A stretch of 64,000 nucleotides of DNA from positions 9,835 through 73,834 of the forward strand of contig DAOQSN010000003.1 of NCBI GenBank assembly GCA_035356615.1. The letters run 5' to 3'. The DNA is from Phycisphaerae bacterium. GTDB taxonomy: Bacteria > Planctomycetota > Phycisphaerae > UBA1845. Below, one piece after another: positions 1-64,000 of this stretch. Below the pieces are notes generated by a model that was not told the origin of the DNA, ran no database searches, and was given only the letters and a program-made list of their open reading frames with translations. The translations under genes and the position numbers were made by a program. Position 1 is the first letter of the stretch. The number at the start of each line of letters is the position of its first letter.

Positions 1-1
1 C

Positions 2-463
2 AATGACAACTGGGTCGATATCATCGACTTCGGTGTCTTCGCCAATCGCTGGGGTACCCACCCACCCGTGAACACCGACTGCGCCACGACGGGCTTCCAT
101 GCGGACATGTCCGGCAATGGCACGGTGGACGATGGCGACTTCACGTTCATCCAGCTCAACTTCCTGCTGGAGGGTGATGGCCCCTGCTGCGTGCCGTTCG
201 CGCCAGGTGCACCGCAGGGCATGCCGCTGATGGAGATCTCCGTGGCGGAGCTTGTCGCCCGCGGGTTGGGTGAGCTGGCCAACGCCGACCTCAACGGTGA
301 CGGCCTGCTGAATACGACCGACGTGATGCTGTTCGCCGCCGGTCAGCGGCCCCGGCCGCCGCAGACGGTGACACCGCAACCGGTTACCCCGCAACCGGGC
401 ATGCAACCCACCCCGGTCCAGCGCGGGCTTCCCACGGCGGTTCCGGAGCGCATTGCGCCGTAG
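2..463 (+). CDS. Dockerin-like (EF-hand-type Ca-binding repeat) protein, C-terminal part; ORF is open to the left window edge
   Basis: Frame 2 is open from nt 2. It has three D-x-N/D-x-D-G-type segments (NDNWVDIIDFGVF, MSGNGTVDDGDFTFI, DLNGDGLLNTTDVMLF) followed by a P/T/Q-rich tail. Stop codon at 461-463. Confidence 0.6.
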   Translation, partial: NDNWVDIIDFGVFANRWGTHPPVNTDCATTGFHADMSGNGTVDDGDFTFIQLNFLLEGDGPCCVPFAPGAPQGMPLMEISVAELVARGLGELANADLNGDGLLNTTDVMLFAAGQRPRPPQTVTPQPVTPQPGMQPTPVQRGLPTAVPERIAP

Positions 464-748
464 GTAGCGACAACCGGCGCGGGTCCGGGCGGCCTCAGCG
501 TCGCCCGGACCCGCTGCCCGAACGTGTGCGGAAGAGCACCTGCCCTGCTTGCGTCTTTGCCCGAATGGGCCGGAGCGTTAGACTGGCGGGGCACCAGCAT
601 GATCGAGTGGACGCCCACGCGGAGGAGGAGGCCGAATCGGGCGTCCCAAGAGTGACGGATCTGGAGCGGCGTGGGCGTCGCAAGCCGTCCATGCCGCTCC
701 ACCCCGTCCACCACGGTGAAGCAACGCGGAAGGAGCGAGGTTCAAACG

Positions 749-1408
749 ATGCAACCGGTTAAGACGTATGCGATGCTGGCGGCGATGTTGTGCATCGGGA
801 GTGCGCTGGGAACGGCGGCGGCCTTGGCCGACGACCCGCCGCCGTACATCCCGGTGAACCTGGAATGGCGCCCGGCCTGGCAGATGGTGGCACCGGGCAG
901 CGCGGTCCAGATCGGGCTGTACGCCGTCGCCGACAGCGAGGAGGAAGAGCAGAAGATATCGGCCGCTCGCGTGCTTTTCGGATGGGACCCCGCCTATCTA
1001 CTGCTGGAGGGGCTCAATCAGTCGGGGGCCGCCCCGTTGATGGTCTCGACGTTCCCCCAGAACGACCCCTACGGCCTCAATGAGGCGAACGGGAGCGTCC
1101 CGTACCGTCCCCTCGATGGAGACGGGTACTACCAGGCTTGGGCGATGCTCGGAGACAACCTGTATGCCACGCCGGCGGGCACGCTGTTGACGACCTTCGT
1201 ATTCACGGCCATGGACTACACGGCCGGAACGACGCTGGAGATCTTCGAGACGGCCGGTAACCCGCCGGGGACGAGTGCGGTGTTCGATGGCAACTGGGCG
1301 AACCGCAACATCCTGGCCGAGCGGGGTTGCGCGATGGTCGTCATTCCGGAGCCCGCGACGGTGCTCCTGTTGGCGACCGGTTGCCTGCTGTGGCGACGCC
1401 GGCGGTAG
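749..1408 (+). CDS. PEP-CTERM-anchored secreted protein with cohesin-like beta-sandwich signature
   Basis: ATG at 749 lies after GGAAGGAG. Signal peptide MQPVKTYAMLAAMLCIGSALGTAAALA. The C-terminus VIPEPATVLLLATGCLLWRRRR is the PEP motif plus TM helix plus Arg cluster. The middle region (VQIGLYAV...ISAARVLFGWDPAYLLLEG...GTLLTTFVFTAM) fits a cohesin-type pattern. Confidence 0.8.
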   Translation: MQPVKTYAMLAAMLCIGSALGTAAALADDPPPYIPVNLEWRPAWQMVAPGSAVQIGLYAVADSEEEEQKISAARVLFGWDPAYLLLEGLNQSGAAPLMVSTFPQNDPYGLNEANGSVPYRPLDGDGYYQAWAMLGDNLYATPAGTLLTTFVFTAMDYTAGTTLEIFETAGNPPGTSAVFDGNWANRNILAERGCAMVVIPEPATVLLLATGCLLWRRRR

Positions 1409-1737
1409 CGCAGCGACGCGGAGACTTGTCAGCCGGGCACGGCCGTGCCGACCATGCAGCCCGACGCGTAAAGTCAGCGCGGGCAGGCCCCTCGGGCGGG
1501 GTCCGCCCGCTTCTTCTGCGCTCGTAGTCTCGTGAAGCGGAGAGGTACGAACGGGTCGTGACCAGAGTGACGCGCGCACTGCATAGGACCACGCCAACGC
1601 GAAACCAACGTGGTACGCCTAAGCCAGCCGCGGGCGACTGCCGGCATGCCGCGGGGACGTCCGCGCACGCCAATGGGAGGGCGTGGCGGCGCTGCGCTTG
1701 CCCATGCCACCCGCATTGGAGCGGCGGTTTCGCAAAC

Positions 1738-2610
1738 GTGTGGCGCTGTTTGGCGTCCATGTGCACCGCGGCGGCCCTGCTGGCCGGAGCAGCCGCTGGG
1801 TCGGCAGGCATTGAGCAATCTCGCGGCGGCTTACCGCACCCACGCGTTGCGGCGGTCCCGCCGCCGCCGAACGGTCCCCACGCGGGGTTGATGACGGCCC
1901 CCGGTTCGATGGGCGTGGACGGCCACGGTGCCGGTGACACGGGACCGTTGCCCGGAGGCGACGTCCCCACCCTGCTCCTTCGTCTGAGCGACGATGGAGG
2001 TTACCTTTGCACCGCGCCCGGAGCGGAGTTCAGCGTAATCCTGTCCTTGCGCCATCCGCCGGGGCCGGTGGTCGGCTACCAGGCGTTCGTGCGTTTCGAC
2101 GCCGACGACGTGACGTTTGTGCGGGGCACGTATTCCCATCCTGACCCGTTCGCCGTCCTCTTCGCCTACCCGATCGCGGCCGTCGATGGGCAGATTACCC
2201 TGGCGGCCGGCATACTCCCCGGTATCCAGCCGCCCCTGACGCACGACGCCGACCTCGCCACGCTGACGTTTCTGGCGATTTCCGGCGCGGTGCCCACGGT
2301 CGTCGAGCTACCGTCGCACAATCCGCCGTCGCGTCTCATTCTCAGCGACGACACTCTGGTGCTCCCCAGGCTGGTCGACTCACCGTGGATCGTTCCGGTC
2401 AACGGTCCTCCCGATCCATGCGGCTGCTTCCGGCCTGACGTGAACACCGACGGGCGCGTCGATGCGGACGATTTCGGCCTGCTGTGGGAGTGCCTTAGCG
2501 GACCGCAGGTGACACCGCCCGCCGGCGGATGCGACTGTGCGGACCTCGATGCCGATGGCGACGTCGACCTGGCCGACGTGGCCCGGCTGCAATGGGCATT
2601 CTCCGGCTGA
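1738..2610 (+). CDS. Secreted cohesin-like plus C-terminal dockerin-like repeat protein (start uncertain: GTG 1738, ATG 1759, or upstream to 1558)
   Basis: Signal-like (M)WRCLASMCTAAALLAGAAAG. Cohesin-like block FSVILSL...VVGYQAFVRFDADDVTFVRG...ADLATLTFLAISG. C-terminal DVNTDGRVDADDFGLL and DLDADGDVDLADVARL dockerin-type repeats. Confidence 0.7.
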   Translation: MWRCLASMCTAAALLAGAAAGSAGIEQSRGGLPHPRVAAVPPPPNGPHAGLMTAPGSMGVDGHGAGDTGPLPGGDVPTLLLRLSDDGGYLCTAPGAEFSVILSLRHPPGPVVGYQAFVRFDADDVTFVRGTYSHPDPFAVLFAYPIAAVDGQITLAAGILPGIQPPLTHDADLATLTFLAISGAVPTVVELPSHNPPSRLILSDDTLVLPRLVDSPWIVPVNGPPDPCGCFRPDVNTDGRVDADDFGLLWECLSGPQVTPPAGGCDCADLDADGDVDLADVARLQWAFSG

Positions 2611-2715
2611 GGGCGCTTCGCCCTGTTCCGCGAGCCCGGTAGCGACGCTGCGACACGCGTGCGTGCAAACACGCGTCGGCGGCGTTGAGGCTCGACCGCT
2701 CCCCGACGGTCGCGG

Positions 2716-5700
2716 CTAGCCACCGCCCCGCGTTGCCTCCTCGACGACGCGGATTTCGTCGTCTGTCAGACCGTAGAGCTCGTAGACAAGCCGGTCGATC
2801 TGTCGGTCGGTGGCGTCGATCTGGCGCTCGAGGGCGGTCCGCTTGTGCGGGGTCTTCGCCGCGGGAAGGGCCTGGTGCAGGTCGAGCATCGTCTGGACGA
2901 GGGTGACGAGGCGGTGGTAGCGTCCTCGCGGGCGCGGGGCCGCACGACCGGGAGGGCAAACCGGGAGACTGCGCGTTTCCTTCAAGACGATCTTCGGAAA
3001 ATCGTCACGTTGAGCGATAGTCGACTTATGCAGGAAATACCAGGACAGAAGTCGGCTGTTAAGGATACCAAGCAAGTACCTGAGATCGGGCGCACCGGGA
3101 AGGGCGAGCACCGATTGCATCGACTTGTTCGTCACGAAGTCTTGTGATACCATGACAGCTTGAATTCGGAATTTCCGGCTGATGAGCTCGCGGAGCAGAA
3201 GCCGAGGTCCGGTGAAGTACCGTTCCGGCTTCGGCTCCGCGAGGGTATCGTCAAACTGAATGAACGCCGGCGGCCCCGGTTCGTAGGTGTATCTGCGCAC
3301 GGTCCCGGTGAACGCCGGGCGCGCGTGTCGGCCCCGCGAACGCCCCGTGAGCGAAAACGGTGTGACGCCTCGCTGGATGTCAGCGAAAGTGCTGAACGGG
3401 CGAGCGACGCTCTCAATCTTGCCGAGGATGGATGTAGCCGCGTCATCTGCGCAGGTCAGATACTCGTCCCTGTTGTGCGCGAGCCACCGCGTGAAGTCTG
3501 CCGCAAGGTAGTCCTCGTCTATCTCCGAGCTCTCCGAAATCCGATGCCGCTTCGGGAACGTTCGGAGTCTGACCGGACACGGCACGGTCCGTGGCCACTG
3601 GAGACGGTCCGCACGCTTGGCCAGGACAAACATAGTCGTGTCAACCCAGGCGCGAAAGACATCGTACGGGAGGTTCACGAAAACTCGCGGATCCGTGGTA
3701 CAAGCGAGCAGCCGACGTAGAGGCGAGAAATCCGCGCCGCTGTACCAGCCGGTCGGGGTGATGAACGCGATCAGCCCCCCAGACTTCGCCAGACGAACCG
3801 CCTGCTCTATGAAGAGGGCGTAGCTGTCCACCCCTGAAGAAACGCCTTCAAAGCGACTTCGCAGATACAGAGACTCAGGCGCGCTGATTGCGGCTCCATA
3901 CGGCGGGTTTCCGATGACCGCGTCGAAGCCGCAATCGGGGTCGGGGGCCCGGGACTGGGGAGTGGGGACTGGGGACTGGGCGCCTGCAACCCGAGCCCCG
4001 GAACCTGAGCCCCTGCCGCCCGGGCCTGACCCCCGAAACACCTCTGGGAACTCAGTCTTCCAGTCGAAGACGTTGATGCGCAGGCGCTCGTCCTCGTCGA
4101 ACATGTTCAATTGCTGCCCGTTGTAGAAGTCCGGGCCGATCAGCGAGTTGCCGCACTTGATGTTGCGGTTCAGGTCGGGCAGGGCCCGTTCGTGGAAGAG
4201 CCGGAGCGTCGAGTCGATCGTCTCGCCGGTCTCGCCCTCCAGCACCTTCAGCAGCAACGACAGCTTGGTCGTCTCGACGGCCTGCGGATCGATGTCCACG
4301 CCGTAGATGTGGTTCAGCAGAATCCGCTTCTTTTCCTGGATGGTGAGGCGCCATTGACCGCCGGCGGCTTGGTAGATGGGAAGCGACGAACGGCGGGAGG
4401 CCTTGTCCGCAGATGACGCAGATTGACGCAGATTACATACCTGTGATGCCGGCTGCTGATCTGCGTTAATCGGCGAAATCTGCGGACCCGATCCGGGCAT
4501 CTGGGCGACGTACCAGTCGCGGTGCCAGTCCAGCAGGTACTGGTACGCGCCCAGCAGGAACGATCCCGAACCGCAGGCAGGGTCGAGAATCCGCAGCCTG
4601 GAAATCGGGCCTAGGGGCTCGGGGTCAGGGGCTGGGCGGGGTTTCTTCGCAGGGCGGCGATGAGCGCGTTCAGGAGTTTTCCCACGCGCTGACAGAGATC
4701 CCAGATCGGCACGACGGCTTCCCGTTTCACCAAGTCGAGCCGCACCGCCAACGTCAGATGAGTCTCCAACTCTGCCAGCGAGCCCCGCGCCATGGAGAGG
4801 TGATGAAGGTAGTCGCCCCGGTGCGTCCGGCTGTGCCCCTCCGCGACGTTCGCCGGAATCGAGACGGCCGCTCGTTGGATCTGACTGGCCAGTCCGAAGC
4901 GCTCCTGCGCCGGCAGCGCTTTCGCCACACGGTAGACCTGCTCCACGAGGTCCATCGCTCTCTGCCACACTTCCAGGTCGCGGTAGTGCTTGACGGCCAT
5001 CGGCCTCGTCTCCCAAACCCCCACTCCCTGACCCCCGACCCCGAGTCCCGAGTCCCGAACCCCGTTCTTCGAGCAGCTTGCCGACCGTGTTCCTCACGAT
5101 GTAGTCGACGATGTAGGTCGGCGTGTAGTACACGCCGCCGGCCTTGCGAACCTCGGGCTTCTCCTCGACCTTGGCGTGGTGGCCTTTCGTCAGGCGGATC
5201 ACCTTGCCCAGGAACTGCTCATAGACGTGCCCCAGAATCTCCGGCGGTAGGACGGAGAACTCGTAGGGGCTGTCGGGGTAGTACAGGCCGCGAAGCACGT
5301 CCTTGAGCACGCGGTCATCAAGTTGCAGGCCCAGTGTCAGCTCATCGATTGCCCCGCGCCCGAACTCAGGTGTGAAGTAGAACAGCCCGGAGTTGTAGCG
5401 TTCATCGGCGCGGCGGAAGATCGCGCCCAGGCGCTCGTAGACCTTGTCCCCGTTGAGCAACCCCTGGAGTTGCCCGTAGCGCTCGATGCCCCGGTCTTCG
5501 CACAGGCGCAGGAAGACGACCCGGTCGATGGTGCGCTGGACGGCAAAGTTGAGGTCGCGGACCGATAAGTCCGGATTACGCAACGCGAAGTTCTGCGCCA
5601 GCATCTCCCGCCAGAGCTCGATCTCCCGGAGAAACTCGGCGTCCACCTCGGCCGTGCCGCGCTTGCGTTTGTTGGATTCGGCGTATTGGTCGAAGGCACC

Positions 5701-6249
5701 CTTAAGGACGGCCTCCTTGGCGAACAAGCCGCTGATCCAATCCCAGTGGGCGGCGTATTGATCGCAGGTGCAGTAGAAGACGCGGGCCGTGGCGGGCTTG
5801 TCCGTTGGCGCAGGGCGGATGCGGCAGTCGTAAACCGCGAACTCCTCGAAGTCCGTCAGGACGGAGAGGGGCAGCTTGCTGGTCCAGGCGTAGCGACGGA
5901 GTTGATAAGCCGCCTCCGGATCGCTACTCAGGGCGACCGCCGGCTTCTTCGCCTCGACGAAGAACTTGCGCGTGCCGCCGATGCGGAAGCAGTAGTCGGG
6001 TGCCTTGGTGGCCCCGCCGATCTTGATGGCGTCCTCGTGGATGACGTCCTTGTAGGCTTCGGCCAGCCCGCCCTCGTTGTCCACGTCCCAGCCGAGGGCT
6101 TCGAAAAAGGGGTCGATGAACTCGCGGCGCACCTGGGTCTCATGGTAGCCTGGCGAGCCATACGCTTCGCGGTTGCGCGCGAAGCGCTCCGCCAGCTCCA
6201 CCACCGTGGCCGGGCAGGGCGATTGCGCTTCGCGCTCTGAGGTGCTCAC
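2716..6249 (-). CDS. Type IIG restriction-modification enzyme: N-terminal PD-(D/E)XK nuclease, gamma-class N6-adenine methyltransferase (Eco57I/BpuSI-like) and TaqI-like C-terminal specificity domain
   Basis: Nuclease motif APDYCF...KFFVEAKKP. GVYYTPTYIVDYIVRNTVGKLL block. Motif I ILDPACGSGSFLLGAY. Motif IV VIGNPPYG. TRD-type LGILNSRLLSWYF. The probable start is GTG at 6249; the longer ORF to 6486 would overlap the kinase gene. The ORF is continuous but contains three palindromic insertions, listed as separate features. Confidence 0.85.
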   Translation of the reverse strand: MSTSEREAQSPCPATVVELAERFARNREAYGSPGYHETQVRREFIDPFFEALGWDVDNEGGLAEAYKDVIHEDAIKIGGATKAPDYCFRIGGTRKFFVEAKKPAVALSSDPEAAYQLRRYAWTSKLPLSVLTDFEEFAVYDCRIRPAPTDKPATARVFYCTCDQYAAHWDWISGLFAKEAVLKGAFDQYAESNKRKRGTAEVDAEFLREIELWREMLAQNFALRNPDLSVRDLNFAVQRTIDRVVFLRLCEDRGIERYGQLQGLLNGDKVYERLGAIFRRADERYNSGLFYFTPEFGRGAIDELTLGLQLDDRVLKDVLRGLYYPDSPYEFSVLPPEILGHVYEQFLGKVIRLTKGHHAKVEEKPEVRKAGGVYYTPTYIVDYIVRNTVGKLLEERGSGLGTRGRGSGSGGLGDEADGRQALPRPGSVAESDGPRGAGLPCGESAAGAGALRTGQSDPTSGRLDSGERRGGAQPDAPGRLPSSPLHGAGLAGRVGDSSDVGGAARLGETGSRRADLGSLSARGKTPERAHRRPAKKPRPAPDPEPLGPISRLRILDPACGSGSFLLGAYQYLLDWHRDWYVAQMPGSGPQISPINADQQPASQVCNLRQSASSADKASRRSSLPIYQAAGGQWRLTIQEKKRILLNHIYGVDIDPQAVETTKLSLLLKVLEGETGETIDSTLRLFHERALPDLNRNIKCGNSLIGPDFYNGQQLNMFDEDERLRINVFDWKTEFPEVFRGSGPGGRGSGSGARVAGAQSPVPTPQSRAPDPDCGFDAVIGNPPYGAAISAPESLYLRSRFEGVSSGVDSYALFIEQAVRLAKSGGLIAFITPTGWYSGADFSPLRRLLACTTDPRVFVNLPYDVFRAWVDTTMFVLAKRADRLQWPRTVPCPVRLRTFPKRHRISESSEIDEDYLAADFTRWLAHNRDEYLTCADDAATSILGKIESVARPFSTFADIQRGVTPFSLTGRSRGRHARPAFTGTVRRYTYEPGPPAFIQFDDTLAEPKPERYFTGPRLLLRELISRKFRIQAVMVSQDFVTNKSMQSVLALPGAPDLRYLLGILNSRLLSWYFLHKSTIAQRDDFPKIVLKETRSLPVCPPGRAAPRPRGRYHRLVTLVQTMLDLHQALPAAKTPHKRTALERQIDATDRQIDRLVYELYGLTDDEIRVVEEATRGGG
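3937..4034 (-). repeat. Family A solo hairpin (no cargo) inserted in frame just upstream of the NPPY motif
   Basis: GGGGTCGGGGGCCCGGG (3937-3953) pairs with CCCGGGCCTGACCCCC (4019-4034). The GGGACTGGGG/GGGAGTGGGG strings are shared with the full copy. It translates as GSGPGGRGSGSGARVAGAQSPVPTPQSRAPDP in the host ORF. Confidence 0.55.
4407..4485 (-). repeat. Family C hairpin (CCGCAGAT...ACGCAGAT arms) inserted in frame in the Type IIG gene
   Basis: CCGCAGATGACGCAGATTGACGCAGAT (4407-4433) is an imperfect inverted repeat of ATCTGCGTTAATCGGCGAAATCTGCGG (4459-4485). It translates as ...ISPINADQQPASQVCNLRQSASSADK... between the conserved DWHRDWY and IYQAAGGQWRLT blocks. Confidence 0.6.
4611..5000 (-). 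CDS. Four-helix-bundle protein (23S rRNA intervening-sequence protein / Avd-like family), nested inside the Type IIG gene in a different frame
   Basis: MAVKHYRDLEVWQRAMDLVEQVYRVAKALPAQERFGLASQIQRAAVSIPANVAEGHSR...YLHHLSMARGSLAELETHLTLA is the textbook sequence pattern of this family. ATG at 5000 follows GGGAGACGAGG. Confidence 0.85.
   Translation of the reverse strand: MAVKHYRDLEVWQRAMDLVEQVYRVAKALPAQERFGLASQIQRAAVSIPANVAEGHSRTHRGDYLHHLSMARGSLAELETHLTLAVRLDLVKREAVVPIWDLCQRVGKLLNALIAALRRNPAQPLTPSP
4614..5064 (-). mobile_element. IVS-like palindromic element (family A, full copy) carrying the four-helix-bundle gene
   Basis: On the gene strand, a G-rich arm (5064->5017, ...GGGACTCGGGGTCGGGGGTCAGGGAGTGGGGG) and a partly complementary C-rich arm (4641->4614, CCCCGCCCAGCCCCTGACCCCGAGCCCC) bracket the cargo ORF. 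Confidence 0.6.
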
Positions 6250-6328
6250 GGCAGGGAGAATAGCAGGCGTCGCGCCGGGCTTCAACGCCTGGGCGACACG
6301 GCGCAGGAGCCAGCGGGAGCGCCGGTTG

Positions 6329-7285
6329 TCACTGTGCCAGTTCGTCCGGCAGATCGGCGAGGAAGTCTTCGAGGGGCAGCAGGCCGGTCTCGGCCAGGTC
6401 GGCTTCGAGTTCCTCGTCCAAGCCGAGGACGGTCTCGCCGGAGGCGGCCAACTCGCCTTCCGGACGCAGCAGAATGGCGCGGGCAATCTCCGCCCGCTCG
6501 ATGAACGTAGGCATGTCGCGCAGCCGCCCGTCCATGTCGCCGGCGCAGCAATCCTCGATCAGACGCGCGACCGACATCGGCAGTTCCGCGCCGGCCGACT
6601 CCCCCGCCCGCGTGCGCAGCAGACCGGCGCGGGTGGGGGCGTCCAGGTTGATCGTCTGGTTCATTTGCGTGGGCACCGGACGGCCTGTGAGTACCCGATG
6701 CAGGGCCGCCCCCAGCCCGAACACGTCGGTCCGCTGGTCCAGCCGCTCCATCCGCACCTGCTCCGGTGCGATGTAGTCCGGGGTCCCCTGAATCTTGGTC
6801 TTGGCCTCTCCCAGCCGCGAGCTTTGCCCGAAGTCGATGAGCTTCACCTGGTCGTTGGGCATCAGCAGGATGTTGCCCGGCTTTAAGTCGGCATGCACGT
6901 ACCCGGCGCAGTGCATGGCGTGGAGCCCCTCGGCCGCCCGGACGAACACCCGCAGCATGTCCGGGATGCCGCGCGGCGCCTTCCCATCGGTCAAGGGCAC
7001 GCCGTCCACGTACTCCATGAACAGCATCGCGCCGCGCAGCCGGAAGCGCTGGCGGATCATCCGCAACTCGTACACCTTGCGAATGGCGGGATGGTCGATC
7101 AGTGACCCGATCGTGTACTCCGCCCGCAGCAGATTGGCTATGCGCACGTCCTCGGGCGACTGAATCTTGACGATCTTAACGGCGTAATCTCGCCCCGTGC
7201 GCATACACCGGGCACGATAGATGCGCGACTGGGCACCCGTCCCGAGCTTCTCTAGAAGCCGGAAGTTTGGGATGTCAAGTGTCAA
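6329..7285 (-). CDS. Hanks-type serine/threonine protein kinase with acidic C-terminal tail
   Basis: Gly-loop LGTGAQSRIY, AVKIV lysine, catalytic HADLKPGNILL, DFG, GTPDYIAPE. Confidence 0.9.
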   Translation of the reverse strand: MTLDIPNFRLLEKLGTGAQSRIYRARCMRTGRDYAVKIVKIQSPEDVRIANLLRAEYTIGSLIDHPAIRKVYELRMIRQRFRLRGAMLFMEYVDGVPLTDGKAPRGIPDMLRVFVRAAEGLHAMHCAGYVHADLKPGNILLMPNDQVKLIDFGQSSRLGEAKTKIQGTPDYIAPEQVRMERLDQRTDVFGLGAALHRVLTGRPVPTQMNQTINLDAPTRAGLLRTRAGESAGAELPMSVARLIEDCCAGDMDGRLRDMPTFIERAEIARAILLRPEGELAASGETVLGLDEELEADLAETGLLPLEDFLADLPDELAQ

Positions 7286-7612
7286 TTCCCACCCTCAACA
7301 GACAGTGCAAGCTGCCGGACGCTCCGCAGCAGGAGGAGCCCGAGTGAACCCCCAGGGCGCATCCAAACGTGCATCGGCAGTTCGCTGCCGTCCCAGACAC
7401 CTCCAGCGGAGTCGTCAAGCCGTCCGGATCGCCGCGCCGCAGTCTTGGCGCGGTCGGTCCACACGATCAGCAGGCCTGGGGAGGGCAGAAAGCGGCGAAC
7501 AGGTATGGGGACGAACGAATGATTGCGTACGGAAAGATTGTCTTCCGCTGTCTGCACATCCCCAACAAATCCAGTATAGGAACACGGAACCCGATGGTCA
7601 AATCCAGGCTGG

Positions 7613-8476
7613 TTATCGGACTTCAGCCAGGGCGTGGGCCGCGTCCGGGGGGATGCTTTGCGGCGCGCCCTGGACGTCTTCCGGGGTGCGGGTCAGGGTC
7701 AGTGCTACCAACTCCGGGGGGCAATTGATGCGGATGCGTACCGGCCCCGAGAGACCGACCCCGGCCGTGACGTGGACCAGCGTGCCATTCAGGCGGTGCA
7801 GCCCCTGGGATGCCCTCAGCGGGATGCGATCGTGATTGAAGAGGCAACCGAGCTTGGTGAAGCGGATCTGGCCCCCGTGGGTATGCCCGGACAGTAGCAG
7901 GAGGACCGAGCCTGGCCGAATGCGGTAGACGGCCGAGGGGTAGTGGGTCAGCAGGATGGTCGGCAACGAAAGCGCGGGGTGGGGCAACGCGAGTTGCGGG
8001 TTGCCATCTCGGCGTGACCACTGGGCGAGGCCGGCAACGGCCAGCGTTTGCCCGCGAACGCGCAGCGGTTCCCACTCGTCGAGCAACAATCGGAACGGCA
8101 GGTTGGGGTGGGTCGCCATCGCTCGGCCGTCGTGGTTGCCGGGCACCGCGAACACCGGGACGCGTCCTGCCACCGGCTCAAACACGCGGCAGATCAGGTG
8201 GGCTACCTTGCGCCAGCGCCGCGTACGGGGTGCCAGGTCGCCGGTAACGGCCACGAAATCAACCGGGGTTTCGGCGAGCAGACGCTGGGTGTGCGTGAGT
8301 ACGTCAGTCCATCCGCGCACGTGCAGGTCCGAGAGGTGCAGGATGCGGAGCCCCACGAGGGCCTCCGGCAGATGCGGGACTGCAACGGACCGGGTGCGCA
8401 CGACCAGTGTCCCGTGCCGAACGTCGTCCACCTCGGACGGTGCGAACACGATGGTACCGGTGTCGGTTATGGTCAT
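7613..8476 (-). CDS. Calcineurin-like metallophosphoesterase
   Basis: Motifs ILHLSDLHV, VAVTGDL, AVPGNHD, SGHTHGG. ATG at 8476 (MTITDTG...) is preferred over the longer ORF to 8584. Confidence 0.85.
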   Translation of the reverse strand: MTITDTGTIVFAPSEVDDVRHGTLVVRTRSVAVPHLPEALVGLRILHLSDLHVRGWTDVLTHTQRLLAETPVDFVAVTGDLAPRTRRWRKVAHLICRVFEPVAGRVPVFAVPGNHDGRAMATHPNLPFRLLLDEWEPLRVRGQTLAVAGLAQWSRRDGNPQLALPHPALSLPTILLTHYPSAVYRIRPGSVLLLLSGHTHGGQIRFTKLGCLFNHDRIPLRASQGLHRLNGTLVHVTAGVGLSGPVRIRINCPPELVALTLTRTPEDVQGAPQSIPPDAAHALAEVR

Positions 8477-9078
8477 CGGGCATACATCGGCAGGCCCACC
8501 GTGGCCCGTGCAGCGTGTCCCGGTGCGGGCCACGTGTTGGCGGCGTCCGGGAGGCCGACGTCGCGGGCGGGCCTGCTTAGACAATCTACGTCGGCCGGTG
8601 GCCGGCGGTGCGGTGGGGGTAGAGCGTGGGCGGCGAGGTGAGGGCTGCGGGCGGCAAGCGGCGGTCCCGCTGTTCCGGGACTGCGCCGTCTGGGTTGTGT
8701 CGGCACAGGTGCCTTACTATGATCCTGGAGTCTCAACAAGCGGGCGACCGGCGTGGGTTGGGCATTCGGGCCGGTCTTCGGGCGGTTCCCGGCAACAGAT
8801 AGAGGACCGGCGGACGCACGGTCGTGCTTACCCCCGGGGCAACACGAGAAGGCGCGGCATGGGCCCGTCCTGCCGGGCGACCGGTCCGAGCGCCTGGATG
8901 AGTGTGCGTGCGGCTTTCCCGGCGGGTGGCCAGGGGGCGGTCACCAGCGCTGTCCGGTGCCGCTTGCGACAGGCCGTGCCGGCGGAGGCTCTCGTTGGTA
9001 TCGGGGCGGTCCACGACGGCCACGCGGTGCCGGCCACATCGCCCCGCGGGACACCCGGTGAGGGAGTCGTTGGGGACC

Positions 9079-10947
9079 ATGAGCGTGCCTAGCGCGGAAC
9101 AGCAACGTCAGCGGCGGACCGTGGAGACAATCGACCTGGCGGACGTGACGGTCCGCTTCTCCGGTGATTCCGGCGACGGGATGCAGCTTGCCGGGACGCA
9201 GATGACGAACACGTCGGCGATTTTCGGCAACGACGTGTGCACCTGGCCGGACTACCCCGCGGAAATCCGCGCGCCGGTGGGCACGCCGGCGGGCGTCAGC
9301 GGGTTTCAGTTGCATTTCGGTTCGCACAAGCTGCGCACGCCGGGCGACCGCGTGCAGGCGTTGGTGGCGATGAACCCGGCCGCCCTGAAGGTAAACCTGG
9401 CGGATCTGGAGCCGGGCGGCATCCTGGTTGTCAATGAAGACGCGTTTACCGCGGGCAACCTGAAGAAGGCGGGGTACACGTCCAATCCCCTGGACGACGG
9501 CTCGTTGAGCGGCTTCCGCGTGCACCGGGTGCCGATCGAGCGGCTGAACGCCGAGGCGGTGGCAGACACGGGGCTGACCGGCCGGGCGGTGGGACGCTGC
9601 AAGAACTTCTTCGCGCTGGGGCTGACGTACTGGCTCTACGATCGTTCGATGGAGCCGACGCTCAAGTGGATCGAGGAGAAGTTCGGGACGCTGCCGGCGG
9701 TGGCGGCCGCCAACGCCCGGGCGCTCAAGGCGGGCTACTACTTCGGCGAAACGGCCGAGATGTTCGAGGCGCGCTACTTCGTGCGCAAGGCCACCCTGCC
9801 GCCCGGACGCTATCGCCGCGCCACCGGGAATGAGGCCTTGGCATTGGGGCTGGTGACGGCCGCCCGGCTGGCGGGCAAGACCCTGTTCTATGGCAGCTAC
9901 CCGATCACGCCGGCCAGCGACATTCTGCATGAGCTGTCGCGGCTGAAGCACTACGACGTGCGCACGTTTCAGGCGGAGGACGAGATTGCCGCGGTGACCT
10001 CATGCATCGGGGCGGCCTACGCCGGCGCCATTGCGGTGACGGGCACCAGCGGGCCGGGGCTGGCGCTGAAGGGTGAGGCGATCGGACTGGCCGTGATGAC
10101 GGAGCTGCCGCTCGTGGTCATCGACGTACAGCGGGCGGGGCCGAGCACCGGCATGCCGACCAAGCCGGAACAGGCCGACCTCAGCCAGGCGCTGTGCGGG
10201 CGACACGGTGAGTCGCCGGTCTGCGTGCTGGCGGCGGGCACGCCGGCCGATTGCTTTGACCTGGCCATAGAGGCCGTGCGCATCGCCACCGAGTTCATGA
10301 CGCCCGTGGTGCTGCTCAGCGACGGCTACATCGCCAACGGGGCGGGGCCGTGGCGGGTGCCTGAGCTCAGCGCCCTGCCGATGCTGACCGTCAGGCACCC
10401 CAAGGCCGGGGAGCCATTTGAGCCGTACCAGCGTGATGAGCGACTTTCCCGACCGTGGGCGCTGCCGGGCACGCCGGGATTGCAGCACCGCGTCGGCGGG
10501 CTCGAGAAGACGGATATCACCGGGCACGTGTGCTATGAGCCGCAGAACCATGAGCACATGGTCCGCCTGCGGCGGCAGAAGATCGACAATATCGCGCGGA
10601 CGCTGCCGCCGCTGGAGGTGCTGGGGCGGCGGGACGCGGAGCTGGTGGTGGTCGGCTGGGGCAGTACGTATGGGGCGATCACCACGGCCGTTGAACATTG
10701 CCAGGCGGAAGGCCTGAGCGTTTCGTCGATTCACCTGCGTTACCTGGACCCGCTGCCACCGGAGTTGGGCACGCTGTTGCCGCGTTTCGGGCGGGTGCTG
10801 ATTCCGGAGAACAACCTGGGCCAACTGCGCCGCCACCTGCGGGCGGAGCTGCCGGTGGACCCGCTGGGGTTCAACAAGGTCCAGGGCAAGCCATTTGCGG
10901 TGGGGGAGATCGAGGCGAAGATCCGCGAGGTGTTGAAAGGAAAGTAA
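9079..10947 (+). CDS. korA: 2-oxoacid (2-oxoglutarate):ferredoxin/acceptor oxidoreductase, alpha subunit
   Basis: N-terminal [19 protein letters not shown]. It continues with [18 protein letters not shown] and [18 protein letters not shown]. Its length and its pairing with the beta subunit fit the family. Confidence 0.85.
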
Positions 10948-10952
10948 GAGTC

Positions 10953-11975
10953 ATGCCGGCGGACGTTACCCTGCCGCAGCTTACGGCGAAGGACTACGCC
11001 AGCGACCAGGAAGTGCGCTGGTGTCCGGGCTGTGGGGATTATGCGATTCTGGCGCAGATGAAGAAGGTGCTGGCCGAGGTCGGCATCCCGCGGGAGAAGC
11101 TCGTGTTTGTGTCCGGTATCGGCTGCTCGAGCCGGTTTCCGTACTACCTGGAGACGTACGGGCTGCACGGGATTCACGGGCGGGCCATGGCCGTTGCCAC
11201 CGGCGTGCGGGTCGCCAATCCGGACCTGTCGGTGTGGGTGGTGACGGGGGACGGCGACGGGCTGAGCATCGGCGGCAATCACTTCATTCACACGATGCGG
11301 CGCAACGTCGATGTCAAGGTTCTGCTTTTCGACAACCGCATCTACGGCCTGACGAAAGGACAGTACTCACCCACCAGTCCCCAGGGCAAGAAGACGAAGT
11401 CGACCCCGCTGGGTGCCATCGACTATCCGCTGCACCCGCTTTCCGTGGCCATCGGCGCGGAGGCGACGTTCGTCGCCCGCACGATCGACGTGAACGTCAA
11501 GCACCTGGCGGAGGTGCTTAAGCGGGCGGCCGAGCACAGGGGCACCGCGTTCATTCAAATCTACCAGAACTGTGTCATTTTCAACGACGGCGCGTTCGAG
11601 TACGCGACGGATAAGCCCACCAAGGACGACACCACCCTCTACCTCGAGCACGGCAAGCCGCTGTTGTTCGGCCGGGACCGCAGGCAGGGCATTCGGCTCA
11701 ACGGCATGACACCCGAGATCGTGACGCTCGGTGAGGGCGTCACCGAAGCCGATCTGCTGGTGCACGACGAGAAAGCGGACGACCCGAGCCTGGCGTATCT
11801 GCTCAGCCGCATGCACCACCCGCAATTCCCCGAGCCGATGGGCGTGTTCCGCTGCGTGCAGCGCCCGACCTACGAGGACCTCCTCATGGGTCAGGTGCAG
11901 TCGGCGATCGAAGCCCACGGCCCCGGCAAGCTGGAGGACCTCTTCGCCGAAGGCGAGACCTGGGACGTGAGCTGA
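10953..11975 (+). CDS. korB: 2-oxoacid:ferredoxin/acceptor oxidoreductase, beta subunit (TPP-binding)
   Basis: WCPGCGDYAIL, VSGIGCSSRFPYY and VVTGDGDGLSIGGNHFIH TPP motifs. It starts 6 nt after the korA stop. Confidence 0.85.
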   Translation: MPADVTLPQLTAKDYASDQEVRWCPGCGDYAILAQMKKVLAEVGIPREKLVFVSGIGCSSRFPYYLETYGLHGIHGRAMAVATGVRVANPDLSVWVVTGDGDGLSIGGNHFIHTMRRNVDVKVLLFDNRIYGLTKGQYSPTSPQGKKTKSTPLGAIDYPLHPLSVAIGAEATFVARTIDVNVKHLAEVLKRAAEHRGTAFIQIYQNCVIFNDGAFEYATDKPTKDDTTLYLEHGKPLLFGRDRRQGIRLNGMTPEIVTLGEGVTEADLLVHDEKADDPSLAYLLSRMHHPQFPEPMGVFRCVQRPTYEDLLMGQVQSAIEAHGPGKLEDLFAEGETWDVS

Positions 11976-12115
11976 CGGGTGGGCCCGGGCCGCCTGGGTT
12001 TCAGCGCTGACCTTGTAGCCGTCCGCTCTGCGCCTTATCCTGCCCGCCATGCGGCCGACTTGCCCCGCAGGCTCGTCGGGAGAGTCGAGTGGACAGGGGC
12101 GCAGGAGTGCTCGCC

Positions 12116-14058
12116 ATGGCCAAGCGGCGAAAGGCCCGTTCCCCCGAGCCCGAGGTCTCAGGCCCCGTGAAGGGCGACTTCATCGCCCCGCCGGAGGCAT
12201 CGGAGACGGACGAGCGCGAGGACGCTCTGCCGCGGCAAGAGGAGTTCTGGCGCCCGCCGGTGCGGTTCGGCAGCGTCCCGGTGGAGAAGGAGCCGCTGGG
12301 CTGGGACCGCCGGCGCGGCTTCCGCAAGCTCTTCCCGCATGTGCCGCTGCCGTTTCAGGTCATCGAGCGGGTGACCTTCGGCCATCCCGAGCTGGAGCCC
12401 AACCGCCTGTTCTGGGGCGACAACCTGCACGTCATGCGGCAGCTTCCGTCGGAGAGCATCGACCTGATCTACATCGACCCGCCGTTCTTTTCCGGCCGGC
12501 AGTACAACGTCATCTTCGGCGACCAGAACGAACTCCGCTCCTTCTCCGACATCCGGGAAGGGGGCATGCCTGGCTACCTCATCTGGCTCAACGCCCGGCT
12601 CTACGAGATGAAACGGCTGCTCAAGAAAACGGGGAGCATCTGTGTTCATCTTGATTGGCACGCGGTGCACTATGCGAGGGTCGAGTTGGACAAGATATTC
12701 GGCCATGGCTGCTTCAGGAACGAGGTCGTCTGGTACTACTACAACAAGATGCATGATCGTCGCAAACGCCTGTTACCGCGAGCACATGACGCGATCCTCG
12801 TGTTCGGTAAGACATCGGAAGCTAAGTACAACCAGGTCGAGATCCCGCTTGAGCAGCCAGTCAAGAGACTCGCTCGAAAGAAAATCGGCGGTCGCGCGGT
12901 CAACGCCCGTGATGAAGACGGCAACCTACTTTACATCACGAAGAGCTCGCGGGCCCTGGATGATGTATGGCGAATCTCAATGCTGCAGCCCGCGGACAAG
13001 ACCTATCGAATTGGTTATCCCACCGAGAAGCCACCGCGACTGCTGGAATGGTTAATCAAAACTTCAGCTACGAAGGGGACACGGTCGCCGATTTCTTTTG
13101 CGGCGGTGGTGTTACGCCATTCGCGGCTCAGGCGCTCGCTCGCCGCTGGATCGCCTGCGACCAGTCGCGGGTGGCGGTGGCGATCACGGCCGACCGCCTG
13201 GCACGCGGGGCAGAGCAGTTGATGCTCGACCACGTGACCGTGCCGATCCCGGACTTCACGATCGAGCACTGGGGGGTGTACGAGTCGCGGCGGCTGGCGG
13301 AGATGCCGCCGGAGCAGTTCCGGGCGTTCGTCCTCCGCTGCTTCGGGGCCGTGCCGGAGGAAATGGACAGGATTAACAAGATTCACAAGATCAGAAACCA
13401 AAATCCTGTAAGTCTTGTAAATCCTGTCCATATTCATGGCTACAAGGGCGCGATACCGGTCTGGGTGGGCGAGCCGGACCAGAAGAAGGGCGTCACCGCG
13501 CAGGATGTGCAGGCGTTCGCCAACGCTATGCGCAAGACGCTCCGCTACCAGCAGGACAACCTGCGCGAGGGGATCATGCTGGCGTGGGCGTTTCGGCCCG
13601 ACGCGCTGGAGGCGGCCGAGCGCCTGCGGCGGCTCGAACAGACGGACCTCAACTTCATCCGCCTGGATATGATCCGCATCGACTCGCCGCGCTTCCGCGA
13701 GCACGTGACGTCGCTGACAACGCAGCACGCAGACTACGAGAACTTCCTGACGTTCGTGCAGGCGCCGAAGGTCGAGGTGGGGTTCAAGCGCGTGGCCGCG
13801 CGGAGCTACGTGTTCGACGTGAGCGAGACGGTCGTGATGAACCCCGGGGCGAAGATCATCAACGTGCAATGGGACTTCGACTACGGCAAACGCTTCTCCA
13901 GTACGCCCGGTTACTCGTTCATCCGCGGGAAGAACAAGGAGGCGCAATTGCAGGCGCAGTACGAGTTCCCCAATGCCGGGAGGCAGCGTATTGCATGCAA
14001 GGTCCAGGATGACCTCGGCGGCGAGGGCCTGTGGACGGCGGAGATTGACGTGGAGTAG
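12116..14058 (+). pseudogene. Beta-class N4/N6 DNA methyltransferase (Type III Mod-like) with a C-terminal PKD-like domain; disrupted by a frameshift near 13060-13070
   Basis: Motif IV IDLIYIDPPFFSG and YPTEKPPRLLEWLIKTS lie in frame 2. Motif I GDTVADFFCGGGVTPFAAQALARRWIACDQS lies in frame 1. The two ORFs (12089-13222 and 12967-14058) overlap. The C-terminus INVQWDFDYG...YEFPNAGRQRIACKVQDDLGGEG resembles a PKD fold. Confidence 0.75.
13365..13429 (+). repeat. Family B solo hairpin inserted in frame inside the Mod gene
   Basis: GGACAGGATTAACAAGATTCACAAGAT ... ATCCTGTAAGTCTTGTAAATCCTGTCC. It translates as MDRINKIHKIRNQNPVSLVNPVHI in the host ORF and is markedly AT-richer than the flanks. Confidence 0.7.
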
Positions 14059-14821
14059 ACAGGATTTACAAGATTAACAGGATTAAGAGAGAGAGAAACA
14101 GAATCTTGTCAATCTTGTGAATCCTGTCCAACCAGGCCGAGCAATGATACGGGATTTACAAGATTAACAGGATTAGGAGAGAGAACAACAGAATCTTGTC
14201 AATCCTGTAAATCCTGTCAAAAAAGAGGGCTCGATGACCATTGACCAGTTGACGGAGAAGGTGATTGGTTGCGCGTACCGAGTTCATAATGAATTGGGGG
14301 CCGGGTTCCTGGAGAAGGTGTATGAGAACGCGCTGCGGATCGAGTTGGCTGAGGCGGGATTGCGCGTGCAGCAACAGCACCCAATTCCGGTGGTATATCA
14401 CGGCGAGGTGGTGGGCGAGTATTTTGCCGATCTGATGGTGGAGGACTGCCTCATTGTCGAACTGAAAGCGGTGCAGAGCGTGGGCAAGGAGCACGAAGTG
14501 CAGTTGGTGAATTACCTGGCGGCGACGGGCATTGATGATGGCGTGCTCATTAACTTCGGCTCCTCGGTCCAGGTGAAACGCAAGTTCAGGCGGTACAAGG
14601 AGCGGGCACCATCCTCGGCGGTCGCGCCGGGCCGCGCACCGGCGGGGACCGGCGCCCAGCCCATCGCCGGGAGCGTGGTTGAGGGGCAGTGAGCAAAGAA
14701 TGGACAGGATTTACAAGATTAACAGGATGAGAAGGAAGTAGAACGGGACCTTCGGGGTCTTGGACGTGACGGGACAGACAGGCTGGACGAATCTGATCTT
14801 GTCGATCCTGTAAATCCTGTC
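14058..14821 (+). mobile_element. Family B hairpin cluster (three copies) flanking a GxxExxY gene, occupying the mod-res intergenic space
   Basis: Hairpins at 14058-14129, 14151-14218 and 14702-14821. All are built from GACAGGATTTACAAGATTAACAGGAT / ATCTTGTCAATCCTGTAAATCCTGTC arms. Confidence 0.7.
14234..14692 (+). CDS. GxxExxY protein (PD-(D/E)XK nuclease-fold family)
   Basis: VIGCAYRVHNELGAGFLEKVYENALRIELAEAGL...PVVYHGEVVGEYFADLMVEDCLIVELKAV...QLVNYLAATG... matches the GxxExxY signature and the D...ELK core. Confidence 0.85.
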   Translation: MTIDQLTEKVIGCAYRVHNELGAGFLEKVYENALRIELAEAGLRVQQQHPIPVVYHGEVVGEYFADLMVEDCLIVELKAVQSVGKEHEVQLVNYLAATGIDDGVLINFGSSVQVKRKFRRYKERAPSSAVAPGRAPAGTGAQPIAGSVVEGQ

Positions 14822-14837
14822 TAATGATGGGACTGCG

Positions 14838-16847
14838 ATGTTCAACCGCTTCGCACAATACGAGGATGCCTTGCGGGACTGGCGCCGGGACGGAATGCCG
14901 GGGCTCAACGCCGAGTCCTACAAGTATATCGAGTTCCTGACTTCACCTGACGACGATCAAGCGCCGCGGGCGGGCACACTCTGGCCGCACCAGTGGGAGT
15001 CGTTTCTGCGGGTGGTGTATGCGCATGAGGTCCTGGGAAAGGGCGAGATCGGGGCCGACGGCCTGCTGCTCAACGTGGTGACCGGCGGCGGCAAGACCGC
15101 CGTCATCGCGGCCATCGTCGCCTGGCTGCGCATCGCGCACAGCGTGCAGAAGTTCGTCCTGCTTTGCCCGAACCTCATCGTGCGCGACCGCCTGGAGGAC
15201 GACTTCGAGGGCGGCAAAGTGTTCAAGGACCGTGACCTGCTCCCGGCGAACAGGCCCGAGGATTTCGTTCTGAGCACCCTGGGTAGCGGGAGGCAAGGGG
15301 GTTGGGCTGACTTGCTGAGCGCAAGCATCGTGCTGGGCAACATCCACCAGTTCTACCAAAGCAACAAGGCCGGACAAAGCAACCTGTCGGCGTTGATGAA
15401 CGGGCCCGGCTTCGCCCTGTTCAACGACGAAGCGCACAACTCACCGGCGCCGGAATACGAGGCCACCCTGTTGCGCATGCGCGAGAAGATCGTCCTGCGA
15501 GTGGACACCACCGCGACGCCCGACCGGGCCGACGGAAAGGCGCCCGATAGCGACATGATCTATGAGTACGGCGTGACCGACGCGCTTGCCGATGGACTCA
15601 TCAAGACGCCGGTGGTCTACCAGCCGGACATCAAGACTGTGGAGTTGACGTACACGGACGCCCGAACCAGCGAGCGGCGCAAAGTCGAGGAGATCGACTG
15701 GGAGGAAGTCGACCGCCTGGGGCTCAGCGCGACGCAGTGGGTGACGGACGACGAACCGATGCGCCAGCAGATGGCCATCGCACTGCGCCGCCTGGAGGAA
15801 CAGGAACGCCGCGCGAAGGGACGCTATCAGCCGATCCTGTTTGTCGTCGCCGTGTGCAAGCTGGACGCCGAGAAGGCGGCGGATACGCTTAACAAGTACT
15901 TCAAGGTCAAGGCGCTGCTGGTGACCGAGGATAGCGACGAGGCCGATCGGCAGAAGGCGCGCGAGCTCGGCAAGGAGAGGAAATCGGGCAAGCCGTATCG
16001 CGCGGTGGTCAGCGTGCTGATGCTGCGCGAAGGGTGGGACGTGCCCGAAGTCGGCGTGATTCTGCTTCTGCGCAAGTTTAGCTCGCGCGTGTACGGTCAA
16101 CAGGTCACCGGGCGGGGGCTGCGGCGGGTTCGCGTCAAGGGTATCGGTGCCGATGAGCCGCAAATCTGCGCCGTTGTGGATCATCCGAAGCTTGAGCACC
16201 AGTGGCTGTGGGACATCTTCAATGCGAAGAAGCGCGAGAACGTCCGCATTGACGACCTGTTTGACGAGACCGAAGACCTGCCGCCTCCGCCGCCCAAGCA
16301 GCAGCTCGACAAGCCGGGACTCGTCATCGACGTTCCGCCCGTCGATCCCTCACTGGTGGACGATGGCGAGTTCGACGTCGGGGACGTGCCTCCGCCCCCG
16401 AAGCCCGTTGAGAACTGGAAGCATGTGCTGGACCGGATCGAGTACCAGCCCACGGTGGTCGAGATCACCAAGGTGGGCATTGCCGGTGTAGTCGGGCAGG
16501 AGCTGGGCGGACGCGGCTGGCGAACAATCCACTCGGCGCCGGACACCGGGGGGCCGGGCGATGCGGCCGCGCGTCCGTCTGACCAGGCCGTGCGGACCGC
16601 CGTGAAGGACAGACTCCTGGACATGGCCGAGGAGTTGACCGTCGAGGCGGGTTACGCCGCTGCATTCAAGGACCGTGTGTACAGCGCGCTGCTCCACCAC
16701 GTCCGGGCCCGGTTCCTGAGCGGCGCTTCCCTCGGGCTTGCCGAGCGCGCGGACGTCGAATTCGCGTGGAAAATGCTGCCGCAGGTCAAGGCGAAGACCG
16801 CGGGGATCCCAGGGCTGATAGCGGGGATCATCGAGTATGGCGATTAG
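14838..16847 (+). CDS. SF2 DEAD/DEAH-box helicase, Type III restriction Res-like but lacking an endonuclease domain
   Basis: Walker A VVTGGGKTAVIAA, motif II LFNDEAHNS, motif III VDTTATP, motif VI-like GQQVTGRGLRR. Confidence 0.8.
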   Translation: MFNRFAQYEDALRDWRRDGMPGLNAESYKYIEFLTSPDDDQAPRAGTLWPHQWESFLRVVYAHEVLGKGEIGADGLLLNVVTGGGKTAVIAAIVAWLRIAHSVQKFVLLCPNLIVRDRLEDDFEGGKVFKDRDLLPANRPEDFVLSTLGSGRQGGWADLLSASIVLGNIHQFYQSNKAGQSNLSALMNGPGFALFNDEAHNSPAPEYEATLLRMREKIVLRVDTTATPDRADGKAPDSDMIYEYGVTDALADGLIKTPVVYQPDIKTVELTYTDARTSERRKVEEIDWEEVDRLGLSATQWVTDDEPMRQQMAIALRRLEEQERRAKGRYQPILFVVAVCKLDAEKAADTLNKYFKVKALLVTEDSDEADRQKARELGKERKSGKPYRAVVSVLMLREGWDVPEVGVILLLRKFSSRVYGQQVTGRGLRRVRVKGIGADEPQICAVVDHPKLEHQWLWDIFNAKKRENVRIDDLFDETEDLPPPPPKQQLDKPGLVIDVPPVDPSLVDDGEFDVGDVPPPPKPVENWKHVLDRIEYQPTVVEITKVGIAGVVGQELGGRGWRTIHSAPDTGGPGDAAARPSDQAVRTAVKDRLLDMAEELTVEAGYAAAFKDRVYSALLHHVRARFLSGASLGLAERADVEFAWKMLPQVKAKTAGIPGLIAGIIEYGD

Positions 16848-17187
16848 CAAACACGGCGTGTACACCAACCCCGCGAAGAGCCCGTGGAACTTCGAGCGCT
16901 ATCACAGCGATCTCGAGCGACGGATGATGGATCGCCTTGAGCATGACCCGCACGTTGTCAAGTGGATGAAGCGCCACGGCATTACCATCCCCTGGATCGA
17001 CGGACAGAGGCACCAGCGCCGGTACGTCCCTGATTTCCTCGTGGAGTATGAGGGAGGCGGAAAAGCGGTCATCGAGATCAAGGATCCGAGCCGCCTGGAC
17101 TCCAACGACGTCCAGCGCAAGCGCAGAGCGGCGGAGATATGGGCCAGGCAGCGGACTATGGAGTACGTCCTGGCGACATGCGAGTAG
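16837..17187 (+). CDS. Small TnsA-N/restriction-endonuclease-like PD-(D/E)XK nuclease
   Basis: YHSDLERRMMDRLEHDPHVVKW...RRYVPDFLVEYEGGGKAVIEIKDP gives the E...PDF...EIK arrangement. It overlaps the helicase gene by 11 nt. Confidence 0.7.
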   Translation: MAISKHGVYTNPAKSPWNFERYHSDLERRMMDRLEHDPHVVKWMKRHGITIPWIDGQRHQRRYVPDFLVEYEGGGKAVIEIKDPSRLDSNDVQRKRRAAEIWARQRTMEYVLATCE

Positions 17188-17244
17188 CTCCCTTCAGCGG
17201 GTTCCGGCGAGCGCCTGGCACGCGGTCCGATCGCCTTGTGAAGT

Positions 17245-18324
<1,080 letters not shown>

Positions 18325-18453
18325 CGGACCATCCTCTCCGTTGGTACCAGGCCATCCGGACGCCGAGGCACCTGCCTTGCCATCATCAGTCCCCCAGGTC
18401 CGAAGGACCTGAGCACCCGACAGACTCCGAAGCGTCTGTGCAACCTCTCTCTC

Positions 18454-19698
18454 TCAATCGACAATCGACAATCGACAATCGACAGTCGCAAATGGCCGCG
18501 CGGAATTCGCTTCTTCGGGCGTGGGCGTGACGACGGGCAGTCCAAGCCAGTCGTGCACCGGCCGGGCGTCCAACTTCGCCAGCCGCAGGCGCGTCGCCCG
18601 CGCGTGCACCGGGCCGGCGTTGCTGACCACGAGCGCGTCGGCCGCGTACTCCAAACCGGCGGCGACGGACACAATAGGCGTCCCGCGATAGACGCGACCC
18701 GGCGCAGCGAAGCGATCATCGAGAATGGCCGGAACATCAATCCCAGTGTCGCGAGCCGCACGCCAGAACGGGTAGATGTTCTTGCCGAGGTCGACAAGCA
18801 GCACTCGGCGCACGCCCTCGCCAGCGAGCTTCCGCAGGTGGGCATGAATGAAACGCCAGCCGAGAAAGCGCTCGCAACCGGCGTGGTCGAGCCGCCAGCG
18901 TTGATATCGGGGTCGTTCCCAGAGCGCTCTCGCCAAGCCGGCCACGCGGCCACGCATGTGCGCCCATCGGGTGCGCGCGCGTGCCGCCAGCCAGGCGTAG
19001 CGTTCGAGCCAGTCTTGCCGGTACACGCTCCAGTACGGTTCGGGCAGGTAACGGGCCGCCACCCGCAGGTTGTTCCGGATGTCGTAGAAAGCGATCCGCG
19101 CATGGCGGCGGGCCTGGGCGGTCTTCAGGTGCTCAACCGCCAAGTCGTTGAAGACTTCGACTTTCCACCCCCCGGCCGTCAGGCGGAAGCTCAGGTCGTA
19201 CTCCTCCGCCTGCATGAAGAAGGTCGGGTCCAACCCGCCGACCGCTCGCAGTGCGGCCGTGCGCAGGCCGACCCCACACCCGACGAACACCGCTGGCAAC
19301 GCGGCCCCCTCCTCGTGTCCGTTCGGCAGGTGCACCGTGAAGCCGGCTGCTCCGAGCCGGGGGTCCGCACGGAAGTGGTCGATCATCCGCAGGACGGCCC
19401 CTTGGCGAGGGTAGGAGTCATCGTCGAGGAAGACGATGAATTCGCCGGCGGCCTGGTGCACGCCGTAAGCCTTAGCGCAACTGCCGGCGTTGCGACGGCG
19501 GCGAATCACCGTGTCCGCCAGGTCGGCGGCGGTGTCAGGCGTGCCGTCCGCGGAGGCATTGTCGACCACGATCACTTCATAGTTGGCGCGCGGCAGGCCG
19601 ACCCAGTCGGGTGCCGCCAGCCTGCGGAGTGTATCCACCACGACTTCGTGGCGGTTGTGCGTGGCCAGGATGAAGCTTACTTGCCGGCCTGCGCGCAT
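18454..19698 (-). CDS. Family 2 glycosyltransferase with C-terminal extension
   Basis: VSFILATHNRHEVVVDTLRRL...YEVIVVDNASADGTPD...FLDDDS GT-A motifs. ATG at 19698 is preferred over the longer ORF to 20028. Confidence 0.8.
   Translation of the reverse strand: MRAGRQVSFILATHNRHEVVVDTLRRLAAPDWVGLPRANYEVIVVDNASADGTPDTAADLADTVIRRRRNAGSCAKAYGVHQAAGEFIVFLDDDSYPRQGAVLRMIDHFRADPRLGAAGFTVHLPNGHEEGAALPAVFVGCGVGLRTAALRAVGGLDPTFFMQAEEYDLSFRLTAGGWKVEVFNDLAVEHLKTAQARRHARIAFYDIRNNLRVAARYLPEPYWSVYRQDWLERYAWLAARARTRWAHMRGRVAGLARALWERPRYQRWRLDHAGCERFLGWRFIHAHLRKLAGEGVRRVLLVDLGKNIYPFWRAARDTGIDVPAILDDRFAAPGRVYRGTPIVSVAAGLEYAADALVVSNAGPVHARATRLRLAKLDARPVHDWLGLPVVTPTPEEANSARPFATVDCRLSIVD
18456..18483. repeat. Heptanucleotide tandem repeat (AATCGAC)x4 preceded by a (CT)n run
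   Basis: Read directly: caatcgacaatcgacaatcgacaatcgac. It covers the stop codon region of the glycosyltransferase gene. Confidence 0.9.
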
Positions 19699-20060
19699 AT
19701 GGGGCGCCCCTTTCGCCCCCGGGACGGGGGCGATGGTGTTTTTATCGGTCGGTTCGGTGTGATACTGGACCCGTGGGGCGGGCGGGAGCGTCGTCTTGGA
19801 AGGTGCGATACCAAACGTTGGCATGGGCCGGCCCGCAGGGACTCCGTTTTTGGAGACTATATTCCGCTGGCACTGGAGCTGCGGACGCCGTTGCTGTGGG
19901 GCATGCAGTTGCGCCCCAATGTCGGCGTTGGCGTCAAGTGGGAACTGAGCAGATTCCGATAACTGTGTCGATACGAGGCTGGGAAGCGGCCTTGGGGGTG
20001 GGTCGGGGTGCCGGTCGGGCTCCGACACCTGGCAGGTTCATGAGAAGGAGTCGAGTGAAC

Positions 20061-20720
20061 ATGCGATCAGCCACGCCGGGGGAGGTTCGGCTTGAGGTTC
20101 AGGCGAGGCGGCGACCTCCCGGGTTGGCTGTGCGTCTTCCTGCAACCGCACACGGGGTTGAGACAAGTGGCTCGACGTTGGAAGTAGAGGAGACGGGCGA
20201 GCGGGCCCCGGCCGAGCTGTGGCTGGAGTGCACCGATGCCGATGGCCGGCCAGCGGAGTGGTTTCACGACCTTTGGTGGACGGAGGTGCTCAGTCGGTGG
20301 GGTGACCTGTCGGTGACGGTGCACGTCCTGCCCACTCCCGGGGCGTTGCTGCACGCGGTGGTGGTGTCGGCCGTCGAGATGGTGCGTCGCGTGGCGCCGC
20401 GTTGGCGTGTCGTGGGTCATGCGTATGTGGACGAGCTAGGTGCCGACGCCGCGGTGGAGGCGCTAGCGCGGAGCGCCTACCACGAGGTGCGTTTGATCGA
20501 CCAGCCGCGTTCCACGTGCAGAGGCGATCGTTCGGAATCGTCGCTCACCCTTCCTGAGTTCCTCGGGCGCGTTCGGCGCGAGCAGGAGCGGCTCGGCGTG
20601 ACTCGTCCGATTCTTACCCGGGTGGCGGATGCGCCCGCGGGCAACTCCGGCGGAGCAAGTGCCTCCTTCGGCTCCGCCGGGACCGTGGTCACTGCTCCCG
20701 TTTCCTTGTTTTCGCGGTAG
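20061..20720 (+). CDS. Hypothetical protein
   Basis: ATG at 20061 lies 10 nt after GAAGGAG. The 219-codon ORF has non-repetitive composition. No recognisable motif. Confidence 0.5.
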   Translation: MRSATPGEVRLEVQARRRPPGLAVRLPATAHGVETSGSTLEVEETGERAPAELWLECTDADGRPAEWFHDLWWTEVLSRWGDLSVTVHVLPTPGALLHAVVVSAVEMVRRVAPRWRVVGHAYVDELGADAAVEALARSAYHEVRLIDQPRSTCRGDRSESSLTLPEFLGRVRREQERLGVTRPILTRVADAPAGNSGGASASFGSAGTVVTAPVSLFSR

Positions 20721-20845
20721 CGAATGGGTCATCGTGGGGCCGTCTTGGGCGACCTGCTGCGGGTCGCCCCGCGCGCCGGCGGAGGGTACCGGTCGGGTGT
20801 TGCCGATGCTCGCTTGTCCGTGCGCACCGGGCTACGATACCGTGC

Positions 20846-22126
20846 ATGTCGCTCGTGGTGCAGAAGTTCGGGGGCAGCAGCCTGGCCACACCGGAGAAGA
20901 TCCACCGGGCGGCGCGGCGGGCGATTCGGTCGAAGTTAGAGGGGCGGCGCGTCGTGCTGGTGGTGTCGGCGATGGGGGACTCCACCGACGAACTGCTGAA
21001 GCTGGCCTCGGGCGTCTGCTCCGATCCGCCCAAGCGCGAACTGGACATGTTGCTGACGACGGGGGAGCAGGTGTCGATCGCCCTGATGGCGATGGCCATC
21101 GAGTCGGCGGGACATGAGGCGATCAGTCTGACGGCAGGGCAGCTTGGCCTGGTGACGGACAGTGCGCACACGCGGGCCCGCATTCAGCGGATCAGCCGGG
21201 AGCGCATTGACCGCGAGCTGGACCAGGGGCGGATCGTCATCGTGGCCGGCTTTCAGGGGACCGACGCCGGGGGGGAGATCACGACCATGGGGCGCGGCGC
21301 TTCGGACACTACGGCCGTGGCGCTCGCGGGGGCCCTGGGTGCCGACCGCTGCGAGGTGTACAAGGACGTCGACGGGGTGTACACGGCCGACCCGCGGCTG
21401 GTGCCCAATGCGCGTCGCATTCCGGTGCTCAGCTACGACGCCATGCTGGAGATGGCCGGCGCGGGGGCGGGGGTTCTGCATCCGCGGGCGATTGACTTTG
21501 CCAGGAAGTTCAACGTGGCGTTGGAGGTGCGCAGCTCGTTGTGGGAAGGGAAGGGTACGATGATCACGCCGGAAACCGCCGAGACGGCCGCCCTGCCGGT
21601 GCGCGGCGTCGTGCTGCGCGAGGACCTGGCGCTGGCGGCGCTTGCCGGAGTGCCGAACCAGCCGGGCGTGACGGCCCGGGTGTTCGCTCAGCTTGCCGAC
21701 AAGCAGATTCTCGTTGACGACATCGTGCAAGGCGTCGAGGCAGACGGGCGCACGGTGCGGATCAGCTTCTCGATCAGCCGGACGGACGCCGGCGCAACGC
21801 GCGAGGTGTGCGAACGACTCAGGCAGCAGTGCGGCTGGGCGGGCGTGGAGATGGACGAGAGTGTGTCGAAGATCAGCGCCATCGGCGTGGGCATGCGGTC
21901 CCACGCCGGTGTGGCCCACGTGATGTTCGACGCGCTGGCGCGGGCCCAGATTGACGTGCTGGGCATTTCCACGAGCGAGATCGTTATCAGTTGCCTCGTG
22001 CGTCGTGGCGACGGGCCGCGCGCGCTGCGGGGGGTGCATGATGCCTTCGGGCTGGGTGAGCCGGGGCCGCAGGCGCCGATGTCCGGGGTAACGTCGTTGC
22101 AGGGGCCCGCCGCGACGAAGCTGTAG
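20846..22126 (+). CDS. lysC: Aspartate kinase
   Basis: MSLVVQKFGGSSLATPEKI, VVLVVSAMGDSTDELL, ITTMGRGASDTTAVALA, and C-terminal ACT-like repeats. Confidence 0.9.
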   Translation: MSLVVQKFGGSSLATPEKIHRAARRAIRSKLEGRRVVLVVSAMGDSTDELLKLASGVCSDPPKRELDMLLTTGEQVSIALMAMAIESAGHEAISLTAGQLGLVTDSAHTRARIQRISRERIDRELDQGRIVIVAGFQGTDAGGEITTMGRGASDTTAVALAGALGADRCEVYKDVDGVYTADPRLVPNARRIPVLSYDAMLEMAGAGAGVLHPRAIDFARKFNVALEVRSSLWEGKGTMITPETAETAALPVRGVVLREDLALAALAGVPNQPGVTARVFAQLADKQILVDDIVQGVEADGRTVRISFSISRTDAGATREVCERLRQQCGWAGVEMDESVSKISAIGVGMRSHAGVAHVMFDALARAQIDVLGISTSEIVISCLVRRGDGPRALRGVHDAFGLGEPGPQAPMSGVTSLQGPAATKL

Positions 22127-22203
22127 CGGTGCCCCCGTGGTCGGCGGGCGCTGCCGGCTCCTGCGACGCTCGCCGTGGGGCGAGGTTGCGTCGGGGTGAT
22201 CGC

Positions 22204-22842
22204 ATGCGCAGACGAAGGCCATGCTTGCCCGCCTCCGTGTTCTTCCCCCGGCCGTGGCGGCGCCGGCGCACGGTGGGGTGGGTCGTGCTGGTGCTGGTGG
22301 TCGTGCTGGTCGGCGCGGTGGACCGCTACTACGCGGGGCAGGGCGGCGGCGACGATTGGGCACGCTACCACGACCGTTGCTTTGCGGTCGCGAAGGTTGT
22401 GGATGGAGACACCCTGGACGTGGCTGCTCCTGACGGACGCAGCGCGACGACGCGCATCCGGTTATGGGGCGTCGATACGCCCGAGCTGGCGCGTGGGGAT
22501 GGTGGGGCGATGTACTTCGGTCCCGAGGCAGGCGCGTTTGCAGAGCGCATGCTCGACGGACAGACGGTCCGCCTTGTCCTGCATCCCCAGCGCTCGCGCG
22601 ACAAGTACGGCCGGTTGCTGGCGTACGTGTACCTGGCCCCGCAAGGACCGATGTTTAATGAGCGGTTGTTGGAGGAGGGCTACGCCTACGCGGACACGCG
22701 GTTCGCCCACCCGTTCAAGGCGGATTTTGTGCGGCTGGAGCAGACCGCGCGGCGGGCGGGGGTGGGCCTGTGGGGCGGCGTCACGCCCGGTCTGATGCCT
22801 GAGTGGAGGCGGCGTCTGGAGACGAGGGGGCGTAAAGGCTGA
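22204..22842 (+). CDS. Membrane-anchored thermonuclease (staphylococcal nuclease/SNase-like)
   Basis: N-terminal TM segment VGWVVLVLVVVLVGAV. VVDGDTLDV...IRLWGVDTPEL...DKYGRLLAYVYL...NERLLEEGYAYA. Confidence 0.8.
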   Translation: MRRRRPCLPASVFFPRPWRRRRTVGWVVLVLVVVLVGAVDRYYAGQGGGDDWARYHDRCFAVAKVVDGDTLDVAAPDGRSATTRIRLWGVDTPELARGDGGAMYFGPEAGAFAERMLDGQTVRLVLHPQRSRDKYGRLLAYVYLAPQGPMFNERLLEEGYAYADTRFAHPFKADFVRLEQTARRAGVGLWGGVTPGLMPEWRRRLETRGRKG

Positions 22843-23531
22843 CAGTGCCGGCCGCGGGTGTTCCTCCCAGGCGGGGGGGTCCGGTAAGACCTGCAGGGCA
22901 GGAGCGACAGGTCGCTTGGCCGGCGTGCCGGGTGGGCGGGGGCCGCCCCCAACAAGAGGGGGAGGTTCCGGCCCAAGGGGAGCCGCTGGATTCGGGGCAC
23001 TTGTCGTGCCTGACCTGCCGGAGCCGGGTCGTGCGGGGTGGTTTCCACGGCGGCAGCCGGGATGACGGACGCCGGGGCGGCGGTTGTCGGGCTTGCGTGG
23101 GGTCGCGAGTCGGCCACAGCGGCTTGGCGAGTCTTGCATTGCGGACCGGCTCCGGCTACACTCCAAGTTGGGGTGTACCCGCCGAAATGGGGGATTAGCG
23201 GCGTTAAGGGGAGCGTGGGGGACGGGTTCCGGACCGGATGGTCCAGCGAGATTACGGCTGCCGGGGCCGCGCGGGGTTGTCCTTCGACACTGAACAACAG
23301 AACGGCACACCATTGCGGCGGGTCGGCGGTGCGTTTCGCCGGAGCCGGGAACAGCCCACGAGGTACCCTGATCGGCGGCGGCGCCAAGCGCAGGCGAGGT
23401 CAACCTCGCCCTCCCCGAGGGTGATTTCAGCGGAAGGATACGGCAGAGGGTGGGTTCGGGCAGGGCACGGGGCGACGAGCGGTCCCCCGGGACGACCCGA
23501 AAGCACACCTGATAGAAAGGAGCCTGAAACG

Positions 23532-26500
23532 ATGAGGGGGCACGGGAGTCTGAGCATGCGGCTGAGCGGGTGGGCAGTGCCGGGCTTTCTCCTGGCGATC
23601 CTGACGGCGCCGACTTTTGCGCAGGGCAGCGGCGGAGCGGTCGAGGTGGCCCAGCGGGGGCCGTCCTACGAGGTCCGCTACACGGCCAACTTCCTGCCGG
23701 ACGAGCTCTCGCTCGATACGGTGCTGGGCTACGACCACGTGGAGATCACCGACGGGGCGTGGCTGAACGAGGCGGGCCTGCCGTTGCTGCCGGTCCGCAT
23801 TGCGTCCGTTGCGTTGCCTGCGGGGATGACGGTGACCGGGCTGCGGGTGCTGGGCGTAGAGACCGTGGATGTGGAGGGGGAGTATACGATCTTCCCGGGC
23901 CAGCCCTACACGCGTTGCTCGCTGCCGGCGCCGGAGTTTACGGCGCCGAATCCGCTGGCCTACGCTTCGGCCGATCCCTATCCGCTGGAGGTGGCGGAGT
24001 TGATTGACCAGGCCGACCTGGCGGGTCAGAGCTTCGCCCGCGTGCGCCTGTACCCGGTGCAGTACGTGGCGGCACAGAAGAAGCTGCGGCTTTGTACGGC
24101 GATCCGGATCGCCCTGGACGGGGTTCCGGGGTACGTGTGTGGTGACTACCTGCCGCAGCGGATATCGGAGGAGGGCCGGGCGACGCTGGAGCAGATGCTC
24201 GTCGAGTCGGTGGTGAACCCGGAGCACATTGCGGTGCAAGCGGACCCGGCGGGTGCTCCGAGCAGCCGCGGTGTGGCGCCCGGGGATTACGATTACGTCA
24301 TCATCACCCAGAGCAGTTGGGCGAGTGCGTTCGCGCCCCTGGCGGCGTGGAAGACCAAGAAGGGCGTGCCGGCGACCGTGGTGACCACGACATGGATCTA
24401 CACCAGCGGTGGCTACAGCGGCACCGAGGCCGAGAAGATCCGCGCCTTCGTGATCGACGCGTACAACAACTGGGGGACGACGTTCTTCCTGCTGGGCGGC
24501 GACACGAACACGGTGCCCTACCACGTGGACCACCACATCGAGGACGACATACCCAACGACACGTACTACGCAGACTTCGACAGTGACTGGTTCACTGAAG
24601 TGAACGTGGGGCGCGCCTCGGTACGCGACAGTGCGGCGGTGGCCACCTTCGTCAACAAGACATTGAACTATGAGAAGAACCCGCCCCTCACGGACTTCGC
24701 GAAGACGGCAACGCTGCTGGGCTTCGATCTGAAGGAGCTCCACAGCAACGAGGGCCAGCTTTGCAAGTACTACATTCACAGCAACTACCTGCCTGCGACG
24801 TGGACCGTGCGTACCGAGTACGACAGCGAGCAGGGCTCGCACAAGGCGGATGCCACGGGCTACCTGAACCTGGGTAACGTCCTGGTGAACCACATTGACC
24901 ATTCCTCCACCAACGTCATGGGGGTAGGGTCGGTCAACCACGGCGACTACTTCAGCACCAGCGACATGGGCGCCCTGACGAACGGGAGCCGCCAGAGCCT
25001 GTGGTATTCGATCGGCTGCTGGGCCTGCGACTATGCGGCGACCACCTGCGTGGCGGAGGCCTTTGTCCGCAACGCTTCGGGCGGCGGCATCGGGTTCATC
25101 GGCAACTCCCGTTACGGCTGGTACATTCCTTACATCGGGGACGGGGCCTCGCTCCGCTATGACCGTTACTTCTTCCGGTCGGTGATGTCACAGGGGCATG
25201 ACCGGATGGGGGTCGCCTTAGCCGACCATCGGAACGACGCCTACGCGGGAGACAGCTACGCCAGGTACATTTACACCGAACTGACGCTGCTGGGCGATCC
25301 GCAGACGCGTCTCTGGCTCGAGAATCCGGGGGCGTTCACGGTCGAGCATCCGGCGACCCTGCCCGTGAATGCGTACACTTCCTTCCCCGTGTTTGTGTAT
25401 CGCAACGGGGTGCCCGCCAGCGGATTCACCGTGTGCCTCATGAAGGACAACGACGTGTACGAGGTGGCAATGACCGGCGCGGAGGGTTACGTCACCTTCT
25501 GGTTTGCACCGGGCACAACGGGCACCATGTACGTCACGGTCACGCGCAAAAACTACGTGCCCTACGAGGGTCAGGCGCAAGTCGTCTACGGCCCCACCGA
25601 CCCCGAGGCGTGCTGCTTTGGCGACGAGAGCTGTCTCGACCGGCTGGCACAGGACTGCGTGGCCCTGGGAGGAACCCCGCTGGGGCCCGGTACCGCGTGC
25701 GCCACGGCCTGCTGCCCCGGACCGGCCCGGGCGTGCTGCTTTGAGGACGGCTCCTGTGCCGACCTGGATCCGGCGGTGTGCACCGGCGACGGCGGCACCC
25801 CCTGGGCTGCGGGGACCGACTGTGACAGCGTCTATTGCCCACAACCGCCCGATCCGCGGATGATCGACATCGGGCTCATCTCCACCGTCAATCCCAACAG
25901 TGTCTGCCCGGGGCGGTCGTTCGACGTCTACGTCACCCTCTCGGCTCCTGACGACGACATCCAAGATTTGCGGTTGTTGCAGTTCGACGCCAGTCTGAGC
26001 ACCAACCTGACGGTCAACAGCGTCACCTGGCAGTTGCCGGTACTTCCCGGCATGTACCTGTTCGACAGTTACCTGCCCGTGATCGGGGCAGCCTACACGG
26101 GCGTCGAACGCGAGCCCGGCTACATCGTGGACCTCGACGCCACGGCGCAAACCGTGGCGCGCCTGAGCGTCACCTACCAGGGCGGGACGGCCGAGCTCAA
26201 CGTGGTCGGCCCCGCGGGCACCTCCATCGACGAGGGCGCCTACTTTGAGGCGGGTTTCGACCCCGTGCCGTCGTTCAGTCTCAACCTCGGCAACGTCACC
26301 GGTGGCACTCTGATCTTCAGCGAAGGCAGTTGTGATGAGATCCACATCGTCAGCAGTGATCCCGCCGACGGTTGGATCGACGCCCGCGTGCCGATTGATC
26401 CAAGCACGCTGGAGGTGCAGGGTTGGACGAGTGTGCAGGTGACGTTTGACGGCGACGTCGAGGGCTTGGCAGTAACCGACTTTGCCGTGACCGAGGTTTG

Positions 26501-26894
26501 CGCCAGCGGCTCATGCGACGGCGTTGCCCCCTCCGTCTCCGCCCTGCTGCCGATCTCCAGCACCACGGTGCTGCTGGCCTTGGATCGCCCGATTGACCCG
26601 AGGGCGTGGACGGTCATCACCCTGCTGGGTGGGGATCCGACGGACCGCATCCGCCTCGGCTACCTGCCGGCCGACGCCGACGGCAGCCGGACCTCGAATG
26701 CTCAGGATATTGTGCAGGTGATCAACCAGATCAACGCGGTGTTCGGCGGAGGCACGCCGGTTCTGCACCAGTGTGACATCAACCGGTCGGGCACGGTGAC
26801 GGTGGCCGACATGCTGACGCTCATCAACCTGCTCAACGGCGCGTCGCCGTACCCGGTTGCGTACTTTGGAGAACAGCTCCCTGCGCTGCCGTAG
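23532..26894 (+). CDS. Secreted peptidase C25 (gingipain-like cysteine protease) with Cys-rich repeats and C-terminal dockerin-like module
   Basis: ATG at 23532 lies after GAAAGGAG. Signal peptide ...LLAILTAPTFAQG. YDYVIITQSSW...AWKTKKG..., FFLLGGDTNTVPY, catalytic-region VNHIDHSS and SIGCWACDY. CCF-x-D-x-SC repeated twice. C-terminal DADGSRTSNAQDIVQVI / DINRSGTVTVADMLTLI. Confidence 0.8.
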   Translation: MRGHGSLSMRLSGWAVPGFLLAILTAPTFAQGSGGAVEVAQRGPSYEVRYTANFLPDELSLDTVLGYDHVEITDGAWLNEAGLPLLPVRIASVALPAGMTVTGLRVLGVETVDVEGEYTIFPGQPYTRCSLPAPEFTAPNPLAYASADPYPLEVAELIDQADLAGQSFARVRLYPVQYVAAQKKLRLCTAIRIALDGVPGYVCGDYLPQRISEEGRATLEQMLVESVVNPEHIAVQADPAGAPSSRGVAPGDYDYVIITQSSWASAFAPLAAWKTKKGVPATVVTTTWIYTSGGYSGTEAEKIRAFVIDAYNNWGTTFFLLGGDTNTVPYHVDHHIEDDIPNDTYYADFDSDWFTEVNVGRASVRDSAAVATFVNKTLNYEKNPPLTDFAKTATLLGFDLKELHSNEGQLCKYYIHSNYLPATWTVRTEYDSEQGSHKADATGYLNLGNVLVNHIDHSSTNVMGVGSVNHGDYFSTSDMGALTNGSRQSLWYSIGCWACDYAATTCVAEAFVRNASGGGIGFIGNSRYGWYIPYIGDGASLRYDRYFFRSVMSQGHDRMGVALADHRNDAYAGDSYARYIYTELTLLGDPQTRLWLENPGAFTVEHPATLPVNAYTSFPVFVYRNGVPASGFTVCLMKDNDVYEVAMTGAEGYVTFWFAPGTTGTMYVTVTRKNYVPYEGQAQVVYGPTDPEACCFGDESCLDRLAQDCVALGGTPLGPGTACATACCPGPARACCFEDGSCADLDPAVCTGDGGTPWAAGTDCDSVYCPQPPDPRMIDIGLISTVNPNSVCPGRSFDVYVTLSAPDDDIQDLRLLQFDASLSTNLTVNSVTWQLPVLPGMYLFDSYLPVIGAAYTGVEREPGYIVDLDATAQTVARLSVTYQGGTAELNVVGPAGTSIDEGAYFEAGFDPVPSFSLNLGNVTGGTLIFSEGSCDEIHIVSSDPADGWIDARVPIDPSTLEVQGWTSVQVTFDGDVEGLAVTDFAVTEVCASGSCDGVAPSVSALLPISSTTVLLALDRPIDPRAWTVITLLGGDPTDRIRLGYLPADADGSRTSNAQDIVQVINQINAVFGGGTPVLHQCDINRSGTVTVADMLTLINLLNGASPYPVAYFGEQLPALP

Positions 26895-26926
26895 GTAGAA
26901 GGCAAGCGGCAACAGGCAACAGAAAC

Positions 26927-26951
26927 GTGGCACGGGCGTCGCGCCCGTGAC
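26927..26951. terminator. GC hairpin of the CACGGGC...GCCCGTG family directly after the peptidase gene; possible intrinsic terminator or REP-like repeat
   Basis: gtggCACGGGCGtcgCGCCCGTGac lies 33 nt after the stop codon. No T-tract follows. Confidence 0.4.
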
Positions 26952-26999
26952 TTCACCGGCGTCTCGCCTGGGTATCCGCCGCGGCTTCGTCCGCGTGGA

Positions 27000-27051
27000 C
27001 ACCGGCGAGACGCCGGTGCCATAATGCGGGTACCTCGGCGAGACGCCGGTG
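27000..27051. repeat. Repeated CACCGGCGAGACGCCGGTG hairpins (two full copies, plus a partial inverted copy at 26954-26968)
   Basis: Read directly: an 8-bp stem with a 3-nt loop, repeated within 100 bp. Confidence 0.7.
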
Positions 27052-27255
27052 CGACGGAAGCGGTGCCGGAACGCGGGATGCCGCCGGTCGGGAGCGGCAG
27101 AGAGCCGCGGCGGTCTGATCCGGCGGGACCTCATTCGCCACTCGCTCTTCGACACTCGCCATTCCGCCTTGAGCGGCCCCCCCGGGGGGCAGGGGGCAAC
27201 CGTCCGCGGCCGCCTGCACTTCCGAGCGCGTGCATCTGAGGGTACAAACGGTGCG

Positions 27256-28377
27256 ATGGTCAGCGACGACGACATGCTGCCGCTGGTGCGCCCGGGTGCA
27301 GACGGCGAGCCGCCGGGGTTCCAACCGCCGGCGTTGCCCGAGCCCGCGGCGGAGGACGATGACGTCCTCGCCGACGACGGGGAGGAGGCCCCGCCGGTCG
27401 TCTTCACCCACCGCATCACCAAGCGCATGGCCGGCGCCCGGCTGGACAAGTTCCTGCGTGAACGCCACCCGCGCATCTCCCGGACCACATTGCAGCGCTA
27501 CATCAAGGAAGGGCAGGTGACGATCGGTGGGGCCGGCGTCAAGCCCAGCTATGAGATCCTCGCGGGCGACGAAGTCCAGGTCACCCTGCCGCCGCCGCCG
27601 ACCGTGGACGTGATCCCCGAGGACATTCCGCTGGACATCCTCTATGAAGACCAGTGGCTGATGGTGATCAACAAGCAAATCGGCATCGTCTGCCACCCCG
27701 GTTTCCCCGGGCAGCACGGGACGATCGCCAACGCCGTGATGTTTCACGCCGGGCGGGTCAGTGCGGGGAGTGATCCGTTCCGGCCGGGCATCGTGCACCG
27801 CCTGGACAAGAACACCACCGGCGTGATGCTTATCGCCAAGTGCGACGAGGCCCACTGGCGCATCTCACGCCAGTTCGAGCGCCGCACGACGCAGAAGGAG
27901 TACTTCGCCATCTGTGAAGGGCGCATCGCGTTGGATGGCGACGTTATCAACCGGCCGCTGGCGCCGCATCCCGATACGACCCGGCGCATGGTCCTGGCAC
28001 GCCCCGGCCCGCTGCCGCGGCAGGCAATGTTCAAGGAGGCCGTTACCGAGTACCGCGTGCTGAAGCGCTACCGCGGCTTCACCACCGTGGCGTTGTTCCC
28101 GAAGACCGGCCGGACGCACCAGCTCCGCGTCCACATGATGTCCATCGGACACCCGATTCTCGGGGACACGTACTACGGCGGGCACTGGGTCAGCGAGCGC
28201 GACCTTACCGGCGCCGGCGGCACGGAGCCGCTCTGTGAGTTCCAGGCCCTGCACGCCCGGCGCCTGCGGGTCATGCACCCGTTTCTCGATCAGCCGCTGG
28301 AGATTGAAGCCCCGCTGCCCGCGCGGCTGACCCGGATTGTCGAGTTGCTCGAAGCGCACCGGCCCGCGGAGCGGTGA
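27256..28377 (+). CDS. rluD: RluA-family 23S rRNA pseudouridine synthase (RluD-like) with S4 domain
   Basis: RLDKFLRERHPRISRTTLQRYIKEG (S4). Catalytic GIVHRLDKNTTGVMLIAK. YFAICEG, GRTHQLRVH. Confidence 0.85.
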   Translation: MVSDDDMLPLVRPGADGEPPGFQPPALPEPAAEDDDVLADDGEEAPPVVFTHRITKRMAGARLDKFLRERHPRISRTTLQRYIKEGQVTIGGAGVKPSYEILAGDEVQVTLPPPPTVDVIPEDIPLDILYEDQWLMVINKQIGIVCHPGFPGQHGTIANAVMFHAGRVSAGSDPFRPGIVHRLDKNTTGVMLIAKCDEAHWRISRQFERRTTQKEYFAICEGRIALDGDVINRPLAPHPDTTRRMVLARPGPLPRQAMFKEAVTEYRVLKRYRGFTTVALFPKTGRTHQLRVHMMSIGHPILGDTYYGGHWVSERDLTGAGGTEPLCEFQALHARRLRVMHPFLDQPLEIEAPLPARLTRIVELLEAHRPAER

Positions 28378-28427
28378 CGGGCAGGAGGTAACGACGGCAA
28401 GGCGCCGCGAACGGCATCAAGACCGCC

Positions 28428-28522
28428 GTGGCACGGGCATCCTGCCCGTGGCCGCGCGCGGGTTCGAGCGTACGGCGGGTGATCCCTCTCCCTCACAGGG
28501 AGAGGGGGTAGGGGTGAGGGTG
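28428..28522. repeat. Two adjacent dispersed-repeat hairpins (CACGGGCA..TGCCCGTG and CCCTCTCCCT..AGGGAGAGGG + GGTAGGGGTGAGGG) in a convergent intergenic region
   Basis: gtggcacgggcatcctgcccgtggc at 28428-28452. ccctctccctcacagggagagggggtaggggtgagggtgg at 28484-28522. Confidence 0.8.
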
Positions 28523-28566
28523 GCGGAGGCGAGGGCGCGCGGGGCGGCACCGCTGCCTGCGATGTT

Positions 28567-31500
28567 CTATTCTGTCACTACGAAGCTCCGGTGGGCGCGC
28601 AGACATACGTACTGCCCGGTGTCCGGGTCGCAGAGGTACATGCGCAGGTCCAGGTGAACCCGCCCGGCCGGCCCGGTGGTAAACGTGCACAGCGGCGCCT
28701 GCGGGCCGGCATAGCCCTCGGTCACCTCGTCGGAGAGCACGTGCGCCAAATAGAAGTGCGGCGGCAGATCGTCGTCGCCTTCCAGTTGCGGCCGGTAATC
28801 CTCCGGGATGTCCACCGCCTGGAAGTGGCCGGTAGCGGCCCAGGCCCCGGTGGACGCCGGTGCGGCATCCGAGAATGCGTCGGCGCCGGTGTCGGTGAAT
28901 GCTGCGAGCATGTACTGATTGACGGCGTCGGTGTCAGCGCGGCAGTGCAGTTCATATGTGGTGTACGGTGCAAGAACGCGCACTGCCGCCCGGCGGTTGG
29001 GCCGGCGGACCTCGAAAGTCAAATCGGCTTCCGTGCAGAGGGGGCCTTGCGGCGGCAGCAGAACGCGGGGCTCTCCTTCCGGCAGCGAACCGCCGCCCAT
29101 GAGCAGGTATCCCTCGCCCCCGCTTGGGCCCGAGAAATTGGCGAAGAAGAGCTGGTAGTCCGTCAGGTCCACGTCGTCATCGCTGTCGAGATCGGCGGCG
29201 CCGCACCCCGGCGGGTAGCCGACCCCTGCGCCGAGCAGGCAGACTGCGAAAGTACCGAAGTCGGCCAAGTCAACATCGCAGTCGTCGTCGACGTCTCCCG
29301 GCAGGGTCAAGGACGTCATCGTCAGTGTCGCCGCGTCGCTGATGACTGAACCGCAATGCCACACGCGCACGCGATAGTCGCCGGCGTCGGCCGCCCGGGC
29401 GTCGGCAATCACCAGCGTGGGCGTTGTCGCTCCGGAGATGACGCTGCCGTAGCCGGTCGGACCGTCGAACAACGGTGTGCTATCGCGGTACCATTGATAC
29501 TCCAAGGGTCCGCACCCGCATGCGTCGACGGCGAATGAGGGCGTGCCGCACGCCTCGACGGCCTGATCGTCTGGCTGGGTCACCCGTGGTGGCGCTGCGT
29601 CGTTCCATCGCGCGATATGTCGCGCCGGGAGTCCTCCAGAGGTCACGAACTGGCCGCCGGCGAACAGGGCCGGCAGATGCGGCGCGCAGTCTGCTTCGGG
29701 GTAGACCGTCAAGGCACGCACACAGTTGTTCATCCCCGACCCCAGTGGGTGCCAGGCGCTGCCGTCCCAGCGGGCGATCCTGTCGCATGGACCACCGCTG
29801 GCGCTCATGAAGTCGCCGCCTGCGATCAACTCGCCGTTGAAGACCGCAAGGGCACGCAGAGCGTCGTTCGTCCCCGACCCCACTGGCTGCCAGGTGCTCC
29901 CGTTCCAGCAGGCGATGTAGTTGCACGTCACGCCGCCAGCGGTCGTGAAACTACCTCCCGCGATCAGCTCGCCGTTGTAGACCCTCAGCGCGTACACATA
30001 ACCGTTCATCCCCGACCCCAGCGGCTGCCAGGTGCTACCGTTCCAGCGGGCGATCCGGTTGCACGGCACGCCGCCAGCCGTCGTGAAACCGCCCCCCGCG
30101 ATCAAATCACCGTTGTGGGCCGTTAGGGCGGTCACGGCGCCGCTGTTCATCCCCGACCCCAGCGGCTGCCAGACGGCGCCGTCCCAGCGGGCGATGTAGA
30201 GGCACGACACGCCGCCGGCGGTCGTGAACCAGCCCCCCGCAATCAGCTCGCCATTGTAGACCCTCAGGGCGTACACATCACCGTTCATCCCCGACCCCAG
30301 CGGATGCCAGGTGCTACCGTTCCAGCGGGCGATCCGGTTGCACGGCACGCCGCCCGCCGTCGTGAAACCGCCCCCCGCGATCAAATCGCCGTTGTAGACC
30401 GACAGGGCTTGCACGTATGGGTAACTGCCGCCCATCCCCGATCCCAGCGGTTGCCAGTCCAAACCATCCCATTGGGCGATGTAGTTCACGTCCAGCCCGC
30501 CCGCATGTCGGAGTTCGCCGCCCACCATGAGCACGGGCGGTTGCGGACCAGCGCCATCACGGTCCCACACAGTCATCGCCAGCACACGACCGTCCAAGCC
30601 CAGGTACCCATCCGGAAACTGCTCCACCCAGCCGAGGCAGGGACACCCCGGCTGGCACTCGTCGGGCACGCCGTCACCCTGGCAATCCTCGCTAGTTCCC
30701 GCATGGATATCGCAACAGTCGCGTACGCCGTTCTGATTGCAGTCCGCCCACCAGCATTCCGGTTCGCACTCATCCGGGACGTCATTCTCGTTGCAGTCGT
30801 CGCTCAGCCCGGAGCCGATGTCGCAACAGTCGCTTTTCCCGTTCTGATTGCAGTCCTCCCAGCATTCCGGCTCGCACTCGTCCGGTACGCCGCTGACGTT
30901 ACAGTCTAGGCTGGTGCCGTGGTAGATATCGCAACTGTCTGGGGTGTCGTTGTCGTTGCAGTCCGGCTGCGGCATGTAGCCCTCGAAATCAGCGGCCATG
31001 TAGGACTGCGTGTCACAAGCCAAGCTGCTCGAGAGCCCACCATACGGGCTGTCGCTGTAGATCACCACGTCGCGCACGTAGTATGGCCCATCGATGCCGC
31101 GTTGCCCGATCAGGGTACCGTTGAAGGTGAGCGTCAAGCTCTCGACGGCGCCGCCGGTTAGGTACTGGGTGCCGTATGCGAACTGGAGGTGCTCCCCACA
31201 TGGGCCAACCAGCCGAACGTCATAGATGTACACGCGCGTATCGGTGACGAGGACGCCGAGATCGACGCGAAGTTGGTCGAACAGCCCGTTGCCGTTGCTG
31301 TCGATCCCGGCGTCGGAATTGACGCCCGTGAGCTGAATCGCCGGATGCTCGAACGACGCAACCAGCCACGCTTGGGTTGGCTGCGAGCCGTCCTGAACCA
31401 AGTCGGTCGGCATCGCGCCGGACTCGCTCCAAAGGACCAGTTCGGCCTGGGTGATCGTATAGGGCGCGTCCTCGTTGATGTTGGTGATATCCTCGGCTGA

Positions 31501-32541
31501 AATCTGGGCCGACACGGTCGTCGAGCCGACCGGTAGTGAGGCTGTGCCGTGTCCCTGGAGCGTCTGTCCCAAGGCCGTTTCGAGCGTCACGTGCAGCGCG
31601 TACTCTCCGGCGACGAATACAGTAACCGGAGCTGTGATGGCGAGGAACTCGTACAGCCCGTTACCGTTCGTGTCGACTCCGGCATCGCCGAGGAGCGTCG
31701 AGTCGAACGTCGCGGTGGGTACCACCACCTCGAGCTGCGCGGCCACGTGCCGCAGGAAGCTGTGCCCCATGCTGGTCGTGCCGGTGATCTCGGCCATGGC
31801 GGTGTACTGCCCGACCTCGTTGGCTTGGAAGACCGCGCTATAGAGCCCGTCACCGACAGTGTCATCGGCGTTCAGGCCGTCGTCCAGCAGCACCAAGGGG
31901 ATCACATCGCCCGCCGGTGGCATAAGATTGACTGTCACCGTGGCGCCCACGACTGGCGTCGAGTTCTCGTACACCGCGGCCACGACGACACTGTACTTAC
32001 CCTGGACCAGGATCGCGTCGGTCATGAACAGAGCGGCCGCAACGGGGCTGTCCGTCGTGACCTGAGTGATTACCGCGACGTCCTGCGTCAGCCCGCTGCC
32101 TGCGAAGCTCACCACATAGCTGCCTGGACCAAGAGCCGGGAAAACGTACACGTGGTGATACCCCGGGGCGCTGGCGGGCATGATCATGAAACTATCGGGC
32201 TCGTCAGTACCCTCGAAGTCGCCGTATTCGCCACCGAAATTGGCGATTGTCTGCGGATCGAGTATCTCGCTGTTGGGCCCGGTGATGCTCGTCGTCAGCG
32301 CTCCGCCCGAGGACGTGATCTGCACGTAGATCACCGTGCAGTCGTCGATGGCGAAGGAGGCGGTCTCGCTGGGCACCTCGGGAGCCAGATGCTCCACCGC
32401 GGTCTGAGTTCTCTGCAAGGCCACCAAAACGTCGGGGTCCTGCGCTCGAGCGGCGCCCGTACCCGCAGCCGACGTCGCAGCGAGCACGACACCCACCGTC
32501 AAAGTCAATCGCGCCCATCGGGAACTTCCCACTGCCTTCAT
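28567..32541 (-). CDS. Giant secreted protein: Ig-like/adhesin N-region, Cys-rich triple repeat, 6-7-bladed beta-propeller repeats, Ig-like domain and dockerin-like module
   Basis: Signal peptide MKAVGSSRWARLTLTVGVVLAATSAAGTGAARA. Three copies of CNQNG..DCCDI..G.S.DCN.N.VPDECEPEC. About 47-aa repeats IARWNGSTWQPLGSGMNG.VYALRVYNGELIAGG.FTTAGGV.C. DVDDDCDVDLADF / DLDSDDDVDLTDY. Confidence 0.85.
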   Translation of the reverse strand: MKAVGSSRWARLTLTVGVVLAATSAAGTGAARAQDPDVLVALQRTQTAVEHLAPEVPSETASFAIDDCTVIYVQITSSGGALTTSITGPNSEILDPQTIANFGGEYGDFEGTDEPDSFMIMPASAPGYHHVYVFPALGPGSYVVSFAGSGLTQDVAVITQVTTDSPVAAALFMTDAILVQGKYSVVVAAVYENSTPVVGATVTVNLMPPAGDVIPLVLLDDGLNADDTVGDGLYSAVFQANEVGQYTAMAEITGTTSMGHSFLRHVAAQLEVVVPTATFDSTLLGDAGVDTNGNGLYEFLAITAPVTVFVAGEYALHVTLETALGQTLQGHGTASLPVGSTTVSAQISAEDITNINEDAPYTITQAELVLWSESGAMPTDLVQDGSQPTQAWLVASFEHPAIQLTGVNSDAGIDSNGNGLFDQLRVDLGVLVTDTRVYIYDVRLVGPCGEHLQFAYGTQYLTGGAVESLTLTFNGTLIGQRGIDGPYYVRDVVIYSDSPYGGLSSSLACDTQSYMAADFEGYMPQPDCNDNDTPDSCDIYHGTSLDCNVSGVPDECEPECWEDCNQNGKSDCCDIGSGLSDDCNENDVPDECEPECWWADCNQNGVRDCCDIHAGTSEDCQGDGVPDECQPGCPCLGWVEQFPDGYLGLDGRVLAMTVWDRDGAGPQPPVLMVGGELRHAGGLDVNYIAQWDGLDWQPLGSGMGGSYPYVQALSVYNGDLIAGGGFTTAGGVPCNRIARWNGSTWHPLGSGMNGDVYALRVYNGELIAGGWFTTAGGVSCLYIARWDGAVWQPLGSGMNSGAVTALTAHNGDLIAGGGFTTAGGVPCNRIARWNGSTWQPLGSGMNGYVYALRVYNGELIAGGSFTTAGGVTCNYIACWNGSTWQPVGSGTNDALRALAVFNGELIAGGDFMSASGGPCDRIARWDGSAWHPLGSGMNNCVRALTVYPEADCAPHLPALFAGGQFVTSGGLPARHIARWNDAAPPRVTQPDDQAVEACGTPSFAVDACGCGPLEYQWYRDSTPLFDGPTGYGSVISGATTPTLVIADARAADAGDYRVRVWHCGSVISDAATLTMTSLTLPGDVDDDCDVDLADFGTFAVCLLGAGVGYPPGCGAADLDSDDDVDLTDYQLFFANFSGPSGGEGYLLMGGGSLPEGEPRVLLPPQGPLCTEADLTFEVRRPNRRAAVRVLAPYTTYELHCRADTDAVNQYMLAAFTDTGADAFSDAAPASTGAWAATGHFQAVDIPEDYRPQLEGDDDLPPHFYLAHVLSDEVTEGYAGPQAPLCTFTTGPAGRVHLDLRMYLCDPDTGQYVCLRAHRSFVVTE

Positions 32542-33269
32542 TGGTCATCCCCCTGCTTCAGGTTTGTAGGGACGATGCAAAGCTTGGCCTCCGAAACGTA
32601 GACTACGTACCGCTCGTCGTAGGACCAGCACGGCGCGGGTATCCACATCTCGGGGGGAGGCAGCGCCACCGGCTTGCCCACGCGGGTTCCATCGGAGCGC
32701 TCGAAGACCTCGTGGTACTGCTCCTCGTAAGACCACCCGCCCCCCCCGATGAACGGAACTGGGGAAAGCGAGAAATGCTGCTTCCGCTTCGCCGAGAACA
32801 CCGCCACGTACCGCCCGGACGGCGATGCCACCGCGTTGACCACTGTGGGCTTGGCCGTCGACAGGACTCGCCCCTGGAACTTCAATGTGCCGCTCGGAAG
32901 ATCGAACGCAAACGGGTCGATCGTTTGAGCTTCAGCCCTGCAGTCGCAGACGACGCCCGTCGCTGCCGTCCACGCCGCTGCCCCCACGGGCTCCAGCCGC
33001 TCTGCTCCCGGCTGATAGCGGTAGATTACGCTGTCGGGTGGCGGCACACTCGCAGCGAGATCCGCACCGGCCGCTTCCGTCGGCGTCACGGTGCGCAGGA
33101 GCAGGTCGGCCGCGTCGGGTGAGGAGCCGCGGAGCAGGAGCTGGTACGCGTCCTCCCAGCCCGGCGTGTCATAGACCGGCAGGTCGGGCGCACGCCGTCT
33201 GCAACTTGCGCCCAGCAGCAAGCCGCCCACGGTCAACACCACCACCAGCAGTACGTCTCGGAACGCCAT
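32538..33269 (-). CDS. Putative lipoprotein/periplasmic protein, tandem paralog 1 (PD40/TolB-like SPSGRYVAV motifs)
   Basis: MAFRDVLLVVVLTVGGLLLGASC signal with a lipobox-like Cys. Its stop overlaps the ATG of the giant gene (ATGA). Confidence 0.75.
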   Translation of the reverse strand: MAFRDVLLVVVLTVGGLLLGASCRRRAPDLPVYDTPGWEDAYQLLLRGSSPDAADLLLRTVTPTEAAGADLAASVPPPDSVIYRYQPGAERLEPVGAAAWTAATGVVCDCRAEAQTIDPFAFDLPSGTLKFQGRVLSTAKPTVVNAVASPSGRYVAVFSAKRKQHFSLSPVPFIGGGGWSYEEQYHEVFERSDGTRVGKPVALPPPEMWIPAPCWSYDERYVVYVSEAKLCIVPTNLKQGDDQ

Positions 33270-33449
33270 GATTTCACCTCGGTTTCAGGTCGCCATTGGC
33301 GCGCTCGACGTTAATCAACCACGGACCGACCGTCGCAGCCACACCGGTGTCCGCGACACTCGCGTGGTTTCGCCCGGCGTTCCGGCGACGGTGACGCCTA
33401 CTGCCAAGGTCAGTCTCGGGCCTCGGGAACTTCCCATCGCCTTCATCGG

Positions 33450-34184
33450 TCATTCTCCTCTCTCTACGTCCGTAGGGACGATGCAAAGGATGATGCCGGC
33501 AGAATCGCGGTAGACCACATACCGTTCGTCGCAGGACCAGCAGGCCATCGTCCCCCAGTTGACCGAGCTCAGCGGCAGCGCCACCGCCGCGCCGAGGCGG
33601 GTTCCGTCGGAACGTTTGAGCACTTCGTGATAGTGTTGCTCGATGCACCCGCCTCCGCCCATAAAAGGAACCGGCGAAAACGAATGACGCCGCGTCCGCT
33701 CACCCGAGACCACGGCCACGTACCGCCCGGACGGCGAGGGCACCACGTTCGCGAGCGAGGGCTTGGCCGTCGTTACGGCTCGGCCTTGAAACGTCAACGT
33801 GTCGCTCTGATAATCGACCCCGAACGGATCAATCGGTTGGGCCTCCTGGGCCACACAATCGCAAACCTCCCCGGTCGCCGCCGTCCAGGCCGAAGCGCGC
33901 ACGGTCTCCAGCCGTTGTGCTCCGGGCTGATAACGGTAGATCACGCTGTCGGGAGACGGCGCACTCGTCACCCGATGGGCTGCGACTGGTTCCGGCACCG
34001 CAAACGCGCGCAGCAGCAGGTCGGTGCTCCCGGGAGCGGAGCTGCGCAGCACGAATTGGCCAGCCCCCCCCCAGTCCGCAGTGTCGTAAACCGGCAGGTC
34101 CGGCGCGCGCCGCCTGCAACTCGCGCCCAGTAGCAGGCCGCCGAGGCTCAACAAGACCACCATCAAGATGTCTCGGAAAGCCAT
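33450..34184 (-). CDS. Putative lipoprotein, tandem paralog 2
   Basis: MAFRDILMVVLLSLGGLLLGASC... About 60% identical by eye to paralogs 1 and 3. Confidence 0.75.
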   Translation of the reverse strand: MAFRDILMVVLLSLGGLLLGASCRRRAPDLPVYDTADWGGAGQFVLRSSAPGSTDLLLRAFAVPEPVAAHRVTSAPSPDSVIYRYQPGAQRLETVRASAWTAATGEVCDCVAQEAQPIDPFGVDYQSDTLTFQGRAVTTAKPSLANVVPSPSGRYVAVVSGERTRRHSFSPVPFMGGGGCIEQHYHEVLKRSDGTRLGAAVALPLSSVNWGTMACWSCDERYVVYRDSAGIILCIVPTDVERGE

Positions 34185-34364
34185 GATTTCACCTCGGTTT
34201 CAGGTCGCCATTGGCGCGCTCGACGTTAATCAACCACGGAGCCACATTCGCGACCACGCCGGCGTCCGCGACACTCACGTGGTTTCGCTCGGCGTCGCGG
34301 CGAGCACCACGCCTACTGTCAGGGTCGCCCTCGGACATCCGGAACTTCCCATTGCCTCCGTCGG

Positions 34365-35087
34365 TCATTCGCCCTTCTTTACGTTCGCAGGGACAATGCA
34401 AAGCTTGCCATCTGAAGCGTAGACTACATGCCGCTCGTCGCAGGACCAGCAGGCTATCGCCCCCCCCATGTACATGGCCTTGGGCAGGGTCACCACCCGG
34501 CCGACGCGGGTTCCGTCGGAACGCCTGAACAACTCGTGGTAGTACTGCCAACCGACTGTGTCCCCCACCCCCGAAAACGAGACCGGCGCAAGCCCGTTAC
34601 GCCGCAGCCTCTTGGCCGAAAGCACCGCCACGTACCGCCCGGACGGCGATGTCCGCGCCGTCAGCACTTTGGCACCGCCCGTCGTCAGGGCTCGGCCTTG
34701 AAACGTCAGGGTATGGGTCCGGTAGTCGAACACCAACGGGTCGATCGCCCCCTGCGTCGCCGAGTCGCAGATTGCTCCCGTCGCTGCCGTCCACGCCGCA
34801 GCCCCCACGGGCTCCAACCGGTCTGCTCCGGGCTCATAGCGGTAGATCACGCGGTCGGTCGGCGCGCTGCCCGCGGCGTCGGGCGAGCGCCTTTCCGCCT
34901 CCGTCAAGGTGCGAAGCAGCAGGTCGGTGCTGTCGGGTGCGGAACTGCGGAGCAGGAGCCGCGACGCACCCTCCCAATCCGGGGTGTCATAGACCTGCAG
35001 ATCCGGAGGGCGCTGCCTGCAACTCGCGCCCAGCAACAGCCCGCCCAGGCTCAGCAAGACCGTCGCCAGGATGTCTCGGAACGCCAT
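34365..35087 (-). CDS. Putative lipoprotein, tandem paralog 3
   Basis: MAFRDILATVLLSLGGLLLGASC... It starts 4 nt after the stop of the upstream hydrolase gene. Confidence 0.75.
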   Translation of the reverse strand: MAFRDILATVLLSLGGLLLGASCRQRPPDLQVYDTPDWEGASRLLLRSSAPDSTDLLLRTLTEAERRSPDAAGSAPTDRVIYRYEPGADRLEPVGAAAWTAATGAICDSATQGAIDPLVFDYRTHTLTFQGRALTTGGAKVLTARTSPSGRYVAVLSAKRLRRNGLAPVSFSGVGDTVGWQYYHELFRRSDGTRVGRVVTLPKAMYMGGAIACWSCDERHVVYASDGKLCIVPANVKKGE

Positions 35088-35091
35088 GATT

Positions 35092-36738
35092 TCACCTCGG
35101 TTTCAGGTCGCCATTGGCGCGCTCGACGTTGACCAACCACGGACTGACCGTCGCGGCCACACCGGCGTCGGCGACATTCGCGTGGTTTCGCCCGGCGGCA
35201 CCGAGGAATGTGAACGTGTTGGTCACCCGCGGCTGGAGACTGCCCAACCCGACCCCGCTCGGGACCGTCACGAGTGTGTCGTTGCCCAGTGGAACCGGGT
35301 TGGGCACGCCCGTCATCGTGGCCACCGTGATCGAGCCCACGCCTATGTTGACGCGCCGGAAGCTCAGGGTTACCGCCGACGTGTTCCGCAAGACCTGATA
35401 CAACGTGTCGACGATCTCCCGCGAGAGAAGGACACTCTGGGAGTGGATGATGGCCAACGCAATACTCTCGGCCCGCAGGGCGGCATACTCGTCCGTCCCG
35501 TAGTAATCAATCATCGCGTTGCCGTTGGTATCCGCGTCGGCCGCGACCGTGTTATACACGATGTCGCCGGGCAGCCTCCCGATGTTGCCCCGATTGAACG
35601 CGGCACAGACATTGGTACGCAGGTCCGGCCTGCCAGGGTCGGGGCGCGTCAGGTAGGCCAAGGCGTTCGCCATGCCCGGAAGACCGTCGAATTCGACGTA
35701 GGTGGCCAGCACTGCGGCGCTTCGGTGGGTCTCGGCGACGTCAGCCAGGACGCTGCCGTTATGGGGCGTGCTCAATGTGGTATAAGATAGAATCTTGAAC
35801 GTGTTCCGATGGGCCGGATAGTATCGATCGAGGAACTCGCGCGTGTCGAGGCCGCCCTTGCTGTGGCAGACCAGGTGGACGCTGTCCACGCCGAACTGAC
35901 GCACGATCGGCGGGATTTGGGTGCTGAGCCGGCCGCCGTTGTCCATCCGGGCGGCGGTCGGCAGGTCGATCGTGTTGTTCCAGAGCAGGAACTGGGCGTC
36001 GAGACCCGTTGTGAAGCCCCGCCGCGCGAAGAAGCCGCCGTCCGACTCATTCCCGTGAATCAGGATGACCGGCGACATGCACTGGATCTCAATTGTGACC
36101 CAATCGATGGCCGTACACCACCGCTCCTCGGGAAAGTTGGCGGTGTCGATGTCGATTCTGATTATATTGTCACGCGGGATGGGTGGGTCGCCTCCCGTGC
36201 CGGGCGCCTCGGGAAACAAGACAAACTGGATCGGCACCCTAAACGAGTTCAACCGCCACTGGTTGTTAACGCCCTGGAGAAACTCACTGTTCTCGTGATC
36301 GAGCATGTTCATCGGGACGCCGTTGAAGCTCGCGCGGTCGCGCTCGCAAGGCGGTGTGGAATAAGGGAGGCAGTCGTAGTCAACGTCCGACACTGGCATG
36401 CTGATGACAGCATAGCGCGAGATCAAACCGCGCGCGATGAGCTCCTCGGCGTGGACCAGACGTCCGTCAGGGTAGGTCGGCCCAAGGTAGCGGGTGGTCT
36501 GACAGGTGATGATAAGCGGTCCTTGGCTGCGGAACAAGCACTCGGTATCGAGACCGGAGCCCGCGTCGACGACGAAGGTTCGGTCGTCACGCGTGGGAGC
36601 CGGGAAGGGAGATGAACCCCGTCCGTCCCATTCCGGAGGTGGGTCGTCAACGTCATTCGCCTGCGCCGGGCAGACCCAGAGCAAGTTGGTGAGCAGCAGC
36701 CCGCCGAGCCAGAGCTTCAACACGCTGCACGCCTTCAT
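35092..36738 (-). CDS. Secreted alpha/beta-hydrolase, lipase/esterase-like
   Basis: ATG at 36738 lies after TAAGGAGGAAG. Signal peptide MKACSVLKLWLGGLLLTNLLWVCPAQA. VILIHGNESDGG and the nucleophile elbow VHLVCHSKGGLDT. Confidence 0.75.
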   Translation of the reverse strand: MKACSVLKLWLGGLLLTNLLWVCPAQANDVDDPPPEWDGRGSSPFPAPTRDDRTFVVDAGSGLDTECLFRSQGPLIITCQTTRYLGPTYPDGRLVHAEELIARGLISRYAVISMPVSDVDYDCLPYSTPPCERDRASFNGVPMNMLDHENSEFLQGVNNQWRLNSFRVPIQFVLFPEAPGTGGDPPIPRDNIIRIDIDTANFPEERWCTAIDWVTIEIQCMSPVILIHGNESDGGFFARRGFTTGLDAQFLLWNNTIDLPTAARMDNGGRLSTQIPPIVRQFGVDSVHLVCHSKGGLDTREFLDRYYPAHRNTFKILSYTTLSTPHNGSVLADVAETHRSAAVLATYVEFDGLPGMANALAYLTRPDPGRPDLRTNVCAAFNRGNIGRLPGDIVYNTVAADADTNGNAMIDYYGTDEYAALRAESIALAIIHSQSVLLSREIVDTLYQVLRNTSAVTLSFRRVNIGVGSITVATMTGVPNPVPLGNDTLVTVPSGVGLGSLQPRVTNTFTFLGAAGRNHANVADAGVAATVSPWLVNVERANGDLKPR

Positions 36739-37219
36739 GATCTTCCTCCTTAGTCTCGACGATCGTCGTGCCGCCGCCACCGCCAGCGCGATCATTCTAA
36801 TCCGAGTTGCCCTCTTCGTCCGCGCCTCCACACACCCGACTTGCCGGAACTTACACACTTTACGGAAGCGTCTCTTGGCATCCTATAGCCTGCCCTTCCC
36901 TCGCGTCAAACTCCGCGGGGAGGCGTGCCTCAATCGGGGGTTGGCGGGGGGATTGGTGGTTCAGGCTACCCGACCAGAACCGGCATGCGGTGGCCGAGGA
37001 TGCCCCATGAGGCGGAGCACGGTGAGCACACTCCGTGGTCACAACTCTCGGGCGCGGCGCAACTTGTGGTCGCCGGGACGCACGGAACATATAGTTGACC
37101 GTGCGCAACCGTGCGACAATCGGGGTATCGCTGCCCCGCGTGGGCTGAAACCCCGTATGTGCTTAGCATCTGGTGGGCGGTGGGTAAGCGTGCTTGTGCT
37201 CCGCCCGGCGTGTTCGCTT

Positions 37220-37262
37220 CCCCTACCCTCACCCCAGCCCCTCTCCCTACGAGGGAGAGGGG
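37220..37262. repeat. Dispersed repeat CCCCTACCCTCACCCC-AGCCCCTCTCCCTacgAGGGAGAGGGG (opposite orientation to the 28484 copy)
   Basis: Read directly. Confidence 0.85.
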
Positions 37263-37397
37263 TTCCTGGTCGCAGGCCCACCCACAGTGGGCGAAGGGAC
37301 GGCGGCGACGCTAAACACATCCGACGCCCGCGGCTCGCCTGCGTCGCGGAATCGCACACGGTCGCTTCTGCACGCCCCACAGGCCGGACGCGGACCA

Positions 37398-37480
37398 CGG
37401 CGGGTGGAACCCGGCCCGCACCATGTGAACCGCGGCGGGTGGAACCCGCACTACGCTGGGACCGCGGCGGGTGGAACCCG
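37398..37480. repeat. Three direct copies of CGGCGGGTGGAACCCG spaced 32-35 bp
   Basis: Copies at 37398-37413, 37433-37448 and 37465-37480. Confidence 0.8.
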
Positions 37481-37500
37481 GCCTGCGGTGAGGCTGCCCG

Positions 37501-38964
37501 TCAGTGTTTGGCTGCCTGAAAGCGTTCGATCGTCTCTTGCAGGGACGGCTTGACCCGGTCGTTGGGGCAGAGTTCGAGGGCCTGCTTCTCCAGAGCGATG
37601 GCTTCCTCGACGGCGCCGGTCTCGAACTTCGCCAGCGCGAGCGTGTCCAGGAACATCCAGTTCTTCCCGCCGGAGACCTCGTGGCAGCGCTGGGCGGCCG
37701 ACAGGGCCAGCTCGTTGAACTTGCCCTGGAACGGCGGTTCGGTAAGCAGCGTCCAGGCCGCCTCGTTAAGCAGGCCGGCGTCCTCCGCCGCCTTCTTGAG
37801 CAGCTCGGCGGCGGCGGCTTTCGCGGGCTCCGTCTTGCCCATGTCGGCCAGCAGGCGCACCTTCGCCCAGAGCCGGCGCGGCTCTTGCGGCTCGGCCGTG
37901 ATCGCGCGGTCGAGTGCCTCCAGAGCCACGTCGCCGTAGCGCGTCCGATGCATCTCCGAACCGAGCACGTCGGCCATCTGCGTCAGTGCCGGCGCGTCGG
38001 TCTTGCAGATTTCGAGGGTGGCCAGCACCCAGGCGCGGGCCTCGTCCTGTTGACCGGAGGCACTCAGAGCTCCGAAGTGCGCCAAGCGGGCGTCGATGTC
38101 GTTGGGGGCGAGGTCGGTCGCGCGTTTCGCGGCCTGGGCGGCCAGCTTCACGAACTCGGGATGGTTCTCGACGCCGAGCAACTGGTCGGCAAGGCCGGCC
38201 AATGCCTTGGGCTTGTCAGTGAAGCGCGACAGGGCCTCGCGGGCGATGCCCAGGGCCTGCTCGGGTTGGTTGAGCCCCTCCAGGCAAGCGACGATCTTGA
38301 AGTGCCACGGCTCGGTCAGCTCCGGGTTGAGCGCGAGCAGCGTGTCCGCGTGCTTCATCACGTCTTCCCATTTGGCACTGAACAACGCCGTTTGCAGATC
38401 GCGCTCCGCGCGGCGAAGCTGCTTGGCCCGCTGGACGTCGTACTTGCCGGCCAGCAACTGAGTGAGCGTCTCTTCCAGGTCGCCCGCGGGGTGCCCGATC
38501 CAGGCGATGCGCCCCTCCTTGTCGATGACGAACGCCGTCGGAATACCACCCTCGCCCGCGGCATCCATGTAGGCTTTGGAGGTGCGGTCCTCCTTCTCAT
38601 ACCCGATTGTGTAGGCGAGCTTGTCCCCCTGCTTCTGCACGAAGGCCTCGACTTTCTCCAGCGTGTTGTCAGGGTCTTCGGTGGTCAGGCCGATGATGGT
38701 GACGCCCGCGGGTCCGAACTTGCGTTGCAGCTCGGTCAGGTGAGGCACGGCCGCCAAGCACGGGGAGCACCACGTCGCCCAGAACTCGACGACCACCACG
38801 GACTTGCCCTTGACGGCCGCGAGGTCGACCGGTTGACCCTTGACCCACTTGTCCACTTGCAGAGCCGGGGCCGGATCACCGATGTCCAACGTTGCCGGCG
38901 CGGTCTGTCCGAAGGCTGCTCCTGCGCCCACCAGGACCAGGCCTGCCCATAGTGCGTGTCTCAT
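37501..38964 (-). CDS. Secreted TlpA/ResA-like thioredoxin-fold thiol:disulfide oxidoreductase fused to TPR-like helical repeats
   Basis: Signal peptide MRHALWAGLVLVGAGAAFG. VVVEFWATWCSPCLAAVPHL (CxxC). IPTAFVIDKEGRIAWIG. C-terminal helical repeats ending ALELCPND. Confidence 0.8.
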   Translation of the reverse strand: MRHALWAGLVLVGAGAAFGQTAPATLDIGDPAPALQVDKWVKGQPVDLAAVKGKSVVVVEFWATWCSPCLAAVPHLTELQRKFGPAGVTIIGLTTEDPDNTLEKVEAFVQKQGDKLAYTIGYEKEDRTSKAYMDAAGEGGIPTAFVIDKEGRIAWIGHPAGDLEETLTQLLAGKYDVQRAKQLRRAERDLQTALFSAKWEDVMKHADTLLALNPELTEPWHFKIVACLEGLNQPEQALGIAREALSRFTDKPKALAGLADQLLGVENHPEFVKLAAQAAKRATDLAPNDIDARLAHFGALSASGQQDEARAWVLATLEICKTDAPALTQMADVLGSEMHRTRYGDVALEALDRAITAEPQEPRRLWAKVRLLADMGKTEPAKAAAAELLKKAAEDAGLLNEAAWTLLTEPPFQGKFNELALSAAQRCHEVSGGKNWMFLDTLALAKFETGAVEEAIALEKQALELCPNDRVKPSLQETIERFQAAKH

Positions 38965-39184
38965 GCAGTTACTCCTGACTACCATTAACGTTGAGTCGTT
39001 TGCCTTTGCGGAAGTTGCCCCCGCGGGTCCAGCGAAGCAGCAGTGTCCGCCCCCGGGAGCTTGTCTAGGAAGTAGCGTCGGCCCGAGGGGGCCGACATGG
39101 AGGTCTCCCCACCTGCTGCAACGGGCTGCGGGCCGGCGAACGCACCGGTATGTCCGTGGCGGAAGGAGCTTCTTCAGCAGGTTC

Positions 39185-40684
39185 CTACGGCTGCTTGTCC
39201 TTCTCAAACTCCTGCGCGCGTGCTTCGAGGGCCTTCTTCTGTTCCTCGTCCTGGCACAGCTCCACGGCCTTCTTGAACATTTCCAGGGCTTCGGCGGTGG
39301 CCCCGTGGCGGAGCTTCGCCACGGCCAGAGTCAGCACGTACTCCCAGTTGGTGCCGCCGGACAGCTCGTGGCAGCGCTGAGCGGCCTCCAGGGCCAGCTC
39401 TTTGTAGCGGTCTCCGAGGAGCGGATCGGCAAGCAACTCGGAGGCGAACGCGTTCAGGCTGACCGGATCGGTCTGGGCCTTATTGAGGAACTCGCGTCCC
39501 ACGGCGCGGACGTCGCGGGGCTCCTTGGCGCCGCGGGCCATGATGAAGAACTTCGACTGCACGTAGCCGGCGTCCGTGGGGCGGGCCTTGATTGCGTCGT
39601 TGACCGCACGCAGCGCCAAATCCGTATACTGCCCGCCGGCCAGACCGGCCAGCGTGGTCGCGAACCCGTGCAGGTCGGGCGGTCTGCCCGCCAGCGTCTT
39701 GAGCAGCTTCGCCCCGAAGCGGGCGATTTCCGTGTCGTTCCGCTGCGCCGCCAGGGCCTGGATGTATACCAGGCTCGCGCTGTAGTCGTTCGGGTTGACC
39801 TTGAGGGCATCCTGGGCCGCGCGCGTGGCGAGCTTGTTGAAGCTGGCGCCGTAGTTGCCCCTCAGCAGCGTCGTGGCCAGCGATTGCAGCGACGTGGCAT
39901 CGCCCTGGAACTGCGCGATGGCCTTCTCCGCCACACCCAGGGCGGTCTCGCGGGTCGACTCGTATTGCAGGTACGCGAGCAGCTTCAACTCCCACGTGTC
40001 CACCTGCTTGGGGCTGCGCTCGAGCAGCTTGTCGATCTCAGCTACCTGGGCGGCGAGTTTCTCTTCATCGACCTTCCGACGTTCACTCCCGGACTGAGGG
40101 GCCCGAGGATTGGCGATCTGCAGCAGTTGCGTGCGGAGCACGGCCGCCTGCCGGGCGGTGTCCACGTCATAGGTACCAGCCAGGACGGCCGGCAGCACCG
40201 CGTCCAGCGCAAACGGCGAGCCGATCCACGCGACGCGTCCCGAACGATCCACCACGAAGGCCGTCGGGATGCCATCCTGTCCGGCGGCGCGCATGTAGGC
40301 GTCGTACGTCCGCCCGTCTTTGTCAAACGCAACCGCGTAGGCCATCTGGTCGCCCTGCCGCTGCACGAACGACCTGACCGCGTCCAGCTTGTTGCGGTCG
40401 TCCTGCTTGGTCACGCCGACGATCACGAGCCCCTGCGCGGCGTATTGCGTCTGGAGGCGTGTCAGATGCGGGATGCTCGCCCGGCAAGGACCGCACCACG
40501 TCGCCCAGAACTCCAGCACCAGCACGCCGCGCCCCTGCAGCATGGGCACGTCCACCGCCTCCCCCTTGAGCCACGTGTCAAGCTGGAAACGCGGAGCCGC
40601 GTCGCCGATCGTCAAGTCAGCCCCCGCCAGCGGGGCGAACAAGCACACTGCCAAGGCAAACACCGGCCCGGAAGTCCGCTTCAT
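39185..40684 (-). CDS. Secreted TlpA-like thioredoxin-fold protein fused to TPR-like repeats (tandem paralog)
   Basis: Signal peptide MKRTSGPVFALAVCLFAPLAGA. LVLEFWATWCGPCRASIPHL. IPTAFVVDRSGRVAWIG. Confidence 0.8.
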   Translation of the reverse strand: MKRTSGPVFALAVCLFAPLAGADLTIGDAAPRFQLDTWLKGEAVDVPMLQGRGVLVLEFWATWCGPCRASIPHLTRLQTQYAAQGLVIVGVTKQDDRNKLDAVRSFVQRQGDQMAYAVAFDKDGRTYDAYMRAAGQDGIPTAFVVDRSGRVAWIGSPFALDAVLPAVLAGTYDVDTARQAAVLRTQLLQIANPRAPQSGSERRKVDEEKLAAQVAEIDKLLERSPKQVDTWELKLLAYLQYESTRETALGVAEKAIAQFQGDATSLQSLATTLLRGNYGASFNKLATRAAQDALKVNPNDYSASLVYIQALAAQRNDTEIARFGAKLLKTLAGRPPDLHGFATTLAGLAGGQYTDLALRAVNDAIKARPTDAGYVQSKFFIMARGAKEPRDVRAVGREFLNKAQTDPVSLNAFASELLADPLLGDRYKELALEAAQRCHELSGGTNWEYVLTLAVAKLRHGATAEALEMFKKAVELCQDEEQKKALEARAQEFEKDKQP

Positions 40685-41260
40685 CGTTACATCCTCCGCG
40701 CCCGGTGCCGACGGCAGGTTCCGCGACCGATGCGTCCCGCCCCGGACACCCGGGTGAAACGAACCCGATCTCCGACTCCACTTTCATCATACCCTCTGCC
40801 GCCGGGTTTCACCACTGCACCAAGACGGGTCTCGGGGCGTTCTGCGAGCGGTGTGCCACGCCGCCGCGAAAGGGGGGGCTGGGGCGTCCGCTCTGAGATT
40901 TGAGATATCAAATCTCGCCACGCCCCCGCGATAGGGGTTCCGGGGGGAGCGGACGGCGGCGGCAGCGACCGCCCGGCGGGAGCGGCGGCGGGCATGAATC
41001 GGCCCCTCTCCCGCATCGGGGGCTTCCGCGCCCGGCGTGGGCTACGCCCCCATCGACCGCGGGCGAGCTCGGACGCCAAGTTCACGGCGTTGGGTGCCCT
41101 GCTTTCCCGCGACCGCGGTCGCGGGTAACCATGCCTCTGCGGACGCAGCACATGCCCACCCCCGCCTGCGGCGGGTGAGGGCATGGCACCCACGCTAAAA
41201 CGTACTCTCCCCCGGCGAGAGAGGCAGGGGTCTGGAGCTGCAGCGCGGGGCTGATGCCGA

Positions 41261-41295
41261 CCCCTCTCCCCCGGGGAGAGGGGCAGGGGTGAGGG
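41261..41295. repeat. Dispersed repeat CCCCTCTCCCCCGGGGAGAGGGGCAGGGGTGAGGG (a degenerate copy lies at about 41201-41232)
   Basis: Read directly. Confidence 0.8.
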
Positions 41296-41873
41296 CCGCG
41301 GAGGCGGGTGCATGCTTACGACTCGGAGGCAAGGTTGCCCGCGACTCCTCCGGAGGGGACGCCGCGGCCACGACACGCGCGGCGATGGATCGTCAGTCGC
41401 GGCGACGTGGGGGCTGCCGCTCCTCGGAGGTGCCGGCGGCTGCTGCTACGCTCGCCTGCCGGACTCCGCCTGATCCGCGGTGTACCGGCAGGTGGGCGTT
41501 CAACGAACCCCATCTTGCGGGTCGTGCGGGCAGCGCCCTGATCGCCCGGGAGCCGAAGGTCGCCGGATCGCCGGCGTGCGGGAGGTTGCCGGTAGCCCGT
41601 CGTGCAGGAGATGCCCACGGATTGCCCGCGTGCGGGAGGTTGGCGAATCGCCCGCGTGCCGGGCGGGGTCGGTCCTCCCCGGCCGGGGCCGGTCTAGACC
41701 GCCGGGGCTTGCCCGGGGTCGTGGGTGGATTAGAATGCTGCCGGTGGTGAGGACGTGGCCGGCCGGGGCGGCGACCCCGGCGGGCGTCGGGTGCTACGGC
41801 CACGCCCGCGAGGGTGGGTCGGTCCTGCACCCCAGCCGCAGAGGCCGACGCTGCCCAGCGGCGAAGCCCGAAA

Positions 41874-43252
<1,379 letters not shown>

Positions 43253-43256
<4 letters not shown>

Positions 43257-43474
43257 ACGTCACCTCCCCTTTGCTTTCGTCGGGGCAAGCGTACCAGCGT
43301 CAGCCGGTAGCCGAGTGTTGCGGCCAGCCTCTCGGCCGACGCGAGAGACAACCCCCGCTCGCCGGACAGCAGCCGCGACAAGGCGGATTGCTCGATACCA
43401 CCGTCAACCGACAGCCGGTATCGAGTCCGCCCGTCCGCTTGGATCAGCTTCCGAAGATCGTCCAGTAGGTTCAT
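43253..43474 (-). CDS. Small helix-turn-helix (XRE/Cro-like) DNA-binding protein
   Basis: MNLLDDLRKLIQADGRTRYRLSVDGGIEQSALSRLLSGERGLSLASAERLAATLGY. Its stop overlaps the integrase ATG (ATGA). Confidence 0.6.
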
Positions 43475-43505
43475 GCCGGTACCATACCCCATTGCTTGCC
43501 GCGCG

Positions 43506-45902
43506 TCAACTACAATCCGCCGGGTCATCGTAAATCGGTTCCGCGTCCGGGTCGGCTTCCGGGACGCGCCAGACCACCTCGTCCGGGGGGCCGTCTCCGA
43601 CGCTTTCGACACTGGCGACACTGGCGACGGTGCCAGAACCCCTGTTTTCGGGGTCGTGGCGCGGGGTTTCGTCGCCGTCGCCAATGTCGCCAAGCCGAAA
43701 CGTCGCCGTCGCCCGCCCACCGGCTGGACCAGGCTGCGTGTAGTCCCACCGCCCGAAGCCCGCCTTGACCAGGGCGTCCAACGCTTCCCGTGCCAGCTCG
43801 GGCTGGTCGCGGAATCGCCGGGGGCCGCGGGCCAAGTCGCGGGCTGTGCAGCGATTGCCGTGTTGGCGAATCCACGCCACCAGCTTCCGCCGATCCGCCG
43901 TCGCCGGGTCAACGCCTCCCTCGTCGCTCGCCAGCAGGGGGTACAACCTTGCGGCTTCGCTCCCGAACCACGACGCCAGCTTGCACGCTCTCTCCATGAC
44001 GCCGGGCGTCACCACCACCGCACCACCCGCCGCCGATGCTTCGCAGGTTGCCAACGTCAAGGCCAGCCGGAGCGCGATGCCCCGCAGCTTGTCCAGCGCG
44101 GCGCGCAGGTCATCATCATCGGTGGCGTCGATATCCTTGCCCAGGAGGTCGCGCCACGCTATGAACACCCGCCGCGCGTCCGACCCGACGCCGACCGTAG
44201 CCGGTATGGGCGAACCGGAGTCATCGGTCGCGGGCCGCCAGTCCAGCAGGGCCGCCAACAAGTCGCGCCACGCGAACACGGCCGCCGGGTCAAGCACGCC
44301 CGCCGACCACCGCGACGGCCGTTGGGGTGGCCACACCAACAAGAATCGCGCCAGAAAGCCGCTTTCGCGTTCCGCCCTGGCGAACGTGCGCTTCAGCGTG
44401 CGTGGTTGGATTCCGCCCAGCAAGCTCACCGCCGCGTGCTCCACGAATATGGAGACGCCGCCCGTCTTGCGGTCCACCAAAACGTGCTCCGCGCTGTACA
44501 TGCTAAGGTACGCTTCGCGGTCATTACCTCTGCCACCTGCCGCATACCGATCGAATCCACCGATCAGCCCCGACAGCTCGTCGCGCACGCACAGCAGCCC
44601 CAGCGGATTGTCGTTCAACATCGTGGCGAGGCGTTCTACTGTTATATCTGCCACCAACACACGCTTCTCGATCGGCCGCTCGGGTTCCAACGGTGGATCG
44701 GTTGCGGGGCCGTCGCGTTGCGATTTCTTCCACGTGGCGAGGTCCACCTCATAACGCGCCAACGCCGACACGTGCTCACGCATCGCGCGTTCGTGTTCGA
44801 CCCGCTCGGCCTTGAATAGTTCGATCAACGGCCGCGTAATCAGTCTCAGCAACGGGGTTTTCGTCGTGCCCGAGCGCCCGACGATCGTGCCCCAAAGCAC
44901 AGCGGCTTCCGACCAGCCGGGAAATACTTCGATGCGCGCTCGATTGCCGATGCACGCCGTTGCCGTGACCAGCGCCCCCAGGGCCGCCCATGCCGGATCG
45001 GTGTCGGTCGCCGCCGCCGCCGACAGCGCGAAGTCACGCATGGTGTCGGGCAGCAACTCGACGGGGAACGGTTGCCATTCGGCCGCCGGGTCCGGTGCAT
45101 CGTCCGCGGGGTCGTAGCGCGCTACGCTCGCCGCGATGCGCTCAACTTCGGCTTCGTCCAGCGGCACGTCACAGCGCTTGCGATTCACAATGTGTAGGGC
45201 CGTGGCGATTTCTTCTCGCTCAACACCCGCGCGCCGCATCACGCCCGCCATACTCATTAACGTTGCGTTGCGCTTGCCCTCTGGGATGCCCTGCCCGTTC
45301 AGCGGGTCCGGTCCGGCTGCCCCGCGGGGCTTCCGGGCCGGTTCCCGCAGAAGGTCCAGCAGCCAACCCGGAGCGTCGGCAAGCGGCGTGCTTTCAGGAT
45401 CGTGAATCCATCTATACAGATTGCCACTTGCATGATTGCTCGGCGGCGCCAACACGTATCCACCCGCGCCCCGCGTGTCGATGCCGGGGCCGAGTTTCCC
45501 CGCAGTGTTTCGGTACATGCCGTCCAGCGGATACCGAAAGTAATAGTGGCACCCACCGCCACCCGTAGCAGCGGTTACAGTTTTCGGCAACGGGCCATAC
45601 TGCACTTCGAGCTGCGCAAGGCTTGCGGGTCCGCCGTGGCGCGGGTCGATGTCGAGAACCAGCAAACCGCTTTCGGGTCCGGTGCATACTGCAACATTCG
45701 CAGACGGCCAGCGCTGCCACCAGGTGCGGATGCGTTCCGCGTCGGTCGTGCCCTCGGCCAGCCCGTGTGCCGGGCGCGGATGTTTGCCCGCAGACTTACA
45801 AGCAGGCTCGCCGCAAGAGCACCCCCCGTTTTTGATTGAATTACACGGGAACGTTCGCCAGCCGCACGCGGCGTAAGACAAGGCAGCGTCTAGCGTGGTC
45901 AT
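43506..45902 (-). CDS. Bifunctional primase-polymerase (PrimPol N-terminal, PriCT-like) fused to a DUF3987-type replication-helicase-like domain
   Basis: ALSYAACGWRTFPC...GKHP...NVAVCTGPESGLLVLDIDPRHGG. GGYVLAPPS. GKRNATLMSMAGVMRR. C-terminal ...VRDELSGLIGGFDRY...REAYLSMYS... Confidence 0.8.
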   Translation of the reverse strand: MTTLDAALSYAACGWRTFPCNSIKNGGCSCGEPACKSAGKHPRPAHGLAEGTTDAERIRTWWQRWPSANVAVCTGPESGLLVLDIDPRHGGPASLAQLEVQYGPLPKTVTAATGGGGCHYYFRYPLDGMYRNTAGKLGPGIDTRGAGGYVLAPPSNHASGNLYRWIHDPESTPLADAPGWLLDLLREPARKPRGAAGPDPLNGQGIPEGKRNATLMSMAGVMRRAGVEREEIATALHIVNRKRCDVPLDEAEVERIAASVARYDPADDAPDPAAEWQPFPVELLPDTMRDFALSAAAATDTDPAWAALGALVTATACIGNRARIEVFPGWSEAAVLWGTIVGRSGTTKTPLLRLITRPLIELFKAERVEHERAMREHVSALARYEVDLATWKKSQRDGPATDPPLEPERPIEKRVLVADITVERLATMLNDNPLGLLCVRDELSGLIGGFDRYAAGGRGNDREAYLSMYSAEHVLVDRKTGGVSIFVEHAAVSLLGGIQPRTLKRTFARAERESGFLARFLLVWPPQRPSRWSAGVLDPAAVFAWRDLLAALLDWRPATDDSGSPIPATVGVGSDARRVFIAWRDLLGKDIDATDDDDLRAALDKLRGIALRLALTLATCEASAAGGAVVVTPGVMERACKLASWFGSEAARLYPLLASDEGGVDPATADRRKLVAWIRQHGNRCTARDLARGPRRFRDQPELAREALDALVKAGFGRWDYTQPGPAGGRATATFRLGDIGDGDETPRHDPENRGSGTVASVASVESVGDGPPDEVVWRVPEADPDAEPIYDDPADCS

Positions 45903-46117
45903 CGCGCACCGCCTTTCGTGCGCGCGTCGAGCCAGGCTTGCAGCGCGTGAACGTTGTAAAGGGTTCGGGCCCCGAGCCGCAGGTGCGGGATTTCGCCGGA
46001 GTTCGTGCGCGACCACAGCAACCGCACGCCGATGCCCAGCATTCGCGCCGCCTCACGCGCGCCAACCGCCAGGGGGGCCGGGGCGTCGGGGGTCACAGAG
46101 TGTTTCTTACTGGGCAT
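45899..46117 (-). CDS. Excisionase-family (AlpA/MerR-type HTH_17) DNA-binding protein
   Basis: LAVGAREAARMLGIGVRLLWSRTNSGEIPHLRLGARTLYNVHALQAWL. Confidence 0.7.
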   Translation of the reverse strand: MPSKKHSVTPDAPAPLAVGAREAARMLGIGVRLLWSRTNSGEIPHLRLGARTLYNVHALQAWLDARTKGGAR

Positions 46118-46316
46118 CGGTGTCCCCTTTGCGTGCTGCCCGTGCCAGTAGTTCGCGCTCTACGGCAGCACAATTGAAGAGGAGGCGGCGCCCAGCGCGC
46201 AGGTAGGGCACGCGCTCGGCTTCGGCTTCGGTGCGCAGCCAGGCAGCGGGCACCCCGAGCCGGAACGCCGCGCGCTCCAGTGAGATGAAACTTTCGTTGG
46301 TGTTGCGTGGGTCCAT
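46107..46316 (-). CDS. Second excisionase-family HTH protein
   Basis: ISLERAAFRLGVPAAWLRTEAEAERVPYLRAGRRLLFNCAAVEREL. It overlaps the next gene by 11 nt. Confidence 0.65.
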   Translation of the reverse strand: MDPRNTNESFISLERAAFRLGVPAAWLRTEAEAERVPYLRAGRRLLFNCAAVERELLARAARKGDTDAQ

Positions 46317-46390
46317 GCCCCGAGTGTGAACGCGCGCGGACCGCACGCAAGCGTTTTTCGCCGTGAGGGGGTTTCTTTCGGATATTCGGA

Positions 46391-47065
46391 TTAGTTTCCG
46401 GGTTTCTTTCGGATTTGGCCGAGCTGGGCCAGGGCGGCTTGGCAACGTTCGCGCGTGGCGTTTTCAGTGTTCACGGCCAGCATCGTCTGCACAAGCTTCA
46501 TCGCGTCGCCGGGCGAATAGCAGAAGTTTCGTTGACCGGGCCGGGCCGTCGTCAGGCCAGCTCGTTTCGCATACTTATTCAACGTGTCATTCGTGACGCC
46601 CGTTAGCCCGCGCAGCTCGGGTATGGTGACGCCGGGGCCGTCCGCCACGTCCGCCACCGGGGGCACGTCGGCAGCGGGCGTCGGTTCAGCATGCACGGGG
46701 ACGGGGTCAACCCATCGCAGTACACCGTCTATGGCCAACGCCAGGTCGCGCGGCACGTCGCCGAAACGCTGCCACGCTATGGGGTCCTGCTTGGCCAGCA
46801 GCGCCACCCACCGGCTATCCGTCGCGCACCGCACCGCCTCTTGCAGCACCGACCGCAACGCGGGCGCCTCGCGCTCGGCCATGTAGGCCGCCAGCGCAGG
46901 CACCAGTGCCCCAAGCTGGTTCGCCATCTCCCGGAACGCTTGCACGTCGTCGGGATACGCTTCTGCGGGGCTACGCCCGCGAAGCTCCGCGTAGTTGCGC
47001 TCGGGCAATTCGAGTAAGGCGTCGCGGATCGTCAGCAGCCGGGAGCGAAGATCGTCGGGGGGCAT
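46391..47065 (-). CDS. Hypothetical island protein with C-terminal HTH-like segment
   Basis: ATG at 47065 (MPPDDLRSRLL...). VTIPELRGLTGVTNDTLNKYAKRAGL resembles an HTH. Confidence 0.55.
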   Translation of the reverse strand: MPPDDLRSRLLTIRDALLELPERNYAELRGRSPAEAYPDDVQAFREMANQLGALVPALAAYMAEREAPALRSVLQEAVRCATDSRWVALLAKQDPIAWQRFGDVPRDLALAIDGVLRWVDPVPVHAEPTPAADVPPVADVADGPGVTIPELRGLTGVTNDTLNKYAKRAGLTTARPGQRNFCYSPGDAMKLVQTMLAVNTENATRERCQAALAQLGQIRKKPGN

Positions 47066-47348
47066 GCCACCTATCCTTCGCGGGCCGACCCGGCCGAGCC
47101 CAGGCGATAGGTGTTCCTGGACCCGGCTGGGCCGTTCGCAAGCCGTCGCCTGCTGCCCACCACAGTTTCCGCGTGCGGTCGCCCGCGTCAACACACTTGC
47201 CAAACATTGCCACCGGCGCCCTTAACCTCTTATCTACTTTTCGGTCGCCTTGTTGTTTCAGGGGCCGCCGGTTCCGCCCCTACCGCCAAGCCCGCCGAGC
47301 TGCCGATCGTCGCTTGGCGCGGCCTTTCCGCCTGCGGCCGGGGCATCG

Positions 47349-47573
47349 TCACTCGCCGGCGGGGGCTTGGGCTGCCATTGCGCACGCCCAGTCGCGGGGG
47401 ACACTCCGCAACACGCCGCCCAAGCAGTGTGCATAGGCGCCCGTCCGACGATTGCGGATCAGCATGCCCACCATGGCGTCACGGACCGGATGCTGCACCC
47501 ACCGTCGGATAACTTCGAACCCGTCTGGCACCAACCCGGCCAAGGCCGGGGGTTCCTGCTGAGTCTGAGTCAT
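47349..47573 (-). CDS. Hypothetical small island protein
   Basis: ATG at 47573 lies after GGAGGTGA. 74 codons; no recognisable motif. Confidence 0.45.
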   Translation of the reverse strand: MTQTQQEPPALAGLVPDGFEVIRRWVQHPVRDAMVGMLIRNRRTGAYAHCLGGVLRSVPRDWACAMAAQAPAGE

Positions 47574-48086
47574 CGTGTCACCTCCATTGTTCACTTCCCC
47601 CCCCCATGCCGGGCGAGACACACAATCGCCTCCCGGACGGCCGGGGGCAAGCTCGGCCACGCTTTCACCACCGCCGCAAGCTGGGGGTCCGCCGCTTCCG
47701 TTCGGGGTCCGTCCGGTTCCCGAGGGGGGTCCGCCGGGGCCGGTTTTCTGCGCCCAACTGCTGACAGTTCTGCTGACGCGCGGGCTGGGGGTTTCGTAAG
47801 TCCTTGTCCCGTAACGTCTTGTGGCGCCGGGCATCGGTCTACGGAACCGAAGGTTGGAGGTTCGAATCCTCCGCGGCGCGATTTCAACGGTTTGTGATTG
47901 ACGCGGGTGGATCTCTACGAGGGGTGATTCTGCGCGCAGAGCCGGCGGCCCAGGGGCAGGCTCGCTTGACTCGGGACGCCGGCGGGGAGGCAGTGTGCTG
48001 CCTGGGGTCGGGGGGCGGCCCGCGGGGTACATTCGGACCTGGCGTCACTGCCCGGTGACGGCGGTGGCGGCGGGAGCAGGGACGCT

Positions 48087-48410
48087 ATGAGCGCGGCGAC
48101 GGAGCATCCGATCCCCGAAGGCGATTTCGCGGCGGCGTTGGCGGATTGCGACGCGGCGTTGGCGGATTGCGACGCGGCGTTGGCGGATTGCGACGCGGCG
48201 TTGACGTACCCCGAGAACCTCGGCGTGGGCCGGCCGAATCAGCCGGAGCACGCCGCGGTCCCCTGCGGACGCGGCCAGGCGCTGGTAGCGCTGGGCCGGC
48301 ACGAGGACGCGCTGGACGCCTGGAAGGACGGGGCGGCCGGTGCCGAGGGGTCGCCGGAGAAGACTGAGTACCGCCGGCTCTGCGCCGAGCAACTGGCGTC
48401 TGACAAGTAG
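48087..48410 (+). CDS. Small TPR-like protein containing a perfect 21-bp x3 tandem repeat
   Basis: ...GDFAAALADCDAALADCDAALADCDAALTYPENL...RGQALVALGRHEDALDAW resembles a TPR helix pair. The repeat lies at 48132-48203. Confidence 0.45.
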   Translation: MSAATEHPIPEGDFAAALADCDAALADCDAALADCDAALTYPENLGVGRPNQPEHAAVPCGRGQALVALGRHEDALDAWKDGAAGAEGSPEKTEYRRLCAEQLASDK

Positions 48411-48629
48411 ACGAACGAGTGCAGCACGCGTCTGCTGTCGAGCAACGGAGTTGCAGCGATGGCGGGGATGCCGCGGAAGGTGCGGGCGGCGGGCGGACCG
48501 CTGATCCGACGTCTTGCGGTACTCGGCACGCCCGGGTAGCCGGGCCGCCAGCCTGACTACATTGGCGCGGAATGTCAGTCGCTGCGCCCGTCATAAGGGG
48601 CGGGCGCATCGCGCGCAGGAGAGCGATTC

Positions 48630-50966
48630 ATGACGCTGATCGGTGCGCTCCTCGGTCTCGCCTTCTGGCAATATGCGCCGGCGGCGTTGCCGGAGGAGGC
48701 GCTGCCTGTCGGTTCAGCGGCTCCGGAGCTGCGCGCGAAGCCGCCCAGCCTCGACACGTACAACGTCGTGTGGACCACTCCTGGCGCTGACGCGTCCGAC
48801 TCTATGCCGATCGGCAACGGCGTGGTGGGGCTCAATGTCTGGGTCGAGCAAGGCGGCGACCTGCTGTTCTACATCGCCCGCGTCGATGCGTGGAGCGAAT
48901 GCGACCGGTTGCTGAAATTGGGCCGCATCCGCCTTTCGCTGACGCCCAATCCATTCACACCGGGTCAGCCGTTTCGCCAGGAGCTTGTTCTGCGCGAGGG
49001 GCGTGTCGCAATCACCGCCGGGGCTGCTGAGCACGAGGTGGAGCTTTCAGTGTTCGTGGAGGCACAAGCACCGATCGTCCACATCGACTGTCAATCGGCG
49101 TCGCCGATCCGAGTCACGGCCACGCTCGAGAACTGGCGCACGGAGCGCCGCGTGCTGACGGACAAGGGCGAGTTGCAGTCATCGTGGACCATGCGCGATG
49201 CGCCGGACGATATCGTGCAGCGCGAAACGTGGGAATCAGCCGACGTTGTCGCGGACGATCCGATGGCCGTGGTCTGGTACCATCGCAACGAGCACTCCAT
49301 CGTGCCGTTCACCCTGCGGCACCAGGGCTTGGAGGAGATCGCCGAGCGCTTCCCGGATCCGCTTCTGGGCCGCACGTTCGGCGGGCAGATGGAGAGTCCG
49401 CAGCTTCGCAGGATCGGCCCGGCCACGCTGGCGGGCGACAAGGTGACGGCCGCCAACATCCGGATCACGACGCATTCCGCGCAGACGCCGACGGTGGCGG
49501 CCTGGATGGATGCCGTCCGGCAGTTGGCGGCCGCACCCGGCGCGGGTGGTGATGCCGCGACTGCGACCGCCCGGTGGTGGCGCGACTTCTGGGAGCGCAG
49601 TTGGATCTATATAGATGGCGACCCCGCGCAGCCCGCGGGCACCGGTGACGCGGCGCCGCCGTCGCGCATCACGCAAGCGTACATTCTCCAGCGCTGGATG
49701 ATTGCCTGCGCATCGCGTGGCAAGTTCCCGCCGAAGTTCAATGGCTCCATCTTCACCGTGGAGCCGAAGTTCACCGACGAGTCGATACCGTTCAACGCCG
49801 ACTGGCGCCGCTGGGGCGGCTCGTATTGGTGGCAGAACACGCGCCTCCCCTACTACCCGATGCTGGCGGCCGGCGACTTCGATCTCATGCAGCCGCTGTT
49901 TGATTTCTACGAGGGCGCGGTGCCCGGCTGCAAGGCCCGCGTCCAACTCTATTACCACGCCGATGGCGTGTACTTCCCGGAGACGATGACCACGTTCGCC
50001 ACGTATGCCAACAGCGACTACGGCTGGAACCGCGCCGGCGTCGACCGCTCCGTCATCCAGAGTCCGTGGTGGCAGTGGGCGTGGCAGCAGAGCCTGGAGC
50101 TGGCGCAACTCATGCTCGATTACGCCGCCTATACCGGCGACGAGCGGTTCCTGACCGAGCGTGCCCTGCCGATGGCCCGCGCGGCGCTGCGCTATTACGA
50201 CTCGCGCTTCGCCCGAGACGAACGCGGCAGACTCATTATATCGCCCACGCAGGTCGTCGAGACGTACTGGGAGGACGTGGTCAACGATGCTCCCTCCGTG
50301 GCCGGCTTGCAGGCGGTGTGCGATGCGCTGCTCGCGCTGCCGGACCGCATCGGCTCGCCGGAAGATCGCGCGCTGTGGCGACGCATGCGGGAGGCCACGC
50401 CCCTCCTACCGATGCGACGCATCGACGACCGACTCGTTGCGGCGCCGGCCGAGAGGTACAAGGATAAACGCAGCAACTGTGAGACTCCTGAGTTGTACGG
50501 CCTGTTCCCGTTCCGCGTGCTGGGCGTGGGCAAGCCGAACTACGACGCGGCCGTCGAGGCCTATCGCCGCCGCCACGACAAGTCGCACGTCGGCTGGACG
50601 CAGGACGGGGCGTTTGCCGCTCTGCTGGGCCTGACCGACGAGGCCAAGGCCGACCTGCTCGCCAAGAGCGCCAACAGCCACCCCAACTTCCGTTTCCCGG
50701 CCATGTGGGGCCCGAACTTCGACTGGCTGCCCGACCAGGACCACGGCAGCAACCTGATGACGCTGCTCCAGTTGATGCTGCTGCAATGCGACGGCCGGCA
50801 GATCCGCCTGCTGCCCGCATGGCCGAAGGAGTGGGACGTGAGCTTCAGGTTGCACGCGCCGCGCGAGACGACGGTGGAATGCGAATATCGCCACGGGTCG
50901 ATCATTTCGCTCACGGTGACGCCGGCCGCGCGGCGTGCGGATGTGGTTGCCGGCGGAGGCGATTGA
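48630..50966 (+). CDS. Secreted glycoside-hydrolase-like protein (GH95-like / DUF5703-N-type N-terminus, six-hairpin-type body)
   Basis: YNVVWTTPGADASDSMPIGNGVVGLNVWVEQGGDLLFYIARVDAWSE..RLLKLGRIRLSL. Family assignment is from memory of this N-terminal pattern only. Confidence 0.55.
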   Translation: MTLIGALLGLAFWQYAPAALPEEALPVGSAAPELRAKPPSLDTYNVVWTTPGADASDSMPIGNGVVGLNVWVEQGGDLLFYIARVDAWSECDRLLKLGRIRLSLTPNPFTPGQPFRQELVLREGRVAITAGAAEHEVELSVFVEAQAPIVHIDCQSASPIRVTATLENWRTERRVLTDKGELQSSWTMRDAPDDIVQRETWESADVVADDPMAVVWYHRNEHSIVPFTLRHQGLEEIAERFPDPLLGRTFGGQMESPQLRRIGPATLAGDKVTAANIRITTHSAQTPTVAAWMDAVRQLAAAPGAGGDAATATARWWRDFWERSWIYIDGDPAQPAGTGDAAPPSRITQAYILQRWMIACASRGKFPPKFNGSIFTVEPKFTDESIPFNADWRRWGGSYWWQNTRLPYYPMLAAGDFDLMQPLFDFYEGAVPGCKARVQLYYHADGVYFPETMTTFATYANSDYGWNRAGVDRSVIQSPWWQWAWQQSLELAQLMLDYAAYTGDERFLTERALPMARAALRYYDSRFARDERGRLIISPTQVVETYWEDVVNDAPSVAGLQAVCDALLALPDRIGSPEDRALWRRMREATPLLPMRRIDDRLVAAPAERYKDKRSNCETPELYGLFPFRVLGVGKPNYDAAVEAYRRRHDKSHVGWTQDGAFAALLGLTDEAKADLLAKSANSHPNFRFPAMWGPNFDWLPDQDHGSNLMTLLQLMLLQCDGRQIRLLPAWPKEWDVSFRLHAPRETTVECEYRHGSIISLTVTPAARRADVVAGGGD

Positions 50967-51292
50967 CCGGGGACTGCCTTCGCTGAACCGGTTCGGTGAT
51001 TCCGGCGCGGCAGGACCGCCACGCCGGCAGCCGACCAAAGGGCGTCGGCTGGCCCGCCTCTTCGAGTGCCCCGCCTCTTCAGAGGTGGGGGAGCGATGTC
51101 GGCCGACTGGTCGAAGGTGTCAGGGGACTGGCGCCGCGCCGGACGCACCCGAGTCTCGGACGCGGCGTCGGCCACGCTTGCGGTGTACCCGCGGTGCCTG
51201 TCCCCTGTCTCGGCCAGGTCCATATGGCCCCGGGTGCACGTCACGGTGACGGTCGTAGGCCTGGACCGCTGGATGTCGCTTGCGACAGGCGA

Positions 51293-53533
51293 TCACTTCC
51301 TCCGTCGCCGCGTCGCGGGCGCAGCCTTTTCGGCGCGTCGGGACCCCGGTCTTCTGCCCGTCTTGGGCGGGCGGGCGGTCTGCGATATCGCACCTGCCGG
51401 TCCTGCGGCCAAGGCCAGGTCCAGTTTCCGGTCCGCCAGGTCGATGGCGGCGATGGTCACCCGTACACGGTCGCCGATCTTGAACTGGCGACGCGTCCGC
51501 TGGCCGATGACGCAGCCGGCCGCGCTGTCCACTTCCCACCAGTCCTCGGGCATGTCGGTGAAGCGCAGCAGTCCCTCCACCAGATACTCAGGCAACTGGA
51601 CGAAGATCCCGAAATTGGTCACCCCCGTGACGATCCCTTCGAATTCCTCGCCCACGCGTTGTTCGAGCAGCCGCAGGATATAGACGAGCTTAAGTTCACG
51701 CTCGGCCGCCTCCGCCCGGCGTTCATTGCGGCTGCAATGCGCGCCTACTTTCTTGCACTCGTCGAGGGTGGGCACCTCCACGCGGCGGCGGCCTTTCCTG
51801 AATCCGCCCTGCAGGTAGGCGTCCAGCAGCCGGTGGATGGTCAGATCCGGGTACCGGCGGATGGGCGAGGTGAAGTGCGTGTAGTTGTCGCTGGCCAGTG
51901 CGAAATGCCCCACCGGAGCGGGCTCGTAGACGGCCCGTTCGAGCGACTTCAGGATCGCCAGGTTGACGGCGAATGCCTCCGGCCGACCCCTCACCTTCTC
52001 CAGCAACGGCTGCAACGCCGCTCGGTCCATTCCTTTGACGGGGGGTAGTCGCAGGGCTCGCAGGAACCGGTTCAGGGGCGGCGTCGCGGCCTCGTCGGGC
52101 GGTGGGTGCACGCGGCGCAAAGCCGGCACGCCCAGGCCCGCCAGCAGCTCGGCCACCACCTCGTTGGCTTCCACCATGAACATCTCAATGATCGTGTGCG
52201 AGAAGCTCATGTCCGCCGGCTCCACGCCCGCCACGGCCCCTTTTTCGTCGAACACGACCTCGACTTCCGGCAGGTCCAGCACAAGCATGCCGTTGGCCAA
52301 TCGGCGCCGCCGGATCACCCGCGCCAGCGCATCCATCCGCCGCAGCAAGGCGGTGACCTTCTTCGCGTAGCCTCCGACTTTGCCGGCGAGGATCTGCGTC
52401 GCCTGCCCATACGTCAGCCGCTTGGCCGAGCAGATGACTGTGTTGGCGAAACGCGTCGCCACGCGCCGCCCGGCCGTGTCGTAGGTGATGAATGCACTCT
52501 TGGTCAGCCGGGGCTCTCCTTCCTGCAGGCTGCATACCCCGTTGGAGAGCACCTCCGGCAGCATCGGAATGACCAGCCGCGGGAAGTAGACGCTGTTGGC
52601 TCGCGCGCGGGCTTCCTCGTCCAGCGCCCTCCCCGGCTGCACGAAGTAGGACACGTCGGCGATGTGCACCCCCAGCTCCAGCCGGCCGCCGGCCAGTTCG
52701 GTTAGCGAAATGGCGTCGTCAAAATCACGGGCATCATCCGGATCAATGGTGATTACGGTCAGATCACACAAGTCCTCACGCCCGCTGGCGCCGTCCTCCG
52801 GGTCGTAGGACTTCACGACCCGCGCGGCCTCCCTGGCCACGGCAGCGGGGAACTCCTCCGGTAACTGGTACTGCTGGATGATGCTCTGCGCATCGACGCC
52901 CGGATCGCCCCGCTTACCCAACACCTTGGTGATCACGCCGCGGGCGTCGCGGCCGCGGGCGGGATACTCGCTGATCTCGACCACCACCTGGTCGCCGCTG
53001 CGGGCGCGTTTGGCGCCCGGGTCACCCACGAAGATGGGCGCATGCAGGATGTCGCCGTCCGGCCGCACGAACCAGCGCTGCAGTTCGTGGCACAGTTCAC
53101 CCACGAACCGGCTCTGGCCGCGCTCGATGATCTCGACGATGCGGCCCTCGTACATCATTCGGCCTTCACGCTTGCCCCGCTTCAGCACCGCGGCCGCCAC
53201 GGTATCGCCGGTGACGGCATCGCCCGCATGACCGGGCGGGATGAACAGGTCGCCGTGCGCATTGGGTGTGTCGGGAATGACGAAGCCGAAGCCCCGCGGG
53301 TTGGAGCGAAAGCGGCCTACCACCCGGCGCGCCGGATCGGGCAGGGTCAGCGCGCTGGCTGACCCCATCACGATCCGCCCCGTCTTCATCAGGGCCTTGA
53401 CCGTCTCGCGGAAGTCGCCGTACTCCTCGTCGGCGATGCCCATCGCCTTGGCGAGCTTGTGGATCTTCTGGGGTTGATAGCCCTGGCGGGCCAGGTGCCG
53501 GACAATCCGATCCGCAAACCGTTCCGTCGTCAT
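51293..53533 (-). CDS. rnr: Ribonuclease R
   Basis: N-terminal HTH/cold-shock-like region. RNB domain (ITIDPDDARDFDDAISL, YFPRLVIPMLPE, HFALASDNYTHFTSPIRRYPDLTIHR). S1 domain FEGIVTGVTNFGIFVQL. Basic tail. Confidence 0.9.
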   Translation of the reverse strand: MTTERFADRIVRHLARQGYQPQKIHKLAKAMGIADEEYGDFRETVKALMKTGRIVMGSASALTLPDPARRVVGRFRSNPRGFGFVIPDTPNAHGDLFIPPGHAGDAVTGDTVAAAVLKRGKREGRMMYEGRIVEIIERGQSRFVGELCHELQRWFVRPDGDILHAPIFVGDPGAKRARSGDQVVVEISEYPARGRDARGVITKVLGKRGDPGVDAQSIIQQYQLPEEFPAAVAREAARVVKSYDPEDGASGREDLCDLTVITIDPDDARDFDDAISLTELAGGRLELGVHIADVSYFVQPGRALDEEARARANSVYFPRLVIPMLPEVLSNGVCSLQEGEPRLTKSAFITYDTAGRRVATRFANTVICSAKRLTYGQATQILAGKVGGYAKKVTALLRRMDALARVIRRRRLANGMLVLDLPEVEVVFDEKGAVAGVEPADMSFSHTIIEMFMVEANEVVAELLAGLGVPALRRVHPPPDEAATPPLNRFLRALRLPPVKGMDRAALQPLLEKVRGRPEAFAVNLAILKSLERAVYEPAPVGHFALASDNYTHFTSPIRRYPDLTIHRLLDAYLQGGFRKGRRRVEVPTLDECKKVGAHCSRNERRAEAAERELKLVYILRLLEQRVGEEFEGIVTGVTNFGIFVQLPEYLVEGLLRFTDMPEDWWEVDSAAGCVIGQRTRRQFKIGDRVRVTIAAIDLADRKLDLALAAGPAGAISQTARPPKTGRRPGSRRAEKAAPATRRRRK

Positions 53534-53819
53534 GGCGATTCCTCACGCTGTCGTCGTGGCCATCGTCAGCCGAAGTAAGCCGCACATCCTACGTGTCTTG
53601 CTCCCGCAGGCCAATGGCCGGCAGCCGCTCCGCTTTGCGGCCAACCGTGGCGGAACGCGCTGCGGCCTGCGGCGAAGCCACGCAGTGTTCAGGGTTCGGG
53701 GTTCAGGGTTTGGCGATCAGCTATCAGCCCTCAGCTTTCAGCCAATGGTAGGGTGCGGCCCGGACGCGCCAATTCGAGGCCCACATCTGAATGGTGCGTC
53801 AAGGGACGCTAGACGGCTT

Positions 53820-54953
53820 CTATTCCCCTGGGCCTGATGTCACAACTAGCGATAAGACACCTAGACCCCCGCCGGGAGATGGCGATTCTTCTATGTCGTC
53901 GTCCCAAGGTGGTTGCGGCGGCTCATTGTCGAAGCCTTCCGACAACAACCCTTGAAGCCGGCTGAGCTGTCCAGTCCCGGATGACACGCGCGAGATGAGC
54001 CCAGCGATAGCGCCGTGCAGCGAACGGTCACTCATGACGCCAACACCAGGGCGCCACTTTTCGCCCAGCCGCAACCCACTCCAAGCCTGCACGAATTCGT
54101 CCAACCCGATGCATGACAAGACAGACTCCGCCGTTTCGTTCCCATGAACAGCCACATCCGCATGGGGCCATGGATGAGGATGGCGGTGATGACGCCAAGG
54201 AAACGGGAGGCAACACTCAACGAACTCCCTACACTCGGGGCAGTGTTCGGGGTCGAGAAACCCCCAAGGCCAAGGATGGACTGGAGCAGGAGCCCGTTGC
54301 GACGACGCCTCTGAGACAATCGCCGGTATTAGGTCTTTGCTGGTCAGCGATTTCCGACCGCCGAGTATCTGTCTCATGACGCGCGCGCTGACTAACGACA
54401 AGCAACCGGGAGCAGTCAGAAGGCCGTAGGCCCCCAGCATTCCCGAACGATTTCGAAGATGAAAGTGCCCACCCTTGAAGATCCCGGAGACACCAACAAA
54501 AGGAGGGAATCCGTCCAACAGCGAGAGCTGCCATTCGTCGATCCCGAATCGCCCCGCCGATCGAGCAGACCCCACACTCCCTCGCTTCGCCTGGATGAGG
54601 CAAGCGCGCTGCCACCGCAGTCTATTGCCTTCTACGTAGGACGCAAGAACCAGAAGGTCCGCCAATTCTCTCTGATGTTCCTCTCCTCCTATGGCGAATC
54701 TTACCTGGGAACGATGACCGTGAAGGAACTGCCCGTCAATGTCAAGGAACGCGCCCTCAACGTCGGCATGCAATCCCGGCGCGTCACGGCAACGAACAGA
54801 GGGCGTTCGCTGTATCGCATCCACTAGGGCCGCGACAGAGGCCACCTCGTCGGCATGTTCAGCATAGACCTCTTCGATCGACGAACGCAGATGTTGGGCT
54901 AGCCGCCACTGCCAATCCTGATACTCGGGCATTGTCGTCAGTACGTCCAACAT
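53820..54953 (-). CDS. Orphan hypothetical protein, lower GC than surroundings; possible PD-(D/E)XK-like core and Cys/His/Trp-rich segment
   Basis: A 377-codon ORF at about 57% GC in two 60-nt samples, against about 68% elsewhere. ...EHQRELADLLVLASY...RACLIQAKRG... HPWPWGFLDPEHCPECREFVECCLPFPWRHHRHPHPWPH. Confidence 0.6.
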   Translation of the reverse strand: MLDVLTTMPEYQDWQWRLAQHLRSSIEEVYAEHADEVASVAALVDAIQRTPSVRCRDAPGLHADVEGAFLDIDGQFLHGHRSQVRFAIGGEEHQRELADLLVLASYVEGNRLRWQRACLIQAKRGSVGSARSAGRFGIDEWQLSLLDGFPPFVGVSGIFKGGHFHLRNRSGMLGAYGLLTAPGCLSLVSARVMRQILGGRKSLTSKDLIPAIVSEASSQRAPAPVHPWPWGFLDPEHCPECREFVECCLPFPWRHHRHPHPWPHADVAVHGNETAESVLSCIGLDEFVQAWSGLRLGEKWRPGVGVMSDRSLHGAIAGLISRVSSGTGQLSRLQGLLSEGFDNEPPQPPWDDDIEESPSPGGGLGVLSLVVTSGPGE

Positions 54954-55005
54954 TCTTATGACCCCTTGGCGCCAGCAATACGAAGTGCGTACCGCAAGCG
55001 CGAAC

Positions 55006-55413
55006 CTACGCCCCGATCATCGCGCTGGCCGTTTCGCTCCATAGACCCTTTTCACCGGTCGTGGCGATCCAGCGGAGCATGTAGTGGGCGGTCTTGCCGG
55101 CGTCTTCGCCGGGGTAGTCGGCCGCGTACGGCGTACGCGTGTCGACCGACAGGAAGCTCGGCTCGCTGGCCCGGGTCGGGGGCGGGTCGCCGACCTTGAC
55201 CCAGATCTCGGCCCCCATCACGCCGGGCGGCTTGACCTTGCGCGTCGGCGTGGCCTCGTCAGCGAACGCGATCGTGTGCTGGAGCCGCTGGCTGGTGTCC
55301 ACGGTGACCACGGGCCGCGTCTTGGGCGGACCCTCGGGGCTCCCCTCGCGGTCGGGCACGGTGATCCCCATCGCGGCCCGCTCGGTGTCGAACTTCAGGC
55401 GGCTGCCAGTCAT
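55006..55413 (-). CDS. Hypothetical protein with FN3/Ig-like C-terminal signature; may be the 3' half of the split HU-like gene
   Basis: ...GAEIWVKVGDPPP...GKTAHYMLRWIATTGEKGLWSETASAMI. Its ATG overlaps the stop of the zinc-finger gene (ATGA). Confidence 0.5.
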   Translation of the reverse strand: MTGSRLKFDTERAAMGITVPDREGSPEGPPKTRPVVTVDTSQRLQHTIAFADEATPTRKVKPPGVMGAEIWVKVGDPPPTRASEPSFLSVDTRTPYAADYPGEDAGKTAHYMLRWIATTGEKGLWSETASAMIGA

Positions 55414-55589
55414 TCGTCGTCACTGCCCTCGGCTTCGAGGCGTCGCATGGCTTCCAGGTCGAAGTAGCGCTCGCCGCAGGCGGCACACACGTCGGCCTTG
55501 ACGCCGCTCACGGTTCGGCCGTTCTGCAGGCGAATCGACACCTCCTTGCGTTGGACGCGCCTTGACCCGCAGGACACACAAATCTTCAG
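55410..55589 (-). CDS. YgiT-type zinc-finger protein (MqsA-N-terminal-like antitoxin lacking the HTH domain); non-ATG (CTG) start inferred
   Basis: (M)KICVSCGSRRVQRKEVSIRLQNGRTVSGVKADVCAACGERYFDLEAM has two CxxC pairs with the typical spacing. It begins 10 nt after the toxin stop. Confidence 0.6.
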   Translation of the reverse strand: MKICVSCGSRRVQRKEVSIRLQNGRTVSGVKADVCAACGERYFDLEAMRRLEAEGSDDE

Positions 55590-55599
55590 ATCGGGGCGT

Positions 55600-55917
55600 T
55601 CACTCGCCGAGCGTGGCGATCTTCGCGGAGACGAAGACGTAGAAGACTTCTTGCTCCGCTTGGCGGACGATGGCCCCTTTTGTGTAGATGAGTGTCCCGT
55701 TGTAGCTGAAGCTCTTGATGACATATAGTTTCTCACTCGTATGCCGTTTTGCTCGGCTGCGTGAGCGCAGAGTTTTCGCGATGGCCTGGGCATTGGCGAT
55801 CGATTCGATCACGTCGCCGGCGGTCAGCCCGTCGGCCTCCATCTCGTCGCGGGCCTTTTCGGTGAATCGTATCCATCCCCGCAGTACCAGGCGCTTGATC
55901 TGGAGCAGTACGTCCAT
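55600..55917 (-). CDS. MqsR-family toxin-like protein
   Basis: MDVLLQIKRLVLRGWIRFTEKARDEMEADGLTAGDVIESI...LYVIKSFSYNGTLIYTKGAIV...VFYVFVSAKI aligns by eye with E. coli MqsR (LSQVKKLVNAGQVRTT...VYLKITVIHDVLIVSFKEK). AT-richer than the flanks. Confidence 0.6.
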   Translation of the reverse strand: MDVLLQIKRLVLRGWIRFTEKARDEMEADGLTAGDVIESIANAQAIAKTLRSRSRAKRHTSEKLYVIKSFSYNGTLIYTKGAIVRQAEQEVFYVFVSAKIATLGE

Positions 55918-56290
55918 CCTTGTGTATCCTAACCGGCAAAACGCCGCGAATCAACCCGAAGGGAGAAAGCGCATTAGCCCCGACATCCACGCGGTACCGG
56001 GCCGGCCCGAAGCGGTCGGGCGGGCCTGTGAAGACGCCCTTGATCCGTGGGAAGAAGTCCATCATGCCGAAGTGGTTGACCCGCTGGCCCTGCTCGACCC
56101 GCCGCTGCCAGGGCAGCTTGAGCACGGCGGTCACGGGCAGGATGTCCGGCTTGCTCACCGTCGACCTCTGGTCGATGATGTCCTGGACCAGGTCGTCGCC
56201 GCCGGCACTGCCGCCGATCTGGACCATGGCCGCGTAGTCGTCGGGGTCAGCGGTGATGTTGTTCTCGAATAGGGCGTCTTTGATGGGCAT
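55733..56290 (-). pseudogene. HU-like DNA-binding domain gene (Bacteroidota HU/DUF4469-type N-terminus); only about the first 110 codons look genuine
   Basis: MPIKDALFENNITADPDDYAAMV...DDLVQDIIDQRSTVSKPDILPVTAVL...VEQGQRVNHFGMMDFFPRIKGVFTGPPDRFGPARYRVDVGAN. Downstream of about 55950 the frame runs out of phase across the toxin gene. Confidence 0.5.
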
Positions 56291-56733
56291 CGGTCAGTCC
56301 TCCCGGGCTGAAACCTTGCCGCTCAGTGTACGCGGCGGTGGGCGGGCGTCAAGGGTGTGGAAATTGGGCCGGCGCAAGGCGGCTCAAGCGCTGCCGGAGG
56401 TTGCGGATCGCCCGTCGGATCGTGTCGGGCGACTGCGCGCCTCCAGCTCACACAGCGCGTAGGAGCTGGTCCGCTACGATATGCTGATTCGGTTGACCAC
56501 CCCGCAGGCCCCGGCGGTCTGTTCGATTCGCTTGTAGTGGTCGTTTTCGGTATGATCGGCCCCAGCGTGATGACGGTGGGTGACCGCCTCCGCGTCTCAC
56601 TGGTGCGCGCCGACGTGGAGCAGAGGTTCATCGATTCCAAGCGCGTCGGTGGGCCCGCACCCTGACGCGCACCGTGGTCATCCGCCGTGGAGTGACTTGC
56701 TGCCCAGTTGTGAACCCCGTTGCGGGCCAAAGA

Positions 56734-57081
56734 ATGAGCGAGATCCTTCCAGAATGTGTCGGTGACGTACCCAATGTCTGCGGGCGAGAGGGCTTGATCC
56801 GCGCGGCCCTGGCCCGCACGGACCGGCGTCCCTTGTCCGACAGCGGTGCCGATTTCGCTCGTATCCAGAGCGTGTTCGCCATCGCGCTGCACATGCGCCA
56901 GCCGCTGATTCCCGCCGGCGGGGACGATTTGCGCGCGGCCGGGATTATCAGCAACGTCCAGCACATGCTGGAGCATCCTAACGACGCGTATCATCACAAT
57001 GCGACGGTCTTTCGCTCGTGCTACAAACGCATGGCCGAGTTCATCCCGCAACTCGTCCGCGCGGGTCGCCGGCGGCGGTGA
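56734..57081 (+). pseudogene. N-terminal remnant of a GH57-like glycoside hydrolase
   Basis: FAIALHMRQPLIPAGGDDLRAAGIISNVQHMLEHP...HNATVFRSCYKRMAEFIPQLV matches my memory of the start of GH57-type enzymes. The ORF then stops after RAGRRRR, 10 nt before the convergent kinase gene. Confidence 0.4.
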
Positions 57082-57090
57082 CTTGTCCGC

Positions 57091-58395
57091 TCATGCCGCA
57101 GGTGGGATGGGTGGCTGGGGAATCTCGAAGGAAAACTCCGCCCAGCTTCCCTCCTGCGACTTGGCCTCCATGCGACCGCCGTGGGCGTGGATGATCCGCC
57201 AACAGGTGTAGAGACCGATGCCCGTGCCCTTCTGCTTGAGCAACTCCGGAGATTGGATTCGAGAGAACTTGCGAAACAGCCTGGCGCGGGCGCTTTCGGG
57301 GAACCCCGGCCCCTCGTTCCACACGGATACCGCCAACGCCCCCGCAGGCCGACTGACCCGCAGTCGCACCGTCCCACCGTCCTTGCCGTACTTGCAGGCG
57401 TTGCCGAGCAGGTTGACCAAGACGATCTTGATGAGTTCCGGGTCGAGAGTGACGGTCTGCGGCGGCTCGGGAATCTCACGGTGCATCGTGATCCGCCTTG
57501 CCTCCATCTGCGGGGCTATGATCTCGACGGCGGGGTTGATCAGCACCTCCAGCAGATCAACTTCTCGTACGGCAATATCGACCTGGCGGCCTTCAATCCT
57601 CGCCAGGTCCAGGTACTCCTGGATGAGGTTCAACAAGTACCTGCCTTTCGAGATCATCCGGTCGAGGCGGTCGCGTTGCGGGGAAGTCAGCTCGCCGAGG
57701 TAGCCGTCCTTCATGAGGGAGGCGTCGGTCATCAGCGAGGCGATCGGGCTCTTCAGTTCGTGGGTGACGAAGGCCAACATGCCGAAGTAGTCCCGCAGCG
57801 CGGCATCCAGCCGCTCGATCTGGATGGTCTTCTCGACCGCCTGGCTGAGCCGCTCGGCGATGATCTGATGCAGCAGGACGTGGCGGTCGTCGTAAGCGTG
57901 CGGGCGCCGCGAGCTGCGAAACAGAACGCCTACCACGCGATCCTCCACGATCAACGGGCAGGTCATGCTGGAACGCACGCCCTCGCGGACCAGCAACTTC
58001 GTGGAAGCACTGCCCGGATGAGCCTCCAGGTAGCGTTCCAGGTCGGTGATCACACGGACCGCCCGGCGTCTCAGAACCTCCGCCAGCGAGGTGTGCAGCA
58101 GGTCTTCCGCATAGCCCTTGCGCAGCAGGACCGGCTCATACGCCGCCTTGGTATGATAGGCAACCAGGCGCGCCCCGTTGTCCTCCACAAGCGCCAGGCC
58201 GAAACGATCGCACGGACTGATGTCGCGCGTGGACTCAAACACGAAGTCGATCACGGCCTCCAGCGACGGCCGGGCTGCCACCTGCCGGTTGATTTCGTCG
58301 ACGGCCATCGACTCGTGCGCCGTCAGCTCAGCCGCACGCGTCCGAGGATCGCCCACGTCTACGTACCGGACGAGTACCCGCTCCGAATCAGACAT
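57091..58395 (-). CDS. Cytoplasmic GAF-domain sensor histidine kinase (no adjacent response regulator)
   Basis: HisKA FVTHELKSPIASL. HATPase N box LLGNACKYG, G1 WNEGPGF, G2 GTGIGLY. The N-terminal region is GAF-like. Confidence 0.85.
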   Translation of the reverse strand: MSDSERVLVRYVDVGDPRTRAAELTAHESMAVDEINRQVAARPSLEAVIDFVFESTRDISPCDRFGLALVEDNGARLVAYHTKAAYEPVLLRKGYAEDLLHTSLAEVLRRRAVRVITDLERYLEAHPGSASTKLLVREGVRSSMTCPLIVEDRVVGVLFRSSRRPHAYDDRHVLLHQIIAERLSQAVEKTIQIERLDAALRDYFGMLAFVTHELKSPIASLMTDASLMKDGYLGELTSPQRDRLDRMISKGRYLLNLIQEYLDLARIEGRQVDIAVREVDLLEVLINPAVEIIAPQMEARRITMHREIPEPPQTVTLDPELIKIVLVNLLGNACKYGKDGGTVRLRVSRPAGALAVSVWNEGPGFPESARARLFRKFSRIQSPELLKQKGTGIGLYTCWRIIHAHGGRMEAKSQEGSWAEFSFEIPQPPIPPAA

Positions 58396-58699
58396 CACTG
58401 CCTTGCCCTTCTCGGTGTTCCTCATCTCACCGGTCGCGGCGACCCGCCGTCCGGGCCATGTCTGCCGTTCGCGCCGGCCAAGCGTGGCAGGGCAATTGGA
58501 CGCCAATTTGCCCGAGGGATCAAGGGGCCCGAGGAGAGGCTCCGCTCACCGGAGCGGGTACCCTGCTTCTTGCGCGGAAGGACCACGACGGTCCGTTGCG
58601 GGCTTCAAGACCGGGTAGCGAGTTATACGGTTCCTTGAGTCGCTAACGCAGGCTTCCTGCCTTGCAGGGAGGGGTCGGGGGGGAGTCACAACGACGCTT

Positions 58700-58735
58700 C
58701 CCCTCACCCTACCCTCTCCCCCAAGGGGGAGAGGG
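58700..58735. repeat. Dispersed repeat CCCCTCACCCTACCCTCTCCCCCAAGGGGGAGAGGGG
   Basis: Read directly; same family as the copies at 28484, 37220 and 41261. Confidence 0.85.
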
Positions 58736-58992
58736 GTCTCGTTAGACGTTCTTGAAATTCCGTGATCCGGATGCCCAGCGCATGCGTACTCCAGGTGGAG
58801 CGGATGACGCCGCGGGCACGGCCGCGGTCCGGTGGCCACGGCCGGTGCGACTACCGACGTTTTCCAAGACAGCGTATGGTCGAATCAGCTCCACGTATCA
58901 GGGAAACCGACAACGAGGCCGGTTTGGCTTGGCCAAGCGCAGCGCCGCCGTGCCTTCCCTCCGACCGGCGGCCGTCGCAACGGCATGCCGGC

Positions 58993-59064
58993 GCCTTTGG
59001 CTTGGGCATGCCACGCGCCTTTGGCTTGGGCATGCCACACGCCTTCGGCTTGGGCATGCCGCGC
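58993..59064. promoter_or_regulatory. 24-bp tandem repeat x3, each unit carrying a GGCATGCC palindrome, 40 bp upstream of the membrane-protein gene
   Basis: gcctttggcttgggcatgccacgc / gcctttggcttgggcatgccacac / gccttcggcttgggcatgccgcgc, plus a fourth GGCATGCC at 58982-58989. Confidence 0.5.
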
Positions 59065-59104
59065 TCCCAGTTCCCCATTTGCGTAGTCCTATTCAGAGGG
59101 CACC

Positions 59105-60664
59105 ATGTCCACACGCAACGATGACAGTCAACGTGCCGCGGCCGGAGCGGTTGAGTCGTTACCGAGTGGCACGCCCGCCGCCGTGAGTCGCGGCGAGTTC
59201 GGGTTGCTGCTGGTTCTGGTTCTCGGTCTCGTCGTGCTTGCTGATTGGCTGTTCTGGCAGCAGCCCCGCGGCTGGACCATCGGGGCGTATGGTCTGCTCC
59301 TGACCGGCGCTGTGCTCGCGTGGGAGCGGAGACTGCCGCGCCGGGTGCCCGCGGTTGTGGTTACGGCGGCGCTCGTGGCGTTGTTGGTACAGTGTCTTGA
59401 GGAACCGGGTCTTCTCGCCATGACCCTGAGCGTTCTCGGGCTGTTCACGCTGGGGCTGATCCTGAGAGAGGGTTGGTCCGCGAGTTCCGTCGAGTGGCTC
59501 AGGCGGTGGGTGCTGCTCGGGGTAATCGGCTGGCAGACGATGTTCCGGGACGCACACGCCTGTGGTCACGCTGCCGGAGGCGCAGGTCGGGGCGGCCTGC
59601 GATTTCTGCGCGGTTGGTCGATTCCACTGCTTCTGACCGTCCTGTTCCTCTTGCTCTTTTGTGTCGCCAACCCGGTTCTGTCCAGGTGGCTGTCAGACGC
59701 ATGGCACGGTGTCCGGGAACTGCTGCTTCAGCTCGTGGATTGGTCCCCCAGCGGCGGGCGCATCGTAATGTGGCTCCTGGTGGGCGTCGCGGTGTGGACG
59801 TTGCTGCGTTTCCGGTCCGGTGCAGGGGGCGGTCGATACGGCGCGAGCCCGGCGGCCGAGACGACCGCGTTGCCGTCGGTCGCCCCGACGTTCATCGTAC
59901 GCAGCCTGGTGCTCTTCAACGCGGTCTTCGCGTTGGAGACGCTCCTCGACATCCGCTATCTATGGGCGGGGGCCCAACTGCCGGCGGGACTGACCTACGC
60001 CCAGTACGCGCACCGCGGGGCGTTCCCGCTCGTGGCGGCGGCGATGCTGGCGGCGGTCTTCGTGCTGGTGACGTTCCGCGCCGGTTCGCGGGAGGCGTCC
60101 TCAGGCTGGGCACGCCGCCTGGTGTACCTCTGGCTTGCCCAGAACCTGTTGCTGGTCGCCTCCGCCGCCTGGCGGTTATGCCTGTACGTGGATGCGTACA
60201 GCCTGACGCGCTGGCGGGTAGCCGCGGCGATCTGGATGCTGCTTGTTCTCTGCGGCCTCGCGTGGATCCTCCTGCGCATCGTTGCCCGACGTTCGAGTGT
60301 CTGGCTGATCAACGTCAACCTGCTCACGGCGATGGTCGTCCTCTACGCCTGCGCGTTCGTCAACTTCGACGGTTGGATCGGCAGCTTCAACGTGACCCAT
60401 TGTCTGGAGGTGCGGGGCGAGGGACCGCGGATCGATCTGGCGTACCTCGAGCACCTGGGGCCGGAGACCCTGCCGGCCCTGGCGCGTCTCGTCGAGACGT
60501 CCGGTGATCCGACGATCCTGGCCCGCGCGCGGGCGACAATGCACCGCCTCGACGGCGGCCTGCGGGACGACCTCAGGGCATGGCGGGGCTGGACCTGGCG
60601 ACGCCAGCGTCTGGGGCGTATCGACCTTCCCCCGGAGGGTGGCAACTTGGCAGCACCCAACTGA
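59105..60664 (+). CDS. Polytopic inner-membrane protein (DUF4153/DUF4173-like)
   Basis: More than 10 hydrophobic segments. N-terminal ...LVLGLVVLADWLFWQQPRGWTIGAYGLLL... pattern. Confidence 0.6.
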   Translation: MSTRNDDSQRAAAGAVESLPSGTPAAVSRGEFGLLLVLVLGLVVLADWLFWQQPRGWTIGAYGLLLTGAVLAWERRLPRRVPAVVVTAALVALLVQCLEEPGLLAMTLSVLGLFTLGLILREGWSASSVEWLRRWVLLGVIGWQTMFRDAHACGHAAGGAGRGGLRFLRGWSIPLLLTVLFLLLFCVANPVLSRWLSDAWHGVRELLLQLVDWSPSGGRIVMWLLVGVAVWTLLRFRSGAGGGRYGASPAAETTALPSVAPTFIVRSLVLFNAVFALETLLDIRYLWAGAQLPAGLTYAQYAHRGAFPLVAAAMLAAVFVLVTFRAGSREASSGWARRLVYLWLAQNLLLVASAAWRLCLYVDAYSLTRWRVAAAIWMLLVLCGLAWILLRIVARRSSVWLINVNLLTAMVVLYACAFVNFDGWIGSFNVTHCLEVRGEGPRIDLAYLEHLGPETLPALARLVETSGDPTILARARATMHRLDGGLRDDLRAWRGWTWRRQRLGRIDLPPEGGNLAAPN

Positions 60665-60994
60665 TGCGTCCGGTCGCGGGCCCGCGGGCGCATGTCGTTG
60701 CACGCGCGGCCGGCTCTGCAAGTCCTGCCTGATCCCGAGGCTGTGTACCATCGGCGCTGGCGAGTCGGAGCGTGTCGAGGCGGCAAGCCGAGCGCGTGCG
60801 CTTCCCGGCTGCCCCCGTGGAAACGTCGTGCATGTGTCCGGTCCTGGGATCGGCAATCCCGAATCCGGACGCTGCCGGCCGGCCCCGGGGCCAATCCGTT
60901 GTTGCGACAACCCGGATTACACGCTGCTACGCCGGTTTTGGACGGTACACCGGTGCTGGCACGCCCTTTGCGAACGCAGGGGCGGAGGAAGTGC

Positions 60995-62248
60995 ATGGAT
61001 GTGCCGCGTCCATCAGTGGCTCGCCGCCGGCTCGTTCGCCGCCTGATCGGAGTGGCGGTGGCGGTTGGCATCGTGGCCGGGGTCACGTGGGGGCTGTCTC
61101 GCCTGGAGCCGGCGGCCCCCGCGGTGGAGCGGTCGGCCGTCTGGCTGGACACGGTCAAGCGCGGGGCGATGCTGCGGCAGGTGCGGGGCACGGGCAGCCT
61201 GGTGCCGGAAATGACCTGGTGGGTGCCCGCGGTTACCGACGGGCGCATCGAGCGGATCCTCGTTCTGCCGGGCGCGACCGTGCAGGCGGATACGGTGTTG
61301 TTGGAGTTGAGCAACCCGGAGCTCGACCTGGCGGCCGTGAGCGCCGAGTGGCAGCTCAAGTCTGCGGAAGCGGACCTGGCAGCCCTGCGTGTGAGCTTGC
61401 AGAACGAGTTGCTCACACTGCGGGCTTCCATGGCGCGGCTGGAGGCCGATCATCAGGAAGCCCTGTTGCAGCAGGAAGTGGACGAGGAACTCTTCGCCGA
61501 CGGGCTGACGTCGGAACGTCAGGTCAAGCTCTCCCGGGTGCGGGTGGAGCAGTTGGCGGGGCTCATCGACATCGAACGGGGACGGCTGGAGACGTGGGAC
61601 GCCTCGCAGGAGGCCCGGCTGGCGGCCCAGCAGGCACGAGTCGAGGAGGCCCGGGCGCTGCACGGTTTGAAGGCGGCGCAGGTTGAGGCGTTGCGGGTGA
61701 AGGCGGGCACGACCGGCGTGCTCGAGCAGGTACCGGTCGAGGTCGGGCAACGAGTGGGCGCCGGGACCGCCCTGGCCAAGGTGACCGATGTGCGGTCCCT
61801 TAAAGCGGTGGTGCGCATTCCCGAGACGCAGGCCCGCGACGTCCAGGCGGGGCAGCCGGCGGCCATCGACACGCATAACGGCATCGTGCGGGGACGCGTC
61901 GTGCGTGTGGACCCGGCCGCCCAGCAAGGTACCGTGGCCGTGGACGTCAAGCTGGAGGACGAGTTGCCCCGGGGTGCCCGGCCGGACCTGACTGTTGTGG
62001 GAACCGTCGAGATAGAGCGCCTGGAGGATATCTTATACGTAGGCCGGCCGGTGCACGGGCAGGCAGGCAGCACGATCAGCCTGTTCAAGCTGCGCCCCGA
62101 CGGGGTGACCGCCGACCGCGTGCCGGTGGAGTTGGGGAGCAGTTCGGTAGACACCGTGGAGATTCGGCGCGGACTTGCCGTCGGCGATCAAGTGGTTCTG
62201 TCGGATATGTCGCGCTGGGACGAGTTCGACCGCGTGCGTTTGCGTTAA
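60995..62248 (+). CDS. HlyD/MacA-family efflux periplasmic adaptor
   Basis: ATG at 60995 lies after GGAGGAAG. TM anchor. GRIERILVLPGATVQADTVLLELSNPEL lipoyl-like motif. Coiled-coil region. C-terminal barrel. Confidence 0.8.
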   Translation: MDVPRPSVARRRLVRRLIGVAVAVGIVAGVTWGLSRLEPAAPAVERSAVWLDTVKRGAMLRQVRGTGSLVPEMTWWVPAVTDGRIERILVLPGATVQADTVLLELSNPELDLAAVSAEWQLKSAEADLAALRVSLQNELLTLRASMARLEADHQEALLQQEVDEELFADGLTSERQVKLSRVRVEQLAGLIDIERGRLETWDASQEARLAAQQARVEEARALHGLKAAQVEALRVKAGTTGVLEQVPVEVGQRVGAGTALAKVTDVRSLKAVVRIPETQARDVQAGQPAAIDTHNGIVRGRVVRVDPAAQQGTVAVDVKLEDELPRGARPDLTVVGTVEIERLEDILYVGRPVHGQAGSTISLFKLRPDGVTADRVPVELGSSSVDTVEIRRGLAVGDQVVLSDMSRWDEFDRVRLR

Positions 62249-62323
62249 GGGAGGATGATCACCGCTGGGCGACGAGCGCGACCCGCGGTGTCCTGAGTCT
62301 TGAAACGAGAAGCGAGCAAGCCC

Positions 62324-63088
62324 ATGAGCGAAGTCGCGAAAGTAAGGCCCGGCCCCCAAGTCGTCGTCGAGCCGGTGGTCAGAGGGAACGGCGGGACCGT
62401 GCTGCTGAGGCTCGATGGCGTCAGCAAGGTGTTTTACACCGACGAGGTCGAGACGCATGCCCTGTCGGACGTGCACTTGGAAATCCACCAGGGGGAATAC
62501 GTGTCCATCGCGGGCCCGTCCGGGTGCGGCAAGTCGACGCTGCTGTCGATCCTGGGTTTGCTCGATTCGCCGACGGAAGGGGCGTACATGCTCGACGGCC
62601 AGCCTGTCGCCGGGCTGTCGGTGCAGCAGCGGGCCCGCATTCGCAACCGCCAGGTGGGCTTCATCTTCCAGAGCTTCAATCTCATCGGCGACCTAACCGT
62701 GTACGAGAACGTGGAACTGCCGCTGACGTACCGCGGCATGCCCAAGGGCGAGCGGAAGCAGCGGACGCAGCAGGCTCTGGACAAGGTCGGCATGGCCCAC
62801 CGGGTGAAGCACTATCCTGCTCAACTCTCCGGCGGTCAGCAGCAGCGGGTGGCCGTGGCCCGGGCCCTGGTCGGGTCGCCGGCAATCCTGCTTGCCGACG
62901 AGCCGACGGGCAACCTGGATTCGCAGAACGGCGAGGCGGTGATGGAGTTGCTGGCGGAGTTGCACCGCGGCGGCGCCACCGTCTGCATGGTCACGCACGA
63001 CGAGCGCTACACACGTTACGCCACGCGCACCGTGCACCTCTTCGACGGACGCATCGTGGACGAGACCCGGGCCGACGAGGGGCACTGA
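62324..63088 (+). CDS. ABC transporter ATP-binding protein (MacB/LolD-type)
   Basis: Walker A GPSGCGKST, signature LSGGQQQRVAVARAL, Walker B ILLADEPTGNLD. Confidence 0.9.
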   Translation: MSEVAKVRPGPQVVVEPVVRGNGGTVLLRLDGVSKVFYTDEVETHALSDVHLEIHQGEYVSIAGPSGCGKSTLLSILGLLDSPTEGAYMLDGQPVAGLSVQQRARIRNRQVGFIFQSFNLIGDLTVYENVELPLTYRGMPKGERKQRTQQALDKVGMAHRVKHYPAQLSGGQQQRVAVARALVGSPAILLADEPTGNLDSQNGEAVMELLAELHRGGATVCMVTHDERYTRYATRTVHLFDGRIVDETRADEGH

Positions 63089-63244
63089 TCCACCAAGCGC
63101 GGCACCGTAGGGAGGGGGCAATGCACTTTGCCAGGCGACACGTTCGAGGGGCGCAGTATCGGTTTCCGCCGTGCGGGCAGCCAGTCCGCCCGACGGCGAA
63201 CCTGGGCCCCCTGGCGGCCCTGAGACACGAATGGGGTCTGGACT

Positions 63245-64000
63245 ATGCACTCGCTCATTGAGGACATCCGCTTCGGGCTTCGCATGCTGGCGAAAGCGCC
63301 GGGGTTCACGGCCATCGCCGTGGTCACGCTTGCCCTCGGCATTGGAGCCAACACGGCCGTGTTCAGTTTCGTGCACGGCATGCTGCTGCGGCCGCTTGGC
63401 TATCCCCACGAGGACCGGCTGGTGTGCCTGACTACGGCGAACCCCGTGGAAGGCTGGTCGGGAGCCAATGCCTCAATCCCGGATTATCTCGACTGGCGCG
63501 CGCAGAACACAACATTTGAGGACATGGGGATCTACCTGACCTCCAGCTACAACCTGACCGGTGGGGAGCAGCCGGAGCGGGTCAGTTCGGTCGGCGCGTC
63601 TGCGAGCTTGCTGGCGGTCCTGGGTGTCGAGGCGGAGATCGGCCGGGCCTTCGGTCCCGACGAGGACCAGTCGGGACAAGAACGCGTTGCCGTGCTGTCC
63701 CAGAGCTTCTGGCAACGCCGATTCGGTGGGGAGCCAGGCGTGGTGGGTACTACGGTCACGCTGGACGACGTCCCGTACACGATTCTCGGCGTGTTGCCGG
63801 CCGGGTTGGAGCGGGCCTGGGGGCGGTTCGATGTGTGGACACCGTTTGCCATCTACGATAGCGGAGGAGACCGGGGGTATGGGGCGTACCAGATCTTCGG
63901 CCGACTCAAGCCCGGTGTCAGCGTGGCTGAGGCGCAAACGGAGTTGGCGGGCATTGCCGCTCGACTCGCGGAGAGCTATCCGGAGACAAACAAGGGCAAG
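63245..64000 (+). CDS. FtsX/MacB-type ABC permease (ADOP-family-like N-terminus), 3'-truncated by the window edge
   Basis: My own translation: MHSLIEDIRFGLRMLAKAPGFTAIAVVTLALGIGANTAVFSFVHGMLLRPLGYPHEDRLV... The frame stays open to nt 64000. It is absent from the ORF track because it has no stop. Confidence 0.8.
   Translation, partial: MHSLIEDIRFGLRMLAKAPGFTAIAVVTLALGIGANTAVFSFVHGMLLRPLGYPHEDRLVCLTTANPVEGWSGANASIPDYLDWRAQNTTFEDMGIYLTSSYNLTGGEQPERVSSVGASASLLAVLGVEAEIGRAFGPDEDQSGQERVAVLSQSFWQRRFGGEPGVVGTTVTLDDVPYTILGVLPAGLERAWGRFDVWTPFAIYDSGGDRGYGAYQIFGRLKPGVSVAEAQTELAGIAARLAESYPETNKGK

What the first reader, a model, noticed from the sequence alone, without database searches (positions are those of the whole stretch)
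4611..5064. Complete four-helix-bundle (IVS/Avd-family) gene nested inside an intact-looking Type IIG R-M ORF
About 155 codons of G/S/R/P-rich filler lie between the conserved GVYYTPTYIVDYIV...KLLEE block and methyltransferase motif I (ILDPACGSGSF). On the same strand, in another frame, this stretch encodes a full 129-aa four-helix-bundle protein with its own start and SD-like sequence. A G-rich arm and a partly complementary C-rich arm bracket the insert. This is the architecture of the 23S rRNA intervening sequences, where this protein family was first noted, but here it sits in an mRNA. The host frame stays open across the whole insert. Three outcomes are possible: the enzyme carries a large disordered loop, the stem is processed at the RNA level (RNase III would cut the R-M mRNA), or the enzyme is made as two halves. 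At this GC content an open frame of that length is not very improbable by chance, so the open frame alone proves nothing.
Basis: partly seen in the sequence, partly recalled or inferred. Interest (0 to 1): 0.8.

Follow-up and report, generated by a model that had tools for sequence, protein, structure and literature searches.

The report
Guest gene nested inside restriction enzyme gene
A small, conserved four-helix-bundle gene flanked by pairing repeat arms sits inside a restriction-modification gene in a second reading frame. Comparison with about 100 related loci shows that both frames are kept readable by selection, which makes this a rare, well-supported case of a bacterial gene within a gene.

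Summary
On the minus strand, a 129-codon PF05635 ("23S rRNA IVS protein") ORF lies at 4611-5000. It sits in frame +1 inside an intact Eco57I-type Type IIG R-M ORF (2716-6249). Heptamer-repeat arms that pair with each other bracket it.

It is an insertion. Most homologues have a roughly 21-residue linker at this position.

The same cassette, in the same relative frame, occurs in 11 R-M homologues examined here, from several phyla. It also occurs in other DNA methyltransferases, an SNF2 helicase, DnaE and histidine kinases.

In every nested copy examined the host frame has no stop. All 71 free-standing copies have at least one stop in that frame, and a calibrated null expects 2-6.

Substitutions in the overlap follow the codon periodicity of the guest gene. 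AlphaFold models the host confidently except at this insert and two smaller repeat inserts.

Best reading: an IVS-type guest cassette that the host enzyme translates through as a disordered loop, while the guest protein is made from its own ribosome-binding site.

RNase III cutting, the cassette's mobility mechanism and the guest protein's function remain untested.

I found no description of this arrangement in the literature I could search.

The parts
2716..6249 (-). Host gene: Type IIG (Eco57I-like) restriction-modification enzyme, 1177 aa (P0001). It has an N-terminal HSDR_N-type nuclease region, a gamma-class N6-adenine methyltransferase domain (motif I LDPACGSGSF, motif IV NPPYG) and a TaqI_C target-recognition domain.
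   Evidence: The AlphaFold model has mean pLDDT 79 and pTM 0.78.
4597..5070 (-). The whole insert (158 host codons) between ...NTVGKLL and LRILDPACG. Typical homologues have about 10 codons here (EGKTPKQASK).
   Evidence: Alignment A1, linker-length census and per-locus extraction. Host residues 402-541 have pLDDT below 50.
5012..5064 (-). 5' arm. It is G-rich on the mRNA and is a period-7 tandem array. In the host frame it encodes a Gly/Ser-rich linker (GSGLGTRGRGSGSGGLG).
   Evidence: period 7, 7 copies. It pairs with the 3' arm in the MFE and centroid folds.
5008..5014 (-). Shine-Dalgarno-like GGGAGAC, 7 nt upstream of the guest gene's ATG. A GGAG/GGAGG element at similar spacing is present in all nested copies inspected.
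4611..5000 (-). Guest gene: 129-aa PF05635 four-helix-bundle protein (23S rRNA IVS protein / S23p family), in frame +1 relative to the host. The stop codon TAG is at 4611-4613.
   Evidence: Pfam E=2.5e-36. PDB 2GSC E=1.3e-25. Copies nested in homologous R-M genes are 55-91% identical to it (55-77% for the more distant ones). Substitutions fall 25:19:56 on its codon positions.
4600..4644 (-). 3' arm. It is C-rich on the mRNA and complementary to the 5' arm. It overlaps the last codons and stop of the guest gene. In the host frame it encodes a Pro-rich linker (PRPAPDPEPLGP).
4405..4487 (-). Second in-frame repeat insert in the same host gene: a hairpin built of (TGACGCAGAT)n and its complement, with no cargo. 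It corresponds to host residues about 588-620.
   Evidence: Arms are 29 nt and 86% complementary. The fold is -48.8 kcal/mol with z=-4.8. Period 10. pLDDT below 50. It is absent from most homologues.
3935..4035 (-). Third in-frame repeat insert: a hairpin with the same polarity as the cassette arms (G-rich 5', C-rich 3' on the mRNA), including (GGGACTG)4.3, and no cargo. It lies just before motif IV, at host residues about 744-765.
   Evidence: pLDDT below 50. It is shared by the closest relatives and absent from most homologues.

Best explanation
The segment is an IVS-type guest cassette. It consists of a 5' array of heptamer repeats, a ribosome-binding site, a PF05635 four-helix-bundle gene, and a complementary 3' heptamer array. 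It is lodged co-directionally in the inter-domain linker of a Type IIG R-M gene, just upstream of methyltransferase motif I.

**Shown**
- The cassette is an insertion at a site that normally holds a short linker.
- The guest ORF is under ordinary purifying selection.
- The host reading frame across the cassette is kept free of stops by selection, but its amino-acid sequence is otherwise unconstrained.
- The same unit, with the same kind of arms, occurs free-standing between unrelated housekeeping genes. It also occurs nested, always with the host one base upstream in frame, in many other large proteins.

**Inferred**
- Ribosomes translating the R-M mRNA read through the cassette. The arms give Gly/Ser-rich and Pro-rich linkers, and the body gives about 115 residues of disordered spacer. 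The enzyme is therefore made full length with a surface loop.
- The guest protein is made separately, by internal initiation at its own SD/ATG on the host transcript. No promoter-like site was found.
- Only insertions in this frame survive. Stops in the frame one base upstream of the guest frame can all be removed by synonymous changes in the guest gene.

**Open**
- Whether the arm stem is also cut by RNase III, as in 23S rRNA. That would trade R-M mRNA for guest mRNA.
- How the cassette moves.
- What the pentameric guest protein does.
For: **Identity.**

**It is an insertion.**
- 45 of 100 homologues have a 21-residue spacing between the YYTP block and motif I. Only 12 exceed 100 residues.
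- L002 (with cassette) and L088 (without) are 93% identical in nucleotide sequence on both flanks.

**Recurrence.**
- Seven R-M homologues fetched by protein, plus four from a genome scan (Caldilineaceae, Verrucomicrobiota, Thermodesulfobacteriota and one unclassified MAG), all carry an intact guest ORF at the same site in frame host+1.
- Other hosts are an MmeI-like methyltransferase, an N6_N4 methyltransferase and an archaeal SNF2 helicase.
- A host-frame profile search of 1.84 billion representative proteins gave 264 hits. Of the 43 that are at least 600 aa, about 25 are Eco57I/MmeI-type methyltransferases, 3 are DnaE and 2 are histidine kinases.
- One DnaE case was verified at the DNA level, with an intact guest ORF, the same frame relation and (GGGAACA)n/(TGTTCCC)n arms.

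**Selection on the host frame.**
- There are no stops in the host frame in 15 of 15 nested loci, against at least 1 stop in 71 of 71 free-standing loci.
- The synonymous-resampling null fits the free-standing copies: 4.02 stops observed against 4.01 expected. It gives P(open) of 0.0005-0.083 per nested locus.
- The third frame always has 3-15 stops.

**Selection on the guest frame.**
- Differences fall 25:19:56 on guest codon positions, against 25:21:54 in ordinary host coding sequence.

**Arms.**
- Free-standing copies also have repeat arrays on the 5' side and their complement on the 3' side.
- Cognate arm pairs bind better than non-cognate pairs, -53.5 against -42.3 kcal/mol. The cognate partner is the best of 85 in 13 loci, where 1 is expected by chance.

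**Loop.**
- AlphaFold gives pLDDT below 50 only at residues 1-4, 402-541, 588-620 and 744-765. The last three are the three repeat-derived inserts.

**No promoter.**
Against: - There are no expression data of any kind. Translation of either frame is inferred from sequence conservation alone.
- For this single copy, the open host frame has an 8% chance probability. The argument rests on comparative data whose lineages are not fully independent.
- The whole-region fold is not more stable than shuffles (z=-0.95).
- NCBI's pipeline annotates only a 462-aa C-terminal piece of this gene, so a split or inactive enzyme cannot be excluded from sequence.
- The host and guest trees are quick neighbour-joining trees without support values.
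- No enzyme for mobility, and no target-site duplication, was found.
Confidence: 0.75

Rival explanations
1. RNA-level processing dominates. The arm stem is an RNase III substrate, as in 23S rRNA. The R-M mRNA is cut, and the enzyme is either not made from this allele or is made as two halves. The cassette would then act as a switch or silencer of the R-M gene.
For: The arms pair over about 40 nt in the MFE and centroid folds. Cognate arms are specifically complementary across the family. Canonical IVS stems with the same ORF family are cut by RNase III (PMC4990558).
Against: Obligatory cleavage gives no reason to keep about 150 host-frame codons free of stops in every nested lineage. No SD and start for a restarted methyltransferase half was seen at the 3' junction. 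The same arrangement occurs in dnaE, normally an essential gene.
Confidence: 0.12
2. The association is functional rather than selfish. The four-helix-bundle protein is a partner or regulator of Type IIG and other DNA methyltransferases, for example an Avd-like nucleic-acid-binding pentamer. It would be nested so that it is co-expressed in fixed proportion with the enzyme.
For: Nested copies are strongly biased towards DNA methyltransferases. About 27 of 43 long hits are methyltransferases, at three different sites within the methyltransferase. All 8 nested cases in the genome scan are methyltransferases or a helicase. The guest gene is under strong purifying selection.
Against: Free-standing copies sit next to unrelated housekeeping genes such as ABC transporters, aldolase and tRNA synthetase, with no R-M enrichment. 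Nested copies also occur in DnaE, histidine kinases and STAND NTPases. Closely related R-M genes do without it.
Confidence: 0.1
3. The host gene is a pseudogene, or the open frame is an accident. A mobile element disrupted the R-M gene and the frame is open only because of the high G+C content.
For: P(open) is 0.083 for this copy alone. Alternative frames can stay open for hundreds of codons at this G+C content, for example 444 codons in L002. NCBI annotates the gene in pieces.
Against: All catalytic motifs are intact and the protein models confidently. Identical protein was recovered from several independent assemblies. Thirteen of 13 nested lineages are open, against 0 of 51 free-standing copies under the same null.
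Confidence: 0.03

Closest known systems
23S rRNA intervening sequences carrying an S23p/PF05635 ORF (Leptospira, Coxiella, Brucella, Xanthomonas)
   Same: They have the same ORF family. They are bordered by complementary sequences that form a long stem. Tandem heptamer repeats lie upstream of the ORF; these are (GACAGAT)n in Coxiella (PMC4990558). They lie in sense orientation inside a host transcript and have no promoter of their own.
   Different: The host here is a protein-coding ORF, not rRNA. The host reading frame is maintained across the element. The guest ORF here is under purifying selection, whereas it is decaying in Coxiella. RNase III excision has not been shown here.
Rickettsia palindromic elements and other MITEs inserted in-frame in protein-coding genes
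   Same: These are selfish palindromic repeats tolerated inside ORFs because they stay in frame and are translated as surface loops (reviewed in PMC10969869; Ogata et al. 2000, from my own knowledge). The two cargo-less hairpins at 3935-4035 and 4405-4487 fit this pattern directly.
   Different: RPEs and MITEs are short and non-coding. This cassette carries a conserved 129-codon gene read in a second frame, so about 390 nt are dual-coding.
Inteins (with or without homing endonuclease domains)
   Same: They are in-frame selfish insertions in large conserved proteins, including DnaE and DNA-modifying enzymes. They recur at the same sites in divergent homologues.
   Different: The host-frame peptide here is not conserved and is predicted to be disordered. 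The conserved ORF is in another frame. No splicing-type conserved junction residues are apparent in the aligned junctions.
Avd, the accessory protein of diversity-generating retroelements
   Same: It is a related pentameric four-helix-bundle fold. PF05635 is the Pfam family that detects Avd-like proteins (PMC10053308).
   Different: The bAvd model scores below its cutoff, 31.1 against 40 bits. No reverse transcriptase lies among the neighbouring genes.
STRR heptanucleotide repeats of heterocystous cyanobacteria (Mazel et al. 1990, from my own knowledge)
   Same: They are tandem heptamers. The GGGACTG unit at 3951-3980 is the complement of STRR1, CCCCAGT.
   Different: Here the repeats are in a Phycisphaerae genome and are organised as inverted arrays flanking a cargo gene. 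I did not find such a link described.

Membership tests
PF05635 / S23p four-helix-bundle protein family | Sequence match above the curated Pfam threshold over the full domain | tested here: met
   E=2.5e-36, 124.6 bits against a cutoff of 33.8, covering profile positions 1-106 of 106.
PF05635 / S23p four-helix-bundle protein family | Homology to the solved pentameric four-helix-bundle structures | tested here: met
   2GSC E=1.3e-25 and 2RLD E=9.8e-8. Each entry has 5 chains. The oligomeric state of this particular protein was not tested.
23S rRNA intervening sequence (IVS) element | Located in helix 25 or helix 45 of a 23S rRNA gene | tested here: not met
   The element lies inside a protein-coding ORF. 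Rfam finds no rRNA in the window and nothing in 3800-5300.
23S rRNA intervening sequence (IVS) element | Bordered by complementary sequences that form a stem enclosing the ORF | tested here: met
   Family-wide cognate-versus-non-cognate arm pairing test.
23S rRNA intervening sequence (IVS) element | Excised from the transcript by RNase III | not testable with these tools
Type IIG (Eco57I/MmeI-like) R-M enzyme | A single polypeptide with a nuclease region, a gamma-class N6-methyltransferase domain (motifs I and IV) and a target-recognition domain | tested here: met
   HSDR_N, Eco57I, N6_Mtase, MmeI_Mtase and TaqI_C. The invariant D...EAK, DPACGSG and NPPY motifs are present. The model is confident.
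Type IIG (Eco57I/MmeI-like) R-M enzyme | Methylation and cleavage activity | not testable with these tools
   This needs cloning, followed by methylome sequencing or restriction assays.
DGR accessory protein Avd | Match to the bAvd model, and a DGR context (reverse transcriptase, template and variable repeats) | tested here: not met
   bAvd scores 31.1 bits, below its cutoff of 40. The neighbouring genes are POR, a metallophosphatase, a protein kinase and dockerin proteins, with no reverse transcriptase.
Intein | A conserved host-frame domain with splicing junction residues | tested here: not met
   The host-frame sequence is unconstrained and disordered. The junctions are repeat-encoded Gly/Ser and Pro linkers.
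MITE / RPE-type in-frame repeat | A short non-coding element with terminal inverted repeats, inserted in frame | tested here: not met
   The cassette is 474 nt and carries a conserved gene. The two smaller hairpins in the same gene do meet this description.

The most novel reading that the evidence does not exclude
PF05635 cassettes may be a widespread class of guest genes that colonise transcribed DNA of any kind: rRNA, operon spacers and ORFs. In this reading the heptamer-repeat arms act as an RNA-level insulator or processing signal. When nested in an ORF, the stem would be cut and the host message either rejoined or used to make a split enzyme. Read-through translation would be only the fallback, and the pentameric guest protein would bind its own arms to control this. 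That would amount to an RNase III-dependent, intron-like element in bacterial mRNAs.
Probability: 0.1. Interest if true: 0.95.

Novelty: new variant of a known kind. Interest (0 to 1): 0.78.

Why it matters
- **Overlapping genes.** Long same-strand overlapping genes in bacteria are usually dismissed as annotation artefacts. Here about 390 nt are demonstrably dual-coding. One frame shows normal purifying selection. The other shows only stop avoidance, and it does so reproducibly across several phyla and host protein families.
- **The 23S rRNA IVS puzzle.** The result links the 30-year-old IVS puzzle to a much broader family of cassettes with heptamer-repeat arms. These sit in operons and inside ORFs. 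This makes testable the idea that the IVS is one landing site of a general guest element.
- **Annotation.** Gene callers either miss the guest gene or split the host, so both are systematically mis-annotated.
- **Engineering.** It identifies three permissive loops in Type IIG enzymes, and loops in DnaE and histidine kinases, that tolerate insertions of about 150 residues. This is useful for engineering these proteins.

Tried and rejected
1. **Host-frame profile in the word-indexed protein search.** Searching with alignment A5 gave nothing. The same profile scores the known cases at 127-145 bits locally, so the failure was in candidate retrieval. The index-free search with A6 worked.
2. **A general link between free-standing PF05635 genes and R-M operons.** I recalled such a link from memory. 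It was not supported: the immediate neighbours of about 70 free-standing copies are diverse housekeeping genes.
3. **Target-site duplication at the junctions.** None was seen. In the clade closest to the window, the cassette replaces the ancestral EGKTP... linker rather than simply splitting it.
4. **Known RNA family for the arms.** None was found, even at E<=1.
5. **Frameshift fusion of the nuclease half to the guest protein.** This was rejected because in L003 the guest frame has stops in the 5' arm.
6. **Single ancient insertion with strict vertical descent.** This does not fit the data.
   - Cassette-bearing R-M genes fall in at least 4 places in the host tree.
   - Guest and host divergences are incongruent. 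L001-L005 are 78% identical in host and 91% in guest. L007-L005 are 89-94% identical in host and 70% in guest.
   - These trees are only neighbour-joining trees.
7. **Literature.** Searches for PF05635, the IVS protein and four-helix-bundle protein combined with restriction or heptanucleotide terms found no description of nested copies.
Full report
**What is at the coordinates**

Both genes are on the minus strand.
- The host ORF is open over 2716-6486. Its annotated product P0001 (1177 aa, 2716-6249) has the domain set of an Eco57I-like Type IIG enzyme: HSDR_N, MmeI_Mtase/N6_Mtase, Eco57I (8.9e-31) and TaqI_C.
- In frame +1 relative to the host, an ORF at 4611-5000 (ATG; 129 aa) matches PF05635, the 23S rRNA IVS protein family. 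The match is E=2.5e-36 over the whole profile. It also matches the pentameric four-helix-bundle structure 2GSC at 1.3e-25.
- A GGGAGAC lies 7 nt upstream of the ATG.
- The flanks are inverted repeats. The arms at 4600-4636 and 5020-5056 are 76% complementary over 37 nt, with an 85% core. They pair in the MFE and centroid folds. Both are period-7 tandem arrays.
- The overall fold is not more stable than shuffled sequence (z=-0.95), as expected at 66% G+C.
- The source organism is a Phycisphaerae MAG.

**It is an insertion**

- In an alignment of 20 homologues, and a census of 100, the spacing between the YYTP block and motif I is 21 residues in 45 sequences. It exceeds 100 residues in only 12.
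- The window's host-frame filler is 158 codons (4597-5070).
- L002 (with cassette) and L088 (without) are 93% identical in nucleotide sequence for 900 nt upstream. Downstream they are about 93% identical over the roughly 480 nt that align within the 900 nt examined. In L088 the site holds other small hairpin repeats.

**It recurs, always in the same frame relation**

- All seven long homologues fetched by protein (L001-L007) carry an intact PF05635 ORF in frame host+1 at the same site. The six besides L001, which is the window's own copy, are 62-89% identical to the window's ORF.
- A scan of one genome per species returned 79 further loci. Eight of these are nested in a long ORF.
  - Four are R-M homologues from Caldilineaceae, Verrucomicrobiota, Thermodesulfobacteriota and an unclassified MAG.
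  - The other four are an MmeI-like methyltransferase (again just upstream of motif I), an N6_N4 methyltransferase, another N6 methyltransferase, and an SNF2 helicase from a Methanosarcinales archaeon at 44% G+C.
- A profile of the host-frame peptide, searched against 1.84 billion representative proteins, gave 264 hits. Of the 43 that are at least 600 aa:
  - about 25 are Eco57I/MmeI-type methyltransferases;
  - 2-3 are N6_N4 methyltransferases;
  - 3 are DnaE;
  - 2 are histidine kinases, hit at the same point of the ATPase domain;
  - 2 are STAND NTPases.
- Within the methyltransferases the signature sits at three different loops.
- One DnaE case was checked at the DNA level. It has an intact guest ORF, the same frame relation, and (GGGAACA)n/(TGTTCCC)n arms.
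- A viral contig carries one nested in an Eco57I-type methyltransferase.

**Both frames are under selection**

- The host frame has no stop in any nested copy. All 71 free-standing copies have 1-11 stops in the corresponding frame. The third frame always has stops.
- A null model resamples synonymous codons of the guest protein using locus-specific codon usage.
  - It reproduces the free-standing copies: 4.02 stops observed against 4.01 expected, with 0 of 51 open.
  - For nested loci it gives P(open) of 0.0005-0.083. The value for the window copy is 0.083.
- Within the overlap, substitutions between copies fall 25:19:56 on guest codon positions 1:2:3. This is the same pattern as ordinary host coding sequence (25:21:54).
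- So the guest protein is conserved. The host-frame peptide is free to vary apart from avoiding stops.
- AlphaFold models the host confidently (mean pLDDT 79, pTM 0.78). The exceptions are the first four residues and residues 402-541, 588-620 and 744-765. These three are the cassette and the two smaller repeat hairpins at 4405-4487 and 3935-4035.

**The cassette is a discrete unit**

- Free-standing copies across many phyla have a short-tandem-repeat array on the 5' side and its complement on the 3' side. The repeat unit differs from genome to genome.
- Cognate arms pair better than non-cognate arms, -53.5 against -42.3 kcal/mol. The cognate partner is the best of 85 in 13 loci.
- The neighbours are mostly co-directional: 57 of 70 upstream and 42 of 67 downstream, by crude ORF calls. 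They are unrelated housekeeping genes.
- No promoter-like site lies in or near the window's cassette.
- The canonical Coxiella IVS likewise has a terminal stem and tandem heptamers upstream of its S23p ORF, and is cut by RNase III (PMC4990558).

**History**

- Cassette-bearing R-M genes fall in at least four places in a neighbour-joining tree of the family. Nested guest proteins interleave with free-standing ones.
- Guest and host divergences are incongruent.
- This argues for repeated gain, loss or exchange at the site rather than one inherited insertion. The trees are unsupported, and no mobility enzyme or target duplication was found.

**Interpretation**

The best-supported mechanism has two parts.
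- The R-M enzyme is translated through the cassette. The arms supply flexible linkers and the body supplies a disordered spacer.
- The guest protein is translated independently from its own SD/ATG on the host transcript.

Partial RNase III cleavage of the stem is plausible by analogy but untested. Obligatory cleavage or a two-piece enzyme would not explain the stop-free host frame.

The strong bias of nested copies towards DNA methyltransferases is real but unexplained. It could reflect tolerance, hitch-hiking on mobile R-M genes, or a functional partnership.

I found no description of nested, dual-coding PF05635 cassettes in the searchable literature.

Noticed in passing
window 4405-4487: An in-frame hairpin insert built of (TGACGCAGAT)n and its complement (z=-4.8). 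A related GCAGAT/GCGAAATCTGCG repeat fills the linker site of the cassette-less relative L088. The arms of the free-standing cassette in L040 are (GCAGAAA/GCAGAGA)n. The Coxiella IVS heptamer is GACAGAT.
   Followed up: partly
window 3935-4035: A cargo-less hairpin with the same polarity as the cassette arms, including (GGGACTG)4.3, the complement of cyanobacterial STRR1 (CCCCAGT). It lies just before motif IV and is shared by the closest R-M relatives. It may be an empty-arms derivative of the cassette.
   Followed up: partly
window 28480-28525, 37212-37262, 41262-41300: Three copies of another small palindromic repeat, CCCTCTCCC-N4/5-GGGAGAGGGG followed by (N)AGGGGTGAGGG. These look intergenic, but I did not check the ORF map there.
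   Followed up: no
L002 4463-4555 and 5358-5474; L004 4746-4943; L005 8273-8413; L006 8554-8703: Extra copies of the last 30-70 residues of the R-M protein (the IDATDRQIDxLVYELYGLT helix) lie downstream of several related R-M genes. Close relatives differ in their target-recognition halves. This may reflect cassette-like exchange of specificity domains. It was not seen downstream of the window's gene.
   Followed up: no
window 2716-6249: NCBI's annotation of this gene in a Phycisphaerae MAG lists only a 462-aa C-terminal product (HNQ22672.1). The exact nested protein sequence is absent from a collection of 15 billion proteins. Pipelines therefore either split the host or miss the guest.
   Followed up: partly
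P0152 residues 330-431; P0190 residues 988-1095: Two unrelated histidine kinases carry the host-frame signature at the same point, just before profile position 37-38 of HATPase_c. These were not verified at the DNA level.
   Followed up: no
L009-L087: Six free-standing cassettes follow an ABC-transporter ATPase gene, and eight precede a MacB/FtsX permease gene. This is a recurrent operon position that may be inherited or preferred.
   Followed up: no
window 41874-41947 and 47824-47880: Two tRNA genes. The second is a weak match (31.8 bits).
   Followed up: no

What the first reader, a model, noticed from the sequence alone, without database searches (positions are those of the whole stretch)
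3937..4485. Two further cargo-less palindromic elements inserted in frame in the same R-M gene
A 98-bp family A solo hairpin (3937-4034) sits right before the NPPY motif. A 79-bp hairpin of a different family (4407-4485, CCGCAGAT...ACGCAGAT arms) sits between the DWHRDWY and IYQAAGGQWRL blocks. Neither breaks the frame. Together with the nested gene, that makes three palindromic insertions in one 3.5-kb ORF. In-frame colonisation of coding genes by palindromic elements is known from Rickettsia (RPE). Seeing it concentrated in restriction-modification genes suggests either targeting or tolerance specific to these genes.
Basis: partly seen in the sequence, partly recalled or inferred. Interest (0 to 1): 0.65.

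Follow-up and report, generated by a model that had tools for sequence, protein, structure and literature searches.

The report
Hairpin repeats inside a restriction gene
Two short palindromic DNA repeats sit in frame inside a bacterial restriction-modification gene, in loops where related genes from many phyla carry other such repeats, so selfish hairpin DNA appears to persist in a protein gene by being read as harmless floppy loops.

Summary
Both hairpins are real. They are insertions relative to most homologs, and neither breaks the 1177-aa type IIG restriction-modification ORF (2716-6249, minus strand).

- **Hairpin A (3935-4036).** It shares both termini with the neighbouring element that carries a 23S-rRNA-IVS-protein gene, so it is that element's cargo-less form.
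- **Hairpin B (4405-4487).** It belongs to a hairpin family built from three CGCAGAT heptamers per arm. I found this family in more than 12 bacterial phyla and in phage contigs. It is almost always extragenic, sits next to genes of every class, and occasionally carries a GxxExxY nuclease gene.
- **Three recurrent sites.** In homologous genes the same three loops carry many unrelated palindromic families, IVS-protein cargo elements and one RAYT-like transposase gene. Of 39 inserts in loci chosen without regard to ORF integrity, 38 keep the frame.
- **Structure.** AlphaFold predicts all three inserts as disordered coil between confidently folded domains.
- **Second gene family.** A type III-like methylase in the window shows the same pattern at one site.

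This is Rickettsia-RPE-like in-frame colonisation. Tolerance plus selection explains it best. Targeting of restriction genes is not supported for family B. How the elements move is unknown.

The parts
2716..6249 (-). Host gene: a type IIG restriction-modification enzyme of 1177 aa. It has an N-terminal PD-(D/E)XK nuclease, a gamma-class N6-adenine methyltransferase and a TaqI_C target-recognition domain.
   Evidence: Pfam HSDR_N, Eco57I, N6_Mtase and TaqI_C. PADLOC REase_MTase_IIG, E 5.8e-160. All columns invariant across 107 homologs are retained. Foldseek matches BrxX/PglX, CamA, BpuSI and TaqI.
3935..4036 (.). Hairpin A, the solo (cargo-less) form. Its arms are built from GGGGACT-type heptamers. 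It adds a net 96 nt (32 codons) directly before the NPPY motif ('site 3').
   Evidence: Fold. Termini shared with the cargo element (D6, D7, I1). Spacing of 129 nt against 33 nt in homologs. pLDDT below 50 at residues 745-760. Heptamer hairpins of 63-105 nt (anchor-to-anchor spacing 87-129 nt) occupy the same site in L001-L006.
4405..4487 (.). Hairpin B. Its arms are three (T)GACGCAGAT units. It sits between DWHRDWY and IYQ..GGQW ('site 2').
   Evidence: Inverted repeat of 29 nt at 86%, z -6.8. The same element occupies the same site in L001/P0004. The family pattern occurs in 49 viral stretches and at least 120 genome stretches. Arm covariation. pLDDT below 50 at residues 592-610.
4600..5063 (-). 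Cargo element at 'site 1', directly before methyltransferase motif I. Heptamer arms at 4600-4636 and 5020-5056 enclose an IVS-protein gene (CDS 4611-5000, minus strand). That gene lies in frame +1 relative to the host, and the host frame stays open through it.
   Evidence: PF05635 E 2.5e-36 and TIGR02436. Arms. Host frame has 0 stops over 158 codons. Equivalent elements in L002-L004, L083, L086 and L097. pLDDT below 50 at residues 402-537.
13363..13431 (.). Hairpin C (ACAGGAT/ACAAGAT units at 9-nt spacing), in frame in the type III-like DNA methylase gene.
   Evidence: Inverted repeat of 29 nt at 86%. Only one plus-strand frame is open, and it is the host's. 110 of 120 homologs lack any insert at this site, while P0128 and P0139 carry the same peptide.
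14058..14821 (+). Three further family C hairpins (14058-14128, 14149-14218, 14703-14821) flank a GxxExxY / PDDEXK_3 gene (14234-14692, plus strand) between the methylase and the res helicase gene.
   Evidence: Inverted repeats. PF13366 E 1.5e-42 and TIGR04256.

Best explanation
The two segments are copies of two families of short, non-autonomous palindromic repeats, comparable to REPs, MITEs and RPEs.

- A is the empty form of a heptamer-armed hairpin element. A second copy about 570 bp away in the same gene carries an IVS-protein (Avd-like four-helix-bundle) gene.
- B belongs to a very widespread 'CGCAGAT x3' hairpin family. That family normally lies between genes and occasionally carries a GxxExxY PD-(D/E)XK nuclease gene.

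Both landed in inter-domain or surface loops of a type IIG enzyme. In such a gene only copies persist whose length is a multiple of three and that have no stop in the host frame. They are then translated as disordered Gly/Ser/Arg-rich and Pro/Ser-rich loops, leaving the nuclease, methyltransferase and recognition domains intact. The clustering in this gene reflects three unusually permissive loops plus selection for an intact ORF. It does not reflect homing of these families to restriction genes.

Shown:
- Insertion relative to homologs.
- Family membership and multi-copy dispersal.
- Frame retention.
- Predicted disorder of the inserts.
- Conserved catalytic motifs.

Inferred:
- That the full-length protein is made and active.
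- How the hairpins move. Candidates are single-strand transposition by HUH/RAYT-type enzymes or nuclease-triggered copying.
For: 1. Insertions. Most homologs are 950-985 aa and lack all three segments. Uninserted spacings are 51 nt, 114-126 nt and 33 nt.

2. Dispersed families. The B pattern occurs in 49 viral stretches, often several per contig, and in at least 120 genome stretches from more than 12 phyla with GC 0.36-0.72. The heptamers are invariant, while the spacers vary yet stay complementary between arms: 72 cells changed on both sides against 46.6 +/- 5.1 in shuffles, 0 of 500. A shares both termini with the cargo element. Heptamer-armed IVS-protein elements recur with different units in L083, L097, L275 and L276.

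3. Selection for frame. 38 of 39 inserts keep the frame with no stop in loci that were picked only by N-terminal similarity. Over all loci the counts are 24/25, 22/22 and 16/16 at the three sites.

4. Permissive loops. pLDDT is below 50 and the model is coil only at residues 1-5, 402-537, 592-610 and 745-760, while flanking blocks exceed 90.

5. Many families at the same sites. GTAG-type REP-like hairpins, CCCCCTT/AAGGGGG hairpins, GGGAGAGGG..GGGTGAGGG elements, a perfect 28-bp stem and a Y1_Tnp gene all occupy them.

6. No restriction-gene specificity for B. Its neighbours fall into 149 Pfam families, all ordinary. 122 of 145 copies have no spanning ORF, and none of 10 tested candidates has domains on both sides of the hairpin.

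7. Same pattern in a second methylase family. 10 of 120 homologs carry an insert at one site, including a RayT fusion.

8. No bias toward G.U pairs on the mRNA strand (33 G.T against 45 A.C), which fits a DNA-level palindrome.
Against: - No transposase, target-site duplication or conserved target motif was identified for A or B, so mobility is inferred from distribution only.
- Close relatives carry different elements at exactly the same positions. Recurrent colonisation of loops of roughly 50 nt in many lineages seems too frequent for purely random insertion and hints at some local targeting or hairpin-into-hairpin replacement.
- Strong inverted repeats are as dense inside these ORFs (0.09/kb) as in flanks that include intergenic DNA (0.10/kb). 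I have no genome-wide comparison with other gene classes.
- Heptamer units differ between hosts, which could also arise from in-situ slippage.
- Hairpin A's fold is not significant against shuffles.
- NCBI annotates only a 462-aa C-terminal piece of this gene. There is no expression or activity evidence.
Confidence: 0.6

Rival explanations
1. Homing. The elements specifically target conserved motif-coding DNA of restriction-modification methyltransferases, as inteins, group I introns and rRNA intervening sequences target conserved genes. A cargo protein (GxxExxY nuclease, RAYT or IVS protein) would drive insertion, and the solos would be decayed or non-autonomous copies.
For: - The same three sites are occupied in many lineages and lie next to the most conserved blocks, motif I and NPPY.
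- The content of a site turns over between close relatives.
- Cargo elements sit at site 1 in at least three divergent groups, always on the same strand and in frame +1.
- RAYT-like genes lie in frame in two unrelated methylase families.
- In the window, 6 of 8 strong inverted repeats lie in the two restriction-modification loci or the PrimPol gene.
Against: - Family B is overwhelmingly extragenic and lies beside genes of all classes.
- Unrelated families share the sites, so no single recognition system can explain them.
- Junction positions within the linker differ between loci.
- No common DNA motif is visible at the three sites.
- IVS-protein identity between loci is no higher than host identity: 64% and 53% against about 70%. 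That fits vertical descent.
Confidence: 0.2
2. Host-beneficial modules. The hairpins would be kept because they help the restriction gene in one of three ways: as recombination hot spots for swapping the target-recognition cassette, as slippage-prone heptamer or decamer arrays giving ON/OFF phase variation, or as mRNA structures tuning expression.
For: - The gene is a mosaic. Identity to P0014, P0024, P0046 and P0066 is 77-89% up to site 3, 19-24% across the recognition module, and 72-76% again at the C-terminus. Hairpin A therefore sits at the 5' edge of the swapped cassette.
- Unit lengths of 7 and 10 nt are not multiples of three, and the arrays reach 11 units per arm in L004.
Against: - Most homologs have no insert at each of the three sites, so the inserts are not required.
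- 38 of 39 inserts are in the ON frame, unlike typical phase-variable loci.
- Independent assemblies of this gene are identical.
- The sub-repeats are imperfect.
- There is no G.U bias on the sense strand.
- The conserved NPPY block could itself provide the recombination junction.
Confidence: 0.12
3. Not insertions at all. The segments would be native low-complexity linkers that expanded in place by slippage or template switching and only happen to be palindromic.
For: - Some homologs carry plain tandem repeats with no hairpin at site 1 (L082 and L088, 15-nt units).
- Heptamer units differ among hosts.
- Heptamer arrays often occur as single arms.
Against: - B has the same invariant heptamers, spacing and outer ends as hundreds of extragenic copies in unrelated phyla.
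- A has the same two termini as the cargo element.
- Units of 7 and 10 nt make no sense as protein repeats.
Confidence: 0.05
4. The gene is a decaying pseudogene or a mis-assembly, and the open frame is accidental.
For: - NCBI calls only a 462-aa fragment.
- A stop-free run of 158 codons in the +2 frame has about a 7% chance in this genome.
- The neighbouring type III methylase carries a frameshift.
Against: - All residues invariant in the family are intact.
- Three of three inserts keep the frame here, and 38 of 39 do elsewhere.
- The sequence is identical in four data sources.
- The AlphaFold model is confident outside the inserts (pTM 0.82).
Confidence: 0.03

Closest known systems
Rickettsia palindromic elements (RPE; Ogata et al. 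2000, 2002, as summarised in PMC10969869)
   Same: Short palindromic repeats of several families inserted in frame into protein-coding genes. They are translated as extra peptide segments judged compatible with the fold.
   Different: - RPEs are confined to Rickettsia, are about 150 bp, encode a conserved peptide, and are scattered over unrelated metabolic genes.
- Here the hosts are free-living bacteria of many phyla and the arms are arrays of 7-10-nt units.
- Several unrelated families pile into the same three loops of one enzyme family.
- Some copies carry genes.
REP / REPIN sequences and their RAYT (Y1, HUH) transposases; GTAG- and CGTC-tagged palindromes (PMC3733652)
   Same: Small, mostly extragenic, multi-copy palindromes. 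GTAG-initiated hairpins occupy the same sites in L001, L005 and L006. RAYT-like genes flanked by hairpins sit in frame in L097 and P0150.
   Different: - A and B lack the GTAG/CGTC tag.
- B keeps the same sequence across more than 12 phyla, whereas REPs are lineage-specific.
- No RAYT was found near A or B in the window.
23S rRNA intervening sequences carrying an S23p / IVS-protein ORF (Coxiella, Leptospira; PMC4990558)
   Same: An element of about 430-470 nt bounded by a long terminal stem (28 bp in Coxiella, 37 nt here) encloses a PF05635 gene. Shorter cargo-less hairpin versions exist. It is inserted at a permissive spot of a conserved gene, its distribution is sporadic, and its mobility mechanism is unknown.
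   Different: The host here is an mRNA, not an rRNA. The host reading frame runs through the element. RNase III excision is untested, and it would destroy the message rather than leave a working fragmented product.
Bacterial MITEs inserted in genes (Correia, ERIC, BOX, Anabaena MITEs; PMC10969869)
   Same: Non-autonomous inverted-repeat elements that sometimes create in-frame fusions.
   Different: No terminal-inverted-repeat plus target-site-duplication signature and no parent insertion sequence were identified. The whole element is one hairpin.
Phase-variable simple-sequence repeats in restriction-modification genes (phasevarions; from general knowledge)
   Same: Short tandem units whose length is not a multiple of three lie inside type IIG or type III genes.
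   Different: The units here are imperfect, arranged as inverted arrays, and almost always found in the ON frame.

Membership tests
Rickettsia palindromic elements (RPE) | Palindromic repeat inserted in frame in a protein-coding gene without disrupting it | tested here: met
Rickettsia palindromic elements (RPE) | Sequence membership in one of the RPE families, with the conserved encoded peptide and a Rickettsia host | tested here: not met
   The host is a Phycisphaerae MAG. The arms are heptamer or decamer arrays with no conserved peptide across families. No direct comparison with RPE sequences was run.
REP / REPIN (RAYT-mobilised) | Short imperfect palindrome with a conserved GTAG or CGTC tag at one end | tested here: not met
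   A starts CGGGG... and B starts (A/G)TCCGCAGAT. GTAG-tagged hairpins do occur at the same sites in L001, L005 and L006.
REP / REPIN (RAYT-mobilised) | Multi-copy and mainly extragenic | tested here: met
   Met for B. Copy number of A in its own genome could not be measured.
REP / REPIN (RAYT-mobilised) | A cognate RAYT gene in the genome, flanked by the repeats | tested here: inconclusive
   No long ORF scanned in the window matched Y1_Tnp. Y1_Tnp genes flanked by other hairpins lie in frame at the same sites in L097 and P0150.
MITE | Terminal inverted repeats plus a target-site duplication, derived from an autonomous insertion sequence | tested here: inconclusive
   Inverted arms are present. 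No duplication is evident at the junctions I inspected, and no parent element was found.
23S rRNA intervening sequence (IVS) type element | Long terminal stem enclosing, or lacking, a PF05635 ORF | tested here: met
   Arms 4600-4636 and 5020-5056 with PF05635 at E 2.5e-36. A is the ORF-less form. The same architecture is found in L083, L097, L275 and L276.
23S rRNA intervening sequence (IVS) type element | Located in helix 25 or helix 45 of 23S rRNA | tested here: not met
   The host is a protein-coding gene. There is no rRNA in the window.
23S rRNA intervening sequence (IVS) type element | Excised from the transcript by RNase III | not testable with these tools
   This needs RNA end mapping.
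Phase-variable simple-sequence repeat locus | Perfect tandem units with length polymorphism that switches the frame between strains | tested here: not met
   The units are imperfect. 38 of 39 inserts are in frame. Independent assemblies are identical.

The most novel reading that the evidence does not exclude
Hairpins A, B and C may belong to one pan-bacterial superfamily of hairpin elements. Its arms would be short arrays of 7-10-nt units: 7-nt periodicity with IVS-protein cargo, and 9-10-nt periodicity around an invariant heptamer with GxxExxY-nuclease cargo. Each element would exist as a solo or with its small gene in or beside the loop.

On this reading the classical 23S rRNA intervening sequences are only the rRNA-resident members of a general class. 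That class would colonise permissive sites of conserved genes, including inter-domain loops of restriction-modification enzymes, where the elements survive by being read through in frame. For the IVS-protein cargo copies this happens with the cargo gene overprinted in the +1 frame.
Probability: 0.35. Interest if true: 0.75.

Novelty: new variant of a known kind. Interest (0 to 1): 0.6.

Why it matters
- **Scope.** In-frame colonisation by palindromic selfish DNA has been treated as a Rickettsia peculiarity. If this reading holds, it is widespread in environmental bacteria and concentrates at a few permissive loops of defence enzymes.
- **Map of insertion-tolerant sites.** This gives a natural map of such sites in type IIG enzymes, which is useful for engineering them.
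- **Annotation.** It accounts for annotation failures, such as NCBI calling only a fragment of this gene.
- **Link to rRNA intervening sequences.** It ties the long-unexplained 23S rRNA intervening sequences and their S23p/IVS proteins, and the uncharacterised GxxExxY nucleases, to a recognisable hairpin architecture that can be tested for binding, cleavage and mobility.
- **A conserved motif to explain.** The near-invariant CGCAGAT-triplet hairpin across more than 12 phyla is itself an unexplained conserved DNA motif.

Tried and rejected
- **Rfam.** No family matches either hairpin. The only hit is a chance miRNA match at E 0.95.
- **Literature.** Searches for PF05635, TIGR02436, GxxExxY and S23p together with restriction-modification or inverted repeats found no description of this architecture.
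- **Cargo proteins near viral B or A copies.** tblastn with the window's IVS protein and GxxExxY protein found none at E below 1e-3.
- **First IVS-protein scan of viral contigs.** A single-sequence query found nothing. An alignment query found two loci.
- **MFE scan.** A sliding-window minimum-free-energy scan of all loci timed out. I replaced it with an ungapped inverted-repeat scan, which misses bulged hairpins such as A.
- **RNA-level selection.** Counting G.T against A.C mismatches gave no sense-strand bias.
- **Intein-like splicing.** Rejected because the insert junctions have no conserved Cys/Ser/Thr or His-Asn.
- **Integron attC and CRISPR arrays.** Considered and rejected on architecture and on the absence of IntI or cas genes. 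No specific test was run.
- **Hairpin D in the PrimPol gene.** It lies in a poorly conserved C-terminal tail, so I could not show that it is an insertion.
- **Plasmid tblastn for the methylase region.** No match.
Full report
**What is there.** The window has 66% G+C and comes from a Phycisphaerae MAG. A minus-strand ORF runs from a GTG at 6249 to a stop at 2716 and encodes 1177 aa. Pfam finds HSDR_N, Eco57I/N6_Mtase and TaqI_C domains. PADLOC calls it a type IIG restriction enzyme-methyltransferase (E 5.8e-160), matched in four separate stretches. Typical homologs are 950-985 aa, and the excess length here lies in three segments.

- Site 1 lies directly before methyltransferase motif I (LDPACGSG). 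It holds a 23S-rRNA-IVS-protein gene (PF05635, E 2.5e-36; TIGR02436), with its CDS at 4611-5000 on the minus strand, between G-rich inverted arms at 4600-4636 and 5020-5056.
- Site 2 lies between DWHRDWY and IYQ..GGQW. It holds hairpin B, with arms 4405-4433 and 4459-4487, each made of three (T)GACGCAGAT units. Its z-score is -6.8 on either strand.
- Site 3 lies directly before GFDAVIGNPPY. It holds hairpin A at 3935-4036, built from GGGGACT-type heptamers. Its fold z-score is only -1.3 to -2.4, because shuffled G-rich sequence also folds well.

A's two ends match the two ends of the cargo element: 3935-3948 against 4619-4632 at 93%, and 4025-4036 against 5027-5038 at 100%. The identical protein is present in NCBI, JGI, ENA and Logan assemblies.

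**They are insertions at recurrent sites.** A protein alignment shows that distant homologs (P0003, P0005, P0008, P0073, P0117) have nothing at the three sites. Closer ones carry other low-complexity segments exactly there.

I fetched DNA for seven close homologs. I also fetched 80 metagenome loci selected only by similarity to the N-terminal 393 aa, so their selection was blind to downstream integrity. I then measured the distances between conserved anchor peptides, searching for the anchors in any frame.

| Site | Uninserted spacing | Loci with an insert | Inserts in frame and stop-free |
|---|---|---|---|
| 1 | 51 nt | 25 of 71 | 24 of 25 |
| 2 | 114-126 nt | 22 of 63 | 22 of 22 |
| 3 | 33 nt | 16 of 58 | 16 of 16 |

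Within the metagenome-scan loci alone, 38 of 39 inserts are intact. The exception is L086, whose 3' arm is 13 nt shorter.

The inserted DNA is nearly always palindromic, but it belongs to many families and matches the host's G+C content (0.43-0.72):

- heptamer hairpins like A, up to 11 units per arm and -152 kcal/mol in L004;
- B itself, at the same site in L001;
- GTAG-initiated REP-like hairpins in L001, L005 and L006;
- CCCCCTT/AAGGGGG hairpins;
- CGGAATG arrays;
- GGGAGAGGG..GGGTGAGGG elements;
- a perfect 28-bp stem in L153;
- further IVS-protein cargo elements in L002-L004, L083, L086 and L097;
- a Y1_Tnp (RAYT-like) gene in the host's own frame in L097.

Close relatives differ in what occupies the same position, so site content turns over faster than the host gene diverges.

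**What the families are.** The strict pattern CGCAGAT-NN-CGCAGAT-NNN-CGCAGAT hits 49 viral-contig stretches, often with several copies per contig. The genomes span Verrucomicrobiota, Planctomycetota, Chloroflexota, Acidobacteriota, Bacteroidota, Nitrospirota, several proteobacterial classes, Cyanobacteria, Armatimonadota, Lentisphaerota and others, with GC 0.36-0.72.

About half of the hits are single arms. In full elements the loops are mostly 10-130 nt. A few loops of 360-415 nt occur. In L236 the loop encodes a GxxExxY-motif protein; the L225 ORF was not identified.

In 37 full elements the heptamers are invariant, while the spacers and outer bases vary yet remain complementary between arms. 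Cells changed on both sides number 72 against 46.6 +/- 5.1 in shuffles, and the covariation score is 0.135 against 0.084, with 0 of 500 shuffles reaching either value.

Genes next to B copies fall into 149 Pfam families of ordinary metabolism, with no defence enrichment. Only 23 of 145 copies have any spanning open frame, and none of 10 tested shows protein domains on both sides. B is therefore a REP-like extragenic element, and its presence inside this gene is exceptional.

For A, heptamer arrays occur in viral contigs as single or inverted arrays. Every IVS-protein cargo element examined has inverted arms of 7-nt units, though the unit differs: GGGGACT, GGGGTCT, GGGGATT, GGGCTTT, GAGGCTT.

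In the window, a third family C (ACAGGAT/ACAAGAT units at 9-nt spacing) flanks a GxxExxY gene between the type III-like mod and res genes. One C copy also sits in frame inside the mod gene.

**Consequences for the protein.** AlphaFold, run with a 107-sequence alignment, gives mean pLDDT 81.6 and pTM 0.82. The only segments below 50 are residues 1-5, 402-537, 592-610 and 745-760. These are the three inserts; all are coil, and they lie between blocks scoring above 90. Foldseek matches BrxX/PglX, CamA, M.BseCI, BpuSI and TaqI. The CamA sequence alignment shows that the three sites fall in short linkers between conserved elements. All family-invariant residues are retained.

Family A units contain no stop in any frame, so only their length matters for keeping the ORF open. 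For the cargo element, the host frame is the IVS-protein frame shifted by +2. In this genome a stop-free run of 158 codons has about a 7% chance in that frame. Yet the host frame is open in six of the seven cargo copies at site 1, where IVS-protein identity to the window copy is 89-53% in five of them.

**Is it specific to restriction genes?**

- In the window, an ungapped inverted-repeat scan finds 8 strong repeats, against about 1 expected per 64 kb from shuffles. Six lie in the two restriction-modification loci or the PrimPol gene of an integrated element.
- Across 56 loci, the interior of these ORFs has as many strong inverted repeats (0.09/kb) as their flanks (0.10/kb), and in the flanks the repeats are mostly intergenic.
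- In the unrelated N6_N4 methylase family, 110 of 120 homologs have no insert at the FGAV..IHGYKG site. Ten have one: family C in three cases including the window, other REP-like peptides in the rest, and in P0150 a RayT gene in frame.

So certain loops of these dispensable, horizontally mobile enzymes repeatedly retain palindromic repeats. The repeat families themselves are not specific to restriction genes. Hairpin D, in the PrimPol tail, could not be shown to be an insertion.

**Mechanism and rivals.** The best-supported reading is insertion of REP/MITE/RPE-like selfish palindromes, filtered by selection to in-frame copies in permissive loops (confidence 0.6).

- **Homing.** A homing component remains possible (0.2), because the same short loops are hit so often and site content turns over. 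Against it, unrelated families share the sites, junctions vary, and B is generic.
- **Host benefit.** Host-beneficial roles (0.12) are suggested by the mosaic structure. Identity is 77-89% up to site 3, 19-24% across the recognition module and 72-76% at the C-terminus. Unit lengths that are not multiples of three also point that way. However, most homologs lack inserts, 38 of 39 are in the ON frame, and there is no G.U bias on the sense strand (33 against 45).
- **In-situ expansion and pseudogene or artefact.** Both are unlikely.

**Comparison with the known.** In how it behaves, this resembles the Rickettsia RPEs, which are in-frame palindromes compatible with the fold (PMC10969869). It also resembles REP/RAYT systems. 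The cargo form has the architecture of the 23S rRNA intervening sequence: a terminal stem plus an S23p ORF, excised by RNase III, with unknown mobility (PMC4990558). It is not a member of any of these by their defining features. The host and the families differ from RPEs, there is no GTAG tag, and the host is not an rRNA. I found no published description of heptamer-array arms around IVS-protein or GxxExxY genes, or of these hot spots. I therefore rate it a new variant of a known kind, with interest 0.6.

Noticed in passing
window 13050-13100 (G-run near 13075); ORFs 12089-13222 and 12967-14058: The type III-like DNA methylase is split over two frames. The switch falls at a run of four G's (acgaaGGGGacacgg), and a fifth G would restore ...TKGDTVADFFCGGG.... 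This could be a pseudogene, a sequencing error or a poly-G phase switch.
   Followed up: partly
window 14058-14821: A GxxExxY / PDDEXK_3 gene (PF13366, E 1.5e-42) lies between the mod and res genes. It is flanked by three complete family C hairpins whose architecture parallels family B (three heptamer-core units per arm).
   Followed up: partly
window 43613-43692: Hairpin D has arms built from TGGCGACAC-type 9-mers and is read in frame in the C-terminal tail of a PrimPol/DUF3987 protein. The tail is weakly conserved in homologs, so insertion is unproven. It could instead be an iteron or origin-like site of the integrated element.
   Followed up: partly
window 41874-47880: An integrated mobile element: a tRNA gene at 41874-41947, a tyrosine integrase at 41880-43256 (minus strand), a PrimPol-DUF3987 gene at 43506-46016 (minus strand), and a weak second tRNA match (31.8 bits, near the threshold) at 47824-47880 that may be an attachment-site duplicate.
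   Followed up: no
window 26954-27051: A strong intergenic hairpin (-88 kcal/mol) carries CACCGGCGTCTCGCC and two inverted copies of it, between a C25 peptidase gene and the next ORF.
   Followed up: no
window 41244-41300; also L080, L129 and L137 inserts: A CCCCTCTCCCC/GGGGAGAGGGG palindrome followed by GGGGTGAGGG. The same motif type is found in frame at sites 2 and 3 of homologous restriction genes.
   Followed up: partly
window about 2690-2716; L083 4865-4945 and 8519-8603: Just 3' of the restriction gene's stop lies CCGCTCCCCGACGGTCGCGGC, a half copy of the 'PLPHGRGSD/SRDREGA' palindrome family. That family flanks the whole gene on both sides in L083 and also sits inside it at site 3.
   Followed up: no
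L097 7227-7886; protein P0150: RAYT-like Y1_Tnp genes with their REP hairpins are inserted in the host's own reading frame in two unrelated methyltransferase families, which gives predicted fusion proteins.
   Followed up: partly
window 2716-3930 compared with homologs: The target-recognition module, from NPPY to about residue 1100, is swapped relative to the closest relatives (19-24% identity against 77-89% upstream). This is typical cassette shuffling of type IIG specificity.
   Followed up: partly
L004 about 4806-5061: A hairpin of about 150 nt with 11 heptamers per arm (-152 kcal/mol) is read in frame at site 2. It is the most extreme case seen.
   Followed up: no
window 2716-6249: NCBI's annotation of the same sequence names only a 462-aa 'TaqI-like C-terminal specificity domain-containing protein' (HNQ22672.1). 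The inserts apparently defeat automated gene calling.
   Followed up: no
L057, L066 (viral contigs): Heptamer arrays of different units lie side by side, for example (GAGTCCC)3 next to (GTCGTTG)3. Short-unit arrays therefore seem to be a general, unexplained feature near gene starts in these phage contigs.
   Followed up: no

Follow-up and report, generated by a model that had tools for sequence, protein, structure and literature searches.

Hairpins with tandem-unit arms and a GxxExxY nuclease gene as a probable IVS-stem-like selfish element in a decaying restriction-modification operon of a Phycisphaerae bacterium

To our knowledge, the origin of rRNA intervening sequences (IVSs) has been a standing question since about 1990. 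Two kinds of small gene bear on it here, those encoding GxxExxY (PDDEXK_3) proteins and those encoding four-helix-bundle (23S rRNA IVS) proteins; few small genes are as abundant as these in Planctomycetota, Verrucomicrobiota, Bacteroidota, Acidobacteriota and related groups. In the IVS of Coxiella, terminal inverted repeats pair into a 28-bp stem, two or three tandem GACAGAT heptamers precede a four-helix-bundle open reading frame (ORF), and RNase III cuts at the first of these repeats (PMC4990558). We describe here hairpins with arms of tandem short units that lie outside rRNA, in a restriction-modification (R-M) operon of a Phycisphaerae bacterium, together with a GxxExxY gene; "the window" denotes the whole 64-kb stretch of DNA that was analysed.

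Four strong palindromes occupy the R-M operon, and each of their arms consists of three tandem 9-nt units (GACAGGATTN; unit ACARGATTN), which gives stems of 25-29 bp with arms that are 83-89% complementary. The arm pattern ACAGGATTTACAAGATTAACAGGAT, with up to 3 mismatches allowed, has 7 matches in the 64-kb window, all within 13367-14728, where 100 shuffles gave an expectation of 0 by chance; the eighth arm, at 14796-14820, was recovered by a looser scan. These four copies, all within 1.5 kb, are the only members of the hairpin family in the window. Hairpin 1 (13363-13431) is a 69-nt palindrome, ATGGACAGG...CCTGTCCAT, that carries no cargo; it lies in the inter-domain linker of Mod and is translated in frame as MDRINKIHKIRNQNPVSLVNPVHI within the ORF at 12967-14058. 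Hairpin 2 (14058-14128) opens with the final G of the TAG (14056-14058) that ends mod. Hairpin 3 (14149-14218) is a tandem duplicate of hairpin 2, the two forming a 90-nt tandem duplication with 90% identity over 73 nt, and it ends 15 nt 5' of the GxxExxY ATG, with a Shine-Dalgarno-like GAGGG in the intervening stretch. Hairpin 4 (14703-14821) has the common arms and a 59-nt loop with a small stem of its own, and the res ATG (14838) follows 16 nt past its end. None of the four is assigned to a strand. A preliminary description of this DNA had reported four inverted repeats within 1.5 kb, with one copy in frame inside the Mod ORF, two copies in tandem from the mod stop codon onwards and one copy with an enlarged loop 16 nt before the res ATG, and in all of this it was correct.

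RNA folding energies of hairpins 1 to 4 were -33.5, -36.5, -27.0 and -51.5 kcal/mol, the z-scores lay between -5.2 and -6.6, and none of 200 shuffles was equally stable. A T-run lies 5' of the stem and an A-run 3' of it, and neither a sigma-70-type promoter nor an intrinsic terminator was predicted within 13200-15000. At the gathering threshold, Rfam identified only two tRNAs in the window, with no hairpin family and no rRNA, and a permissive Rfam search of 13300-14900 returned sub-threshold matches only, mostly to models of long-hairpin microRNA precursors. Judged by these searches, the hairpin appears to belong to no described RNA family. The three-unit structure of the arms had been overlooked in the preliminary description, as had a frameshift in mod and a related hairpin at 4405-4487, both of which are treated below.

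Between hairpins 3 and 4, on the plus strand, lies the gene for the GxxExxY (PDDEXK_3) nuclease (14234-14692). Its product matches Pfam PF13366 (PDDEXK_3) with E = 1.5e-42 (145 bits, cutoff 22) and TIGR04256 with E = 2.1e-42 (144 bits, cutoff 35), which bears out the earlier recognition of a GxxExxY gene, of the PD-(D/E)XK type, wedged among the hairpins between mod and res. Residues G24, E27 and Y30 and the catalytic triad D66, E76 and K78 are invariant among 35 sequences, and the protein ends in an atypical C-terminal extension of 25 residues that is encoded by GC-rich sequence. An AlphaFold2 model (mean pLDDT 87) was matched by Foldseek to lambda-exonuclease-like proteins, Cas4 and Hjc with a probability of about 1.0, with TM-scores of only 0.4-0.5, and the predicted fold is PD-(D/E)XK. 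The family is multi-copy and very large, with 7968 of 8000 scored candidates reaching E <= 1e-5.

The operon that hosts these hairpins encodes no intact Type III Mod and Res pair, Mod being split between motif IV and motif I. The N-terminal frame of mod (12089-13222, plus strand) encodes motif IV and the target-recognition region and covers positions 1-182 of the Pfam N6_N4_Mtase profile, and its alignment to full-length homologues ends at LLEWLIK. The C-terminal frame (12967-14058, plus strand) encodes motif I, FCGGG, and the C-terminal domain (profile positions 177-219), and is 72-78% identical to homologues of 610-635 residues. The departure from the homologous frame occurs near 13057-13062, upstream of the insert, at an A4 run that has apparently lost 1 nt, and the frameshifted sequence is present in all six independent assemblies. 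Both ORFs downstream are intact. The first, res (14838-16847, plus strand; Pfam ResIII, PADLOC REase_III), encodes the helicase part of a Type III-like restriction enzyme, in an arrangement that is kept in loci L126-L131 and L212-L215. The second (16837-17187, plus strand; Tn7_TnsA-like_N, PADLOC REase_III positions 732-825 of 871) encodes its TnsA-like PD-(D/E)XK nuclease part, and this is separate from res and overlaps it in all homologous loci.

Comparison with homologous loci indicates that both sites were originally empty: hairpin 1 is an insertion in the mod linker, and the other hairpins and the GxxExxY gene are insertions at the mod-res junction. An 8-residue linker with no insert is found in 96 of 103 Mod homologues; hairpin 1 replaces about 12 nt of it, for a net gain of 57 nt, and the Mod linker of locus L131 holds a member of the hairpin 1 family with an identical left junction. 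Similarly, mod and res are spaced by 3-6 nt in 7 of 10 homologous operons. Empty sites are thus seen in the homologous linkers and junctions of other genomes, whereas the six assemblies of the strain are identical and give no within-species empty site, with neither insertion polymorphism nor mobility observed among them. No sign of target-site duplication was obtained from 64 hairpins at five boundary offsets, direct repeats of 2-9 nt being no more frequent than in permutations; in these 64 hairpins the flanks extend the palindrome and form no direct repeats. The mod gene is inactivated in three of four insert-bearing homologous loci (the window copy, L129 and L131), as against none of six insert-free loci. 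As mod is frameshifted here and other insert-bearing homologues are truncated, the picture is of a decaying locus that collects insertions.

A second R-M locus of the window has been entered in a similar manner. A related hairpin with GCAGAT-type (type C) arms and no cargo (4405-4487, no strand assigned) lies in frame inside a Type IIG R-M gene. Inserted in the same gene is one for a four-helix-bundle protein of the 23S rRNA IVS protein family (4600-5056, minus strand; TIGR02436, E = 5e-34). It is enclosed by inverted G-rich arms, which are built of tandem units of about 7 nt and overlap the 3' end of the gene; homologues of this protein have repeat-encoded C-terminal tails. The parallel that had been drawn between the two loci is therefore real, in that this gene too sits between inverted arrays of short units.

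The rule that had been derived from this parallel, namely an invasion of R-M and other defence systems by such elements, is not supported. A preference of hairpin-bounded small-gene elements for R-M or defence loci, perhaps as anti-restriction or regulatory modules, would account for the fact that the two R-M loci, about 14% of the window, contain every copy of its three hairpin families as well as both cargo genes. It would also fit the finding that in 6 of 103 homologues the Mod linker is occupied by insertions, of at least four different kinds and with a RAYT gene among them, and that the mod-res junction holds other small cargo in loci L129 and L130. Across genomes, however, a phmmer comparison with the window's R-M proteins showed a resemblance for just 1 of the 121 genes neighbouring GxxExxY relatives and for none of the 215 that neighbour hairpins elsewhere, and censuses of neighbours with Pfam and PADLOC returned mainly housekeeping families (ThiC, dehydrogenases, regulators). 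At this cross-genome level, the absence of defence enrichment is the outcome that the preliminary description had itself set against its rule. Neither the GxxExxY protein nor the four-helix-bundle protein matched any PADLOC model, and the insert-bearing mods, as noted, are mostly dead. We consider a preference for defence loci to be quite improbable. An R-M operon that is dispensable, moves horizontally and is in decay accounts for the local pile-up better than targeting does, and because the operon itself is decaying, with mod frameshifted, the link to R-M would be one of incidental tolerance. The lesson for R-M biology is a negative one, useful all the same: such a pile-up marks a degenerating operon and not a defence-targeting mechanism.

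The arm pattern was found in at least 119 genome stretches, where about 0.5 would be expected by chance according to our own arithmetic. These come from more than 12 bacterial phyla (Acidobacteriota, Bacteroidota, Chloroflexota, Planctomycetota, Verrucomicrobiota, Pseudomonadota, Nitrospirota, Spirochaetota and others), and they include cultured isolates such as Thioalkalivibrio denitrificans ALJD, Spirosoma terrae KCTC 52035 and Thiobaca trueperi DSM 13587 and, among the archaea, several Methanoperedens metagenome-assembled genomes. Pattern matches that were coding tandem repeats and not hairpins (e.g. L013, L024 and L070) were set aside. Arms paired into 71 hairpins, whose loops span 9-1233 nt, and several 8-kb loci of other genomes held 3-5 copies. 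A GxxExxY gene was present in only 7 of the 119 hairpin loci listed, lying precisely between the arms in L058, L082 and L100; no four-helix-bundle ORF was found in these 119 loci listed, whose hairpins are termed type B, and none of 277 loci showed a conserved 23S rRNA motif. Nine cassettes lie downstream of thiC across divergent sequences, which suggests long residence rather than frequent movement. Phage were considered as a vector and dropped, as the 62 viral matches included only 7 real hairpins, 31 were tandem-repeat-like and are probably unrelated, and none had a GxxExxY gene.

Most copies in other genomes have no cargo, are intergenic and lie beside ordinary genes. This would be expected if the hairpins were generic REP-like repeats, moved in trans or retained for a host function such as mRNA stability or supercoiling, with GxxExxY as an unrelated neighbour. 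The lack of target-site duplication fits this explanation as well, as does the insert in the Mod linker of L129, a RAYT gene with its own REPs that is unrelated to the hairpin family. Yet ordinary REPs are species-specific, whereas one 25-nt arm is shared here across phyla and with archaea, and the coupling of arms to the GxxExxY gene is very tight. Of the 27 closest GxxExxY relatives, 24 have type B arms at their flanks, where the background frequency of type B units is 0.15 per 600 nt, and the ATG of the cargo lies 10-35 nt past an arm. In 56 of 120 close homologues the arms overlap the stop codon, so that the protein ends in an arm-encoded tail, RQD(LQD)n or NPVNPV. The type of arm also follows the protein clade: more distant GxxExxY relatives are accompanied by related units (ACGCAGATGA and similar), type C units (GCAGAT-type; C[AG]CNGAT) flank 43 of 80 relatives, and 63 of 66 proteins share their arm type with the protein nearest to them in sequence. 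For these reasons we regard a generic REP-like origin as unlikely. The data support a single element family made up of hairpins and GxxExxY gene; the match of arm type to protein clade may reflect mere co-inheritance, and, since in Coxiella units of the GACAGAT type occur with an ORF for a four-helix-bundle protein, the cargo protein is no more than a candidate for recognising the units. We found no published description of the hairpin-gene association in the literature on GxxExxY/PDDEXK_3, on the IVS protein or on palindromic repeats in conjunction with PDDEXK.

A further explanation would place the function of the hairpins purely at the level of RNA, as an IVS-like module whose stem exists only to be cut by RNase III; the cut would free the cargo mRNA and make it more stable, or would tie cargo translation to that of the host ORF upstream. 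The cutting by RNase III of the Coxiella IVS stem, with its GACAGAT units (PMC4990558), is in keeping with this, and the flanks of the stems are not terminator-like. In such a module the TAG at the base of the stem would serve as a stop codon and the AGGA-containing units as ribosome standby sites. Indeed, TAG abuts 65 of 190 arms, with at least 10 of these TAGs closing open reading runs of at least 100 codons, as in mod, and the units contain AGGA, with the cargo ATG at the short distance past an arm given above. The module would spread by ordinary recombination and horizontal transfer, and the nuclease would have no role. Against it, variable positions show no covariation between the two arms (101 of 240 cells complementary, versus 102.3 +/- 6.8 with permuted partners), and there is no bias of G.U over A.C on the sense strand of the cargo (22 versus 17, p = 0.52), so that RNA-level selection on the stem is not detectable. 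Unit positions outside AGGA are just as strongly conserved, and most hairpins have no cargo to express. We therefore give little credence to this explanation, and as little to its proposals for stop codon and standby sites or for its means of spread. Co-orientation with neighbouring genes amounted to 72% on the upstream and 66% on the downstream side, which we judged to be the usual operon baseline and did not use as evidence.

The explanation we favour, and hold to be fairly probable, is that the hairpins represent a widespread selfish element resembling an IVS stem, with GxxExxY as its characteristic cargo, that inserted at tolerated sites of a decaying R-M operon. The loop of such an element would be free to range from 9 nt to a whole gene. 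Two tolerated sites would have been entered, the flexible Mod linker, in frame, and the 3-nt mod/res junction, which took up two hairpins and the gene and, beyond it, a further hairpin. The units would be sequence-specific recognition sites and not mere pairing partners, and the nuclease encoded by the element may bind or cut them and so spread or maintain the hairpins; GxxExxY and its hairpins would then be a counterpart of RAYT transposases and REP sequences. In the operon transcript, stems of roughly 27 bp would not terminate transcription but would be processed by an RNase III-type activity, which would allow the cargo to be expressed by host read-through and res still to be transcribed.

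It is possible, although we advance this tentatively and with some doubt, that all hairpins with tandem-unit arms (GACAGAT, GACAGGATT, ACGCAGATGA and G-rich heptamers) form one pan-prokaryotic mobile class with exchangeable cargo, either a GxxExxY nuclease or a four-helix-bundle protein. The 23S rRNA IVSs would then be merely its rRNA-resident members, and the PD-(D/E)XK cargo a new unit-recognising mobilising enzyme; such recognition would explain how a 25-nt arm came to be conserved between groups as distant as Phycisphaerae and Methanoperedens. One clade of GxxExxY genes and one specific hairpin travel together across phyla, and the unit structure of this hairpin matches that of the RNase III-cut Coxiella IVS stem. 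Both protein families thereby gain a concrete context, with arm DNA or RNA as candidate substrates. For annotation, the hairpins add in-frame peptides, give host genes their stop codons, split operons and extend the called C-termini of cargo proteins.

Several described systems share features with these hairpins. Miniature elements (MITEs) of DDE transposons, such as Correia/NEMIS, are likewise small, bounded by inverted repeats and far more numerous than the gene-carrying version; unlike MITEs, the hairpins have neither target-site duplication nor transposase, and their variable interior is not conserved between genomes. The Rickettsia palindromic elements (RPE) that Ogata et al. reportedly described in 2000 are palindromic repeats found in frame in protein-coding genes, to which they add a tolerated peptide. 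Hairpin 1 in the Mod linker is of this kind, and so are the hairpins in the Type IIG gene, but their sequence family is unrelated, their host range is far wider and a nuclease gene is associated with them. The REP/REPIN-RAYT system offers a closer likeness, with short, dispersed, intergenic palindromes that lack target-site duplication, a gene flanked by its own hairpins, a hairpin type that follows the protein lineage (24/27 and 63/66 here) and some apparently long-resident cassettes, such as those downstream of thiC. It differs in that the associated protein here is PDDEXK_3 and not a Y1 (HUH) transposase, that the arms are tandem 9-10-nt units and not GTAG- or CGTC-headed, that one arm sequence is common to many phyla and that the GxxExxY family is multi-copy and very large. 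Three other candidates were dropped: CsrA-binding sites, as the unit lacks the consensus spacer and the element also occurs in archaea; mimicry of the 16S rRNA 790 loop, with a resemblance over 9-11 nt only; and integron attC sites, with no integrase and no core-site pattern.

The 23S rRNA IVSs of Coxiella burnetii and Leptospira differ from the hairpins described here in their location, since no rRNA is present in the window or in related loci. They differ too in their cargo, which is S23p, a four-helix-bundle protein, where ours is a PD-(D/E)XK nuclease and many copies carry none, and one copy here, hairpin 1, is translated as part of a protein. What they share is the architecture. Both have a stem of about 28 bp made from terminal inverted repeats (PMC4990558) and a 5' arm of tandem short units in varying number, GACAGAT in Coxiella and of the GACAGGATT or ACACAGATGA type here, a likeness drawn from the text of PMC4990558 and not from sequence alignment. 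In both a small ORF begins just past the arm, within the loop, and IVSs too are regarded as selfish; moreover, the window's own Type IIG gene holds a four-helix-bundle ORF between inverted unit arrays. With tandem GACAGAT units, a stem cut by RNase III and a four-helix-bundle ORF, the Coxiella IVS points to the hairpins described here being IVS-type elements that reside outside rRNA.

The palindromes lie in a three-gene, Type III-like R-M operon (12089-17187) of the window, whose G+C content is about 66%. The first gene is mod (Pfam N6_N4_Mtase); res, which encodes a helicase (Pfam ResIII), begins at 14838 and is overlapped by a short TnsA-like PD-(D/E)XK ORF that matches the C-terminal nuclease part of the PADLOC REase_III model. 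Nine homologous operons, all from other metagenomes, keep the same gene order, and seven of them have a mod-res gap of 3-6 nt. Res of this family is always split (window 14838-17187, and loci L126-L131 and L212-L215 from other genomes or metagenomes) into a helicase ORF of ~670 aa and a TnsA-like nuclease ORF of ~116 aa, which overlap by 11 nt. A Mu-like prophage in L128 also houses this R-M system.

The preliminary description of four palindromes placed in and after mod, with a GxxExxY gene among them, is borne out. Hairpin 1 (13363-13431) is translated in frame within mod. Hairpin 2 (14058-14128) has the G of the mod TAG as its first base and forms a 90-nt tandem duplication with hairpin 3 (14149-14218), while hairpin 4 (14703-14821) ends 16 nt 5' of the res ATG. 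With up to three mismatches allowed, the arm sequence occurs seven times in the window, all at 13367-14728, against 0 expected; an eighth arm was picked up by a looser scan. Each arm is made up of three 9-nt units in tandem (ACARGATTN, as a rule with G before it), a repeat structure absent from the preliminary description, and the folding energies of the four palindromes range from -27 to -51.5 kcal/mol (z-scores -5.2 to -6.6). The ORF between hairpins 3 and 4 (14234-14692) encodes a GxxExxY / PDDEXK_3 protein in which D66, E76 and K78 are invariant. Its last 25 aa form a tail rich in Pro, Ala and Gly (ERAPSSAVAPGRAPAG...), the DNA of which is GC-rich (14600-14692); most close homologues instead terminate within a hairpin arm (...KKRQD and stop). 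An insertion or substitution of some 100 nt seems to lie between this gene and hairpin 4.

Comparison with homologous loci shows that the four palindromes are insertions. An 8-residue linker (FGAVxEExxxG-IHGYKG) is present in 96 of the 103 Mod homologues that have the flanking motifs; in the window it has 27 residues, a 69-nt palindrome standing in place of ~12 nt (net +57 nt). The Mod homologue of L131, 78% identical and in another genomic context, carries a hairpin of this family with an identical left junction, where GAGGAA abuts ATGGACAGGATT. The mod-res junction of L131 is empty, with a 6-nt gap, so the intragenic and intergenic insertions are separate events. L126, L128, L131 and L212-L215 lack the 779 nt that separate the mod stop from the res ATG in the window. 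The inter-domain linker of Mod is an insertion hotspot: three more homologues (P0005, P0011 and P0014) hold different repeat-like inserts there, and in L129 (583-2307) the linker takes in a whole RAYT (Y1 transposase) gene together with its flanking REP-like repeats, all of it read in frame as Mod. The proteins of other lineages with inserts in this linker are P0005, P0011, P0014 and P0024. Cargo at the mod-res junction also differs between loci, with a 295-aa ORF and a DUF5131 gene in L129, and, in L130 (7870-8466), a DUF4258 gene and a 72-aa ORF that probably form a toxin-antitoxin pair; there a repeat search yielded only two weak inverted repeats (76-77% complementary).

The window mod is frameshifted near 13057-13062 (within 13050-13065), at an A4 run, so that motif IV and motif I are no longer joined in one ORF; similarity to the homologues follows frame 2 as far as ...LLEWLIK and frame 1 from NFSYEGDTVADFFCGGG onward. 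Because this sequence is identical in six assemblies from different samples, the frameshift is real and not an assembly error; a phase-variable site or plain decay may underlie it. Both L129 and L131 have a mod gene truncated at its 5' end. A dead mod is thus found in three of four loci with linker inserts versus none of six without, and cargo at the mod-res junction likewise in 3/4 versus 0/6 (Fisher exact p = 0.033). We infer that inserts gather in the operon as a consequence of its decay and dispensability.

A degenerate pattern fitting all eight arms was matched exactly against one genome per species. It was found in at least 119 genome stretches against ~0.5 expected (~20.5 specified bases, 1.2e12 positions), after which a few matches that were coding tandem repeats were set aside. 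The matches listed span Acidobacteriota, Bacteroidota, Chloroflexota, Planctomycetota, Verrucomicrobiota, Kiritimatiellia, Lentisphaerae, Pseudomonadota, Nitrospirota, Spirochaetota, Gemmatimonadota, Chlamydiota, Armatimonadota, Desulfobacterota and others, and include the cultured isolates Thioalkalivibrio denitrificans, Spirosoma terrae and Thiobaca trueperi as well as several independent Methanoperedens MAGs. Among them are 71 arm pairs, with loops mostly of 9-120 nt and some of 390-570 nt, alike within one genome and unlike between genomes. Beyond the arms the palindrome usually continues, with a T-run on its left side and an A-run on its right, and no target-site duplication is found. Arms abut a TAG in 65 of 190 cases, and in at least ten the TAG closes a long open reading run, as in the window mod. 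True hairpins occur in 7 of 62 matches on viral contigs, none of which has a GxxExxY gene. Head-to-tail runs (ACAGGATTN)n of the same 9-nt unit, with no inverted partner, occur in L013, L024, L070 and ~31 viral loci (e.g. L220, L249 and L273); some are likely to be coding repeats, such as the GLT-type in Neobacillus and giant-virus MAGs.

The hairpin is linked to GxxExxY. A GxxExxY ORF adjoins an arm in seven loci among the genome matches listed and is exactly nested between arms in three; a four-helix-bundle ORF was found in none of these matches. In a reverse survey, which took the 80 metagenomic relatives closest to the window GxxExxY protein, 24 of the 27 most similar have at least two units of the window's hairpin type within 300 nt (background 0.15 per 600 nt), and none of the other 53 has that many. 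Related units, C[AG]CNGAT, flank 43 of the 80, e.g. ACGCAGATGA, ACACGGATGA and ACACAGATGA (background 1.07 per 600 nt), and in 63 of 66 cases the nearest protein neighbour has an arm of the same type. Arms encode the C-terminal tails of 56 of the 120 closest proteins, as RQD(LQD)n from the left arm or NPVNPV from the right, and often provide the stop codon. Three architectures were seen, arm-gene-arm, hairpin-gene-arm and hairpin-gene-hairpin, the last being that of the window. No published description of this association was found in the literature searched.

At the variable positions (N and R) the two arms are complementary in 101 of 240 cells, against 102.3 +/- 6.8 with permuted partners, so no covariation was detected there, nor is there an excess of G.U pairs over A.C mismatches on the cargo sense strand (22 vs 17). 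It is thus the sequence of each unit, and not pairing between arms, that is conserved, which points to recognition by a protein or other sequence-specific reader. The tracking of protein clade by arm type fits recognition by the cargo protein, and is explained equally well by co-inheritance. A structure model of GxxExxY (mean pLDDT 87) gives loose fold matches to minimal PD-(D/E)XK nucleases (TM-scores 0.4-0.5), including lambda-exonuclease-like enzymes, Cas4 and the Hjc junction resolvase. The nuclease may act on the hairpin arms, and the stems could serve as RNase III sites.

The proposal that such elements invade R-M systems as a rule was not upheld, as surveys of the neighbours of hairpins and of GxxExxY relatives in other genomes and metagenomes show no association with defence. 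Proteins resembling the window Mod, Res or Type IIG account for one of 121 neighbours of GxxExxY relatives and none of 215 neighbours of hairpins. Pfam censuses of the closest flanking proteins gave mostly housekeeping families: 143 different families for the 121 proteins next to the 80 GxxExxY relatives, and 216 for 146 proteins next to hairpins of 80 genome loci. The PADLOC matches were generic, to kinases and methyltransferases. ThiC is the commonest neighbour family (nine Pfam matches). A motif search placed about nine GxxExxY cassettes with hairpins of the window's type immediately 3' of thiC and co-oriented with it (L134, L135, L139, L144, L147, L149 and L151, also L148 and L154), the neighbours in L148 and L154 having C-termini unlike the other seven. 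In L147 the stop codon at which the hairpin starts is the thiC TAG; in L148, L149 and L154 it is the TAG closing an upstream ORF whose C-terminus differs. Vertical inheritance from long ago could account for this placement, as could a preference for the site.

The parallel drawn with the four-helix-bundle element (23S rRNA IVS protein family) in the window's Type IIG R-M gene is sound, since that gene (4611-5003) is likewise nested amid inverted arrays of ~7-nt G-rich units, which overlap its 3' end, and many homologues have repeat-encoded tails such as PETRNPKPETRNPKP. The Type IIG gene (2716-6486, minus strand) stays open for 1256 codons despite three in-frame, stop-free inserts: the four-helix-bundle cassette (~4600-5056), a hairpin of the second, C[AG]CNGAT unit type, built of GCAGAT units (4405-4487), and, immediately ahead of the NPPY motif, a G-rich hairpin (~3935-4040). 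Elsewhere in the window, a second, short tRNA match (47824-47880; 31.8 bits, gathering score 29) may represent a tRNA fragment or an atypical tRNA.

Every intra-ORF insert in the window, one in mod and three in the Type IIG ORF, leaves the host frame open, which suggests that tolerated insertions alone survive, as is also the case for Rickettsia palindromic elements. The IVS of Coxiella burnetii is a selfish element of 428 nt, with a 28-bp stem made by terminal inverted repeats and an S23p ORF preceded by two or three tandem GACAGAT heptamers, at the first of which RNase III cuts (PMC4990558). This heptamer closely resembles GACAGGATT and ACACAGATGA, and by this likeness of repeats the window elements look like IVS-type elements, differing from that of Coxiella in residing outside rRNA and in carrying other cargo.

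Follow-up and report, generated by a model that had tools for sequence, protein, structure and literature searches.

A distant family-I lipase gene followed by a triplicated gene for a predicted lipoprotein in a Phycisphaerae operon encoding exported proteins

On the minus strand of the 64-kb stretch of Phycisphaerae DNA that was analysed (the window), a gene encoding a lipase-like hydrolase is followed by three paralogous genes encoding predicted lipoproteins (called here M1, M2 and M3) and by the gene of a giant secreted protein. This operon layout is real and conserved, and its five genes, all for exported proteins, are translationally coupled. The reading that we favour, tentatively and with a probability of about 0.4, makes M a partner of the lipase that is tethered to the envelope and serves as a holding inhibitor or as an escort.

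The hydrolase gene (35092..36738 (-)) encodes 548 residues from MKACSV, its reading frame being open back to position 36858. The hydrolase TGA stop and the M1 ATG are separated by only four nucleotides, AATC. M1 (34365..35087 (-), 240 aa) is followed by M2 (33450..34184 (-), 244 aa) and M3 (32538..33269 (-), 243 aa), the stop of which overlaps the start of the giant gene (28567..32541 (-), 1324 aa) in the sequence ATGA. Both the gene order and the two tight junctions agree with the original prediction. Upstream of the hydrolase gene lies a candidate σ70-like promoter (36880..36909 (-), TTGACG-18-TAGGAT), a weak match that retains 9 of the 12 consensus positions. No terminator-like site was detected at the gene junctions of the operon, the single match being located inside M1 and falling below the count in shuffled sequence; the junctions are thus consistent with one transcript. 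Independent assemblies from JGI and NCBI share this array without a single mismatch over 8735 nt, and it is therefore not an assembly artefact. Residues 1 to about 520-550 of the giant protein form a module, called here gN, that is the conserved partner of the hydrolase, and are followed by Cys-rich repeats, DUF5122 propeller blades, an Ig domain and a dockerin-like C-terminal region. The earlier description of the giant as a dockerin protein holds only in part, as the sequence contains a DxDxD pair motif but the Pfam match is sub-threshold (E 0.029).

A direct repeat of ~905-915 nt is present in three copies, in line with the ~0.9-kb duplicated unit originally proposed: a 915-nt unit has been tandemly multiplied to three copies. 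Because the unit ends inside the 3' end of the hydrolase gene and the 5' end of the giant gene, each M copy was duplicated together with the ribosome-binding junction of hydrolase and M on its 5' side and the overlap of M with the giant gene on its 3' side. The two spacers between the M copies (spacer 1, 34185..34364 (-); spacer 2, 33270..33449 (-)) are both exactly 180 nt long and consist of ~69-76 nt of the giant 5' end, starting from its ATG, followed by ~100 nt of the hydrolase 3' end that includes the GAGGTGA-aatc-ATG junction; the copy of the giant ATG is still intact in spacer 2. This chimeric composition, already noticed by eye, was recovered independently by the hydrolase HMM, which detected both scars at profile positions 504-536 (E 2e-13 and 6e-11). 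Each spacer carries an ORF of 59 codons. That of spacer 1 (34188-34368), which is also present in the JGI gene calling as a 59-aa product, has a start codon overlapping the stop of M1 (ATGA) and leaves only 4 nt up to the ATG of M2. That of spacer 2 (33273-33453) connects the stop of M2 with a point 4 nt short of the ATG of M3. A block of 48 nt, comprising the last 12 hydrolase codons, the stop, AATC and ATGGC, is identical in all three units (35083..35130 (-); 34180..34227 (-), upstream of M2; 33265..33312 (-), upstream of M3). It is the longest run identical in all units and is not due to chance, since the longest run in 20,000 column shuffles averaged 12.9 nt and reached a maximum of 33. 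The two spacers are 84.5% identical to each other, so that the scars are more conserved than the synonymous sites of the flanking genes (~59%).

The hydrolase is composed of a predicted Sec signal, an N-terminal β-sandwich domain and an α/β-hydrolase domain resembling that of family-I lipases. Its AF2 model (pLDDT 88.6) retrieved Burkholderia and Pseudomonas lipases and BlEst2 in a Foldseek search (E ~1e-9), and a comparison of its profile with the PDB returned family-I lipases (E 6e-12 to 5e-11), the similarity being distant (12-18% identity). Pfam gave only weak matches (DUF7379, PGAP1, LCAT and Palm_thioest) and the NCBIfam scan of the hydrolase gave none. The Ser-Asp-His triad, the loss of which would have spoken against the original prediction, is intact: S293 is found in the nucleophile elbow CHSKGG between strand 286-292 and helix 295-310, D487 in GNDTLV and H519 in GRNH, and these residues and motifs are invariant in 29 homologs. 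The fold, the G/A-H-S-x-G-G elbow, the N-D-x-L-V Asp and the C-terminal His of family I are all present. It should be noted that among the nearest structural neighbours are lipases (2es4, 9g8u) that depend on a membrane-anchored partner whose gene lies downstream of their own. These comparisons of sequences and models identify the hydrolase as a distant family-I lipase with an intact catalytic triad and a predicted Sec-dependent export, as its first description as a secreted lipase-like enzyme had supposed.

M1, M2 and M3, estimated at ~60% identity by eye, are 60-63% identical in pairwise alignments and all begin with MAFRD(I/V)L...GGLLLGASC. Their assignment as lipoproteins is borne out by a PROSITE PS51257-type pattern ending at C23, (S/T)(L/V)GGLLLGAS-C23, found in all three; with Gly instead of Leu at residue -3, this lipobox is non-canonical and lipidation is a prediction. 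The residue following the predicted lipidated Cys is R or Q, not D, which by E. coli rules suggests sorting to the outer membrane, the phylum being a different one here. The AF2 model of M3 (pLDDT 89.9) is all-β apart from the signal helix. M shares PD40-like blade motifs (SPSGRYVAV and CWSxDERYVVY) with PD40/TolB-like propellers, and generic β-propellers are its best fold matches; the resemblance is weak, however (TM at most 0.35, best E ~1e-3), and with only ~215 mature residues M is not a canonical closed propeller of 6-8 blades. The fold comparison revealed no known inhibitor or chaperone and no cohesin-like or other known anchoring fold. By its model, M is an all-β protein of an undescribed family, with a predicted lipid or transmembrane anchor in the envelope. 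The three copies, none of which is closer to one sister than to the other, have indeed diverged, with dN/dS values of 0.32-0.53 at a dS of ~0.5-0.75. Between the window and the homologous locus L001, M (40% identity) is less conserved than the hydrolase (58%) and gN (48%), M evolving faster than both of its neighbours. These values indicate that all three M copies have been kept intact under relaxed purifying selection.

The hydrolase, M and gN genes are also found together in other Phycisphaerae, in Acidobacteria and in some Proteobacteria. The order hydrolase-M-gN is seen in L001, L003, L005, L006, L008, L011, L020, L031, L088 and L095-L099, among others, and membrane-anchored ORFs occupy the equivalent position in L013 and L014. 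Single-domain M is encoded directly 3' of the hydrolase in all of the ~24 loci with readable context. This conserved arrangement indicates that the three genes form a co-inherited cassette. The M family comprises 372 cluster representatives, which carry no annotation; among the 131 with complete N-termini, 55 possess a lipobox and 61 another hydrophobic N-terminus (116/131, ~89%). The comparison of copy number between genomes showed that M is normally single-copy, most M-bearing loci having exactly one, and that independent amplifications of M took place in at least three loci of Phycisphaerae, namely the window, L020 and L015; the two readable arrays, those of the window and L020, display analogous chimeric junction scars. 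The hydrolase-gN pair is far more widespread than the cassette. It often occurs without M, as in Vibrio, Pseudoalteromonas, Shewanella, Rubrivivax and the loci L007, L010 and L012, so the lipase family does not generally need M, and it is sometimes a single fused protein, which points to gN and not M as the obligate partner. Hydrolases from several phyla carry an Ig-rich module in the same polypeptide. A distance-correlation test did not separate M tracking the hydrolase from M tracking gN. Finally, fused two- and three-domain M proteins are encoded in housekeeping contexts with no lipase nearby, and some lipoproteins contain several M domains in tandem, to which further C-terminal modules may be added (P0135, P0194). 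The occurrence of paralogs without a lipase neighbour, which would count against the original prediction, is therefore true of multi-domain M but not of single-domain M with readable context, and raises the possibility that the M domain serves in binding more generally.

If M is a partner of the lipase, it would bind the enzyme while tethered to the membrane and would keep it inactive, or escort it, within the periplasm of the producer itself, with no interbacterial delivery system involved. The extra M copies would probably be a product of selection for dosage, with divergence setting in later, and the chimeric spacer ORFs may let ribosomes pass from one M copy to the next. Such a logic is that of PhlB/PhlA, of Lif and the family I.1/I.2 lipases and of Tli/Tle, M being homologous to none of them. 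In PhlA-PhlB and YplA-YplB, a secreted lipolytic enzyme is likewise accompanied by a ~24-kDa protein encoded directly downstream, and PhlB, which is intracellular, forms an inactive complex with PhlA and neutralises the enzyme inside the producer (PMC3039968). However, these proteins have no sequence relationship to M or the hydrolase, and PhlA is secreted by the flagellar pathway. PhlB presumably acts in the cytoplasm, whereas M is predicted to be exported and membrane-anchored.

Another possibility, to which we give a clearly lower though appreciable probability, is that M, as an anchor or adaptor at the cell surface or outer membrane, tethers the hydrolase, the giant protein or both to the envelope, its copies diverging through exposure to phages, predators or antibodies or through binding to different parts of the giant. 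M is as closely coupled to the giant gene as to the hydrolase gene, is absent where hydrolase and gN are fused, as expected if it bridges them, and its predicted outer-membrane sorting and the tandem domains of lipoproteins such as P0135 and P0194, which resemble scaffold or binding modules, are in keeping with this role. Yet unfused, two-gene hydrolase-gN loci without M exist, the fold comparison of M revealed no known anchor, and the dockerin-like region of the giant remains below threshold. M could also be a steric foldase or secretion chaperone required for periplasmic folding of the lipase domain, similar in function but unrelated to Lif, which is membrane-anchored and encoded directly downstream of its lipase. 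The proximity of the catalytic domain to family I.1/I.2 lipases by structure and profile, the presence of the Lif/LipB complexes 2es4 and 9g8u among the PDB matches and the predicted membrane anchor and directly downstream position of M fit this idea. We nevertheless consider it very improbable: M is all-β instead of helical and has no Lipase_chap match, many members of the lipase family fold without M, and 60% identity and a dN/dS of 0.3-0.5 among three copies are atypical of a dedicated chaperone. The hydrolase differs from LipA in its extra ~190-aa N-terminal β domain and its conserved third partner, gN. Nor is it likely that M is functionally unlinked to the lipase, a hitch-hiking envelope protein triplicated as a neutral by-product of unequal recombination. 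The multi-domain M proteins do work in other contexts and the equidistance of the three copies resembles an old, one-off event, but in different phyla single-domain M strictly keeps its place between hydrolase and gN, no copy has decayed and dN/dS stays below 1 at a dS of ~0.5-0.75, the upstream scars are under constraint, and amplification recurred in L020 and L015.

The layout was initially compared to that of antibacterial lipase effectors and their immunity genes, as an analogy only. In a true system of this kind, the Sec-exported lipase would be the toxin, M1-M3 cognate and additional immunity proteins, and the multi-domain M proteins orphan immunity against foreign lipase variants. Part of this analogy stands, as the triad is intact, the partners are fast-diverging predicted lipoproteins directly 3' of the lipase, their copy number was repeatedly and independently expanded, and orphan M arrays exist. 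Published tle-tli loci agree with this description, as their Tli immunity proteins are lipoproteins or carry a Sec signal, and some are encoded in several copies (PMC13133936). By contrast, a Pfam scan of 20 large ORFs across the window revealed no T6SS genes, as initially noted, and no CDI, Rhs or other delivery genes, and the Vibrio locus L034 is surrounded by housekeeping-type genes, none from a secretion system. The hydrolase, which is family-I-lipase-like and not of the Tle1-5 type, and M had no Tle, Tli or Lif match in Pfam/NCBIfam, M showed no similarity to DUF3304 and other Tli families, and PADLOC anti-phage models matched none of the five proteins. The hydrolase also has its own Sec signal, whereas T6SS-delivered Tle effectors are not known to be Sec-exported. 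An added signal sequence does direct Tle1 to the periplasm (PMC13133936). Furthermore, one hydrolase faces three M copies, most M-bearing loci have a single M, many lipase-bearing genomes have none, the partner conserved across phyla is gN, and the hydrolase-Ig fusions look like a surface or secreted enzyme and not a toxin. We therefore regard it as quite unlikely that this is a toxin-immunity system, in which M would protect Planctomycetota and Acidobacteriota from antibacterial lipases that are secreted through Sec and act independently of contact. If it were, M would define a new family of proteins that inhibit lipases from an anchored position in the envelope, the arrays of the window, L020 and L015 and the orphan multi-domain M lipoproteins would be a repertoire against rival lipase variants, and the system would be a T6SS-independent counterpart of Tle/Tli.

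The lipase operon of the window comprises five open reading frames (ORFs) arranged head to tail on the minus strand: the hydrolase, a lipase-like enzyme (35092-36738, 548 aa counted from MKACSV), three paralogs of the middle-gene family M, called here M1 (34365-35087, 240 aa), M2 (33450-34184, 244 aa) and M3 (32538-33269, 243 aa), and a secreted protein of 1324 aa, called here the giant (28567-32541). The M paralogs are pairwise 60-63% identical and share the start MAFRD(I/V)L...GGLLLGASC. The hydrolase stop codon is followed by AATC and then by the M1 ATG, while the M3 stop codon and the giant ATG overlap as ATGA. A weak promoter-like site is present upstream of the hydrolase, and no terminator-like site was found at the operon gene junctions. 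ORFs, junctions and alignment confirm the layout described in the original prediction, namely a lipase, three paralogs and the giant with their couplings and chimeric spacers. The identical array, with 0 mismatches over 8.7 kb, was recovered from independent JGI and NCBI assemblies of a Phycisphaerae MAG, which rules out an assembly artefact. It should be noted that the giant start given by NCBI (L091, position 5767) leaves out the first 41 codons of the reading frame given by JGI, which starts at the ATGA overlap (L090, position 5644; window 32541); the JGI start is probably the correct one, because it restores a signal peptide and because the same start was copied into the scars.

Each M unit belongs to a direct repeat of 905-915 nt present in three copies. 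A three-way alignment shows that in both 180-nt spacers (the scars) a head of ~69-76 nt from the giant gene is fused to the terminal ~100 nt from the hydrolase gene, GAGGTGA-AATC-ATG included, so that the duplication with retained coupling context proposed from the sequence is borne out; both scars are still recognised by the hydrolase HMM (E 2e-13 and 6e-11). The copied giant ATG is mutated to ACG in spacer 1; in spacer 2 it is intact (33400-33446, minus strand) and opens a 43-codon ORF, MKAMGSSRGPRLTLAVGV..., that encodes what is left of the signal peptide of the giant. All three units are equidistant from each other (91, 97 and 96 informative sites favour the three possible pairings), and their synonymous divergence amounts to a dS of 0.53-0.75; the triplication is therefore old, and its steps followed in quick succession. 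The same site counts gave no sign that the middle copy is a chimera produced by unequal crossing-over. All three M copies are intact, with dN/dS values of 0.32-0.53, so that the selection acting on them is purifying but relaxed. Constraint is tighter on the signal-peptide codons (dN 0.08-0.18), where dS is as high as elsewhere, which argues against gene conversion in this part of the gene.

The non-coding scars are better conserved than the adjacent synonymous sites, the spacers being 84.5% identical to each other whereas neighbouring synonymous sites differ by a pS of ~0.41. A 48-nt block (35083-35130, 34180-34227 and 33265-33312) is identical in all three units; over 20,000 column shuffles, the longest identical run averaged 12.9 and never exceeded 33. 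RNA structure was rejected as the cause of this conservation (folding z-scores of -0.2 and -1.1), and neither covarying pairs nor Rfam matches were found in the spacers. Each spacer also holds a 59-codon ORF whose start forms an ATGA overlap with the stop codon of the preceding M and whose end lies 4 nt short of the following M start codon; a conserved peptide was ruled out by pN/pS ratios of 0.7-0.9 in all three frames. We infer that the scars preserve the context for translation initiation and coupling, through which M2 and M3 would be expressed like M1.

The AF2 model of the hydrolase (pLDDT 88.6) combines an N-terminal beta domain (about residues 50-230) with an alpha/beta-hydrolase domain. 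Its nearest solved structures are Burkholderia/Pseudomonas family I.1/I.2 lipases and BlEst2 (Foldseek E ~1e-9), and its profile matched PDB entries with E-values of 6e-12 to 5e-11. The Ser-Asp-His triad, whose loss would have spoken against the original prediction, is intact, since S293 (CHSKGG), D487 (GNDTLV) and H519 (GRNH) are invariant in 29 homologs. The N-terminus, judged by eye, is a typical Sec signal peptide. A DUF4785 lead was abandoned, as it comes down to a weak match with an Ig-like domain in the T2SS substrate NttD of Legionella.

By contrast with the annotated databases, where no model in Pfam, NCBIfam or PADLOC matched M, an exhaustive HMM/profile search recovered 372 M cluster representatives at E < 1e-3 and 221 at E < 1e-10, most of them ~240 aa long. 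The family was found only in this way: a word-indexed protein search with M3 returned the window's three paralogs alone, repeating it with a profile of 98 sequences brought in hardly anything more, and pattern-based locus scans with M alignments were unworkable because no stretch of M is conserved enough. The AF2 model of M3 (pLDDT 89.9) places ~16 beta strands after an N-terminal signal or anchor helix. Its fold matches are weak and limited to propellers (TolB, Lp49; best E ~1e-3, TM <= 0.35), and the M profile matched WD40 blades in the PDB at E ~2e-3. The predicted lipoprotein nature of the paralogs is supported in that M1-M3 fit the lipobox pattern up to Cys23, with a Gly at position -3 that makes this putative lipobox non-canonical. 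Among 131 representatives with complete N-termini, 55 carry a PROSITE-type lipobox and 61 another hydrophobic N-terminus. Proteins in which two or three M domains are fused account for ~7% of the M-family members among the matches listed. Six such lipoproteins (P0129, P0125, P0135, P0194, P0221 and P0155, from loci L084-L087, L093 and L094) have no Pfam match, and no lipase lies nearby where the context is readable; P0135 and P0194 additionally carry a Cys-rich CDxNG motif and, at the C-terminus, a beta domain of ~200 aa.

To place the operon in its wider context, species-representative genomes and metagenomes were scanned with the hydrolase alignment, and M and gN (the conserved N-terminal module of the giant, its first ~520 residues) were located with their own HMMs. 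Wherever single-domain M occurs, it sits between the hydrolase and a gN-bearing protein. About 24 loci carry M, in Phycisphaerae, Acidobacteriota, one Betaproteobacteria MAG and one Thiotrichaceae MAG; two further loci (L013 and L014) have membrane-anchored ORFs in the position of M that fall below the HMM threshold. A candidate hydrolase+M locus without gN (L015) was dropped on account of N-masked gaps. The hydrolase+gN pair is much more widespread than M and often occurs without it, as in Vibrio, Enterovibrio, Pseudoalteromonas, Shewanella, Rubrivivax and some Acidobacteria. The entire pair is tandemly duplicated, without M, in a Deltaproteobacteria MAG (L012, 1988-10842). At least nine loci encode hydrolase and gN as a single ORF, which is evidence of the Rosetta-stone type that the two work together as one unit. 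These fusions (L016-L019, L021, L026, L037, L042 and L044, with match regions at ~6500-10600 in most) come from Thermoanaerobaculia, Eisenbacteria, Deltaproteobacteria, Planctomycetota, Wenzhouxiangella, Tepidisphaeraceae and Lentisphaeria. The universal partner of the hydrolase is gN and not M. M is also the fastest-evolving of the three, with 40% identity to the homologous locus L001 compared to 48% for gN and 58% for the hydrolase.

Amplification of M has recurred. A copy-number comparison among related genomes, suggested in the original prediction, revealed exactly one M in each of the hydrolase's five closest metagenomic relatives and several copies in loci L020 and L015. Since the window's three copies, the three of L020 and the two of L015 form separate clusters in a neighbour-joining tree, these duplications, all in Phycisphaerae, are independent. 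The L020 spacers are likewise chimeras of giant head and hydrolase tail, with breakpoints that differ from those of the window, and contain short ORFs beginning as an ATGA overlap with the preceding stop codon, one of which also ends as an ATGA overlap with the next start. The L020 copies (2871-5343) have a transmembrane anchor instead of a lipobox. Copies 1 and 3 are near-identical after codon 30 (dS 0.04) and diverged in the first 30 codons (dS 0.45), a pattern that points to a recombination or gene-conversion mosaic.

Regarding the role of M, we tentatively favour, with a probability of about 0.4, an envelope-tethered lipase partner that would hold or escort the enzyme in the producer's periplasm. 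This modest reading is preferred because the defining features of T6SS lipase effector/immunity (Tle/Tli) pairs are absent, because gN is the universal partner and because many lineages lack M. The proposed role resembles in logic those of PhlB, Lif and Tli, Lif having appeared through PDB complexes among the hydrolase structure matches; a Lif-like foldase is nonetheless the least probable of the roles considered. M could instead serve as an anchor or adaptor for a hydrolase/giant complex, which is unlikely. Mirror-tree distances of M correlate almost equally with those of the hydrolase and of gN (r values of 0.81 and 0.79, respectively) and so do not discriminate between the two. It is more doubtful still that M has no direct functional link to the lipase. 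Such a lack of a link would fit the absence of hydrolase and gN near the four multi-domain M proteins with usable context (L085, L086, L093 and L094), whereas the fixed place of single-domain M between hydrolase and gN speaks against it.

The original prediction had likened the operon to an antibacterial effector-immunity system. Several hallmarks of lipase-immunity pairs (PMC13133936) are indeed found here: the lipoprotein partner is adjacent, it diverges rapidly and its copy number has expanded. However, the features that define Tle/Tli are missing: there is no T6SS context, the enzyme carries a Sec signal, and neither protein belongs to a Tle or Tli family. Neither T6SS nor T2SS genes turned up in a scan of 20 large ORFs of the window or at the Vibrio locus. 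PADLOC detected no anti-phage defence in the operon. The analogy is borne out in part, and a true effector-immunity system is improbable.

The surroundings of the operon contain further features. Immediately upstream of the hydrolase, and on its strand, are two adjacent paralogous exported TlpA-like thioredoxins (37501-40684; AhpC-TSA/Redoxin, with TPR-like tails, 568 and 499 aa), another tandem duplication; they might provide disulfide chemistry in the periplasm for the Cys-rich products of the operon. A pair of tRNA-Arg(ACG) genes (41874-41947 and 47805-47881) flanks a tyrosine integrase (41880-43256) and a Prim-Pol/DUF3987 protein (43506-46016); the segment 41874-47881 is probably an integrated mobile element with a duplicated tRNA attachment site, ~5 kb from the operon, which lies outside it. 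The window also encodes a gingipain-like C25 peptidase of 1218 aa including a propeptide domain (23238-26894) and restriction-modification genes (2716-6486, 12089-13222 and 14838-16847), comprising an Eco57I/MmeI-like type IIG enzyme, an N6/N4 methylase and a ResIII helicase-nuclease.

Taken together, the operon is a variant of a known arrangement, in which the gene of a secreted lipase is followed by that of an accessory protein. What is new is the recognition of the unannotated, widespread M family, the conserved three-gene cassette resting on a still wider lipase+gN pair, and the repeated tandem amplification of M, which copies and then conserves translational-coupling signals. The locus offers a clean natural case in which a gene from the interior of an operon with translational coupling was tandemly duplicated, its coupling signals were copied and the scars then came under constraint. 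Three uncharacterised parts, the two-domain lipase, the M family and the ~520-aa gN, recur across phyla. If M is a lipase inhibitor or escort, it would represent a structurally new way for Gram-negative bacteria to cope, within their own periplasm, with an enzyme that damages membranes, and would give a handle on the function of the lipase+gN pair in Vibrio, Pseudoalteromonas, Shewanella, Acidobacteria and Planctomycetes.
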